64,000 nucleotides of DNA from Squalus acanthias. Lineage: Eukaryota. The notes under the pieces were generated by a model. It was not told the DNA's origin and searched no databases. It saw nothing but the letters and a program-made list of their open reading frames with translations. The stretch covers positions 746,001 through 810,000 of the forward strand of contig JASTWF010000033.1 in NCBI GenBank assembly GCA_030390025.1, in the 5' to 3' direction. Every line of letters starts with the position of its first letter. Position 1 is the first letter of the stretch. The position numbers and the translations under genes are program-made. Positions 1 to 64,000 of the stretch are shown in pieces.

Positions 1-340
1 TTTTGCCGATTCCATTTAATCTCTGTCTTCTTACTGACCCTGCTGCCAGTGGAAAAAGTGTCTCCTCAGTTACTCTGTGAAAAAGCATCCTGATTTTAAA
101 CACCTCCATTAAATCTCCACTTAACCTTCTCTTCTCTAAGGAGAACAATTCCATCTTCCCTAGTCTCCCCATGTAACTGAAGTCTCTGTTACCATTCTAG
201 TAACTCCCCTCTGCACCCGCTGCAAGACCTTCACAGACTCCCTAAGGTCTGGTACCTAGAATTGGACACAATACTCCAGCTGAGGCCAAGCCAGTGGTCG
301 ATAAAGATTGAGCCAAATATCCTTGCCTTTGTACTCTAGG
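1..340 (-). mobile_element. CR1 LINE 3' ORF2 fragment
   Basis: Reverse complement of the CR1 C-terminal region (LEYCVQF-like; GDLMEVFKI-like). Confidence 0.7.
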
Positions 341-1165
341 GGCAAAACAGTGGCAGATCGATTTCAACGTGGGAAATGTTTACATCATCCACTTTGGAGC
401 TAAGAAAGATAGATCACAGTATTTTCTAAATGTCGAGAAACTTGGAATTGTGGATCAGCAGAGAGAATTATGGCCCCGTCTACAGAAATCAATAAGAGCT
501 AAACGATAGTTACACAAATAAGTAAAAAGGCTAAAGGAATGTTAGCCTTTATCTCAAGAGGGCTGGAATACAAAGGGATATAAGTTATCGTGCAACTGTA
601 CAGAGCTGTGGTTAGACCCCATTGTGAGTCATGTGTTAAGATCTGGACACTGCATCTCAGGAAGAATATGTTGGTTTTGGAGGGGGTGCAGCTGAGATTC
701 ACTACAATGATATCGGGGCTAAAGGCTTAAATTATGAGGACTTAATGCATAGACGACGCTTTTATTCGCTTGAATGTCCAATATTAGGGGTGGATTTAAC
801 TGATTTTTTTAAGATGTTCGAATGAATTGATAGGATAGAAAGGGATAGACTATTACCTCTGGGGGAGGAGCCTGGAAAAAGGGGTTAACCTCTTCAAGTC
901 TGGTCCATTCAGTGGTAATGTTAGAAAGCATTTCTTCACATAAAGGGTAGTGAAAATCTGGAACTCTCGCTCTCAAAATATTTTTGAGGTTAGGTCATTT
1001 GAAAATTTCAAAACTGAGATTGATAGATTTCTGTTAATCAAGCATATTTAGGGTTACGGATCCAAGGTGGATACACTGATTTAGGATACAGATCAAACAT
1101 GATCTAATTGAATGGTGGAACAGGCTCACGGGGATGAAAGAACAACTCCTGTTCTTATATTCCAG
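341..1165 (+). mobile_element. CR1 LINE 3' fragment, degenerate
   Basis: GMLAFISRGLEYK-like coding remnant followed by a CR1 3' UTR (catgatctaattgaatggtggaacaggctc). Confidence 0.8.
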
Positions 1166-1169
1166 TATT

Positions 1170-1585
1170 CCATTTATCGTGTCATCTGCAAACTTCGAAA
1201 TGATGCCCTGTATACCCAAGTCCAGGTCATTAATATATATCAAAAAGAGCAGTGATACTAATGCCGACACCTGGGGACAGCACTTTAAACTGATCTGCAG
1301 TCTTTAAAACATCGGTTCACCATACACTCTGCTTTTAGTCCCTTAGCCAGTTTCGCATCCGTCCTGCCATTGCACCACTAATATCATTGGCTACAATTTA
1401 GTAAACAAGTCTATTGTATGGTACTTTATCCAGCGCCTGCTGATGCTTATATACACAGCATCAACTGCAATACCATCAATAATTACCTCCCTTACTTCAT
1501 CGAATATCTCAATCAACACACTCAGGCTCGATTTGCCTTTAACACATCCGTTTTGGCTGCCGTTTATTAACCCATTTTCTTCCAA
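1170..1585 (-). mobile_element. Older CR1 RT fragment (continues at ~6925-7330)
   Basis: ORF remnants YINDLD..ISKFADDT and QNGCVKGKS; homology resumes near 6925 (PVNLTSV-like). Confidence 0.75.
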
Positions 1586-4500
1586 ATAGAGTCATAGAGT
1601 CATAGAGTTATACAGCACAGAAAGAGGCCCTTCAGCCCATCGTGTCCGCGCCAGCCGTCAAGCCCTGTCTATTCTAATCCCACTTTCCAGCACTTGGTCC
1701 GTAGCCTTGCATGCTATGGCGTTTCAAGTGCTCATCTAAATGCTTCATGGATGTTGTGAGGGTTCCTGCCTCTACCACCCTTTCAGGCAGTGAGTTCCTG
1801 ATTCCAACCACCCTCTGGGTGAAAAAGTTTTTAATCAAATCCCCTTTAAACCTCCTGCCCCTTATCTTGAAACTATGCCCCCTGGTTATTGACCCCTCTA
1901 CTAAAGGGACAATTTCCTTTCTATCTATCCTATCTATGCCCCTCATAATTTTGTACACCTCAATCAGGTCCCCCCTCAGCCTTCTCTTCTCTAAGGCAAA
2001 CAACCCCAGCCTGTCCAGTCTCTCTTCATAGCTGAAGCGCTCCAGCCCAGGTAACATCCTGGTGAATCTCCTCTGCACCCTCTCCAATGCAATCACATCC
2101 TTCCTATAGTGTGGCGACCAGAACTGCACACAGTATTCCAGCTGTGGCCTAACTAGCGTTTTGTAGAACTCCATTATAACCTCCCTGCTCTTATATTCTA
2201 TGCCTTGACTAATGAAGGCAAGTATCCAATATGCATTTTTAACCATCTTATCGACCTGTCCTGCTGCCTTGAGGAATCTATGTACATGCACACCAAGGTC
2301 CCACTGATCCTCGGTCCTTCCTAGGGTCCTACCAATCATTGTGTATTCTCTTGCCTTGTTAGTCCTTCCAAAATGCATCACCTCACAATTTTCAGGGTTA
2401 AATTGCATTTGCCACTGTTCTGTCCATCTGACCAAACCGTCTATATCGTCCTGTTGCCAGAAGCTTCCCTCCTCGCTATTTACCACTCCACCAACGTTCG
2501 TGTCATCTGCGACCTTACTGATCATACATCCTACATTCATATCTAAATCATTAATATACACTACAAACAGCAAGGGACCCAGCACCGATCCCTGCGGTAC
2601 ACCACTGGACACAGGCTTCCAGTCTCAAAAACAACCTTCGACCATCATCCTCTGACTCCTGCCACTAAGCCAGTTTTGGATCCAATGTACCAAATTGCCC
2701 TGGATCACATGGGCTCTTACCTTCTTGACCAGTCTCCCATGTTGACTTTGCCAAAAGCCTTACTGAAGTCCATGTAGACCAAATCGACTGCACTACCCTC
2801 ATCCACACACCTAGTCACACCCTCGAACAATTCAATCAAATTGGTCAGACATGATCTCCCCCTGACAAAGCCCTGCTGACTATCCTTGATTAATCCTTGG
2901 CTCTCCAAGTGGAGACTAATTCTGTCATCAGAATGTTTTCCAATAATTTCCCTACCACTGATGTTAGGATCACTGGCCTGTAATTCCCTGGTTTATCCCT
3001 ACTACCCTTCTTGAATAATGGTATTACGTTAGCTGTCCTCCAGGCCTCTGGCACCACCCCTGTGGCCAGAGAGGTTCTGAAAATTTGTGTCAGAGCCCCT
3101 GCAATCTCCTCCCTTGCCTCACACGGCAGCTTGGGATACATCTCGTCTGGGTCTGGGGATTTATCCACTTTTAAGCCCGCTAAAACCGCTAGTACCTCCT
3201 CCCTCTCAATACTAATTTGTTCAAGTATATCACAATCCCCCTGCCTGATTTATTTGCCTACATTGTCCTTCTCCATAGTGAACACAGATGCAAAATATTA
3301 ATTTAAATCCTCACCAACATCTTGCGGCTCTACACACAGATTGCCACTCTGGTCCCTAATGGGCCCTACTCTTTCCCTGGTTATCCTCTTGCCCTTAATA
3401 TACTTATAAAACACCTTGGGATTTTCCTTTATTTTGACCGCCAGTGTTTTTTCATGCCCCCTCTTCGCTCTCATAATTATTTTTTTAAGTACCCCCTGCA
3501 CTTTCTATACTCCACTCGGCCTTCCACTGCTTTTAGTCCTTTGTAAATGCCAAAATTCTCACTTTTTTTCCTAATCCATTCTTGTATATCCCTTGACATC
3601 CAGGGTTCCCTGGACTTGTTGGTCCCACTCTTGACCTTTAGGGGAACATGTTGGCGCTGTACTCTCCCTATTTCCTTTCTAAATGACTCCCACTGCTCTG
3701 ATGTGGATTTCCCTATAATTAGCTGATCCCAGTCCATTTTGGCCAGATCCTATCTTATCATATTAAAATCGGCCTTCCCCCAATTTAGAATCTTTATTTC
3801 TGGTCCATCTTTGTCCTTTTCCATGACTACCTTAAATCTCACCGAATTATGGTCACTGTCACCAAAATGCTCTCCTACTGACACTTCTGCCACTTGTCCG
3901 GCTACATTCCCGAGAATTAGGTCCAGTACCCACCCCTCTCTTGTAGGACTTTCTACATGCTGGCTCAAAAAGCTCTCCTTGTTGCACTTTAAGAATTCTG
4001 CACCCTCTAAGCCTTTCACACTCTGACTATCCCAGTTAATATTGGGGAAGTTGAAATTCCCGACTGTTATTACACTATTATTTCTACACTTCTCTGAGAT
4101 TTGCCTACATATCTGTTCCTCTATCTCCCCATGACTGTTTGGGGGACTAAGTACACTCCCTGCAACGTACTTGCCCCCTTTTCTTTAAGTTCTACCCATA
4201 TGGCCTCATTAGATGAACCTGCTAAGATATCATCCCTCTTTAGAGCAGTAATTGACTCCTTGATTAATATTGCGACACCCACTCCTCTTTTACACCCCCC
4301 TCTGTCTCGCCTGAAGATTCTATAACCCGGAATATTGAGCTGCCAGTCGTGCTCCTCCCTCAACCATGTCTCTGTGATAGTAACAATATCATACTCCCAT
4401 GTGTTCATCAACACCTTCAATTCATCTGCCTTACTCGCAAGACCCCTTGCATTAAAATATATGCCACCGGCCTTGCCAGACTCCCTTGTGTAGGGGGTGG

Positions 4501-6870
4501 TGTGTTTAAGCTTCGCCTCTGATTTCTGAGCGGTTCGAATCGCTCCCAGTCCCTTGGCTCTAGACCTTGCACTTATTTGGGGGTTGTGACAAAAGTGCAG
4601 CAGGCAACTGGTTTTGCTGCAAGAACTTTGATCTTTATTCAAGAGAGTAAATATAACACAACAATCTTAACACTCTAATAAAATGGGGAACACTTCGGTA
4701 CATACGAGGGAAAATCACATTAGAAGAATAGCTCAGCCCTACCAATCCCACTTTACTAGCGAAGTTGGACTGCAGAGGACCAGTGATAATGCTCACCAAA
4801 AGAATCCTTGACAGTTGAGCTGGTTCGCGGTTTTGGGGTTCCCTGTATTGGATTTTATCGGGTGAGGATCCACTTTTCCTCTGTTAGAGATAGGGTTTAG
4901 AGTCTTTTTAAGTAAAAAGTTTCGTAAGGCCCTTGGAGCCGCGAGGCGTCTGATGGTCACTGGAACTGTTGATCTGGTTTCTTCTCGCTTGTCGGCCTGC
5001 TTCTGGAGCTGCTGGCCTGCTTTGTTGAACTTCTTTCTGTTGCCCCCTCGCCTTGTTGAACTGTCTTCTTCAGAGCTGTGGAACTGCCTTTTTGCAGAAC
5101 TGTGCAACTGCCTACTGCCAGATTGCTTGCTGATGAACTGACTGCTGACCTCCTGCTTGTTGTAACTGTGTAACTGCTCCACCCTTGAACTTGTAGAGAA
5201 CTTGTTGTAACTGCTGAACTGACTTCTTGAGAAAACAGACTTCCATTATATTAATTAGTCCCGGTTTATTGTAAGATTTTGGCGGGTTCGTCATCAGTAA
5301 CTTGTATATAAATATGTGAAGTGGTTTCAGGATGGCTCCATCCTGTCTTGATTGTAGTTGATTGTTCTCAGGTTTTGAGTTTCTTGACTGGGCCAGAGAT
5401 TTCTATAGAGGGGGCCAAAGTGACCTGTTTTATATATGGTTCTGATGGGTCCTGTAATTTGGGTGGGGACTGCTCTTCCTCGGGTCTATTGTTGGGATGT
5501 TAATGTCTGCTAGGGGCCGATTTAACTCCTAGCGAGGTCATGCGGTTCCCCAGACAGCTTGCATTAACTCCAATATCCAAACTGTCTTTACAGAGGTTGG
5601 ACCCACCTTCCTTTACATCCTTTTCTCCCTTACATGTCCAGACATGTCTTTTAAAATACCAAATCATAGATTTTGCTCTAAAAGTCCTTCGTTTAGGTCC
5701 AATGCATTTCACCACCCTGAAATAGTTAGAAAAGAGTCCAAAGTCCTTTTCCTTAGGGTTTGTCTTCGCGTTTTGGGGGATCTGTGAATTTTGAGAATCT
5801 TACACTTGTGCCGTTACATATTTGCTCTGCCTTCCAGACTGACTTGTTTTTTCCTCTATATTTGGTTGTGCATCATCCCTAATATAGCTCCACTCCGTAT
5901 CCCTTTCCCCTGCCAAGTTCGTTTAATCCCCACCCCCAACAGAACTAGCAAGCCTCCCCGCAACGATGTTGGTCCAGCTCTGGTTGAGGTGCAACCCTTC
6001 CGACTTGTACAAGTCCCACCTTCCCCAGAAGCAGAGCCAGTAATCCAGGAATCTAAAGCCCTCCCTCCTGCATCAACTCTTTAGCCACGCATTCATCTGC
6101 TCTATCCTCCTATTCCTATACTCACTAGCACGTGGCACCGGGAGTAATCCAGACATTACAACCTTTGTGTTCCTGCTTTATAATCTGCTACCTAGCTCCC
6201 TAAATTCTTGTTGCAGGGCCTCATCCCTCTTTCTACCTATGTCTTTGGTACCAATGTGAACCACGACCTCTGACTGTTCGCCCTCCCCCTTCAGAATGCC
6301 CTGCCGCCTTTCAGTGACATCCTTGACCCTGGCAACAGGGAGGCAACATACCATCCTGGATTCACGTCTGCGGCCGCAGAAACGCCTGTCTGCACCCCTC
6401 ATAATTGAGTCTCCTACCACTATTGCCCATCCACTCTTACTCCTCCCCGCTTGGGCAGCTGAGCCACCCACAGTGCCGTGAACTTGGCTCTGGCTGCACT
6501 CCCCAGAGGAACCGTCACTTTCACCGTTTTCCAACACAGAAAAACGGTTGTTGAGTGAGATGCACTCTCGGGCTTTCCTGACGGACTGCCTGCCCCTTCT
6601 TCTGACTGGTGGTCACCCATTCCGTCTCTGACTGCACTTTCTTAAGCTGCGGGGTGACCACGTCTAAAATCGTGCTATCCACGTAACTTTAAACATCGTG
6701 GATACATCGCAGTTCCTACAGCTGACGCTCGATCTGCGAAAACCGGAACTCAAGTTGGCCGAACCGTTGGCACTTACTGCACACGTGGTCAGCCTGACTG
6801 CAAGAAGCGTCTAGGAATTCCCACATGTTGCAGGCCGTGCAACGCACGGGACTGAGGTCCCCTGTCACAC
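1586..6870 (-). mobile_element. Near-full-length CR1 LINE (ORF1 esterase + ORF2 APE endonuclease/RT), decayed, interrupted by a solo LTR
   Basis: 3' tail (atagagtc)n at 1586-1610; RT motifs [23 protein letters not shown] motifs ITETWL, GDSDHN; ORF1 SGNH motif VGDSIMRG at ~6400. Confidence 0.93.
4489..5804 (-). mobile_element. Solo LTR (1316 bp) of an LTR retroelement/ERV
   Basis: Ends TGTA...TACA; 4-bp TSD CTTG at 4485-4488 and 5805-5808; the host CR1 rejoins across it. The minus strand has a TATA-like motif (~5430) then AATAAA (4634-4639). Confidence 0.8.
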
Positions 6871-7651
6871 TTTTAATTAAAAAATTCTTACTTAAATTTA
6901 AAATTCCAAGTGACCATTAATTTTGTCCCTGATTAATATCTCTGGTAGTATCCTCAACACCGATGTTAGGTTGACTGGGCTCTAGTTCCCTGGTTTATCA
7001 ATCTCCCTTTTTTAAAAGGGATGTAACATTTGCAACGCTCCAGTCCTCCGGCGCCACTCCCATATCCAGGCAGGATTGAAAGATTGTGACCAGAGCCTTA
7101 CTTCTCTCAGCAACCTGGGATGCAACCCATCCAGACCGGGTGACTTTTCCACTTCGAGCGCTGTCAATCATTTTAGTACCTCATGCTTGTCTATTTATAT
7201 CGTATCTAATTTCTCTACGGCCTCCTCCTTTACAGTAAGATTTGCAGCATCGTCTTCTTTAGTGAAGTCAGATGGAAAGTGCTCCTTTAGTGCGTCAGCC
7301 ATGTCCTCTGAGTACACAAGATCCTTAATCAGCCCACATTTCCGAGAACTATCCTTTTGCACTTTATATATTGAAAGACTTTATTCCCTTTTATGTTACC
7401 GCGAATTATTGCTTATATATTCTCCTTGCCCCTCTCGTTTCCTTTTTCAGTTCTCTGTACTTTCTATACTCAGCTTGGTTGCTTTTTGGTCTGTTGTTGC
7501 TGTCGTGTGTTTATTATACAATTGTCAGCGTGTGTGAAGCAGCAAAATACTCAATTTTACACGATCTCAAACTTTATTATAATTCAATGCCGGTGTATAT
7601 CTTCAACATTAGTATAGAGGAATCACTGATCCGAGATTAATCGCTTTTACA

Positions 7652-7706
7652 TTTCCCCAGTGGGGAAAGGAAAGGACGCTGACTGAGAGTTTGATTGGAC
7701 GCACGT
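7652..7706 (+). promoter_or_regulatory. Candidate promoter motif cluster upstream of the NLR
   Basis: Palindrome TTTCCCCA-G-TGGGGAAA (7652-7668), EICE/IRF-like GGAAAGGAAA (7664-7673), reverse CCAAT (ATTGG, ~7694) and E-box CACGTG (7701). Motif matches only. Confidence 0.3.
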
Positions 7707-8260
7707 GTGTGGGCACACAAACAGCGAGACACGCGCACAAGTGGATTATTTTGATTGTAAAACAGCATGAAAATCTATCACTTGTATATTTATGGCCATT
7801 TCTGAGATAGTAAGGCCACGAAATATATTCCAGAAAACAATGCTGTGGTCATCGAACTTTTTTAAGTTAAGTGATTCATAACATTATACATTAGTGTTAA
7901 TATTAATGGAAAAGCGGTAAATGTCCTCACCTCCTACAGTGCACATTAGTCAGGTGCTGACAACATGAGAGATAAGGTCAATATATTCAAATAGAAACAC
8001 CAACCAGGACACATCTCCATGAACACACGGACAATGTCACTGCCCATAGAGACCAGAGGGATCACACCCAGCTATATATTGTGTATGTGGATACATCTCA
8101 TATTCATAAACTAACAGAATTGAATATCAAAACTCAACCAATCAAAATCATTCAACACAAATCTGTGAAGTAAAATAATCCAATACCGCCAAACTGTGTA
8201 AAATCGAGTGAAGGTTCATTTTATTCATCAATGATCACACCGCTTCATATTTCCCTCCAG

Positions 8261-8305
8261 AACATTCTCTACCTCAGGAATAAGGCTGGTTTTGGCCTGC
8301 ATTGT
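8261..8305 (+). other. Possible non-coding 5' UTR micro-exon of the NLR gene
   Basis: Acceptor tttccctccag ends at 8260 and donor GTGAGT starts at 8306. The ATG exon itself has an acceptor (..tgcatcag, 8598), implying an upstream exon. Confidence 0.3.
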
Positions 8306-8622
8306 GTGAGTAAATCTCACCAATAGGCGCTCCCAGTGCGGAGTCTCGGCCGACGGGAGTCCGTCTGGAACTCGGTTGTGGAGATCAGCGGGACTCAGTG
8401 GATTTCACTGGGCAGCTGTCTGTGTCACACCTGATGTGGAGAGTTGATCGTAACACTCGGGAAATGCTCGATCCTGGAGCGAACAACTGTTGTACAGATA
8501 GGGGAGGAGCGACTTGATATCGTGTGTAACAAGGAAACGTTCTCCTTCTCTTTTTAATATTTCCGTCTATTGATATTATATTTATTCAACTGCATCAGAA
8601 TCTGTGAACGCCTGTCAACACC

Positions 8623-8686
8623 ATGGCTGAAGGTCTAACTAGGGGAGAAGATCCAACATCTTCAACAAGAATGAGAATGGACACAG
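8623..8686 (+). CDS. NLR coding exon 1 (MAEGLTRGEDPTSSTRMRMDT)
   Basis: Kozak-like accATGG. The phase-1 end joins exon 2 (G+AT = Asp). Donor is non-canonical AG|GCAGAT. Confidence 0.6.
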
Positions 8687-8719
8687 GCAGATTTACAAAA
8701 TACTTCAAAATACAATGTC

Positions 8720-9480
8720 GATCCTGTCAAAGGGTCCAGATCTCGTGCAACAACCTACAGGTCACACAGGAAGAGGTAACAGGACAGGAACTGATTACAA
8801 AGAGGGAAGTGAGTCACCATCTAAGAGGGGCATCAAAGCCACAGGTGGAGGGAGCCCCCGAGTACTGGAACTGTCCAATAGATACCTGGTATTGGGGATT
8901 GTAAGGTGGATACAGGCAGTGACTCAGAGGAGGGTCTTCCTGAGCAATAGTGGCACCAGGGAGCAGGATACCACCACGAGTGTGGAGGGGGCGAGAGGCA
9001 GGTGGGGCACAGGAATAGGAGAGCGATAGTGGTAAGAGATTCTATAGTCAGGGGAATAGACAGACACTTCTGCAGCCCTGAGTAGGTCCGGAATGGTAAG
9101 TTACCTTCCTGGTGCCAGAGGGAAGGGGATGCTGGAACAGGTGGGGCCATTTCTGGGGAGAAAAGGAGAGCAGAAAATAGTTATGGTCGGAACCAATAAC
9201 ACTGATAGAAAAACGTTTTCGAGGGACTGTGATGACTTATGCACTAAACTAAACAACAAGGCCTCAAGCTGTTGATTTCTGAATTGTTTTGCACTGGGCC
9301 GCTTAGGGAGGGAAATAGAAGGCAGTTCAATGTGCGGCTGCAGGGCTAAAGCAGGAGGGAAGGTTTCACACTCTCGGGGCACCAGAGTGAGCTTGGGGAG
9401 AAGAGATGGGTCGGCCGCGATCTGAACCGACCAACAACAATGGTTTTACAGAAAAGGTGAATGGAGCAGTGGGAAGGGTT
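8720..9480 (+). mobile_element. Degenerate CR1 ORF1 (esterase) remnant in NLR intron 1
   Basis: DSIVRGIDRHFC / LPGARG / VGTNN motifs like the other ORF1 copies in the window. Confidence 0.65.
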
Positions 9481-9879
9481 TCAGCTGATATGACTAGAAA
9501 GTGGAAAATATCCGCTTCTGAGACTAGAGCGTATAATTATTAAAACTGTTGGAGCTGAAAAAGAAGATTTAAGAAATAGTGAAAAGTTATTAGCAAGAAA
9601 AAGGAAGAAGAATTTGAAATAGTGAGAGATAAAGTCACTTGTTTTTAAAAAAAAGAAACGGGACAAGTAAACTTTCCAAACATTGGAGCTCGTAATTGAC
9701 TGTGGTGTACACATCATTATATACATTCAGAAGCATGAGAGATGTGATCTGGTATCTATCAGACAGTGCCTGGGTTTTCACAGTATTCAGAGGGAAATGT
9801 TTCTGGTTATAGCATTTTGAGGGAAGAGTAAAACATTTGTGGAAGGCAGTATTATTAAAGCGTTCTATGAGAGCGTCGA

Positions 9880-10080
9880 ACAACAGTAAGAACAAACTGG
9901 GGTTTACATAGCACGTTTAATGTAGTAAAACGTCTCAAGGTGCTTCACAGAAGTGTTATTTATCAAAATTTGACACAGAACCACATAAGGATATATGAGG
10001 ACAGGTGAACAAAAGCTTGCTCAAAGAGATAGGCTTTAAGGAATGTCTCAAAGGAGGAGAGAGAGACGGAGAGGTTTAGA
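9880..10080 (-). mobile_element. L2 3' end fragment
   Basis: Reverse complement of the tgtgaagcacc...ttttactac tail shared with L2 copies at ~25760 and ~52970. Confidence 0.6.
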
Positions 10081-10839
10081 ACATACCGGTGTTCCAGGGA
10101 GCTGTGGTAAGATGGAATCCATATGAACGCAGTTCAGCAATAGGAAGGGAAATAGAATAATTCTCAGTGGGTTTGCAGGTCAGCCAGCACTGGATGTGAG
10201 ATAGAGGGGGAACTAGAGAAATTTGCTGTGGAGGATGCAATTTTGGGGTGATACAAAATATTTCCGTTACTTTCTAAAAATGATGGTGGAAGTGAAAATG
10301 TTAATGTAATAGAGGAGGTTGTGGGGCGACAGTTAGAGATCATTGTAGAGCAGGATTTGGATCTGAATAAAATAGTCGAGTTGGATAAGTCACTGGGCTC
10401 AGAAATAATGCACCCAGACTGTTAAAGGAAGTCAGAGAGGAGATAGGAGGATCTCTGAACACAATATTTCAATCCTCGTTTGATATCAAAAATATACAGG
10501 TGAACTCAAGGAGCCCAAACAATGTTTCTGTTATAATATGGAGAGAGGAGCAACCGGGTAACCAGGGACCAATGTGTACAGACATCACAAATCTGTTAAT
10601 CCATGTCGAATTAGTGAGCATTTAATGATAGAGGATGAGGAGGGGAGGCTGGAATTGCTCGGCTGTAGAAAAGTCGTGTTTGACAATTTTACGAACAATG
10701 ATGGACAGGTGAAAACCCTTTGGTCCATCCAGACTTTCCCAGGCAATTGCGATAATTTGTCGTCCTGTCCCAACCAAAACCATGTGATCTCCTGGGTGAG
10801 TTGAAAAAAACAGTTAAAAACACATGCCAATTTGTGGGA

Positions 10840-11640
10840 TTAATATACCAGAAATACCTCTTGGGCCCATCTAGGCGATCGAAACTAATCCATCTGATCG
10901 CTCTTCCACTGGATCCCCTGAACTGCCAACCTGTTGTAAGAGGTGATATCCGCCCCAAACAGAAACATTTTCAGCTGTTGGTTGAATGAATTCAGCGAGT
11001 CAGCGTCCTCCACCAGAGAAGGTATACTGTTCCAGATGTCGAATATTCTCTGGGAAAAGATCCACATTTAACTTAAATCTGGCCTTGCACAACTTAAAAT
11101 TGTGACCCCTGGTCCTCCCTAACCTATTTGATTGGAAGAACCTTTTAACTGGATCAGTATCAATTCCCTTCTTCATCTTATAAACCCGAAGCAAATCACC
11201 TTCTCTAAAGTGTAGAGTCCAAACTTTTAGCCTATCTTGATAACTAAGATGCTTTTTACTGGGAATTAGTCTGATGTCCCTCCACTGCAACAGTTTCAAA
11301 GCCTCAATATCACCCACCATGTGATGAGACCAAAACTGGACACAGTATTCCAAGTGCGGCCCTTACCAAGGTCTTGTACTAGGACAAAATAAGTCTTCTT
11401 ATACACAATTACCCTATGAATGCACCCGCAAACCCCTTTTGTTCTAGCTCTCACTTCACGGCATTGCTCCTGTACTTTAGAGATGCACTAGACTGACCCG
11501 ATCTTCCTTTCTCCCCCTTCTTTAATGCTTCTCCATGAAGGGTGTATGAATGTTGAACAATAGCCCTGTCCACAGGCATAACACTGTAATTATCCAAGTT
11601 AAACATCATTTGCCAGTCATGAGCCAAACCTCCCAACACA
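10840..11640 (-). mobile_element. CR1-clade LINE 3' fragment
   Basis: EYCVQFWS, GRTRGHNFKL and FSQRIFDIWNSIP remnants. Confidence 0.8.
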
Positions 11641-11831
11641 TTAAGATGCAGTTTTGTTGAGGTGTGACTATACAGGTTGATGGAATATTGTACATGAGGT
11701 GTGAATGGGTTATCAGAAGGTGATTGGTAATGTGGCTCACAGGAGTCTTAAGCCGTTTGGTATAAGAAGAAATGTAGCCGCCTGGGTAGAAAGTGGATAA
11801 TGTGTTATGTTTGCTCCATTTGTGTTCACAG

Positions 11832-11998
11832 ATCCGAACTCCACAATCACTGAGTTGTTGATAAAGTGCGACGATTACCAGCTGTTCCAGTTCACGAAAT
11901 TCTACCGGGACAGACTGGAACAGGCGATTGAAGGAGGGGTGGACGGAGTCAGCTCTTTGTTAACAGACGAGAGGCATTTCAGTGGACAAGAACATCGG
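11832..11998 (+). CDS. NLR exon 2, first half of CARD-like death-fold domain
   Basis: ttcacag acceptor and CGG|GTAAGT donor; encodes PNSTITELLIKCDDYQLFQFTKFYRDRLEQAIEGGVDGVSSLLTDERHFSGQEHR. Confidence 0.85.
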
Positions 11999-13499
11999 GT
12001 AAGTAGCAGGGACACAGAATGCGTTTGGATTATTCAAACATCAAAGAACTGACAGGATATCAGATCTCAGAATCACAGAAGGTTACCGAAGAGAAACAGG
12101 CCAAATCGGAAAGAAATGGATAAAACTGAAATGTTGTGAATCTGAAACAATGATACCAGAGGGGTGAAAATACCCACCGGATCCGTCAGTATCTGTACAA
12201 AGGACAGGGGAACGGTTCCGGTCCAACTCTTGTGTGGACTGAAAACAAAGGGAACTGTTTTAGTGGGACTGGGAAAAGGAGAGATCAAAGGCAACAGACA
12301 GGAGTTAGAGGGAAGGTCATGAGTTGACTGACCGAAGAATTACTTAAAGGAAATTAAGGAACTGAGAGATGACAATATCATCTGCAGAGTGAATGAAAAG
12401 CATTTCAAGAACAGAATCAAAATGTATCAGACCCAAACAGGGAAACTAACTCAAAAAATGTGGGGATTGAAAACCCGACGCTGTGCAGGTTTTTCCTCCC
12501 CCTGCATCACCGGGGGTCAATTCAAATTTTGGCAGTGTCGCAATACGGGCGGTAGAACCCGGCGTGGAGCGTCACTCCCCTGGAGAGCACTTCAGGAAAT
12601 TAAAGCAAGCAGCCTGTAATGTTCTGTCTGTTCCCCTTAATGGCATAGAACTAAATGGAAATAATAATCGGGCAGGGTGTATAATGGACGGTCGACCTAC
12701 CAGCTGTCCAAGTTACAAATCTAGGCAACCGAATCGATTACTAACCTCATGCTCACTACCCATTACCGTTAATATCCCACCTAGTCTAATCGCAACCTCC
12801 TGCTCACTACCCATTACCGTTGATATCTCACTTAGTCTAATCCCAATCTTCTGTTCACTCCCCATACTCTATCTTTCCTTTAATCCACGTAGCAATAGAA
12901 TTATCTATTATTAAAAATTGTCAACTTACTTCCACAATAGTTTGTGTGATTTAATTATGCTTTCGAACAACCTTGTGCACAAATAAATTTATCCAACTTC
13001 ACACCGAATGCTTCAAATTAGTATACACATTTGCACTCTGGCCAATCAGTGAAAACTGTTAGTACCTATTTATTCGATCATAACTCTTCAGAGTCTAAAG
13101 ACTTTCAGCAACTCCTCACTTAATTTGTTCACTTCTAGTGGAATGAGACCAACGTTCTCAAATCGTACTCTCTAACAGTAACTCCACATCCCTGGTAACA
13201 TCCTCGTGATTGTGCACGGCTGTTTTTCCAATACTTTTCCAACTTCCACTAATGGAGTTTCTAAAACAGCACACCATAGAGTTAAATGTTTTGCCTGTGT
13301 GCTGTTGGTGTGGACCGTCACTCCCGAGGGGGACCTCGGGAAATTGAACTGATTCAATCTGTTGTTTCCTGTCCGCTAACTATAACGGATGATTTTCTAC
13401 TCCATTTTGGTTTTGAGTGTGACTGGGGGATGACATGTTCAAAGATGCATATTTGTATATTGCTCTTTCATTGTTTAGAATTCTTTTTAATTGATCTTG

Positions 13500-14190
13500 C
13501 CGTTTATTTAGTTTGAATTTTTCTCCAGTTAAACTTCTGAAGCATTGTATTCCGCCCCCACCACAAACATCGTCTCGCCACTTAATTTCATCTCCCTCCC
13601 CGGCCACTCTCTGAGGCTGAACCTGACAGTTCTCAAACTCGCCGTCATATTTGTTCTCGAACTGAGCATCCGACTCCATAGCCTCTCCAAAACAAATACA
13701 GCAGACTTCCATCTCCATAATATTTCCGCCTCCACTCCTATCTCAGCCCATCTGCTGCTGAAAACCTCATCCATGCCTTTGTCGCCTTTAGACTCGATTA
13801 TTCCAATGCTCTCCTTGGCCGGCGTTCCTTCCTCCACCCTCCTTAAACTTCAGCTATCCAAAACTCTGCTGCCTGTACCCTGTCCCGCCCTGGGCACACT
13901 CAGCTATCGCTCGTGTGCTCGCTCACCTATTTTGGCTACTGCTCCTCTAATGCGTCCATTTTAAAACTCTCATCCTCCTGTTCAAATCCCCTCATGGCTT
14001 CACACTTCCCTTCAGCAGTCCCGCAACTCTCGAATTTCCTCTACCTCTAACTCTGGCCTCTTGTGCACCCCTCGCCCCCACGTCACCACCGGCCATCACC
14101 AGTGTTGGCCGAGCATTCAGTTGCATTCGGCCCACAATCTGAAAATCACCCCTTAAACCCCTCCGCCTTCTCACTTTCATCTCCTCCTGA
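13500..14190 (+). mobile_element. L2 LINE 3' fragment, degenerate
   Basis: Homologous by eye to the L2 copy at 24380-25808 (ccactctctgaggctgaacc; ctgctgctgaaaacctcatccatgcc). Confidence 0.7.
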
Positions 14191-14214
14191 AAACTTAGGA
14201 GTTTCATCTAAAAG

Positions 14215-14525
14215 AAAGAAAGCGCATTTCAAGACCACCGGACGGCCCAAAGTGCTTTACAGCAAATTAAGTACTTTTGAATTGTAGTCACTTGTAATGG
14301 AGGAAACGCGGCAGGCAATTTACACAGCAAGGTCCCAGAAACAGTAATGTGATAGTGACCAGATAATCTGTTTTAGTGATGTAGATTGAAGGGTAAATAT
14401 TGGCCAGGACGCCTGAGATGACTACCCTGCTCTTCTTCGAAATAGTGCCATGGGATCTTCTACGTCCACCTAAAAAAGCAGACGGAGACTCGGTTAATTG
14501 TCTCATCTGAAAGGCGTTTAGCTTC
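14215..14525 (-). mobile_element. DeuSINE (SacSINE1/AmnSINE1-like) core
   Basis: Minus strand reads tttcagatgagac..aaccgag..aagatcccatggcactatttcgaagaagagcaggg..gtcctggccaatattta, matching my recollection of the Deu domain. Confidence 0.65.
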
Positions 14526-14756
14526 AACTCAACCAATTAATATCTCATCCTTCGTGTGGTAGCTTCATCACATTTATTTCCATTTAATGCCTGAATATTC
14601 AGTCCGTATTCAGAATGGATCATTTCCCGGCCCTGTGACTGCTTACTGTGCTCAAAATAATAGAGAGATCCCATCACTGAGCAGATCCTTTCCATCTCAT
14701 TCTCAGTGTTTATCTTTCACTCCGCTCTTCAATATATACATAATTATTCTTCACAG

Positions 14757-14928
14757 AAAGTCACTGAACTCGCGGACAAGGGAAACCGGGCGGACAGTTC
14801 AAAACTTCTCCTAACTCTGGTGATGGAGAAAGGCTCTCGGGCCCGAAGGGTGATGTGGGAATCCTTTGTGAAAATGCGCCATGGGGTACCAAAGTTGGAC
14901 AAAATTCTGAAAGAAATGCAGGAAATTG
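14757..14928 (+). CDS. NLR exon 3, second half of CARD-like domain
   Basis: ttcttcacag acceptor (phase 0) and G|GTACGG donor. KVTELADKGNRADSSKLLLTLVMEKGSRARRVMWESFVKM resembles the CARD helix 4-6 pattern (LL..V..KG..A). Confidence 0.85.
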
Positions 14929-15031
14929 GTACGGTAAAATCACACTGAATTCAATTGCAGATTCAAACACTGCAGATTTTATTATAATGTTACACAGGTT
15001 TGATTTCATAAAATATAATTGATTTAAACAG

Positions 15032-15097
15032 GTACTGATCCGGTTGATTACATGGGCATCGCACGAAGTTTATCAGAAGTTCCCAGTCACCTGAAAG
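15032..15097 (+). CDS. NLR exon 4, linker (GTDPVDYMGIARSLSEVPSHLK)
   Basis: aaacag acceptor and AAAG|GTAAGT donor; 66 nt, phase 1-1. Confidence 0.8.
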
Positions 15098-15356
15098 GTA
15101 AGTGATGACATGGAGATTTCAAACCGTTTATATCACACCTGAGAATCAGAATGTTTGACTGTAGCCGTTTGTTTAGTATTGTTAGAATCTGGGAATCAGA
15201 AGTTCAAACAGCATGGAACATTACTTGAATTTGTCAATCTTAAAAACCTCTGCGAAAATTGCAGTTGCTATTCGTGCAGATTTCTGAATTTTTTGTAAAT
15301 TTATATATTTATATTACCCCAGTAATCAAGGTGCAGATCGCTATCAATTGTAAACG

Positions 15357-15650
15357 CCATACACACCTGGCAGGATTCCGAAATACTGAAAACCTATACA
15401 CACCTGGCAGGATCCTGATACACTGTGAAACCACAAAGTGACACCCCTTGCACACCTGGCGGTATCCTGATACACTAAACCCCCATACACAACTGGCAGG
15501 ATCCTGATACACTGTAAAACACCATACACACCTCGCAGGATCATGATACACGGTGAATCCCCATACACACCTGGCAGGATCCTGATAAACTGTGAAACAC
15601 CATACACACCGGGCAGGATACTGATACACGGTGAATCCCCATACACATCT
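15357..15650. repeat. 39-bp minisatellite, left part
   Basis: Unit ~ccatacacacctggcaggatcctgatacactgtgaaaca; 'cat' anchors at 15484, 15523, 15562, 15601, 15640. Confidence 0.9.
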
Positions 15651-15651
15651 G

Positions 15652-18460
15652 GAATCATAGAATCATAGAAAGGTACAGCACGGAAGGGAGCCATTTCCGC
15701 CCATCGTGTCCACGCCGGCCAATAAAGATATATCCAGCCTAATCGCACTTCCCAGATCTTGGTCCATAGCCCTGCACGTTAGAGCAGCCCAAGTGCACAT
15801 CCAAGTACTTTTTAAATGTGGTTATGTTCCTGCCTCTACCACCCTTTTAGGCAATGAGTTCCAGACCCCCACAACACTCTGGGTGAAGAAATTTCCCCTC
15901 AAATCCCCTCTAAACCTTCCACCAATTAGTTTAAATCTGTGCCCCTTGTTTTTTGACCCCTCTGCTAAGGGAAATAGGTCCTTCCTATCCACTTTATCTA
16001 TGCCCGTCATAATATTATACACCTCAATAAGGTCTCCCCTCAGCCTCCTCTGTTCCAAGGAAAACAGATCTAGCCTATCCAGTCTTTCCTCATAGTAAAG
16101 ATTCTCTACTCCCGGCAACATCCTTGTAAATCTCCTCTGTGCCCTCTCTAATGCAATCACACCATTACTGTAATGTGGTGACCAGAACTGCACGCAGTGC
16201 TCTAGCTAAGGCCTAAATAGTGTTTTATACATTTGAAGCATAACCCCCCTGCTCTTGTATTCTATGCAACGGATAATAAAAGCAAACATTCCGGATGCCT
16301 TCTTAACCACCATATCTACCTGGCCTGCTACCTTCAGGGATCTCTGCACATGCACTTAAAGGTCCCTTTGTTTCTCTACACTAATCAGTGTCCTACAATT
16401 TAATGTGTATTCCCTTCCCTTGTTAGCCCTCCCCAAATGCATTACATCACACTTCTACGGATTGAATTCCATTTGCCACTGTTCTGCCCATCTGACCAAT
16501 TTATTGATATCTTCCTGCAGTCTACAGCTTCCTTCTTCAGTATCAACCACACAGCCGATTTTAGTATCTACTGCAAACTTCTTAATTATACCACCTATAT
16601 TCAAGTCTAGATCATTGATATATATCTCAAAAAGCAAGGGACCTATTACTGAGCCCTGCCGAACCCCATTTGAAACAGATTTCCAGACACAAATACACCC
16701 ATCAACCATTACCCTCTGCTTCCTGCCTCCGAGACAGTTTTGAATCCAACTTGACACTTTGCCCTGGATCCCATGGGCTTTTAACTTCGTGACCAGTCTG
16801 CCATGAGGAACCTTATCAAAAGCCTTGCTAAAGTCCATATACACTACATCAAATGCACTGCCCTCATCTACTCTCCTTGTTACCTCCTCAAAAAATTAAA
16901 TCAAGTTTGTCAGACACGACCTTCCCTTAACAAATCCGTGCTGACTATCCTTGATTAATCCATGTCTTTCTAAATGAAGATTTATCCTGTCCTTCAGAAC
17001 TCTTTCCAATAATTTTCCCACGACTGAGGTTAGGCTGACTGGCCTGTAATTACTCGGTCTATAATTTTCCCCCTTTTTAAACAAGTGTACCACATTAGCA
17101 GTCCTGCAGTCCACCGGCACCACACCTGAAGCCAGAGAGGATTGACAAATGATGGTCAGGGCCTCTGCTATTTCCTCTTTTGCTTCGCTTAACAGCGTGG
17201 GATACATTTCATCCGGGCCTGGGGATTCATCCACTTTTAAAGCTGCTAAACCCGTTAATACTTCCTCTCTCACTATGTTTATTTAATCTAATATTTCACA
17301 CTCCTCCCACCTGATAGCAATGTCTGCTTCGCCCCTCTCCTTTGTGAGAACAGAGGCAAAGTATTCATTAAGAACCCTACCGACGCCTCCCGCCTCCACA
17401 CACAGATTACCCTCATTATCTCTAATAGGCCCTACCCTTTCTTTAGTTATCCTCTTACTCTTAATATATTCATAAAACAACTTTGGGTTTCCTTGATTTT
17501 ACTTGACAAGAATTTGTCATGCTCTCTCTTTGGTTTCCTAATATCCTTTATAATTGTACCCCTGCACTTTCTGTACACTTCTAAAGATTCTGGAGTATTT
17601 AGCCCTCGGTATCTGTCATACGCCTCCCTTGTTTTCCTTTATCCTACCCTGTATGTCTCTAGACATCCAGGGGGCTCTAGATTTGTTAGTCCCACCTTTT
17701 TTCTTTAATGGCACATATTTGGTCTGAACCCTTCGGATCTCCTGCTTGAATGCTTCCCACTGCTCTGACACTGATTTACCTTCAAGTAGCTGTTTCCAGT
17801 CCACTATGGCTAAATCCTCTCTGAGCTCAGCAAAATTTGCTTTTCCCCAATTTAGATTTTTTGTTCCTGGTCTATCCTTGTCCGTTTACATAACTACATT
17901 AAATCTAACAGAATTATGGTCACTATCACCAAAATGCTCCCCAACTGATATGCCTTCTACCTGCCCAGCATCATTCCTTCAAACTAAGTCCAGAACCGCC
18001 CCTTCCCTTTTTGGGCTTGCTACATACTCGCTAAAACATGTTCTCCTGGATGCATTTTAGGAATTCCGCATCCTCTATACCCTTCACACTAATTTTACCC
18101 CAATTAATATTGGGGTAGTTGAAATCCTCTACTATTACTGTCCTATAGTTTATGCACTTCTTAGAAATGTGTCTAAATATTTGTTCTTCTATCTCCCTCT
18201 CACTTTTTGGGGGTCTGTAGTACACTCCCAGCAGTGTGATCGCCCCTTTTTTGTTTTTCAATTCGACCCATATGGCCTCGTTTGATAATCCCTCCAACAT
18301 ATCATCCCTCCTCACAGCTGTAATAGTTTCTTTAATCAATACCGCGAACCCCCCTCCCTTTTTACCTTCCTCTCTATCTCATCTGAAAATCCTGTAACCA
18401 GGAATGTTGAGCTGCCAGAACTGCCCCTGTTTCAGCCACGTCTCTGTAATAGCTATCTTA
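15652..18460 (-). mobile_element. 5'-truncated CR1 LINE (EN-RT) inserted in the minisatellite
   Basis: (gaatcata)n tail; DFSKAFDKVPH, YRPVSLTSVVGK and AITETWLK motifs. Confidence 0.93.
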
Positions 18461-18477
18461 TCAAGATGGCGGGATTT

Positions 18478-18610
18478 TGGTACAGTGTGAAACCCCATAC
18501 ACACCTGACAGGATCCTGCAAACGGTGAATCCCCATACACAGCTGGTAGGATCCCGATAAACTTTGAAACACCATACACATCTGGCAGGATCCTGATACG
18601 CTGTGAAACA
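18478..18610. repeat. 39-bp minisatellite, right part
   Basis: About 3 more copies of the same ccatacac..ggcaggatcctga unit. Confidence 0.85.
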
Positions 18611-19659
18611 AAGGAGCTTAAGCCGGTTGCGGAAGATACTGTGCTCCTGGACTTCTATTGCAGCAGAAACTGTTGAAAAAATGGTTGAGAAATGGGAAAA
18701 AATTACGTTTTATCATTGTACACCACACAACAAATATGGTGTTCAAACCGATATCAAAATATGTATAGATGTTCGCACAATGAAACATTAATCCGATTAG
18801 GAACATAAGGTAAAGGCACTGTTTTGGGAGATTAGAAATTGATTGGACCGATTCCCAGTGGCAGTGAGACAGTGAGCTAGGCATAGAGACCCTTGCTGTA
18901 CTGAAAGAAGCGTCCTTTGATTCAGGAGGATTTTGATTCATAATTTATTGATTATCACAAACACATTTCAATATCAAAACTTCATTGTAGGAATCTCGTA
19001 TCCAAATGAAACTATGGCGTGTAATCATTGTAACAGATGAAATAAACTCTCATTCTTTTCTTCCCTAAAATTATAATGAGTGAACTGTGCGGTAGTTTTA
19101 TTTCTGATTCTAATCGGTTACATGATGAGACTGTTATATGAAGAAAATAATGTGAGTGTAAAATCAGTGAAAAAATATTCGCATTATCTGAAACACAACG
19201 GGAGGATGTTCAGGGGAACAAAAGACCACTTTGGTCTAAACAAATCTGTCCCTGTTAGAGATGAACCCACCTGCCCCTCCTCTCATTGTATCCACAGAAA
19301 AACAACCAATTGTCTCTTGTCCGCACTTACACTGCCCCTTAGTGATCTTCCCTGGTAACTTGTCTCCCGCTCTATTACCCTTTGGAGAAAACTATTACCC
19401 TGATTTCCCTTCTTACTCCTGACTTCCTAATGTCAGTTTTCTTTGTTAATTAATTGTGCTCATTGTGAGTTACTTTACTGCAATAATTTTGTGAATTCTG
19501 ATAGAAAATCGGATCAATATTTCAATATCTGGTTTCTTCTTCCAAACGAAGCACATCCAAAGCACGCACCCTTTCCTATGCTTTAATTCCTGATGCACAT
19601 GATCATCTTATTCCTCTCTGTGTCTTCACCATTGCAATAGCATTCTTCCTGTGCTTAGA

Positions 19660-20200
19660 AGTGCAGATAATACCTAGCAAGGACCTGAAACACTATCGGT
19701 GGAAGTTCTGTCCACAGTCTGTCCCATTCTCAGTGCCCACACGACCCCAGATAACCTGCCCAAGGTCTGACACACTAACGGTGGAACTTCTCTCCTTTCA
19801 CAGTCTGTCCCTCTTCCAGTGCCCACACTACCCCAGATAACCTGCCCAAGGTCTGACACAATAACGGTGGAACTTCTGTGCATTCACAGCCTGTCCCTCT
19901 CCCAGTGCCCACACTACCCCAGATAACCTGCCCAGGACCTGAAACACTAACGGTGGAACTTCTTTCCTTTCACGGTCTGTCCCTCTTCCAGTGCCCACAC
20001 TACCCCAGATAACCTGCCCAAGGTCTGACACACTAACGGTGGAACTTCTGTACATTCACAATCTGTCCCTCTCCCAGTGCGCACACTACCACAGATAACC
20101 TGCCCAAGAACTGACTCACTAACTGTGGAACGTCTGTACATTCACAGTCTGTCCCTTCCCCATCTTACACACTACCAAGGCCTGATAAAGTAACAGTGGG
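19660..20200. repeat. 86-bp minisatellite (~6 copies)
   Basis: actaccccagataacc anchors at 19827, 19913, 19999 and 20085 (86-nt period). Confidence 0.9.
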
Positions 20201-20620
20201 TCTTCTGCACGTTGTTCCAATCCCGATTTCCACTGCAGCAGAAGGGAAGCACCACTGATGGCTTCAGAGATTGATCAACGAGAAACTTTACTGTCGCTAA
20301 ATCACGATCAGGTGTGCATTTGTAATGAGATGTCTATAGCACAGGGCAGGCTGGATAGTATTAAACAAGAGAGGGAAAATATCACCTTCATAGAAATCTC
20401 CATCTTCAGTAAATATTAGAATCAAGTGAGGATTTGAAACTTTTCTCGGCCATTGTTCACTTTCAAGCGAGGTTTCTGTTAACTGTGTTTTAGTTTCTAC
20501 ACGAACCTCTATTGAAGCTGTGAATTAAATCTTGCAATATTTTACTGAATATTGTTGAGAAGTTATTTTATGTCAATACAACTAACATTCGGAACCACTT
20601 TCTGTCTGTTCTAATTAAAG

Positions 20621-22359
20621 ATGTTCAACAGAAACACAAGGAAACTCTCCGGGGACAAACTGAAAGGCTGAGAGTGAACACTATCCTAATAAAGGAGAAG
20701 GTTAAGGTTTTCCAGCTGGTTGACCGATTCGCTGAGCTAACGGTCATTTCTAATGTTCGAGATCGGACACTTGTAGAACATGAACTGCTGGCAAGAGGGC
20801 GAGACCATGAAGAGTGGAGAGAGAAACATTTCCGAAGAGAACTGGAAAAAATCCGAACTGATCAATTGTTCCACAGCAGTTTTTCCCGGAGAAAATCCAA
20901 ATTTGGGAGTTCAGCAGCTGTGAGCGGAGTCGCGGGGATTGGGAAAAACCACAATGGTACAAAAGATTGTTCATGACTGGGCCACTGGGATAATATACCC
21001 ACACTTTCAATTAGTTTTCAGTTTTAAATTCCGGGATTTGAACGCTATTAACTGTAGAATAAATCTGAGGAATCTGATAATGTATTTCTATCCTTACTTT
21101 GGGAAAATTCTGGGAGAGCTCTGGAAGATCCCAGAGGGATTGCTGTTTATATTCGATGGTTTGGATGAATTCAAGGACGAGATCGATTTTGCTGACAATC
21201 GGAGAAATACAGAACCTCAGTACATGTGCACACATCCTGAATGCTGGTGTGAAGTGTCTGACATTGTGTACAGTTTAATACAGCACAAACTGCTCCCAGG
21301 ATGTTCAGTGCTTTTGACTAGCCGCCCCACTGCATTGAATTTATTGGAAAAGGCTCAGATCAGTGTCTGGGCTGAAATCCTGGGATTTGTTGGAGAAGAG
21401 CGGAAGGAATATTTCAACAAGTTTTTTGAAGATCAGGCGGTGGCAGCAGCTGTTTTCAAACACGTGGAGGAGAACGAGATCCTGTACACCATGTTCTACA
21501 ACCCTTCCTACTGCTTGATCCTCGGTCTGTCACTGGGTCCCTTCTTTACACAAAGAGACAGGGAACAGCAGCGAGTTCCCAAGACCATCACCCAACTATA
21601 TTCCTACTATATTTACAACATTTTGAAAAACCATGGCCGAGAAATTGCAAGCCCCCGTGATGTGTTACTGAAGCTTGGTGAGATGGCCTTCACAGGAGTC
21701 TCCGAGAAGAAGATTGTGTTTAGAAATGGAGATTTCATCAAGTACAATCTGCAACCTTCCCAATTCCTGTCTGGGTTCATGATGGAACTTTTGGAGAGAG
21801 ATGATTCTGCCCAGAACGTGGTGTACACATTCCCGCACCTCACCATCCAAGAGTTTGTAGCCGCACTCGCACAATTCCTGACTCCAGATCCCGGGGACAT
21901 CCTGAAACTCCTCAGAGAAGCCCACAGCAAGCATGATGGGCGATTTGAGATATTTCTCCGTTTTGTTGCTGGTCTCTCCTCCCCACAGTCAGCTCGGCCC
22001 CTGAATGAATTACTGGGTCCATTTCTTCATCAAACCACCTGCCGAGTGATTGATTGGGTGAAGGAGAATATTGAACACCAGATTGAAAACACAGAGAGTG
22101 AAACTGGTAAAAGGAACCTCCTGAACACATTCCACTACCTGTTTGAATCTCAGAGTAAAACACTGGCTTGGAAAACAGTGAGATCTCTGGAAAGACTTAC
22201 ATTTAGTAAATGTACATTGAGCCCGATTGACTGTGCGATCCTGTCTTATGTCATTGGATTCTGTGATATAATAACACACCTTGATCTATGGAACAGCACC
22301 ATTCAGTATGAAGGACTCCAGCGGCTGGAACCCGTACTGCACAAATGCCAGGAGTTGCG
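20621..22359 (+). CDS. NLR exon 5, FISNA-like + NACHT (NBD, HD1, WHD, HD2); frameshifted at 20944-20948
   Basis: Walker A GVAGIGK/TT is split across ORFs 20674-20976 and 20939-22363. Walker B LLFIFDGLDE, sensor-1 LLTSRP and WHD YTFPHLTIQEFVAA are present. ttaaag acceptor, CG|GTAACT donor. Confidence 0.95.
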
Positions 22360-23786
22360 GTAACTGTTCATATGTCTCTAAATGTTGGACTATTTGTAGA
22401 ACAGTCACGGATTGTGTCGTTGCTAAGTAATGAAGGGGAAAAACTTGTTCAGTTAAACCAGAGAGAAGCGGATTTAACGCAAATATGACCAATAATAAGA
22501 GGATCGGTTAGTAATTCCCTAAGGACTGTAGCATCCAAAATTGATCCTTCTCAAAAAGTAGGGATTTTACAGTATTTATCGGATCAGCAAATACAGGTCA
22601 CTAAGAGTCTGATAATTTAATTGCAATTATTCAGATTAATTGCTATTTTATCACTGCCTAAGATACGTCCATTGAAAAGGCTCCTTCTCACTGTTACTCA
22701 CATAGGCAGACACTGGCTACAGCAGTCCATGGATCATCCCTCCATCTTCCCGAGGTGTAGGGGCAAGCGACATTCACCAGACTGTCAACGTGTGTAGGAG
22801 AGGGAAGCAGAAACACCAAACATTCAGTAACAAAGAGCAAAGCACAACCGTCGGGCAGTGAACCGCCAATGGCTTAGCTGAGCTTTCCGCGCAGGGCGTC
22901 GGTATGTTATCTTAACTCATCAATGACACAGCCCTTCAAACTTTCTAATGTATCCAACATATCTTCGTCCAGCTGGCAGCAATCGCGCCTTTGAGCAGAG
23001 GATAGTGTATCAGGACACACCACACGCTCATAATCCATGCCAAAACTTCAGTGACATTTGAGAGCTAAAATCTGCCGGTAAAAAGTTTCCAATCTAACGT
23101 GTTGTGGGGTATTAGCCCCGGATTATAGACACACACCGGCCAGCGGTGGGGCCTCACAAACAGCAAGCGGCTACTGCGTAAACCGGGGGCAGTGAACCCA
23201 GGATTTCCCCATAATCCGCCCCCTGTGTGTGAGGTCCCGCTCGGGGAAGAAACTTTCGAAAATTCCCCAAAAACTGTCGGGCCAGTTACATCTGAAATAA
23301 ACCTGGAGCCAGTTTCATGGGAATAAAGTGAAATACTCCCCTCCCTTATAAACTAGGAGCACAGGGACATTTAAAACTTGTAACAGGACAGAATAAACTC
23401 TTCTTGTTACATAAAATCCTGGAGGACGGATTTTACAGCAGCAGAAGGCGCCGTTTTACAATAATTTAAGGAGCAGCAGAAATTAGACAAGTTTCCCCAA
23501 ACATGACGGGGCCGGTCACTGAGCTCCAGGAGGATAATTCTGATCATTAGGGAATGAGACCGGACTAAGGGACATTTAAAGTCTTCACACAGACAGCACT
23601 TTATTCAATAAATACATTTAATGACAGTCCCTGAATACATGGGGAGTTGGATAGAGTGAGATACATTGACAATGACAGGAACATCTGGTTATTTTCAGTG
23701 TTTGCTGCAAATTTCGAGAGAGAAAAATGTGTCTGATCCGGGGTTTGATTCAGTTTGTTTGTAAATCTCTGTCTGTTTGTGTTTAG

Positions 23787-23873
23787 ACTGGGGATCAATA
23801 AACTGGGAGATTCAGGAGTGAAACTACTGTCTGTGGCTCTGAGGAACCCAGACTGTAAAATACAGGAACTGTG
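23787..23873 (+). CDS. NLR LRR exon (87 nt)
   Basis: LGINKLGDSGVKLLSVALRNPDCKIQELW; tgtttag acceptor, GTAAGT donor; phase 2-2. Confidence 0.9.
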
Positions 23874-24095
23874 GTAAGTATCAGACTGTGTGAGATTGTG
23901 TTTATAATAACTGGATGTCTGACACTGTACATTATCATTAGTATCAGTATTAGTGTTATTAATAAACTCTGTGATTTATTATTAGTATCAGTAATAGTGT
24001 TAGTAATAAACACTTGGTGTTTGCACTGAATCCTATCTTTTATGGCCTTTCTCTCTGCCTCTGCCACCCTTTTTAACTCTGTTGCTGATTGCCAG

Positions 24096-24266
24096 GCTGG
24101 AGGAAAATTATCTCACAGATTCTTGTGCCGTGGATCTCGCTGCCGCTCTCAGTACAAACCGGTCACTGACGGTTCTGAACCTGGATAATAATAAACTGGG
24201 AGATTCAGGAGTGAAACTACTGTCTACGGCTCTGAAGAACCCGGACTGTAAAATACAGAAACTGGA
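24096..24266 (+). CDS. NLR LRR exon (171 nt, RI-type LRR pair)
   Basis: LEENYLTDSCAVDLAAALSTNRSLTVLNLDNNKLGDSGVKLLSTALKNPDCKIQKL; gccag acceptor, GTGAGT donor. Confidence 0.92.
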
Positions 24267-24379
24267 GTGAGTCCCAGACTGTGTGAGATTGTGTTTATAA
24301 TAACTGGATGTCTGACACTGTACATTATTATAGTATCAGTAATAGTGTTGTTAATAAACACTGTACATTATTATCTCCT

Positions 24380-25808
24380 AAAAAAAAATCTGCACCACTC
24401 CATCTTTGCAAACTACAGCCCCATCTCCAACCTGTCTTTCCTCTCCATCGTCCTTGAACGTGTTGTCGCCTCAAAAATCCGTGCCTATATTTTCCGGAAC
24501 TTCATGTTTGAATCTCTCCAAACTGGTTTCCGCCCCTGCCATAGCTCCGAAATGGCATCCTAAGTGACTGTTACAAAGATAATCTATCGTTCCTCGTCAT
24601 TCTCGACCCGCCTGCAGCCTCTGACAAGGTTGACCACACATTCTCCTCCAATGCCTCTCCACTGACGTCCAGCTGGGTGGGACTGCACTCGCCTGCTTCC
24701 ATTCTTAGCTGTCCAGTCTTAGCCAGAGAATCACCTGCATTGGCTTCCCTTCCCGCTCCCGCACCGTTATCTCTGGTGTCCCAAAAGGTCTAAACTTAGG
24801 CCACTCCTCTTTCTCAGCTACAAGCTGCCCCACTGCGACATAATCCGTAAACATAGTATCTGGGTCGACATGTATGCTGACGACACTCAGCTCTACCTCA
24901 CCACCACCTCTCTCAAACATTCCATTGTCTCTAAATTCTCTCACTACTTGTCCGACATCCAGTTGGGATGAGCAAAAATTAACTACAGCTAAATACTGTG
25001 AGGACCGAGGCCATCGTCTTCGGTCCCCGCCACAAATTCCATTCCCTAGCCAATGAAACTTTCCCGCATCCTGGCAATTGTCTGAAGCTGAACCGCACTG
25101 TTCGCACCGTTGGTGTCATATTTGACCCCGAGATTAACTTCTGATCACATATCAGTGCCATCATCATGACCGCCTATTTCCACCTCAATAACATCACTCG
25201 AATCCGCTTCCGTCTCAGCTCACTGCTGCTTAAACCCTCATCCATGCTTTGCTTACCTCTGGACTTGACTATTCCAACGCACTCCTGTCCAGGCTTCCAC
25301 ATTCTACCCTCCGTAAACTTGAGGTCCTCCAAAATTCTGCTGCTTGTGTCCTAACTCGCACTGAGCCCCATGCACACATTATCCCTATGCTCACTGACCT
25401 GCATTGGCTCCCGGTTAAGCAACGCCTCGATTTTAAAATTATCATCCCTGATTTCGATCCCTCCATGGGCTCGGACTTCCCTACTTCTGTACCTGATCCA
25501 GATCTACATCCCTCCGATATATCTGCACTCTTCCAATTCTGGACTCTTGAACATCCCAGATTTTAATCGCTCCACCATTGGCGGTCGTGCTTCCATGGTC
25601 CAAAGCTCTGGAATTGCCTCCCTAAACTTCTCTGCTTCTCTACTTATCTTTCCTCATTTAAGACGCTCCTTAAAAGTTACCTCTTTGACCAAGCTTTTGG
25701 CCATCTGCCCTAATATCTTCTTATTTGACTAGGTGTTAAATTGTGTTTGATATTACTCCTGTGAAGCACCCTTGGACGTTTTACTAAGTTAGAAGTGCTA
25801 GCTAAATA
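24380..25808 (+). mobile_element. L2 LINE RT/3' fragment
   Basis: YSPISNLSFLS.VLERVV, YADDTQLY, LDYSNALL..LQNSAACVLT..LHWLPVKQRLDFKI. Confidence 0.9.
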
Positions 25809-25814
25809 CATAAT

Positions 25815-26579
25815 GGGCCAGAAATTCGGCTCCCTGGATTCCCGCGGGTGCAAGGATCGCGCGCACACCTATCTACCACGCCTGCCGCTGACCCCTGGGC
25901 CCACGAGGAATTCGGGTCCTGGGCCTCCTCCAACTGCCGGGGCACAGTGCTTGCGTATCCCAGGGGCGCAGTTAGTGCGATGCGTCCCCTGGGAGCACGT
26001 GGGCCATGGAGAGCCAATGACAGCAGACCATCTTTCATTCATAGATTTGACAGGAAGACCTGTCAAATCCATGAATACAGATCGGCCCCAAAACATCCCT
26101 AAAACTACAAATACATTTTTAAAAACATCACATTTTAAGAATAATTATAAATTACATTAATTAACTATTTAAACAAAAATTTAATTGTTTTAATATATTA
26201 ATTACACATTTTAACGGGGTTAAAACTAAACTTACCTTTCTTTAAAGTAATTAAAAAAGATAGATCTGTGAAAAAAATGTTTAAATTTTAATAAAATCAA
26301 CACCTACTTTGTTAAAAGAAGGCCTTGCGCCTCCTTTTTCAATATGTATCTTCTCCGTTCTTACCCTCACGGAGGAACCTGTAAAAAAAAAACCGAAGTG
26401 CGAGGGGAACGCACTGTCCCTCCTGCGTGCGAGTTCGACCTCTGAACCTTTTCCTTCAGGGGAACGGAAGTGCCGGTCTCCCGCGCATGCGCAGTGCATG
26501 CAAGACACCGGCACTTTCGTTCCGTCCACGGGTGAGTACACAGCGCGTACTCACCCGTGGCGAGCCTAATTTCTGCCCC
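25815..26579. mobile_element. Non-autonomous DNA transposon/MITE (PIF/Harbinger-like termini)
   Basis: TIRs GGGCCAGAAATTCGGCTC / GAGCCTAATTTCTGCCCC (2 mismatches in 18); flanks aat/att; AT-rich centre; internal hairpins. Confidence 0.7.
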
Positions 26580-26752
26580 ATTTTTGCAGTATCAGTGATA
26601 GTGTTATTAATAAACACTGTGCATTATTATTAGTATCAGTAAGTATTGTTAATAAACACTGTACATTATAATTAGCATTATTTGTACTTTTACTAATAAA
26701 CACTGGGTATTGTATTTGATTCCTGTTATTTCTCTCTCTCTCTGATCCCCAG

Positions 26753-26923
26753 GCTGTATCAAAACGGTCTCACAGATTTTTGTGCCGAGAATCTCGCCTC
26801 CGCTCTCTGTATAAATCGGTCACTGATGGCCCTGCACCTGGGTAATAATAATCTGGGAGATTCAGGAGTGAAACTATTGTTTGCGGTTCTGAGGGACCCG
26901 GACTGTAAAATAAAGGAACTGTG
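26753..26923 (+). CDS. NLR LRR exon (171 nt)
   Basis: LYQNGLTDFCAENLASALCINRSLMALHLGNNNLGDSGVKLLFAVLRDPDCKIKELW; pyrimidine tract + cag acceptor, GTAAGT donor. Not in the ORF track. Confidence 0.92.
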
Positions 26924-27079
26924 GTAAGTGGCAGATTGTGAGAGATTGTGTTGAAATTCACTCACTTTATCGCAGTTTCCATTCGGTTTTAGATTGATAG
27001 ATACAATTTCCAGTGCCTTTACTTAACTCTTTAAAATTTTACTTTCTCAGTCTTTCAGAAGTCAGTTTCTTAGAATATT

Positions 27080-28500
27080 AAGAACATAAGAGTAAGGATC
27101 AGGAGTAGGTCATACGGCCCTGCGAGCCTGCTCCGCTCTTCAATGCGATCATGGCTTGTCTTCGACCTCAACTCCACTTTCCCGCCCGATCCCCCTATCC
27201 CATGATTGCCCTAGAGTCCAAAAATCTATCTATCTCATCCTTGATTATAATCATCGATTCAGCTTCCACAGCCCTTTGGGCAGATAATTCCAAAGATTTA
27301 CAAACTTCTGAGTGAAGAAATTCTTCCTCATCTCAGTCTTAAATGGCCGACACCTTATCCTGAGGCTATGCCCCCTAGTTCTAGACTCTCCAGCCAGGGG
27401 AAACAACCTCTCAGCATCTACCCGGTCAATCCGACTCAGCATCTTATATGTTTCAATGAGATCACTTCTCATTCTTCCAGAGAGTATAGGCGCAAACTAC
27501 TCAATTTCTACAACATAGGACAACGGTCTTATCCCAGAGATCAATCTAATGGAACTTACTTGCGCCGCCTCTAAGGCATGTATATCATTTCTCAGATAAG
27601 GAGACCAAAATAATGCATAGTACACCAGGTGTGGTCTCACCAAAAACCCTGTAGAATTGGAGTAAGACTTCCTTACTCTTGTACTCCAACTCCCTTGCAA
27701 TAAAGGACAACTTTCTATTTGCCTACCTAATTGCTTGTTGTACCAGCATGCTAATTTTCTATGTTTCCTGTACGAGGACACCTACATCTATCTGAACACC
27801 AACATTTAATAGGTTCGCACCATTTAAAAATATTCTGTTTCTCCAGTCTTTTTACCAGAGTGAATAACCTCGCATTTCCTCACATTATACTCCATCTGCC
27901 ACGTTATTTCCCGTTCACTTAACCTGTCTATCTGTGTCCTCCTCACAGCCTTCTTTCCCACCTAGCTTTGTATCGTCAGCAAACTTGGATACATTGCACT
28001 GTGTCCCTTCTTCTAAGTCATTAATATATAATGTAAATAGCTGAGGCCCAAGCACTGATCCTTGCGGCACCCCACTAGTAACAGCCTGCCAACCTGAAAA
28101 AAAAACGTTTATCCCTACTCTCTGTTTTCTGACCGTTAACCAATCCTCTGTTAATGCTACTATATTACCCCCAAATCCATGAGCAATTATCTTGCATAGC
28201 AACCTTTCACGTGGCACCTTATCTAATGCCTTTTGGAAATCCAACTATACTACAATCACTGGTTCCCCTTCATGTACCCTACTAGTTACATTCTAAAAAA
28301 GTCAAACATTTGTCAAACACGATTTCCCTTTCATAAAACCATGATAACTCTGCCTAATCATGTTATGATTTTCTAATTGCCCTGTTAGCACTTCCGTAAC
28401 AATGGATTCCAGCATTCTCCCGATGACTGATGTCAGGTTAACTGGCCTGCAGTTCCCTGCTTTCTCTTTCCCTCCTTTCTTGAATAGAGTGATTAAATTT
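27080..28500 (-). mobile_element. CR1 LINE 3' part
   Basis: aagaacataag tail; [24 protein letters not shown]. Confidence 0.9.
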
Positions 28501-28549
28501 GCAATTTTATACGTTAGTGTCTTAGACGTCAGTTTTTAGGACTTTTAGA

Positions 28550-30060
28550 CTTCAGTGTCAAGTGTTTCTTGGTCAGCTGTCTGTGATTTACAGGTCAGAG
28601 GATTGACTACCATGACAGCCCAGCTGGGATCCTTGCAGCCGCATCCTGCTCTATGTGGGAACTTCAGGGCACTTCATGACCACGTGTGCAAGAAGTGCCG
28701 CCAGTTGCTCGAGCTCAAGCTCCGAGTTTCAGAGCATGGGAAGCGGCTAGAATCACTGCAATAGAACCGGGAACTGGAGTGTTTCCTCGAACGTACGTTC
28801 CAGGATATGGTTACCCAACAGCTGCAGAATGTGCAGGAGGTTAGGGAATGGGACTCCACCAGTAGGAATGCACAGGTACTGCAGGAGTCTCCCAAGCCAT
28901 GGTTTATTGCTAACCGGTTTTGAGTTTTGAATACCGGGGAGGGTGGCTGCTCCTTGTAGGAATGCAATAAGAATCAAACCCCCGGCACCACCCGAGATTT
29001 GACTGCAGACAGGGGAAAAATAAAGAGTTGATATGCAGTATTCATGGGTGATTCGATAGTTAGGCTCATAGACCGGTGTTTCTGTAAAAGTAATCGTGAT
29101 TCCCGAATGGTATGTTGCCAAGGTAAACGAGATCACCGAGCGGAAGCAGGGCTTTCCGCAAGGTGAAGGGGAACAGCCAGAAGACATAGTTAATATTGGA
29201 ACAAGTGGCATATGTTAAAAAAAAGTGTTGAGCTCCTTCAAGCAGAATTTCAGGAGCTAGGAAAAAGATTTACAAAAACAGTAACTCAAAAGTACTAATA
29301 TCACGATTACTCCCAGTGCCACGTGCTGGTGAAGATAGAAACAGTATGTTCTTTCATGTAAATGCATGGCTGGACAAGTGGTGAGGAGAGAGGGCTTCGG
29401 GTTGTTGGGGCATTGGGACCAGTTCTGGGCCAAGTGGAACCTGTACAAGATGGACGGTTTGCACCTGAACAAAAGCCGGTGTCAATGATCTCACTGAGTG
29501 GTTAACTCGTACTGTTGGGGTGGGTTTAAATACATTTGGCAGGGGGATGGGAACCAGGCAATCGCAGAGAGGGGCAGAATAAGATCAGAGGGCAGAGTGA
29601 AATGAACAGCGGTGCAATTAGGAATGTCCCATAAATTGCAGGGACCAGATTGAGGAAAAGAGTGAAAATGATGAAGGAATTATTAAATTGTATGTATGAC
29701 AATGTCCGTAGTGTAACTAATAAGGTTGGTGAGATGCAGGCACAAATTGCTGCATGGGAAAATGCCGTGGTTGTATTAACAGAGATATGGCTCAAACAAG
29801 GCCAGGAATGGATTCTTAATATTCCTGTTCAGCAAGTTTTCATGAATAATAGAGCAAGAAAAAGAGGAGTGGCGTGGCAGTGTTGATTGGAGATGTTGCT
29901 GCATTTCTAAAGGATTACTAGATGGTTCTAGGACTGAATCTGTTTGGATGAGTAGAGGAACAGAGGGAGAGCTGTTATATTGTTGGGAGTTTTTGTCACA
30001 GAGCTCCAAACAGTGAAAAGAAGATAGATGAGCGAAATCGTCCGCTCGTTTCAAAGGCGT
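28550..30060 (+). mobile_element. CR1 5' part (ORF1 Zn-finger/coiled-coil/esterase and start of ORF2 EN), degenerate
   Basis: HVCKKCRQLLELKLRVSE; GDSIVR; NVRSVTNK..LTEIWLKQG. Confidence 0.75.
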
Positions 30061-30062
30061 TT

Positions 30063-33000
30063 AACATAGAAGATAGGAGCAGGAGTAGGCCATTCGGCCC
30101 CTCGAGCCTGCTCCGCCATTCGATGCGATCATGGTTGATCATCCAAACTCAGTACCCTGTCCCTGCCTTCTCCCCATATCCCTTGATACCTTTAGCTTTA
30201 AGAAATATATCTAACTTATTCTTGAATATATTTAATGACTTGGCCTCAACTACCTTCTGTGGTAGAGAATTCCACAGGTTCACCACTCTCTGAGTGCAGA
30301 AATTCTTCCTCATTTCTGTCCTAAATGGCTTACCCCTTATCCTTAGATTATGACCCATGGTTCTGGACTCCCCGACCATCGGGAACATTCTTCCTGCATC
30401 TAGTTTGTCCAGGACTGTCAGTATTTTATATGTTTCGATGAGATCCCCTCTCATTCTTCTATGCTCCAGCGAGTATAAGCCCAATCGACCCAATCTCTCC
30501 TCATATGTCATTCCTGCCATCCCAGCTATCAGCCTTGTGAATCTTCGCTGAACTCCTTCCATGGCAAGAACATCCTTCCTCAGATAAGGCGACCAAAACT
30601 GCACACAGTACTCAAGGTGTGGTCTCACCAAGGCCCTGTACAACTGCAGCATGACATCCCTGTTCCTATACTCAAACTCTTTCGCTATGAAGCCCAACAT
30701 ACCATTTGCCTTCTTCACCGCCTGCTACACCTGCATGCTTATCTTCAGCGACTGGTGCACAAGGACACCCAGGTCTCGTTGCACTTCCCCTTCTCCCAAT
30801 CTATTGCCATTCAGATAATAGTCTGCCTTTCTGTTTCTGACACCAAAGTGGATAACCTCGCATTTATCCACGTTATATTGCATCTGCCACGCTTCTGCCC
30901 ACTCACCCAACCTGTCCAAATCAACCTGGAGTTTCTCAGTATCCTCATCGGAGCATACACGTCCACCCAGCTTTGTGTCATCTGCAAACTTGGAGATATT
31001 ACATTTAGTTCCCTTATCCAGATCATTAATGTATATTATGAATAGCTGGGGTCCAAGGACCGAACCCTGCAGTACCTCACTGCCTGCCACTCGGAAAAAG
31101 ACCCATTAATTCCTACTCTCTGCTTTCTGTCCGCCAACCAGTTCTCTATCCATGTCAATACCTTGCCCCCAATCCCATGTGCCTTAACTTTACACGCTAA
31201 TCTCTTATGCGGGACCTTATCGAAAGCCTTTTGAAAGTCCAAATACACCACATCTACTGGTTCTCCCTTATCTATTTTCCCAGTTACATCCTCAAAAAAT
31301 TCCAGTAGATTAGTCAAGCACGATTTACCTTTTGTAAATCCATGTTGACTTTGTCCGATCCTGTCAATGTTTTTCAAATGCTCAGTTATTACATCCTTTA
31401 TAATGGACTCTAGCCTTTTCCCCACTACCGATGTCAGGCTTACCGGTCTGTAATTCACCGCTTTCTCTCTACCACCCTTTTTGAATAGTGGGGTAACAAA
31501 AGCTACCCTCCAATCCATGGGTACAGTTCCAGATTCCATCGAATGTTGGAAGATGATCAGCAATGCATCTACTATTTCTAGGGCCACTTCCTTAAGTACC
31601 CTAGGATGTAGATTATCAGGCCCTGGGGATTTATCGGCCTTCAATCCCGTCAATTTCCCTAACACCATTTCCCTGAAAATACTGATTTCTTTCAGTTCCT
31701 CCCTTTCATCATACCCTATATTCACCAACATCTCTAGGAGGTTACTTGTGTCCACCTTTGTGAAGACAGAACCAAAATATGCATTTAATTGGTCTGCCAT
31801 TTCTTTGTTCCCCTTTATAACTTCCCCCGCTTCTGACTGCAAGGGACCTACACTTGATTTCACTAAGCTTTTTCTCTTCACATATCTATAAAAGCTCTTA
31901 CAGTCAGTTTTTATGTTCCCTCAAAGCTTACTTTCATATTCTATTTTTCCCTTCTTAATTAATCCCTTTGTCCTCCTTTGTTGAATCCTAAACTGCTCCC
32001 AATCCTCAGGGTTACCGCTTTTTCTGGCCAATTTATATGCCCTCTCCTTGGATCTTATGCTATCCCTAATTTCCATTGTTATTCACGGTTGCGTCACCCT
32101 TTTTGTTTTATTCTTATGCCACACTGGGATGAACAAATTCTGTAGTTCATCCATGCAGTCTTTGAATGTTTGCCATTGCCTATCCACTGTCAACCCTTTG
32201 CGTGGCATTCCCCAATCAATCCTACCCAATTCGCGCCTCATACCATCGTAGTTTCCTTTATTTAAATTCAGGACACTGGTCTCTGATTCAACTACTTCAC
32301 TCTCCATCCTAATGAAGAATTCTATCATATTATGAGCACTCTGACCCAAGCGGCCTCGTACAACAAGATTGCTAATTATTCCTTTCTCGTTACATAATAC
32401 CCAGTCTAAGATGGCCTGATCTCTGGTTGGTTCCTCGACATATTGTTCCAGAAAACCATCCCGTAAACATTCACGGAATTCCTCCTCCACAGTATTTTTA
32501 CTAATTTTGTTAGCCCAATCTAATTGTAAATTAAAGTCAGCCATGATGACGGCTGTGCCCTTACTGCAAGCTTCTCTAATTTCCCTTTTAATGCCATCCC
32601 AAACTCTGTATTACTGTTTGCAGGTCTATATACCACTCCCACTAACGTTTTCTGCCCCTTGTTATTTCTCAGTTCTACCCATACAGATTCCGCATCATCA
32701 GAGCTAATATCCTTCCTTTCAATTGGGTTAATCCCGTCTTTAACCAGCAATGCTACCCCACCTCCCTTTCTGTTTTGCCTATCTTTCCTAAATCATGAAT
32801 ACCCCTGGATGTTGAGTTCCCAGCCTTGGCCACCCTGGAGTCACGTTTCTGTAATCCCAATCAAATCGTTTTCAGTTACCTCTATTTGTGCAGCTAATTG
32901 ATCCAACTTGTTCCGAATGCTCCTTGCATTAAGACACAAAGCCTTCAGGCTTGTTTTTTTTAACGCTCTCAGACCTGTATGATTTATTATTTACTGTGAC

Positions 33001-33600
33001 CATGTTTGATTTAAACCGTTGATTTCTTTGCCTTCTACTTTTGTTTTTCTCCTTCCTGTCTTTTGCTTTTATCCTTGTTTCCCTTTCCTCTGTCTCCCTG
33101 CTTAGTTTCCCAAACCCCAGCCACTTTAGTTTAAACCCTCCCCAAAAGCACTAGCAAACAGTCCCCCTAGGACATCGGTCCCGGCCCTGCCCAGGTGCAG
33201 ACCGTCCTGTTTGTACTGGTCCCACCTATCCAGAACCGCTTCCAATGACCCAGGAATTTGAATCCCTCCCCCTTGCACCATTCCTCTAGCCACGTATTCA
33301 TTTGAAATATCCTCCTATTTCTACTCTGACTAGCACGTGGTACTGGTAGCAATCCTGAGATTACTACCTTTGAGGTCCTATTATTTAATTTACCTCCTAA
33401 CTCCCTATATTCTGCTTTAAGGACCTCATCCCGTTTTTTTACCTACATCGTTGATGCCTATGTGCACCACGACAACTGGCTGTTCGCCCTCACCCTTTAA
33501 AATGTTCTGTAGCCGCTCCGAGACGTCCTTGACCCTTGCACCAGGGAGGCAACACACCATCCTAGAGTCTCGTGTGCAGCCGCAGAAACGCCTATCTATC
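30063..33600 (-). mobile_element. Long CR1 LINE (part of ORF1 + ORF2)
   Basis: ORFs 30149-30718, 30725-31090 and 31036-31881 carry RT motifs; EN and esterase remnants extend to 33600. Confidence 0.93.
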
Positions 33601-36600
33601 TAACAGACATGGATTAGTAATACTAGTAAACTATATTTACCCTAATATAAACTGTGTAAACAAATTGCTCCGGGTAGGGAAGGAGAGGAATTTCTAATGT
33701 ATGTACAAGATAACTTTTTCAATCAATATGGCTCCAGCCCAGCAAGTAAGGAAGCAGTGTTGGATCTGGTTCTAGGAAATGAAGCACAGCCAGTGGATTG
33801 TGTTATAGTAGGACTTTTACTATCCAAATATAGACTGGGATCATAATGGTGTAAAGGGCAGAGAAGGGGATAAGGGGAAGCATTTCTGAAGTGTGTTCAG
33901 CAGAACTTTCTTGACAGTATGTTTCCAGCCCGACAACGGAGGAGGCATTGCTGGATCTGGTTCTTCGGAATGAGGTAGGTCAAGTGAAGCAAGTGTCAGA
34001 ACGTGAAAATTTAGGGAACAGTGATCATAATATAATAAGGTTTAGATTAGCTATGGAAAGGGAGAGGGAGCTATCTAGAGTAAAAATGTTTAACAGGGAG
34101 AAGGCCAATTTCAGTGGGATGAGAACTAGTGGAACAATGGGCTGCCTTTAAAGTGGAAATGGTTCGGGTACAGTCGAGGTACATTTCCACGAGGGAGAAA
34201 GGTAGGGCAACTAAAATCAGAGCTCCCTGGATGAGGAAAAATATAAAGAATATAATGAAGCAGAAAAAATGCGTGTATGACAGATGTCACGTTGCAAATA
34301 CATTTGAGAATCAGGATATATATAGAAAGGTCAGAGGCGAAGTGAAAAAGAAAATAAAATTAGCAAAGAGAGGACATGAGAATAGAATGGCAGCCAATAT
34401 GAACGGTAAAGCAAAATTCTTCTATATTACCGGTTGTTGTTGTTGTATAGACATATAAATAGTAAAAGGGTAGTAAGAGAAACGGTGGGGCCGATTAGGG
34501 ACCAAAGAGGAAACCTATGCATGGAGTCAGAGATTATAGCTGAGCTACTAGAAATACTGAGCTACTGAGCACATAGAAATAAATAAATAAGATCTGAAAG
34601 CCATTACAGAAAATTGGCTCCAAGATGGCATAGATTGGGACCTGAATATTGAAGGCTACATGACATTTAGGAAGGACAGGAAGCACGGAAAAGGTGGAGG
34701 TGTGGCTCTGTTAATTAATGATGGTATTAGCTCAATAGAGAGGGATGCCCTCAGTTCAGGAAACCAGGATGTAGAAGCGGTTTGGGTAGAGATGAGAAAT
34801 GATAAAGGCAAGAAGTCACTTGTGGGAGTGGTGTACAGGCCGCCTAACAATCACATGGTAGGATGGAGTATATAGGAAGGAATAATGGGAGCTTGTTAGA
34901 AAGGTACGGCAATAATCATGGGTGATTCAATCTACATATAGACTGGAAAAATCAGATGGGCAAAGGTAGCGTAGATGAGGAGTTCAAATTATGTTTTCGG
35001 GTTAGTTTCTTAGAACAGCACGTTCTGTAGCCAACCAGAGAGCAGGCTTTACCAGGCCTGGTATTGTGCAACGAGATAGGGTTAATTAATGACCTCATAG
35101 TGAAGGCGCCCCTAGTTAGCAGCGATCATAATATGATTGAATTTTAAATTCAGTTTGAGGGAGAGAAAATTGGGTCCAACACTAGTATTTTAAACTTAAA
35201 TAACGGCAATTATGAGGGCATAAAAGCAGAGCTAGCTAAAGTGAACTGGCAAATTAAGTTAAGGGATAGGTCAAAAGAGTTGCAGTGGAAGACATTTAAG
35301 GAGCTATTTCAAAATACACAGAGCATATACATTCCAATGAGAAAGAAAAATTTCAAGGGGAGGGCCCAACATCCGTGATTAACTAAAAAAGTTAAACATA
35401 GTATCAAACGTAAAGAAAAAGCATATAATTGCGCAAAGATGGGTGGCAGGTCAGAAGATTGGACAGATTATAAAAAAACAGCAAATAATGAATAAAAGAT
35501 TAATAAGGAGAGAAAAATTAGAGTACAAAAGTAACTAGCTAGAAATATAAAAACAGATAGTAAAAGCTTCTTTAGATATTTTAAAAATGGAAAGATTTAA
35601 CAAAGTGAGCGTTGGTAATCTAAAAAGTGATTCTGGGGAATTAATAATGGAAAATAAGGAGATGGCAGTCAAATTGAAAAGATATTTTGCTTTGTTCTTC
35701 ATTATAGAGGATACAAGTAACATTCCAGAATTAGCTGTAAATCAGTAAATGGAAGGGATGGAGGAACTCAAGAAAATTACAATCACCAGGGAAGTGGTAC
35801 TGAGCAAATTGTTGGAGCTGTAGGCTGACAAATCCCAATGTCCTGATGTACTGCAGCCTAGGGTCTTAAAATAAGTGGCTAGTGAGATAGTTGATGCTTT
35901 GGTTTTAATTTTCCAAAATTCCCTAGAGTCGGGGAAGGTTCCATTAGATTGGTAAATAGCGAATGTAACTCCTTTATTCAAAAAGAGAGGGAGACAGAAA
36001 GCAGGAAACTACTGGCCAGTTAGCTTAACATCTGTCATGGGGAAGATGTTAGAAACAATTTATAGCAGGGCACTTAGAAACGTTCTAGGTAATCAGGTAT
36101 AGTCAGCATGGTTTTGTGAAAAGGAAATCATGTTTAATCAGTTTATTGGAATTATTTGAGGAAGTGACGTGCTGTGGATAAAGTGGAACCGGAGGATGTA
36201 CTGTGCTTAGATTTCCAGAAGGCAATTCATAAGGTGCCACATCAAAGGTTATTGCAGAAAATAAAAGCTCATGTTGTAGTGGGTAACATGTTGGCATGGA
36301 TAGAAGATTGGCTAGCTAACAGGAAACAGAGATTAGGCATACATGGGTCCTTTTCTGATTGGCAAGATGCAACGAGTGGTGTGCCACAGGGTTCAGTGCT
36401 GGGGCCTCAACTTTTTACAATTTATATAAATGACTTAAATGATGGGATCAAATGTATGGTTGCTAAATTTGCTGATGACACAAAGATAGGTAGGGAAGTA
36501 AATTGTGAAGAGGACATAAGGAGGCTACAAAGGGATATAAATAGTTTAAGTGAGTGGGCAAAGATCTGGCAAATGGAGTATAAGGTGGGTAAATGTGAAG

Positions 36601-39600
36601 TTGTCCATTTTATCAGGTAGAATAAAAAGCAGCATATTATCTAAATGGTGAGAGATTGCAGAGCTCTGAGATGCAGAGGGATCTGGTTGTACTAGTGCAT
36701 GAATCGCAAAAGGTTACTATGCAGGTAAAGCAAGTAATTAGAAAAGCTTATAACATGTTATCGTTTATACCGAGGGGACTTGAATACAAAAGTAGGGAGG
36801 TTATGCTTCATTTATACAGGGCATTGGTGAGACCACATCTCGAGTACTGTGTACAGTATTGGTCTCCTTATTTAAGGAAGGATGTAAATGCGTTGGAAGC
36901 AGTTCATAGAAGGATTACTAGACTAATACCTGGAATGGGCGGGTTGTCAGATGAGAAAAGATTGGACAGGCTAGGCTTGTATCCGCTGGAGATTAGAAGT
37001 ATAAGAGGTGACTTTATTGAAACATATAAGATCTTGAGGGGTCTGGAGAGGGTGGGTGTGGAGATGATATTTCCTCTGCTTTGAGAATCTAGAACTAGTG
37101 GTCACTGTTTGAAAATAATTGGTCGCCCATTTAAGACATAGATGAGATTTTTTTTCTCACAGAGGGTCGTGAATCTTTGGAACTCTCTTCCTCCAGAGGG
37201 CGGTGGAAGAAGAGTCTTTGAATATTTTTAAGGCAGAGTTAAATAGATTATTGATAAGCAAGGGGGTGAAAGGTTATCGGTGGTAGGCGAGAATGTGCAG
37301 TAATCGGATCAGCCATGATCTTTTTGAATGGCGGAACAGGCTCGAGGGGCCGAGTGGCCTACTCCTGCTCCTAATTCGTATGTACTAAATTAGTACTTTG
37401 GATCTGTCTGCACCAAGGAAGAGCATGCTGCCATAGACATGGTGAAGGAGGAGGTAGTAGAGACACTTGATAAGATAAAAATTGATAAAGTAGAGGTATT
37501 AGAAAGGCTGGCTGTACATAAAGTAGTTAAATCACCGGGAGCAGATGGGATGCATCCTAGGATACTAAGGGAATTGAGGTCGGAAATCGCGAAGGTACCA
37601 GAGGACTGGAGAATTGCAAATGTTACACCATTGTTGAAAAAGGGGTGTAAAGATAAAACCCAGCAACTACAGGCCAGTCACTTTAACCTCGGTAGTGGTC
37701 CAGCTTTTAGAATCAGTAATCTGGGACAAAATCAACAGGCACTTGGATAGGGGTGGATTAATTAACGAAAGCCAGCACGGATTTTTAAAGGCAAATCATG
37801 TTTCTCCAACTTGATCGAAATTTTTGATGAGGTAACAGACAGAGTTGATGAGGCTAATGCGGTTAACATAGTGTACATGGATTTCCAAAAGGCGTTCGAC
37901 AAAGTGCCACATAATAGGTTTGCCAGCAAATTTGTAGCCCATGGAATAAAAGGGACACTGGCAGCCTGGATACGAAATTGGCTAAGTGACAAGAAACAGA
38001 GAATAGTGGTGAACGGATGTTTTTCGGATGGAAGGATGGTATACAATGGTGTTCCCCAGTGGTCGGTTCTAGGACCACTGCTTTTCTTGATATGTATTCA
38101 TGACTTGGACGTAGGTGTACAGACCACAATTTCAAAATTTGCAGATGACACAAAACTTGGAAGTATAGTGAACAGTGATGAGGATAGTGATAGACTTCAA
38201 CAATATATAGACAGGCTGGTGAAGGTGGCAGGGCAGGTTGCAAAAGCAGTTAAAAAAGCTTACGGGATTCTGGGCTTCATAAGTATAGAGTATAGGGTAC
38301 AAGAGTATGGAAATTATGATAAACGTGTATAAAACACTGGTTAGACCCTAACAGAAGTACTGTTTTCAATTCTGGGCACCACTCTTTAGGAAGGATATGA
38401 AGGCCTTAGAGAGGGCGCAGAAAATATTTACGAGAATGATTCCAGGAATGAGGGACTTCAGTTACGTTGATAGACTGGAGAAGTAGGAATTGTTCTCCTT
38501 GGAGCAGAGATAATTGAGAGGAGATTTGTTAGAGGTGTTCAAAATCATGAGGGGTCTGGACGGAGTAGAGAGAGAGAAACTGTTCTCATTGGCAGAAGGG
38601 GCGAGAACCAGAGGATACAGATTTAAGGTGATTGGCAAAACAAATACAGGCGACGTAAGAAAAAACTTTTTTATACAGTGAATGGTATGATCTGGAATGC
38701 ACTGCCTGAAAGGGTGGTGGAGGCAGACTCAATTTTATCTTTCAAGAAGGAGTTGGATAAGTATGTAAAGAGGAAAAAATGCAGGGCTACAGGGAAAGGG
38801 CAAGGGAGTGGGACTCCCTGAGAGTCGGCACGAGATCGACGGGCCGAATTGCCTTCATCCGTGCTGTAACCATTCTATGATTCTATGATTCTAACATTTA
38901 GTTAACAGTACCCACAACATAACTCGGTTTAAAGTAATTATGAAAAGAGACCAGAAAATGTCGAATCTAAAAATGCTAACCTATGGATGAGATAATTTCA
39001 GTAATTTAAGAATCTAGCAAAAGTAGATTGGAAAATGCGATTGCAGGGTAAATCAGTAACGGAGCAATGGGTGCATTCAGGGGAGAGATAGTTCAGGTAA
39101 CACCAAGGCATATTCCTTTGAAGGGAAAAGATAGAGCATCCAAAGCTAACGCGCACCTGGATTAAAAAATAAATAAAAGTTAAAATAAGACAGAAAAAGG
39201 AGGCTTATGACAAATATCAGGAGCAAGATTCAGTTGATAACCATGAAGATTATGAAAAGTACAGGAAGGAATTGAAAACAAGTTAATTCGTGAGGCAAAG
39301 AGAGGTTACGAGAAAAGATTAGCAAGCAGACATTAAATTGAACGCTATTTTTTTTCATAAACATATAAAGTGTAAGCAGTTTACTCGGAAAAATTTGGGC
39401 CTATTAAGGAACCAAAGGGAAATCTTCATGCAGAGACAGAGGACATGGCAAAAGTATTAAATGAGTACTTTGCATCTATCCTCACAAAGGAAGTGGATGA
39501 TGTGAAGGTTACATTAAAGATGAGAGGGTGGTTATGGACAGGATAATAATAGAAAATGAAGATGTACTAACGAGATTAGTATTACACAAAGCTGGTAATT

Positions 39601-40328
39601 CACCTGGTACAGATGGAAAGCATCCTAGGTTGCTGAAAGAAGTAAATGTAGAAATAGCAGGGCATTGGTCATATTCTTTCAACCCTCATTGGATACAGAA
39701 GTAGTGCCGCTATATCACTATTGAAGAAAGGGGAGAGGGATAAACCAGGAAACTACAGGACAGCCAGCCTAACATCGATGGTGGAGAAGATATTGGAAAC
39801 CATTATCAGGGATAAATTAAACTATCATTTGCAAAGGCATACGTTAATCAAGGAGAGCCAGGATGGATTTGTTAAAGGTTAATCGTCTTTGGCGAACCTG
39901 ATTGAATTCTTTGACGAGGTAACAGAAAAGGTGGATAAAGAGAGTGCATTAGATGTTGTATATATGAACTTTGGTAAGGAGTTCTTCAAAAGGCAACACA
40001 GGAGACTTATTAAGAAGATCGAAGCCCATGGAATTAAGGGGAATTTGGCGGTATGGATAAAAAAATGGCTCAGTGACAGGAAGCAATGGGTGGTGGTGGC
40101 TGGATTTTTTTTCAGACAGGGAGGTGGATTACAGTGTGGTTCCCCAAGGGTCAGTTTTGGGTTCATTACAAATTTCATTTTTTATAAATGAACTAAACAA
40201 ACTTATACAGTTTGCACATGATACGAAACTTGGCAAAGTAGTAGATCACGATAAGGATAGGCAAAGACTTTAGTCTGACTTAGATGATGAAATGGCATGG
40301 CAAATGGAGTTCAAAGCAGAGAACTGTG
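33601..40328 (+). mobile_element. Three nested + strand CR1 copies (outer 33601-33812/38894-40328; middle 33813-34550/37383-38893; inner ~34580-37382)
   Basis: ORF2 homology restarts twice and later resumes. The inner copy is bounded by TACTA (34546-34550, 37383-37387). The middle copy ends in (ttctatga)n at ~38893. Confidence 0.8.
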
Positions 40329-43300
40329 AACATAGGGGAATAGACACAGGAGAAAACCATTTAGCCCTCGTGCCGTTCCGCCATTGAATGAGATCATGGC
40401 TGATCTGCTAACAAACTCCACATACCCGCCTTTGCCCCATACCCCATAAAACCTTTGGTTAACAAACTCTATGAATCTCAGATTTAAAATTAACAATTGA
40501 TCTAGCATTAATCACCGTTTGTGAAAGAGAGTTCCAAACTTCTACCACCATATGTGTGTAGAAGTTTTTCCTGATTTCACTCCTGAACGGTCTGGCTCTA
40601 ATTTTTAGATTAAGCCTCTGAGCCCTAGAATACCCAACCAGAGGAAATAGTTCATCCCTATCTGTTTTTATTCATTTATGGGATGAGGGCATCGCTGGCA
40701 AGGCCAGCATTTATTGTCCAACCCTAAATGCCCTTGAGAAGGTGATGGTGAGCCGCTTTCTGGAACCGCTCCGGTCTACGTTGTGAAGGTACCCCCATGA
40801 ACTGTTAGAGAGGGAGTTCCAGGACTTTGACACAGCGACGATGAAGGATCGGTGATATATTTCCGAGTCAGGATGGTGTGTGACTTGGAGGGGAACTTCC
40901 AGGCGATGGTGTTCCCATGCGCATGCTGCCCTTGTCCTCCAAGGTGGTAGAGGTCGCGGGTTTGGGAGGTGCTGCCGAAGAAGCCTTGGCGAGTTGGTGC
41001 AGTGCATCTTGTATATGGTACACACTGCAGCCACGGTACGCCGATGGTGGAGGGAGTGAATATTTAAGGTGTTGGCTGGGGTGCCAGTCAATCGGGCTGC
41101 TTTGTCCTGGATGGTGTCGAGCTTCTTGTGTGTTGCTGGAGCTGTACTCATCCAGGCAATTGGGAGTATGGCATCACACTCCTGACTTGTGCCTTGTGGA
41201 TGGTGGAAAGGCTTTGGGAGTCAATAGGTGAGACACTGGGTGCAGAATTGCAAACTTCTAACCTGCTCTTATTGCCACGGTATTTATGTGGCTGGTCCAG
41301 TTAAGTTTCTGATAAATGGTGACATTCAGGATGTTGATGTTGGTGGATCCAGAGATGTTGGTTATTCTCTCGTTGGTGGGAGAATGTCATTGACTGAAAC
41401 TTGTGTGGCGCAAATGCTACTTGTCACTTATTAGCCCAAGCCTGATTGTCGTCCAGGTCTTGCTGCATGCGGGCATGGACTGCTTCATGATTTCAGGAGT
41501 TGCGAATGCCACTGAAATATGTGCAGTTGTCGGCGATCAACACCACTTCTGCCTTTATGATGGAGGGAAGTTCATTGTTGAAACAGCTGAAGATGGTGGA
41601 ACCTAGGACACTGCCCTGAGGAATTCCTGTAATGATGTCCTGGGGCTGTGATGATGGACCTCCAACCACCATAACCATCTTCCTTTGTGCAGTGTATGAT
41701 TCCAGCCAGTTGAGAGTTTGCCCCCTGATTACCATTGACATCAGTTTTAATCGGGCTACTTCATGTCACACTCGGTCAAATCCTGCCTTAATGTGAAGGG
41801 CAGTCAATCTCACCTCTCTTCTGGAATTCAGTACTTTTGTCCATGTTTGGACCAAAGCTCTAATGAGGTCTGGAGCCGTGTGGTCCTGGCAGAACACAAA
41901 CTGGGCATCGGTGAGCAGGTAATTGGCGAGTAAGTGGCACTTGATAGCACTGTTGACGACACCTTCCATCATTTTGCTGATGATTGAGAGTAGACTGATG
42001 GGGCGGTAATTGGCTGGATTGAATTTGCCCTGCTTTTTGTGGACAGGACACACCTGGGCAGTTTTCCACATTGTCGGATAAATGCCAGTGTTGTAGCTGT
42101 ACTGGAATAGCTTGGCTAGAGGCGCGGCCATTTCTGGAGAACACGTCTTCAGGACGACAGCCGGGTTGTTGTCGGGGCCCATAGCCTTTGCTGTATCCAG
42201 TATGCACAGCCGTTTCTTGAAATCACGTGGAGTGTATAGAATTTGCTTAAGACTGGCTTCTGCGACGGCGGCGACCTCAGGAATAGGCCGATATGAATCA
42301 TTCACTCGGTACTTCTGGCTGAAGATGGTTGCAAACTCTTGCGCCTTGTCTTGTGCACTCACGCGCTGGACTCCGCTATCATTAAGGATGGGAATATTCA
42401 TGGAGCCTGATCCTTCCTTTAATTGTTTAAATGCCCACCACCATTCACGACTGGATGTGACAGGACTGCAGAGCTTTGATCTGATCCTTTGATTGTGAGA
42501 TCGCTTAGCCCTGTCTCTAGCGAGCTGCTTCCGCTTTTTAGCATGCATGTAGTCCTGTGTTGCAGCTTTCCTAGGTTGGCACCTCATTTTTAGGTACGCC
42601 TCGTGCTGCTCCTGGCATGCTCTTGCACACTCATTATTGAACCAGGGTTGTTCACCTCGCTTGATCGTATTGGTAGAGTGAGGGATATGCCGGGCCATGA
42701 GGTTACGGATTGTGGTGGAATACAATTCTGCTGCTGCTGATGGCCCACAGCGCCTCATTGGTTCACAGTTTTGAGCTGTTAGATCTATTCCGAATCTATC
42801 CCATTTAGCACGGTGGCAGTGTCGCAAAACACGATGGAGGGTGTCCTCAGTGTATAGACGGGACTTTGTCTCCACATTGACTGTGCGGTGGTCACTGCTA
42901 CAAATGTTGTCATGGACAGATGCATCTGCGAGAGGTACATGGGTGAGGACGAGGTCAAGTAGGTTTTACCCTCATGTTGGTTCTCTTACCACCTGCCGCA
43001 GGTCCAGGCTGGCAGTTTAGGACACGGCCTGCTCGGTCAGTAGTGGTGCTACCGGTCCAATCTTGATGATGACATTGAAGTCACCCATCCAGAGCACGTT
43101 CTATACCCTTGCTAATCTCAGTGTTTTGTGTAAGTGGTGTTCAACATGGAGGAGTACTGATTCATCAGCTGAGGGAGTGTGGTATGTCGTAATCAGCAGG
43201 AGTTTTCCTTTCCCATGCTTGATCTGAAGACTTCATGGATTCCGTAGTCAATGTTGAGGTCTCCCAGGGCCACTCCCTCCAGACTGTATACCACTGTGCC

Positions 43301-43720
43301 GCCACGCCTATTAGGTTTGTCCTGCCGTTGGGACAGGACATACCAGGGATGGTGATGAAGGAGTCTGGGACACTATCTGTTCCCCTTAATATCTTGAAAA
43401 CATCGATCAAATCACCCCTTAACCTTCTAAATTCTAGGTAATACAACCTAATTGTGTAATCGCTCCTCGTAATTTAACCATTGGATTTCCGGTATAATTC
43501 TGGTAAATCTACTCTGCACTCCCTCCAAGGCTAATATATCCTTCATAGGATTTGATACCTGGAACTGCTCACATTACTCCAGATGTGGTGTAAACAAGGT
43601 TTTGTATAGCTGTAGCATAACTTCTACCTCTTGTACTCTCGTCCTGTAGATATAAACGCCAAGATTCGATTAGCCTTTGTCATTATTGACTGTACCTGTT
43701 CATTACATTTTAGTAATCTA
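40329..43720 (-). mobile_element. CR1 3' fragment split by a second LINE family
   Basis: CR1 3' UTR at 40329; RRLRGDLIDVFKILRG resumes at ~43380-43440. Confidence 0.8.
40667..43372 (-). mobile_element. LINE of a distinct family (EN-RT, CR1/L2 group), 5' truncated
   Basis: 369-aa ORF 41766-42875 (KAMGPDN, NYRPISLLSIISKMMEG) and GIPQGSVLG; TSD CTATCTGTT at 40658-40666 and 43373-43381. Confidence 0.88.
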
Positions 43721-43853
43721 TGCTCTAATTTTCTATGAATCTATAATAACTGGATATCTTAAACTGTACGTTATTATTAATATCAGTAATAGTGTTATTA
43801 ATCATACTGGGGAATTACTCTGATTCCTGTTATTTCTCTCACTCTGATCCCAG

Positions 43854-44021
43854 GCTGTATAATAACGGTCTCACAGATTCTTGTATCGAGGATCTCGTCT
43901 CCGCTGTCAGTACAAACCGATCACTGACGGATCTGACCATGGGAGCAAATCGCTTCACAGACCGATCTGTCCCCGCTCTCCGAAACCTGATACTGACCTG
44001 CAGGAGTCTGAAATGGATGGC
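43854..44021 (+). CDS. NLR LRR exon (168 nt)
   Basis: LYNNGLTDSCIEDLVSAVSTNRSLTDLTMGANRFTDRSVPALRNLILTCRSLKWM; cccag acceptor, GTGAGT donor. Confidence 0.9.
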
Positions 44022-44193
44022 GTGAGTGTTTTTGTTAATGTTTAATGTAATAAATAAAATATAAATGGGATTCAGTCACTTTATTGAGTAATATTTTTCT
44101 GTAATTATTATAGAAATATTAACCCCAGTCTTCCTGTTATTTACATTTTTGTTCAATCTGTTTATTTCCTGTTTAATATTTATCCTGTTTCAG

Positions 44194-44281
44194 GCTGAAG
44201 GGGAATCAGTTCAGTTCAACAGGAGAGAAACAGCTGAAGTCACTGCAAGGAACAAGACGCGGTCTGAGAGTGGATGTGTAA
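44194..44281 (+). CDS. NLR terminal coding exon (LKGNQFSSTGEKQLKSLQGTRRGLRVDV*)
   Basis: tcctgtttcag acceptor; phase 2 continues into an LxxNxF LRR cap; TAA at 44279-44281. Confidence 0.85.
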
Positions 44282-46319
44282 ACATTTCAATTGATGACCA
44301 TCACTGGTCTCATTATATGATTATTTTGGCCGATTTTGTGTTCCTCCCATTTAAGCGGCTGTGCTCCGGGTATAAGTCCTACCGGCCCCTTCAAGGGTTT
44401 CCAGCTCGAGCTGAGCGCGCGTCATCTCCCATTGTGAGGTCAGAGGCCCAGCCACAGGGTCACGAGACTCAGCCGCTCGGCCCCACAGCGCTGGTTCTGC
44501 AGGATATCCGGGGCTGAATGTTCCCCAGTGGGGCACTGGTGAAAAGCACAGACAGGAAGGTCCCAGGGTGGGGCTCAGTTTGGGTTGCAGTGGGACACTG
44601 ACAATTGCACTCAGTATTCCTGAGTTTGGGGGTAACATTTACCTGGGTTCCCGCTCAGTATTAGTGCCCAATGACACTGCAAGGAAATTAACCTGTGTGG
44701 TTTCAGGATAGGGACTGGCTCTGTTTAGTTGGGTTGGATCCCACTATCCAATAGGGCATAACACCCAATGTCTTCGTTCACCAATGGAGTGTAAACTATT
44801 GGGGGAGGTTCCTAACCCGTAGAATCGATCTCCAGGATGGGTCTGCATGAGGTGGGGAGAAATCGGGAAAGTGCCAGCTGGGGGTCCCGCTGCTCTGTGC
44901 GGGCGACCCTGAACTTTCCGTTTTCTGGCACCAAAACGGGAGGAGGTACTGGTGTTACCACGGAAATGTAACCCCGTGTGGTAACTGCGGGTAAAGTTTA
45001 AAATGGAATCCCGTCAGAATACGACCTCCGACCACGAGATTGTGAAAAAATCTGATGTTCCGTGAAACGTCCTGAGGAAACAGGCGCCGTTGAACGGACT
45101 TGCTGTCACCCGCAGTCATGGGCTTTTTGTAATGTTTCCGACTTTGTTAACCTTCGCCTCTGTATCACTGCCTTATGGATTATGTAACGGCACTTATGAG
45201 AAGTGTTATCGTGTGATTTTGAATTAAATGGTGCATTAACTTAAAAGGTGCAATTCAGGTCTACTTACCCACATGAAATTTGAGAATAATTTCAGATAGT
45301 TTTGGCAAGAAAGCTAACACCAGAGAAATCTGAGTGCGGGTCAGAAGCAGCTCACCTGAGGGAAAATTCAGAGAGAGCCAGCTCAACGATGGATCGATTG
45401 ATCCTTCGCCCCAATATTCAGTTAAGTCGGCTAATTTGCATGTCAGGCCGAGTTCACCAGCTTCTTGGCCAGGAACCTTACCATGGACCCCGGCCATAAG
45501 GTCCAGCTGGGACAGGGCGACTTTCACAGTCACAAAGGGGGAAAGGACACTGGGTGCCCAGTACTGGTGCAATGGGAGAGTGTACAAACACATCAACGTG
45601 TCCCCAAGTTGGGAAAGAATGTCAGGCCTGCATCACTGGTGCAGACCCTGCAGAACTCACAGTGGCCGCGCACTGAGCGTTCGCCAGCGTCCTGGCGGCA
45701 CCTGATCCCACAGAAGTCCCATTATTTTGACAGCGATGCAGTGCTGGACGACCGTGGGAGGACCATTTACTGCCTGACCGCATGAGAAGAGAGGGAATGA
45801 GAGAGCACAGATGAATGGAAGAGCGAGAGAGAGAGAGAAGAGCTGCAGGCTGTGATCAGGCATGCAAGCAAGCAGCGGATTACGATGGGGAGAGAGTAAT
45901 TGGAGAATTGTGAAACGTTTATACCAGCGGAACACAGCACACCCAGGAAAGCTACCCCCAACTGCAGCCCAGTGAACATGTTGTTGAAAGAGAAATCACC
46001 CTATCAATCTCTCCCGAGACCGGGCCGTATGCTGTGTTCTGTGTTGAGTCAACTTGAAGCGCAGGCTCCACTCCTGGTGACGCCCTTCCTCCAATTTCTT
46101 TAAGTTTCAGCTTTGCAACCAGACTCACCCCAGAACCCAAAGGCTTTGGATTCACGGAAGTTGTTTGGCGGTTCATGGGAATATTGCGGCCGGATCACTT
46201 GTTTGCATCATTTATGGTGTGATCTCCGACAGTAACTGATTTTCTATCGAGTCGCCTATAAAATCCACGATCTCTAACACTCCCCCCAAAACGGAAACTT
46301 CTTGATTTTCTTATCAAGA

Positions 46320-47150
46320 CATCGCCCCCTCCTTTCATCCCCCAGTCTCTGCATTAGCGACTCCTCATCCTTGGTGATATCAAACTCTATTTGAACTCCA
46401 CCATTCCCTCATACTCTGTGCTCTGCTCTCCTGACTTCGCTCAATATTTCTCATATAAAGTCTTCTACCCATATTCACAACTGCCCTCTCGATGTTGCCA
46501 TCTCACTGGCCTGTCTACTATTGTCTCTACAACAGACAAGGTCATCTTTGATCACCTTTTCGTATCCCTCACTATCCACATTCCTCAGCCACTTTCAACA
46601 ACATTTCTTGTGGCTTATGCCACTGTAATAAACTTCCCCCTAAGTAATTTGCCATTGAAACTTTAAGCTGCCAGCCGTCTTGCGGTTGTCTCGCAATTCG
46701 CCATGATCCTTCTGTTGCTGTCGATGTTCTCCTCCCCCTTTGATGACCTGGACACCAGTAAAATCCTCACTCTCTCCAACCGACGCAGTTCCTTCTGGTA
46801 TGGCCCCATCTTCACTCAGTCAATTCCAAGCCGTACAGCCGGAAACGTATCCGGCGCACAACTGGTTCAGCCATCTATCGGCAGGTCTTCCTGAACCACA
46901 TCAAGCACTATCGGGCCCTGCTCTCCTCTGACAAAATTGTTCAGTATTCCAGGGTCACCTTAGAGAGCAAAGACACCCCCGATCTTATTGTCTCCCCTGC
47001 GAACTGAAACTCTTTCCCTCCGCTCAAACCGCCCTGACCTCCCACAAGAAGTGCTCTCGGGCTCGATATTTATCGTATCAGATTTCTGTGAAGCGCCAGT
47101 GGATGTTTTATTATGTTAAAGGCGCTATATAAATGACAGTTGTTGTCTTT
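46320..47150 (+). mobile_element. Degenerate L2 fragment
   Basis: LILGDIKL (EN-like) at ~46370 and L2 tail tgtgaagcg..gttaaaggcgctatataaat at 47087-47135. Confidence 0.6.
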
Positions 47151-47543
47151 GAAATTCCGACTTTCATTCTTGATTAATGAGAATATTTCTGGAAAATACT
47201 TTCACATTTTTTGATCTTGCCGCAGTCCAGGAATATCATTTCTAGCAGCCCAAAGTGACTGGACCTGGCCGTCCCTCCGAATCACGGCCGTTGTTCCCCA
47301 AACCGACAATAAAGAGCCGCAGTTCTATTCCATTACGCCAGATGGACTGTTCAGGTTCCCGGCCTGCTTTGGAAACTTTATTTGAAGTGAAAGGTTTGCG
47401 AACCCCAGGACACTGAAAGAAGAGGATCAAGGGAGCGCCCAGAGGCCGGGGCTGCGACAGGAGGTCGCTCGTCTCACTGCCGACCAGCAGCTCCATCCCA
47501 AGATCTAACTCCCAGCTTTTTAACTCTTATCGTTTATTTAATT

Positions 47544-47763
47544 GTGAGAAGTCGCACAACACCAGGTTATAGTCCAACAGTTTTATTTGAAATCACAAGC
47601 TTTCGGAGCGCTGCTCCTTCGTCAGGTGAAGTCTGACTTCACGTGACGAAGGAGCAGCGCTCCAAAAGCTTGTGATTTCAAATAAAACTGTTGGACTATA
47701 ACTTGGTGTTGTGCGACTTCTCACTTTTGTCCACCCAAGTCCAACACCGGCATCTCCGCATCA
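47544..47763. mobile_element. Palindromic Penelope-like terminal element with TSD
   Basis: 90-bp arms (47544-47633, 47635-47724) with 3 mismatches plus a short tail; TSD CGTTTATTTAAT at 47531-47542 and 47764-47775. Confidence 0.8.
47593..47629 (-). ncRNA. Minimal type-I hammerhead ribozyme (Penelope-associated)
   Basis: Minus strand: TCAC-CTGACGA-A-GGAGC-AGC-GCTCC-GAA-AGCT-T-GTGA, i.e. stem I, CUGANGA core, stem II, GAAA and a palindromic AGCU stem III. Confidence 0.7.
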
Positions 47764-48064
47764 CGTTTATTTAATGTAACAGACACAAACACTGGTATTC
47801 GTTCAAAATCAAACTGTAGGTGGCCACACACAGATACACACAGCCAGAGATACAGAGAGTATCGGAAAACAAGAGTTACTGACAAGGACAAAGAACATTA
47901 GACCATTGCCTGAACCCCTGTGGTCAATGAATGTTTTGATAGTTGACTTCCTTATTCATGTTGGAATTCAGGAGAACTTGGTTGTTTGTAGAACAATTTG
48001 AACCCCTGGGGCGGAACCAACGCTGCATCGCTGTATAAGCAACAAAGCTGCAGACTTTAACCAG

Positions 48065-48139
48065 GCTCGACTAGCCGAATCGGTACTGCATGAGTCTGTC
48101 AATGACCAGTAGTGGTTGGTTCGAGCTCCCCGTTGGGTG
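48065..48139 (+). pseudogene. tRNA-Lys(CTT)-derived pseudogene
   Basis: GCTCGACTAGCCGAATCGGTA..GCATGAG..GGTTCGAGCTCCCCGTTGGGTG aligns by eye to vertebrate tRNA-Lys-CTT; anticodon arm broken; T7 follows. Confidence 0.6.
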
Positions 48140-50119
48140 TATATTTTTTTAACCTTTCATGTTGCTTTCACGGGCGACCCCCCAGCTCTGATTTCCCACG
48201 GCAGCGTCACCGCGCTGAAAACGAGTCTTTTTCGGCACCTTTTTATTAATAATATAATTGCGGGTTTAGAAGTGTAAACTGGCCTCCGCTTCACTGTAAT
48301 TGACAGAGATAACATTGTAGATGCCAGGTAATCAGAGAATTATAGAATGATACAGCACAGAATGAGGCCATTCGGTCCATTGTGCCTGCGCCGGCTCTTT
48401 GGCAGAGCTATCCCATTAATCCCTCTCACCTGCTCTTTCACCATAGCCCTGTATTTTTTTCTCTTCAATAATGTACAGTAAATGGTAAAACTTTAAAAGG
48501 AACAGAAAGAGTTAAGTATTCAGATACACAAACATTTCTGACTGGCCTCACACTCTCTGAGGTTACAACCTCCCCTGCTTCATTGTTCTTTGCGAGGCAG
48601 GAGTGATGTTCCAGTCACAACTCTGTCCGAACAAAACTGGCTACAGTCACATAATTAGAATAGCCGCGTCCTGGGGACCGAGAGCAGCCGGTCCACGTCG
48701 AGGAAGAACCAGATTTGACATTTTTTATACATAGCCATTTTTTGTGATCTGGAATGCACTGTCTGAAAGGGCGGTGGAAGCAGCTTCAATGGAGAACAGG
48801 ATAATTACTTGAAGATAAATTTTAGTGGGCTATGGGGAAATAGCAGGGCATTGAGATGAATTGGACAGATCCCCCAACGAACCGGCACAGGAACGATGGG
48901 CAGAATGAACTCCTTCCGTGCTGTTTAATTATATAATTCTATGATTCTATTAAAAGGAAGCCAGCGAGAATAATCTAATTTAGTCGATTAGAGGAGGACA
49001 ATTCGGGAGCTCCATCAGAATGTTAATCACTTAAAAAATCAATTTCCTATGAGACTAGTGTGGTTTCGATCAGTGAAATGTCTGTAAAATGCAACGGAGG
49101 AGAAGGATTAAGACTTTTTCGGGTGGGACATAAGTGACGTTTTTCATGGCCATTGAAACTTCCAATATTTACGGAGCAAGAGAATGATTGGAACGTTCTT
49201 TGGCCTCTGTGGCGAAATTCAGGCATATTGACGAGGTTGATCTTTCTGCCGTCTGACTCCCATTCATGTTTCATCTTCCTCTATTGAATGAGAAAGGAGG
49301 GGGTTTGACGGTGACCAGACCCGCAGTGCGCCTGATATTTGTGAGATCATCCTTTATATTTAGTGTTTTCGGCCCCTTTGGTCGGGGTCAGCTTTTGCTC
49401 AGCGGTTACTTCGCAGCACCAACTTCATCAGGAGTTCGAATCTGTCGCGCTGCCTGGCGCTTTATTGTTATTTTCAATCCACTTCTTTTACACCGAAACA
49501 AACTGTAACCGTGATTTTTAGAATCCACCTTTAAATTATTCAGAAAAGTCTCCTTTCACGTGTCATTCCCGTTATTTCTGTACCCGTGTTGAAAATAAAA
49601 CAAATGCCTCGAGTTTTCGCATTTTCAATCGAACACCGAAAAGTAATTTCCAAATACTGAGTAATATGTTTGGAAGGAGGTGCCGCTAACAAGCGGAATA
49701 TCTGATTGTGTTATTGATGATTGAGCGTAAAGCATTGCACACTCAGGGCTTTTCCATTTCATGAAACAACTTTGGGTTAAGCCGAGCCAGGTACATGGCT
49801 TGTGAAATAATCTGAGGCACCAGGTCGAAGCCAACAGCCGTCTCGCTGCAATAAGAGACATGGAGAAGCGATTGAGACATTCGCGGCCAGCTCAGTCTTA
49901 AAAGTGTGGTGTTCTAGTCAAGGCCCTGTCCGAACAAAGCTGGCCAGAGTCACAGATTTCCAGCACCCGCAGTATTTTAATTTTGTGTCAGCGTGGATCA
50001 GTTTACTCTCACTTAACGTTCACTGTTTAGAGAACTGAAAGAACGAGCTTTTAAAGAACGAGGCAGCGGTCACTGCCGCCCAGTTTGACCGGAGAATAAA
50101 CTCGGCCTTGTTTGTTCAT

Positions 50120-50925
50120 CCGCAGCAAAATGCTAGAAATCTGAACTCAAAACAAACAGTGCTGGAATCACTCAGCAAGTCAGGCAGCATCTATGGAGAG
50201 TGAAACAGAGTTAATGTTTTAGGTCGGTGACATTTTATCACAACTTGAAGAAATTAGAAATTTAATAGTTTATAAGCAAGTACAGAGCCGGGGAAAATGG
50301 TGGGCGGAGAGGAGGAAAGAATAAACGGTGTTGTGATAGGGTGGAGGGCAGGAGTGATTACAGGATCAAAGTATGATGGTGCAAAGCAAAAGAGGGTAGC
50401 AACAGGACAAGTGAGAAATTAATGGGATGAGTAAAGAAACAAGAGACAAGTCCAGAGGAGATATAAATGACAACAACAGAACCATTAGCAGCACGTGCTG
50501 TCCAGGACAATGGGAGCCGTGGTGACGATCTGAAGTTGTTGAACTCGGTGTTGTGTCTGGAAGGTTGTAAATGGCCTAATCGACAGATGAAGGGCTGTTT
50601 CTCGAGCTTCTGTTGAACTACATTGGAACAGTGTAGGAGGCTGAGGACAGAGAGAGCAGAGTGGGAGTGGAACGGATATTTAAAGTGGCAAGCGACCGGA
50701 GCTCAGGGTCAAGCTTGCGGACTAAATGGAGGTGTTTAGACAAGCAATCACCCAGTCTACCTTTGGTCTCCCCAGTGCAGAGGAGACCGCATTGTGAACA
50801 GCCAATAGTTGGAAGAAATAAAAGTAAATCGCAGATTCACCTGGAAAGAGGGTTTGGTTTCCTGGACGGTGGGAAGGAGGGAGGTGAACGGGCAGTTTTC
50901 TTTTCTGCTGTGCTTGCATGGAAAT
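50120..50925 (-). mobile_element. Penelope-like element 3' remnant with GIY-YIG endonuclease
   Basis: Minus strand ~50803-50527 translates to CSQCGLLCTGETKGRLGDCLSKHL..DPELPVACHF..LEKQPFICRLGHLQPSRHNTEFNNFR; decayed hammerhead-like terminus at ~50205-50240. Confidence 0.8.
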
Positions 50926-51399
50926 GAGCCGCAGCGATATTAATAACAACATAAGAATTGTTTATACCGTTTAATCTGGAAAATTCACAGTGCAGCCGCA
51001 TACGAATTGCAAATCCACCCGCTAGCCGCTCGGCAATCAAATCAACTGAACTTTGCTCTGCCCTAATGTCACCGCACTGAAATCCAGTCTTTATCCGACA
51101 CGTTATTCTTATTGCTGGCGCATTAAGAGTGAAAACCGGCCCTCACTTTACTGTAAGTGCAAGAGACCACTTTGTAGATGCCGCGTAGTCTTACGGACCG
51201 GTTCGTTGAATCTGCTTGTATTTTTTCTCGTCTTATTTTCTGCTAACGGGAAAATTACTGACAAATAACATGGCGAATAGCAACTCGAAATCACAATCCT
51301 CTTTCCCACTGGGGTACTAATCCATGATACAGGCATTTGGTGGCAATGGTGAGTTTGGTGCTGAGTAATAACTGGAAAAACAGAGAACTTATGTTAAAG

Positions 51400-51962
51400 T
51401 CATATAGAACCATGATTATACGACACTTGGAGTTCAGGTCTCCATAATATAAGAAGGATATAGAAGCTTTGTAGAAGGTGCAAAAAGGATTTACGAGAAT
51501 GTTACTACAACTCAGAGGTAATACCTATCAGGGAACTTTGAACAGGCCAGGTCTCTTATATCAGGTCACCCCTCAGACTGAGCGGTGACCTGTTAGCAGT
51601 CTTTAAAATTCTGAAATAATTTGATATGGTAGACGTGGAGAAGATGCTTCTACTGGGCGGGGAAGCCAGAACTAGGGGCGAAAAATATAAGATAGTCATG
51701 CATGAATCAAATAGGAAATTCGGGAGAAACTTCTTTACCCAGAGAGTGGTTAGAATGTGGAACTGGCTACCAAAAGGAGTAATTGAGGCGAATTGCACAG
51801 CTGCATTTAAGGGGAATCGAGACAAACATATGAGAGGAAAGTAGAGGATATGTTGATGAGTTAGATGAAGAGGTGGCTCGTGTGGAGAATAAAAACACGG
51901 GCAAGGACCTGTTGGGATGAATGGACTGTCCCCCTGCTGTAAATATTGTGTAATACTGTGTA
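51400..51962 (+). mobile_element. CR1 3' fragment
   Basis: FFTQRVVRMWNWLP remnant and CR1 3' UTR. Confidence 0.8.
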
Positions 51963-52579
51963 ATATAGCACAGACATTCCCCCGTGCAATCTTCCTCTAC
52001 TTGTACTACTTTTAAGTGGTTGCCGGCAGCATCTGTCCTCATGTTTACCGCCGGTTCGCTGCTGGCGTAGACCAATTTCACTCAACGATATTCTGACGCG
52101 AAGATGAGAGTGCTAGGTTTTCAGACAAAGCTAGTCTGAACCCTACCTCTGTTCCTTTATTGTTGTCTGGATTTTTGTATTAACCTACATTCTTCTATTC
52201 CTACTGAACAAAGGTCTGACACTCAGGTGTTGATTAAAATCATCACAAATCTTCAACCACCGACTCCCAACAGCTTCTCAGTTTCCACACCCACTTTCCC
52301 CAAATATTGTTCTAAATGCCATAAAATATAAAATTCGCTGTTATTTTAATGACAAGTCAAATTTAGTTCTCCTCTCCTGATTAATCAAATCACATTTCAG
52401 GTGGAGTGGGTCTTTATCAATGCTTTGGTTGAAGGTTTGTGCGTGAGGAAGATAATTTAAGATTTTGCGGCAGTGTCACTTAACAATTATGTTTCAGTAA
52501 TATTGGGCACATGCAGGTGGTGTAAATGATCGTTTGGAACGCGGTGACCGAGTGATTCAGCGACGGATTCACCCATCGC

Positions 52580-53030
52580 GGCCATGGTCGCTGACCCACA
52601 TTGACTCCCGGTTAAAGCAATGGCTCGATATTAAAATTCTTATCCTTGTTTTCAAATCCCTCCACGGCCTCGCCTCTCCCTATCTCTGTAATATCCTCCA
52701 GCCTTACAACCCTCAGGGATTTCTGCACTCCTGCAATTCTGACCTCTTGTGCATCCCCGATTTAATCGCTCCACCATTGGTGGCTGTGCCTTCATTATGC
52801 CAAGGCCCTAAATTCCGGAGTTCCCTCCCAGAACCTCTCCGCCTCTCTAGCTTTCTCTTTCCTCGTTTAACACGCACCGTAAAACCTACCTCCTTGAAAA
52901 AGATTTTGGTCATCTGCCCTAATATCTCCTTACGTGGTTCGGTGTCAAATTTTGTTTGATAAACTCATGTAAAGCGTTTTGGGTCGTTTTATTGCATTTA
53001 AGGAGCTTTGTGAATGCAAGTTGTTGTTGT
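52580..53030 (+). mobile_element. L2 3' fragment
   Basis: LDIKILILVFKSLHGLASPYL; ends in (gtt)n. Confidence 0.8.
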
Positions 53031-53389
53031 TAGGAATACAGGGGGAGGCCATTCACCCCTTCGAGCCTGTTCCGCCATTTAATTAGATCACGGCTGATCT
53101 GTATCTTAACTCCATCCACCCGCTTAGGTTCCTTTATCATATTGGCCTTTTCTCTTATCCTTGCTATATACAACTTTTAGATTGACTTTTTTAAATTCTG
53201 CATCTTTGCTCGATTGTTACCTAAAATACAGTCGAGCTCTAGAATGGCATTTTCTAGTTGCAATTCCAGCGTCCTGGATAGTGTGAAAGTTCCAGACTGT
53301 GAGGTCACGGTTGCTGCCATTAAGGCAAGGATAGGAACATGGGAGAGGTGGGAAACCACGGGTAGAGGCTGCTGTCAAGGATCGGACAC

Positions 53390-53875
53390 AGAATCATAGA
53401 ATTACACAGCACAGTAGGAGGCCATTTGGCCCACCGTGCCTGTGCTGGCTCTTTGAAAGAGCGATCCAATTATCTCCACTCCGCTGCTCATTCCCCATAG
53501 CCCTGCAATGCTTTTCCTTTTCCCTTCCCTTTTTAAAGTAACTATTGAATCTGCTTTCACCGCCCTCTCAATTAGTGCATTCCAGATCACAACAACTCTC
53601 TGAGTAAAAAAAATCTCGGCACACCACCTCCCCTGTCCCAGCTCTTTTTTGACCAATTATCTTAAATCTGTGTCTTCTGGTTACCGACCCTCTTGTCGGT
53701 GGAAACAGTTTCACTCTACCTGCTCTATCGACGCCTGCCCACCCACCCCACCGCCCCTCGCACACCCCGCTCATAATTTTGAACACCTCCATTAAATCTC
53801 CGTTTAGCCTTCTTTGCTCTGAGGAGAACAATGTCAGCTTCTATAGATTCTCCACATTACTGAATTCCCTCATCC
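53390..53875 (-). mobile_element. CR1 3' fragment
   Basis: EQRRLNGDLMEVFKIM, FFTQRVV..WNAL; gaatcatagaatt tail. Confidence 0.8.
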
Positions 53876-54441
53876 CTGCACATGATGCAAGGCGGAGGAA
53901 TGGAAAATATTGCCAGTTCGGAGCGGTAGTATTCGAAAGGGAGGAAAAAAGAAAACACAGTCACCAGCGTTGTGATTAGATCCGCTTCAGGAAACGGAAT
54001 CAGAGGAGAATGAAGGACGAACCGCCCGATTGACCAGAGGCGGTTAAGACTCCATTTCCTGGTTTCAGACACTGGAACATTTTCTCGGATGTTATCGGTG
54101 ACATTAACTGCTCTGAGACATTTACAGGATTCTCGTTACTGCAGATCAGGAAATCAAACGTAACATTGGGTTCGGGACAATCAGAGTAATTCGGAACAAA
54201 CAAGGCACCGAAAGGCTGGTAGGGAGACCGCACCGGTTGCAGGAGAGCTGGTTCACGGTGACATGGGTGTGTCTGCAGTGTGCGGGACCAGACAGTCTCT
54301 GTGTGTTCACAATGTATGTCGCATTCTTTAATTTGGAAATGTAAAACTGATACTGTGCAATTGCTAATCCGGACGCAGCAATCTGAAACTTTAACTCGCT
54401 GACACCCTGGTTTAGGAAATCTTGCAACAATGCCTTCGGCT

Positions 54442-54515
54442 GTCTCCGTGGCGCAATCGGTTAGCGCGTTCAACTCTTAACTGAAAGGTTGGTGGTTCGA
54501 AACCACCCAGGGACG
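54442..54515 (+). tRNA. tRNA-Asn body with CTT (Lys) anticodon; possibly a pseudogene
   Basis: 74 nt, nearly identical to vertebrate tRNA-Asn-GTT; intact A box (TGGCGCAATCGG) and B box (GGTTCGAAACC); loop CT-CTT-AA at 54474-54480; T-run terminator at ~54529. Confidence 0.85.
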
Positions 54516-56419
54516 AATAATTTAATTGTTTTTTTCCCCTTTATGATTCATTGCCGCACAGTTCCAAGTTGTCACTATTTGCTTTGGCTGCAGGAAATTA
54601 TTCCGCACACATTGCCAGCTGTGCTGTTATCCAGTAAATTCCCACCCAAATACTTTTATGAGCACTCAATTCAAATCAAATGATAAAAACATGCAGATGG
54701 ATCATGTTCCTCCATCCAACCCGTTAGAAATATCTTAAGTTATTGGGTTCAAATAAACTGATGGAAATTGATTGTGTATCTACATATATAGAACTGGAAC
54801 ACGTCATCGCACCGTGTGAGGCTGCATTGAATGTGTCGCTATTGTACAGCTGATAATAGGGAAAACAATTTAAAACACGCTGGGCCATTTTAGTGATAAT
54901 TTAGCTCCATCTAATAACTGTATTTTTTCAATGTAAAACGTTGTAAAACACTGCGGTCTGACAGCAGGCACATGCGAACATGATGCAATATTTGTGTAGG
55001 CGTCATGCTCTGGAACTCCCTGCCTAAACCCCTCCACCTTTACCCCTCCCTCACCTCCTTTCAGACCCTCCTTAAAACAGAAGGCTTTGAACAGTTTGGG
55101 TCACCCCTCTTAATAGTTCCATATTAGTGTAATATAGTGAGCTAAACCTGACGCCGATCACAGGGGCATAAAACACTTAATATAAGGATGAACTCACAAA
55201 TATCAGGCGCAGTGCGGGTCTGGTCAACGTCAAACTCCTCCTTTCTCATTCAGTAGAGGAAGAAGAGACTCAACGCGGGTCAGACGCCAGAAAGTTTAAT
55301 AAATAGAACAACAAAAGACACAAATACAAGTAACATCTATTTCCAAATCTTATCAATGCACATTTATTCCACTTTATATAAAAGCTTACTGCTCTGAATT
55401 TGAAAATGAGCAGCATGTGGTTTGTGTTCACCAGTGACTTGTATTCCTATGCGTATCCTTCAAGTTTGCAATTCAGTTTGTATTGGATATTGAAGAGTCT
55501 CGAATTTCAAGATGAGGGCACAACGCACCACGTGTAAAGCAACCGACTTCTTTAACGGCAGATAGAGTGTTTCCAACACCTGTGCTACCAGACCCTTTCA
55601 ATACCTTTCAGCGGGTAGATTGATGACAGAATGTGCAGAATAGGAAACAAAATTACTCCAACGTCATTGAAAGTTATCGATCATTTTTCTAAGTTAGGGT
55701 CATGTACACAATGATCAAGTGAAAAAAAGTTTCTCTATTTCAACCCTATTAATTCATCTCATAATTCTAAAAACCTCAATGAAATCAGCGCTAAACCTTC
55801 TATATTCCAAGGAATACAGGCCTAGTTTATGTAATCTCGCCTCATAATCTAATCATTGGACCCTGCAAACATTCTGATGGATCTGTGCTGCACAGATTCC
55901 GAGGCCAATGTCAAACCTTTCTGAGGTGCCGGACCCAGAACTGTACAGAGTACTCCAGAGGTGGTCTAACCAGGACTTTGTACAGCTTTAGCAAAACTTT
56001 CTTTAGTATAACTGCCTCTCTAACAGATTATACAGCTCGTGTGATTGGATTGTATATACCGCCTCGGCAAAATAAGGACTCGTTTGATCGAAATAAACTC
56101 TTTAAAAAATTCGATTTGAAATCAATTCCACAAATAAATATATTTTTTAACGAAACTGTGTAAGAATTCCGGGTTCAAGTTTCAGTGTCATTGAATCAGG
56201 GGAACTTCGTCAGTCACCGCTCACTGTGCATCGACACGGCAGAGGCTCCCACACCTCTGACAATATTGTTTTTCCAAATTCTCAGTTTTCAAAATGGAAT
56301 TGGATAATTACTAGAAAGGGAAACATGTGTAGGTCTATGGGGAAAGTGAAGGGGTGTCGGATAATTGGGGCACTTGTAAAGAGCCGGCACAGGCACGATG
56401 GGCGAATTGCCTCCTTCTA

Positions 56420-58050
56420 ATAACATAAGAAATAGCAGCAGGAGTGGGCCATTCGGCCCTTAGAGCCTGCTCCGCCATTCAATGAGATCGTGGCTGACCT
56501 TTTGCCTTAACTCCATTCACCGGCCCTATCGCCATATCCCTTGATGCATTTACTTGTAAGAAATCTATCGTCTTCTGTTTTGAATATACCCAATGACTGA
56601 GCATCCACAGCTCTCTAAGGTAGAGAATTCCAAAGATTCGCCACTCTCTGTGTGAAGAATGTTCTTCTCATCTCAGTCCCGAATGGCCTACCCTTTATCC
56701 TGAGGTTGTGGCCCCTGGTTCTGGACTTCCCAGCCAAGGGAATCATTCTCCCAGCATTCACCCTATCAAGCCCTGTAATAATTTTATATGCTTCAAAGAG
56801 ATCCCCTCTCATTCTTCTGAATTCAATAAAATACAGGCCTAGTTTACTCAATCTCTTCTCAAACGACAGTCCTGCTATCCCAGGAATCAATCTCGCGAGC
56901 CTTCGTTGCACTCTCTCTATGGCAAGTATATCCTTCCTTAGGTATAAAGACCAAAATTGTACACAGCACTCTTGGTGTGGTTTCACCAAGATCCTATATA
57001 ATTGGAGTAAGACTTCTTTACTCCTGTACTCAAATCGTATTGTAATGAAGGCCAACATGCCATTTGCCCTCCTAATGGCTTGCTGCACCAACACATTCAC
57101 TTTCAGTGACTCATGTACAAGGACACCCAAGACCCTTTGAGCATCTGCATTCCCCAATCTGTCACCATTTAGGAAATACTCTGCCTTTCTGTTTTTACTA
57201 ACAAAGTGGACAACTTCACATTTATCCACATTATATTCCATGTACCATGTTCTCGCCCACTCAATGAGCCTGTCGAGATCCCCTTGAAGCGTCTTCCCAT
57301 CCTCTTCACAACTGACACTGCCACCTAGCTTTGTATCATCAGCAAATTTGGAAATGTTACAATTAGTCTTCTCATCCAAATCATTGATATAGATTGTGAA
57401 TAGCTGGGGCCCAAGCACCGATCCTTGCGGTACTCCACTAGTCACAGACTGCCATCTTGAAAAAGACCCGTTTATCCCTACTCTTTGCTTTCTGTCTGTT
57501 AACCAATTCTCAATCCATGCTAGTATATTATCCCCAATTCCAGGTGCCCTAATTTTGTTCACCAACCCTTTGTATGGGACCTTATCGAAGGCCTTCTGAA
57601 AATCCAAATACACTTCATCTACCGGTTCCCCTTTGTCTACTCCACTAGTTACATCCTGAAAGAACTCCAATAGGTTTGTCAAACAGAATTTCCCTTTCAT
57701 AAATCCATGTTGACACTGCCCAATCTTACTATCAGTTTCTAAGTGCCCAGTTATTGTATCCTTTATAATAGATTCCAGCATTTTCCCAACTAGTGATGTG
57801 AGGCTAACAGGTCTGTAGTTCCCCGTTTTCACTCTCCCTACTTTCTTAAATAGCGGGGTTACATTTGCTATCCTCCAATCTGCAGGAACCGTTACAGAAT
57901 CTATAGAATTTTGGAAGATGGCAAGCAATGCGTCCACTATCCCACCGGCCCACTCTTTCAAAACCCTAGGATGTAGGTCATCCGGTCCTTGGGATTTATC
58001 GACTTTTCTTCCCCTTAATTCTGCTAGTACTGTTTTTTTTACTAATAATA
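56420..58050 (-). mobile_element. CR1 LINE with an uninterrupted 448-aa RT ORF (56615-57961), 5' truncated
   Basis: [36 protein letters not shown]; taacataag tail. Confidence 0.95.
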
Positions 58051-58209
58051 ACTATTCTGTGCTGTTTCATTCTATGATTCTACTACTAGTTCAATGTTTG
58101 CCATTCTCTACAACGTTAATCAATAGAGCACCGAAATTCTATTTCTGTAAAACAATTTCCTGAAGTGCAGCACGGATGGTTATGTTCCTGAAACCATTCT
58201 TGCTGCCGT

Positions 58210-58282
58210 GTTTCTGTAGTGCAGTGGTTATCATGTTTGCTTAATACACGAAATGTCTCTGATTCGGAAATGGGCAGAAGTA
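58210..58282 (+). pseudogene. tRNA-Val(AAC)-derived pseudogene
   Basis: GTTTCTGTAGTGCAGTGGTTATCATGTTTGCTTAATACACGAAA.. is colinear with vertebrate tRNA-Val. Many C>T changes, broken B box, anticodon reads AAT. Confidence 0.8.
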
Positions 58283-58439
58283 TTTTGAGAACTTGTTCAA
58301 TTAAATATTAGGAAAACAGAATAATTCATATTTGTGTTTAGATATTAACAATATACAATATCTCACAGCTGTGTTACTTTTGCTGTTTCTCTGTTCGGTT
58401 CTAACTCTACAGTTTTTCTGTATCTCTGTATGTAGTGTC

Positions 58440-58985
58440 GCTGCAACTATAGAAAACCCTTTTTAGTCCACTCCTGGAGTACCTAAGGAAGGATATATTG
58501 GCCTTGGAGGCAGTGCAGCTTAGGTTTACCAAATGATACCCGGACTTCAAGGTTTATGATAAAAGGAGAGATTACACAAATTGGGGTTGTATTCACGAGA
58601 GTTTAGAAGGTTAAGGGGTGATCTGATCGAAGTGTTCATGGTATTAAGAGGAACAGATAGGGTAGGTAAAGATAAACTATTGTCGTTGGCTGGGGATTCT
58701 AGGAGTAGGGGGCATAGTCAAAAGACTCTGCAAGAGTGAAATTAGGAAATACTTCTACACATAAAGGGTGGTAGAATGTTGGAAATCACTTCCGCAAATG
58801 GCAATTGATGATAGATCAATTGATAATTTAATATCTGAGATTGATAGCTTTTTGTTAATCAAAGGTATTAAGGGATATGTGCCAAAGGCAGGTATAGGGA
58901 GTTAGGTTGCAAATCAGCCATGATCTAATTGAATGGAGTAGAACAGGCTCGAGGGGCTGAATGGCCTCCTCCTGTTCCTATGTTC
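58440..58985 (+). mobile_element. CR1 3' fragment
   Basis: RRLRGDLIEVF remnant and 3' UTR aggctcgaggggctgaatggcctcctcctgttcctatgt. Confidence 0.8.
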
Positions 58986-59749
58986 CGATGCTCTCTCACT
59001 CGCTCCCCTCACCAGCCCGGAAGGTGCAGAAAGCCCCTCTCAAAGCTGTACAATCCGGCTGATATCAGTTGATTGGTGAGAGATGATTCAAGGATCCTGC
59101 AGCGCTGCCTCGGTCAACAGCAGCAGTTCTAAGCCGCATTTCAAACCCGGGCACAAGCCCATCAACGATTCGCTCTTCCCCAGCTCCAGAGTGAGTGAGG
59201 CCGGGTCAAGCAGCAAAATTCCGGTCCCGCACTCACCAATCACCCGCTGCCTTTGGAAAGCAGCGAATGAAGGCTAAATCAGCGGCTTACTGCCCATCCC
59301 TGGAATTCAAGCTGCCACGGCCCGGGCCAAATATCCCCGTACACCCAGCACAGGCTCCCGAAAAAGCGGGGCGATTATATCCGGGTCACTCAGCCATCTA
59401 GCAGCATTTACAGATACCGGAGTGAGGGAAACTTTCCTTGGGCCTCAATGGGGAAACCCCGGGATGAAACAATTAGTGGGAGATGCTCCTCATGAAAGGG
59501 GCTACAATCCTTTTAAATGTAACAACGGCTGCAGCAGATTCCTGGAGTCATAAGTAATGAAGATTTATAATCAAACTCTTAAAATACACTGCGCAAAACG
59601 AGAAAGGTAAATGTTCAGCACATGCAGAGCAGAAAACCCATTACATTTTGTCTGTCACTCGTCAAACATATGAGCATTTCGTTCAAATACAACAGAAAGT
59701 AATGGGTTTATTGATGGAAATTAATGTAACTATTCACTGTCTCACAGAT

Positions 59750-60350
59750 TCGGTAAGGATAATGTGGACCCCTTCAAGATAGACGCAGGCGACATTGTAA
59801 TTGAAAATAATGAAATGGCAGACATGTTAAACAATTACATTGTATCGGTCTTCAAATTAGAGAGTGGGGAAAAACTACCAGAGACATTGGGAAAACGAAT
59901 ACTCAATCATAGAGAGGGACTGACTAGATTTAATATGATAACTTCCAGCAGGCATTTGATGAGAATGTGAGCAAAAATCAAAGCGCATGGAATTTGAGGC
60001 AACGTATTGACATGGGCACAGAGGTAGGAGACACAGAGTAGTGATAATGGGAATGTGCTCCAATTGGCAGGATGTGCCTAGTGGTGTCCCCTGGGATCTG
60101 GACTGCAGCCTCAGCTTTTCACTATATTGATAAATGACTTAGATGAAGGAATAGTGAACCGGATATCCAAGTTTGCTAATGGCACTAAGTTGAGGGCACA
60201 GTATGCAGTGTAGAAGGGAGCAGTGAATTGGAATGGGACATTGATGGATTATGTGAGAGGACAAACATTTGTGATTAATGGATTTCAATGTGGGGAAATA
60301 TCTGATCATCCACTTTGGACCTAAGAATGACACGTCCGTGTATTTTCTAA
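59750..60350 (+). mobile_element. Degenerate CR1 ORF2 fragments
   Basis: NNEMADMLNNYIVSVF; SGVP..; INDLDEG..ISKFA. Confidence 0.65.
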
Positions 60351-61159
60351 AATCATTTTGTTAGAGAATGTTTTTTTGTGAAATAGCCAATCCTGTTAAA
60401 TTTAACAAATGTTGCACCAGATTCCAGGAGTCATAAGCACAGTACATTGCAAACCAGGCTCCAAAATACAGTGTGTATAATGTGATAGGGATACATGTTC
60501 ATCACATGCAAAGAGCAGACTAAATTATTGAAGCTTCGACTATCCCTCAGTCCCTCTTTCATTCTGCAAACAAATCTTATCAGTTAATTAATGACAATTA
60601 CAACATTATTTTCACATTGGATGCGTGTAGTGAAACTGCTGCTTGCAGATGTACTTAAATGTATCTGTAATAATTATTCAGTTGTTGGGGGGCATCTGTC
60701 TTCATTACAAACATATTTTGTAAGTTGTCGGTACCTGGAACGCTCGACATGAATAGATGATGAAAGCTGATTGATCAATAATTTTAAAAGGAGTTGCACA
60801 GGTACTTGAGGATGAGGAACTTACAGGGTTAGGGACAAAAAGCGGGGGTGTGGGACTAAGCATGGCTGCTCTTTCTAGACCAGCACAGGCACGACGGGCC
60901 GAATGTCCTCCTGTGCTGTGAGTTTCTCTAATTCTATATACACACCCACAGTTTATATATTCACACGGCCTTGTTCACCGTTCTAACTGTTGTATACACA
61001 CCGAAAGTTTAATTGATTTTCAAGAGTTGCTCGACCTGTTGTGTATTTTGAGCAGATTCCTGGTTTATTTTCCTGTCATGTGGTGATTCTCCGGGAGAAT
61101 GACACGATGTTTGAGAAACATTGATATATAGAAACATCTCCTCCGTTTATCCAAACGCA

Positions 61160-61234
61160 GACCTCTTGGCGGAACGGAAGCGCACCTGATTTCTTAGATC
61201 AAGAAGGCTGCGTGTTCAAATCACGTCAGGATCT
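61160..61234 (+). pseudogene. tRNA-Trp-derived pseudogene
   Basis: GACCTC.TGGCG.AACGG.AGCGC..CTGA..AGATCA.GAAGGCTGCGTGTTCAAATCACGTC matches vertebrate tRNA-Trp; anticodon loop expanded/mutated; T5 follows. Confidence 0.8.
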
Positions 61235-61847
61235 CAGCTTCTTTTTAGCGTTGATTGGAGTCTGGATAACTTCGGAAGAATAATTTATTTGCTTTTTCAG
61301 AGTAAACAGAATCTTGCTTTAAAGTCTGTCTCACTAGTTCCCCAGTGTCATTGAGAGAAGCGGCAGATGCCCTCATTTATTTAATGTAACAAACAGGCAC
61401 AAACACACGTGTTCAGTAAAGTGTTCCACACAGGTTGATAAACCCTGACAACCTCCCCACTCCAAGCGATCTCCCAATGCGCTTCATAGAGGGGTGATCA
61501 AAAATATGGAAGCCCAATCCAAAGAACAAGCTATTAAAACGTTTGTCCAAAAGACACCTCAAAGCTAACGGTTTTCAGGAGCGTCTTAAAGGAGACGGAA
61601 GGTTTTGGGAAGGACATTCCAGGCTGTGAGGACAGTTTGTAACAGAGTGTGAAGAGACCAGAGTCAGAGAATCATGGAATCTTAGGATCATAGATTATTA
61701 CAGCACAGAATGAGCCCATTCGGCCCGTCCTGCCTCTGCCGTCTCTTTGAAAGAACTGGCCAATTTATTCCCAAACCCCAGATTTTCCCCATAACCCTGC
61801 TAATTAGTTCCCTTCCAATACATGTCCAATTGCCTTTAGAAAGTTTC

Positions 61848-62318
61848 TAGAAACATAGAACATAGAAACATAGAAAATTAGGAGCAGGAGTAGGCCATTC
61901 GGCCCTTCGAGTCTGCTCCGCCATTCAATATGATCATGGCTGATCCTTTATCTCAATACCATAGTCCCGCGCTCTCCCCATTCCCCTTGATGCATTTTGC
62001 GTCTAGAAATCTATCTATCGCCTTCTTAAATATATTCAGTGACTTGGCCTCCGCAGCCTTCTGTGGTAGAGAATTCCAGTGGTTCACCACACTCTGTGTG
62101 AATACATTTCTCCTCATCTCAGTCCTAAATGTCCTACCCCGTATCCTGAGACTGCGACCCCTCGTTCTAGATCCCCTCAGCCAGGGGAAACATCCTCCCT
62201 GCATTCAATCTGTCTAGCCCTGTCAGAATTTTATACGTTTCAATGACATCCCCTCTAATCCTTCTAAAGTCTCTTGAATACAGACCTAGTCGACCCAAAC
62301 TCTTCTCATATGACAGTG
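61848..62318 (-). mobile_element. CR1 3' fragment
   Basis: (aacatag)n tail; FTQSVVNHWNSLPQKAAEA. Confidence 0.85.
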
Positions 62319-63430
62319 CTGAAGACGTGTGATCCAGAACTTGCTACGCCTATATGGAAGGTGTTCCATTAGAGCTACAACCATGGCAACTACCCAACAA
62401 AATGGAAAATGGCCCGTTATATCCTGTCCACAAAGAAACAGGAAAAATCCAACCTGAGCAATTGCCGCCCCTTGAGTGTACTCTCAGTTATCAGCACGAT
62501 GATTGAAGGTGTCATCGACAGTGCGATCAAGCAGCACTTACTCACCAATAACCTGCACACCGAAGCTCAGTTTGGATTCCGCCAAGACCACGCGGCTCCA
62601 GACTTAGTCCAAACATGGAACACATAACTGAATTCCAGAGGGGAGGGAGAGTGACTGCCCTTGACATCAAGGCAGCATTTGACCGTTTGAAGCATCAAGG
62701 AGCCCGAGTAAAACTGATGTCAACGGGAATCAAGGGAAATCATACCGAGCACAACGTTGGCTGGTTTCGGTTATTGGAGGCCCAACATCTCAGACTCAGG
62801 ACATCGCTGCAGGAGTTCCTCAGGGCAGTGTCCTCGGCCCAACCATCCTCAGCTGCTTCATCAATAAACTTCCCTCCATAATAAGGTCAGAAGTCGGGAT
62901 GTTCACTGATGATTGCCATTCACAACTCCTCAGATAATGACGGAGTACATGCCCGAATGCAACAACACCTGGAAGATATTAAGGCTTGGTCTGACAAGTG
63001 GCAAGTAAAATTCGCGCCATACATGTACCACGCAATGAATATCTCCCACAACAGACAGTATAACCACCGCCCCTTGACATTCAATGTTATTACCATAGCC
63101 GAATCCCCACCATTAATATCCATTGACCAGAAACTTAACTGGACCTGCCATATAAATACTGCAGTTGCAAGAGCAGGTTAGAGCCTGGGTATTCTGCGGC
63201 AAGTGACTTACATTCTGACTCCCCAAAGCCTTTCCACCATCGAATGGCACAAGTCAGGAGTGTGATGGGATATTCATCACTTGCCTCAATGAGTGCAGCT
63301 CCAACAACACTCAAGAAGCTCGACACCATCCAGGAGAAAGCATCCCGCTTGATCGGTACCTTAACTAGCACCTTTAACATTCACTCCCTCCACGATCAAC
63401 GCACCGTGGTTGCAGTGTGTATCATCTACC
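62319..63430 (+). mobile_element. LINE fragment, same family as 40667-43372
   Basis: SNCRPLSVLSVIS..QFGFRQDH..ALDIKAAFDR..KKLDTIQEKASRLIG. A further minus-strand piece lies at ~63580-64000. Confidence 0.85.
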
Positions 63431-64000
63431 GGGAAACAGAGTTAACGTTTCAGGTCGATCGTTTTGCATCATAGAGATGTAACAGGTTTTAAGCAAGTAC
63501 AGAGCCACGGAGAGTTGGGGGGGGGGGGGGGGGGACTAAAATGAAGCTCTGTAACTGGGTTAAAGGCAGGAGTGATCTGAATCTGTCCAATTTCGCACGG
63601 TGGTTGTGCCACACTACATGGTGGAGTGTGTTCTCTGTGTGAAGACGGGATTTCTTCTCCACAAACATTGTGCGGTGGTCACTCCTGCCAATTCAGTCAT
63701 GGAGAGTTGCTACTGGGTCTTTTTTAGGACGAGTTCAAGTAGGTTTTTCCCTCGTGTTGGAACTCTCACCACCTGCCGCATGCTCAGTCTGGCAGCTATA
63801 TCCTTCAGGATTCGGCCAGCTCAGTCAGTAGTGGTGCTACCGAGCCTCTTTAAGTGATGGGCATTGAACTCCCCCACCCAGAGTATATTCTGTGCCCTGT
63901 GGTATTTAACAGGGAGGAGTAATAATTCATCAGCTGAGGTAGGTGGTAAACTGACGGAGGTTTCTTTGGTGATGGAGGAGTCTGGGACATTGGCTGAAAG

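Follow-up and report, generated by a model that had tools for sequence, protein, structure and literature searches.

A 221-bp insertion in the 64,000-nucleotide stretch of Squalus acanthias DNA analyzed here (the window) is, taken as a whole, best explained as a dead-on-arrival stump of a very abundant Penelope-like element (PLE) family, a reading to which a probability of roughly 0.85 was assigned. The hammerhead motif within it would be a passenger, and the base changes in its plus-strand arm and tail would be neutral or copying errors.

The insertion comprises an inverted and a direct copy of a 5'-truncated terminal repeat, joined head to head, and an unpaired tail, enclosed by an exact target-site duplication (Table 1). 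A 12-bp duplication near these boundaries has a chance probability of ~5e-5, with 441 placements allowed for. An earlier note on this DNA had described two 90-nt arms (47544-47633 and 47635-47724) around a single T (47634), three arm mismatches (47565/47703, 47604/47664, and 47625/47643), and the duplication, and each was found as claimed. The same note had proposed a 181-bp insertion; the insertion stands but the size does not, as 221 bp (47543-47763) lie between the duplications when the 39-nt unpaired tail, which proves diagnostic, is included. Because the family continues differently after 47632, the family-derived arms are 89 nt long around a 3-nt loop. Family loose ends at 47543 and 47545 in public contigs adjoin the single T that precedes the left arm. 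This is the only long inverted repeat with a short loop in the window, the next being an imperfect 40-nt palindrome in an NLR intron (26037-26076). An 18-nt inverted pair around a single base (51559-51595; 89% complementary) is possibly another small fold-back junction. An assembly artefact was rejected, as contigs from two sequencing runs (X1 and X6) cover the right junction.

Table 1. Coordinates of the insertion, its hammerhead, and neighboring features in the window
Feature	Position	Strand	Remarks
Inferred last coding exon and stop of NLR	44196-44281	+	stop 44279-44281
Decayed 18S rRNA fragment	47102-47524	-	Rfam E 7.1e-9, 39.3 bits, below gathering score 50
Left target-site duplication copy	47531-47542		83% A+T; exact 12-bp match to right copy
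Single T between left duplication and left arm	47543		arm end or added base
Inverted 5'-truncated PLE terminal repeat copy	47544-47632	-	starts at the family's short end, without tail
Intact minimal type I hammerhead	47593-47629	-	features as in the cited part of PMC4209133
Fold-back junction, 3 nt	47633-47635		not family sequence; loop of predicted hairpin
Direct 5'-truncated terminal repeat copy	47636-47724	+	C3G (47643), G12A (47664, CpG), T at 47703
Unpaired PLE tail, 39 nt	47725-47763	+	ends at the family's long end
Right target-site duplication copy	47764-47775		exact 12-bp match

The insertion lies beyond the stop of an NLR gene on its sense strand, 3.26 kb downstream, as the earlier note had placed it. 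The NLR is on the plus strand (NACHT E value, 7.9e-32; Pfam). Its NACHT, winged-helix, and HD2 domains occupy 20924-22360, and its LRR exons lie near 23790, 24097, 26754, and 43855. The reading frame of the NACHT exon shifts by one base at five consecutive A residues (20944-20948) within the Walker A motif, reflecting either a pseudogene or an assembly error, and a 17-kb intron of the gene (26918-43855) holds many decayed LINE reverse-transcriptase fragments in both orientations. ATTAAA (45223) and AATAAA (46627 and 47308) hexamers occur between the NLR stop and the insertion. Several diverged, low-depth relatives of the 18S rRNA fragment in runs X1, X5, and X10 stop near 47525. To the right, the element was inserted into a moderately repeated sequence (47776-48020). 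The window also contains a single tRNA gene (54441-54516, plus strand; anticodon CTT), whose body presumably resembles tRNA-Asn more than tRNA-Lys and which is perhaps an anticodon-shifted copy or a pseudogene.

The repeat family and its Penelope-like anatomy

Contigs from four of 24 sequencing runs (X1, X5, X6, and X10) aligned to 47150-48150 at 82% likeness. The summed contig depth over the element in X1, which is not a copy number, was 1.5e5-3.3e6, versus 12.2 for the exact left-flank contig, and shows that the family is very large; run X10 places it in a second organism too. Among the best 24 of 593 rows, loose ends with unrelated flanks (agreement of 0.37-0.45 at the main sites) gather at 47543-47545 and 47763, with counts among the rows listed of 57, 45, and 78 (X1) and 33, 37, and 55 (X5). 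The family has two fixed ends, ~39 nt apart. Loose ends behind 47632, in contrast, share a common consensus (agreement of 0.49-0.77) in all four runs; the family is therefore longer than the arm and continues 5' of the hairpin center, and the central 3 nt are not family sequence. The consensus behind 47763 begins alike in X1, X5, and X6 and, together with the last base of the tail, spells a start codon, possibly that of the parent open reading frame (ORF).

Base readings were taken from the best 40 of 90 rows, with 47664 and every left-arm position outside those 40. Position 47643 reads C in 96% (X1), 91% (X5), and 99.6% (X10) of depth, so the G of the plus-strand copy, which might have been the family consensus, is instead rare; the share of C is probably understated, because the left arm is the better match for intact copies. 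The family base at 47737 is C in 99% of depth (X1), where the tail of the studied copy has A. At 47703, C accounts for 88% (X1), 96% (X5), and 14% (X10) of depth, and T may be a family variant because of the low share in X10. Family insertions listed at 47609 coincide with loop II. The repeat family of the flank carries the duplication-like sequence once, just before 47780, in X1 and X10, which supports the duplication being target DNA. An empty allele of the exact insertion site was absent among the best 15 of 91 joints. Pattern searches for other copies gave no match in viral contigs, in prokaryote genomes, or, with the core pattern, in metagenome contigs. The tail pattern gave two matches in metagenome contigs, each limited to 20 nt of a G+C-rich contig that was otherwise unlike the element, and both are attributed to chance.

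Every structural feature of PLEs that was tested is present here: an inverted truncated repeat beside a direct one, a one-sided tail of 39 nt, family ends fixed at two points, a 12-bp duplication in DNA of 83% A+T, and variable 5' truncation of a longer element. With the target duplication and the high-copy family, this anatomy bears out the proposal that the sequence is a mobile-element insertion. The defining enzyme (reverse transcriptase plus GIY-YIG) is not linked to the repeat: no PLE reverse transcriptase or GIY-YIG domain was found by Pfam among 11 ORFs chosen from 50 ORFs of the window plus one exon, and PLE motifs had no match in its six frames. In the cited parts of two papers, PLE insertions are heavily 5' truncated and often carry, at the 5' end, a truncated copy in inverted orientation, with a 30- to 40-bp tail at one end (Craig et al. 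2021, PMC8557442), and the same pattern occurs with 8- to 10-bp duplications in rotifers (Arkhipova et al. 2013, PMC3846280). The insertion shares with the complex insertions described there the head-to-head inverted truncated repeat, the one-sided tail, the duplication, and the A+T-rich target. It differs in that only two truncated repeat ends remain, in 221 bp with no ORF, and in the 12-bp length of its duplication.

In its reverse-transcription geometry, the insertion resembles PAc, a Poseidon-type PLE of Anolis carolinensis, for which the cited part of PMC11167929 (Frangieh et al. 2024) describes a protein that cleaves each strand of A+T-rich DNA and extends it, and a tail that is the stretch between two internal start sites of reverse transcription. 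Two such sites would bound the tail here. The PAc ORF begins at stem II of the hammerhead, and reverse transcription is initiated 111-118 nt further on; here, the outer site lies 113 nt from where stem II starts. Both elements have a 3' stem-loop, formed here by predicted pairing of the tail (47725-47763) with 47689-47697. Unlike PAc, no start codon is seen at stem II here, and no protein is linked to the repeat.

Origin of the head-to-head pair

The two arms were most likely made as separate cDNAs. By analogy with PLE biochemistry, a PLE protein would nick each strand of an A+T-rich target, with an offset of 12 nt. From one nick, reverse transcription would be primed at the outer of the two internal start sites (47763) and give the plus-strand arm with its tail; from the other, it would be primed at the inner one, which lies 39 nt upstream, and give the inverted arm. 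Both cDNAs would stop just 5' of the hammerhead and be joined head to head via three extra bases, and repair would duplicate the target. The hairpin would then have been made at insertion rather than being the mobile unit. Two separate cDNAs would explain an inverted arm that starts at a fixed family site and junctions that are mostly asymmetric.

The junctions of other copies bear on this mechanism. Among the arm-to-arm joints listed, all 18 that were counted have different fold-back points, and 15 of these show an asymmetry of >3 nt. Twelve are from 15 listed joint rows (three flank rows were left out, and 76 further rows are not in that list), and six further joints are from a second list of 12, whose other rows were set aside as duplicates (three), go-back rows (two), or flank sequence (one), with 46 rows not in that list. 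With short sides of 20-29 nt at 82% likeness, joints of this kind are unreliable; they are therefore suggestive singly and useful only together.

A snap-back, in which the truncated end of a single cDNA turned back on the same strand and used it as template, would have the same origin and is a rival for the mechanism only. It is possible but rather unlikely. Self-priming has been proposed for PLE inverted junctions in the cited part of PMC3846280, the perfect symmetry and minimal 3-nt loop of the studied copy fit it as well as they fit two cDNAs, and copies with a center 4 nt shorter occur in five (X1), four (X5), and one (X10) contigs. Self-copying alone, however, leaves the end of the inverted arm at a fixed family site unexplained, and the predominance of asymmetric joints counts against it.

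Two cDNAs and snap-back both make the hairpin a product of insertion. The earlier note had instead taken the hairpin to be mobile and non-autonomous; on this view, the 181 bp would move in hairpin form as a unit resembling a MITE or a retrozyme. This idea, which is very improbable, draws on the high-copy sequence, the target duplication, the near-identical arms, and some other copies that fold back at almost the same point. It is not supported, as the family continues beyond the hairpin center and the counted joints all lie at different places. Furthermore, the X1 depth at 47633 (64,870) is a few percent of that of the arm (2.5e6 at 47609), and no piece spans the center unchanged among the best 32 of 27,049 pieces. 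The 39-nt tail lies inside the duplication, so that the inverted repeats are not terminal, and there are no tandem units.

MITEs and fold-back DNA transposons end on both sides in inverted repeats that adjoin the target duplication; this class was rejected because 39 unpaired nucleotides separate the right arm from the duplication. Animal non-LTR retrozymes, in the cited parts of PMC7229834 and of a preprint (bioRxiv 10.64898/2026.07.22.740005), resemble the insertion in being short, noncoding, tied to PLEs, and equipped with a type I hammerhead. Their units of 150-450 bp are repeated in tandem, head to tail, their ribozymes are mostly canonical, and they have circular RNAs, whereas a single head-to-head pair with a minimal motif is present here, and a retrozyme was rejected since no head-to-tail tandem hammerhead units were found.

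The hammerhead motif and its predicted folding

The minus strand carries a complete minimal hammerhead of the PLE type, as the earlier note had claimed. Its order is stem I, the CUGACGA core, an extra A, stem II, GAAA, AGCU, and U at position 17. Stem I has 4 bp (47629-47626 with 47596-47593) and stem II has 5 bp (47617-47613 with 47609-47605); C3 is at 47625, G12 is at 47604, and the predicted cut falls between 47597 and 47596. This copy has the cores, both stems, the extra base after A9, the G10.1-C11.1 pair, and the palindromic 15-16 positions of PLE minimal hammerheads, with no helix III, and both stems had a computed probability of >0.98 in the isolated arm. In the plus-strand copy, the core residues are changed as had been reported (47643, C3G; 47664, G12A), and its core is not intact. 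An AATAAA hexamer lies on the sense strand of the repeat (47681-47686).

The scan named in the earlier note gave a divided result: the core pattern was found, but Rfam hammerhead models had no match at any threshold tried. A missing match is probably to be expected where helix III is absent. Chance alone often yields the bare core pattern (nine matches in the window versus 6.95 expected), so the case for a hammerhead rests on the stems and the family rather than on the pattern. Rfam microRNA matches were far below gathering scores and are artefacts of the hairpin, and a microRNA gene was rejected.

Metazoan PLE minimal hammerheads, as described in the cited part of PMC4209133 (Cervera and De la Pena 2014), are likewise of type I without helix III and have a short stem I, the extra base after A9, G10.1-C11.1, and palindromic 15.1-16.1 positions; stem II has 7-8 bp in Schistosoma compared with 5 bp here. 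Minimal hammerheads are paired there on opposite strands 100-700 bp apart, whereas the two studied here adjoin so closely that they pair together. Two of the three supplement files of that paper contain no shark or Callorhinchus entry. Computed energies were -19.1 kcal/mol for a forced dimer geometry, -20.0 for a pair of monomers, and -28.9 for the most stable co-fold, values that speak neither for nor against cleavage as a dimer.

Computed folding strongly favors the hairpin over either ribozyme. The whole-RNA hairpins (-166.5 and -170.9 kcal/mol) were 55.8 and 59.9 kcal/mol better than ribozyme-keeping folds, nascent RNAs ending at stem I already favored the hairpin by 47.0 and 48.8 kcal/mol, and the computed probability of stem II in the insert RNA was <1e-16. 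As the pair is head to head, RNA from either strand would make the complement first and the ribozyme second, and neither copy should fold. The long double-stranded RNA hairpin anticipated by the earlier note is thus predicted to form if the locus is transcribed. Fold-back stumps of this kind would silence their own ribozymes and would give 90 bp of double-stranded RNA wherever they were transcribed.

According to the earlier note, loss of the plus-strand ribozyme could reflect either chance or selection against a copy that would cleave read-through RNA of the NLR. In support of selection, the C3G change, which is rare among family members, abolishes cleavage by the anole PLE hammerhead in the cited part of PMC11167929, and G12 is the general base of the hammerhead according to the cited part of PMC6155905. 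The chance of at least two of three changes falling in the core of a named arm is 0.011-0.052. A contig of X6, a run that is RNA by guess only, covers the right junction (47749-47912; depth, 3.6), which does not establish transcription, and X6 has no cover of the left flank. Against these points, the hairpin is predicted to sequester the plus-strand copy whatever its core, so that a sense-strand core change would gain nothing and random mutation would be the simplest explanation. Moreover, single minimal hammerheads gave no cleavage in the cited part of PMC4209133, and the anole one requires its protein (PMC11167929, same part).

The coincidence itself is mild: for either arm, the chance is 0.02-0.10, post hoc among very many copies, and the G12A substitution is a transition at a CpG. 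A single core change would be enough, and a second would gain nothing. Two more noncore changes (47703 and 47737) lie in the same arm and tail. The apparent placement of all three arm mismatches on the plus-strand arm (a 1 in 4 chance for either arm) is instead a point against the main reading, a PLE stump with neutral changes. In addition, the hexamers between the NLR stop and the element are of the poly(A) type, and the frameshift in the NACHT exon means that the NLR gene may be broken. With both strands blocked by the predicted hairpin, selection against cleavage of NLR read-through RNA is scarcely credible.

Fold-back points and the predicted cut site

The ends of other copies raise the question of whether the family hammerhead cuts its RNA in vivo, with cut RNAs serving as templates and many copies beginning at the cut. 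Of the 36 arm ends of the 18 counted joints, eight fall no more than 3 nt from the predicted cut (between 47671 and 47672 on the right arm), where 2.9 are expected (Poisson P of 0.010, chosen post hoc); by arm, these are 5 of 18 on the right (P of 0.005) and 3 of 18 on the left (P of 0.25). Two of the three near-symmetric joints are also within 3 nt of the predicted cut. The 5' ends of other copies cluster at 47668-47677 and the mirror stretch 47591-47600, although this clustering is weak and possibly an alignment effect.

Cleavage in vivo is nevertheless doubtful. An equally dense cluster (5 of 18, 47704-47710) follows a private mismatch, some 7-nt window reaches 5 of 18 with a P of 0.20, and stalling of reverse transcription at stem I predicts the same cluster of ends. 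The studied copy itself extends 36 nt beyond the cut site on both arms. The cited part of PMC11167929 reports no RNA reads ending at the anole cut site. Literature titles outside subscription papers and bioRxiv supplements included none on shark PLE hammerheads, strand-biased loss of PLE cores, or truncation at cut sites.

As a PLE stump, the locus is a tidy example of an already described insertion pattern and matters little singly. The large set of young, precisely ended copies in the family could, in contrast, map start sites of reverse transcription, truncation points, and fold-back junctions, and the family could test two cDNAs against snap-back and whether the minimal hammerhead cuts in vivo. 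If it does, the genome would be a record of PLE ribozyme activity in vivo, which is not shown in the cited parts of the papers, and the large copy number would make that activity directly measurable.
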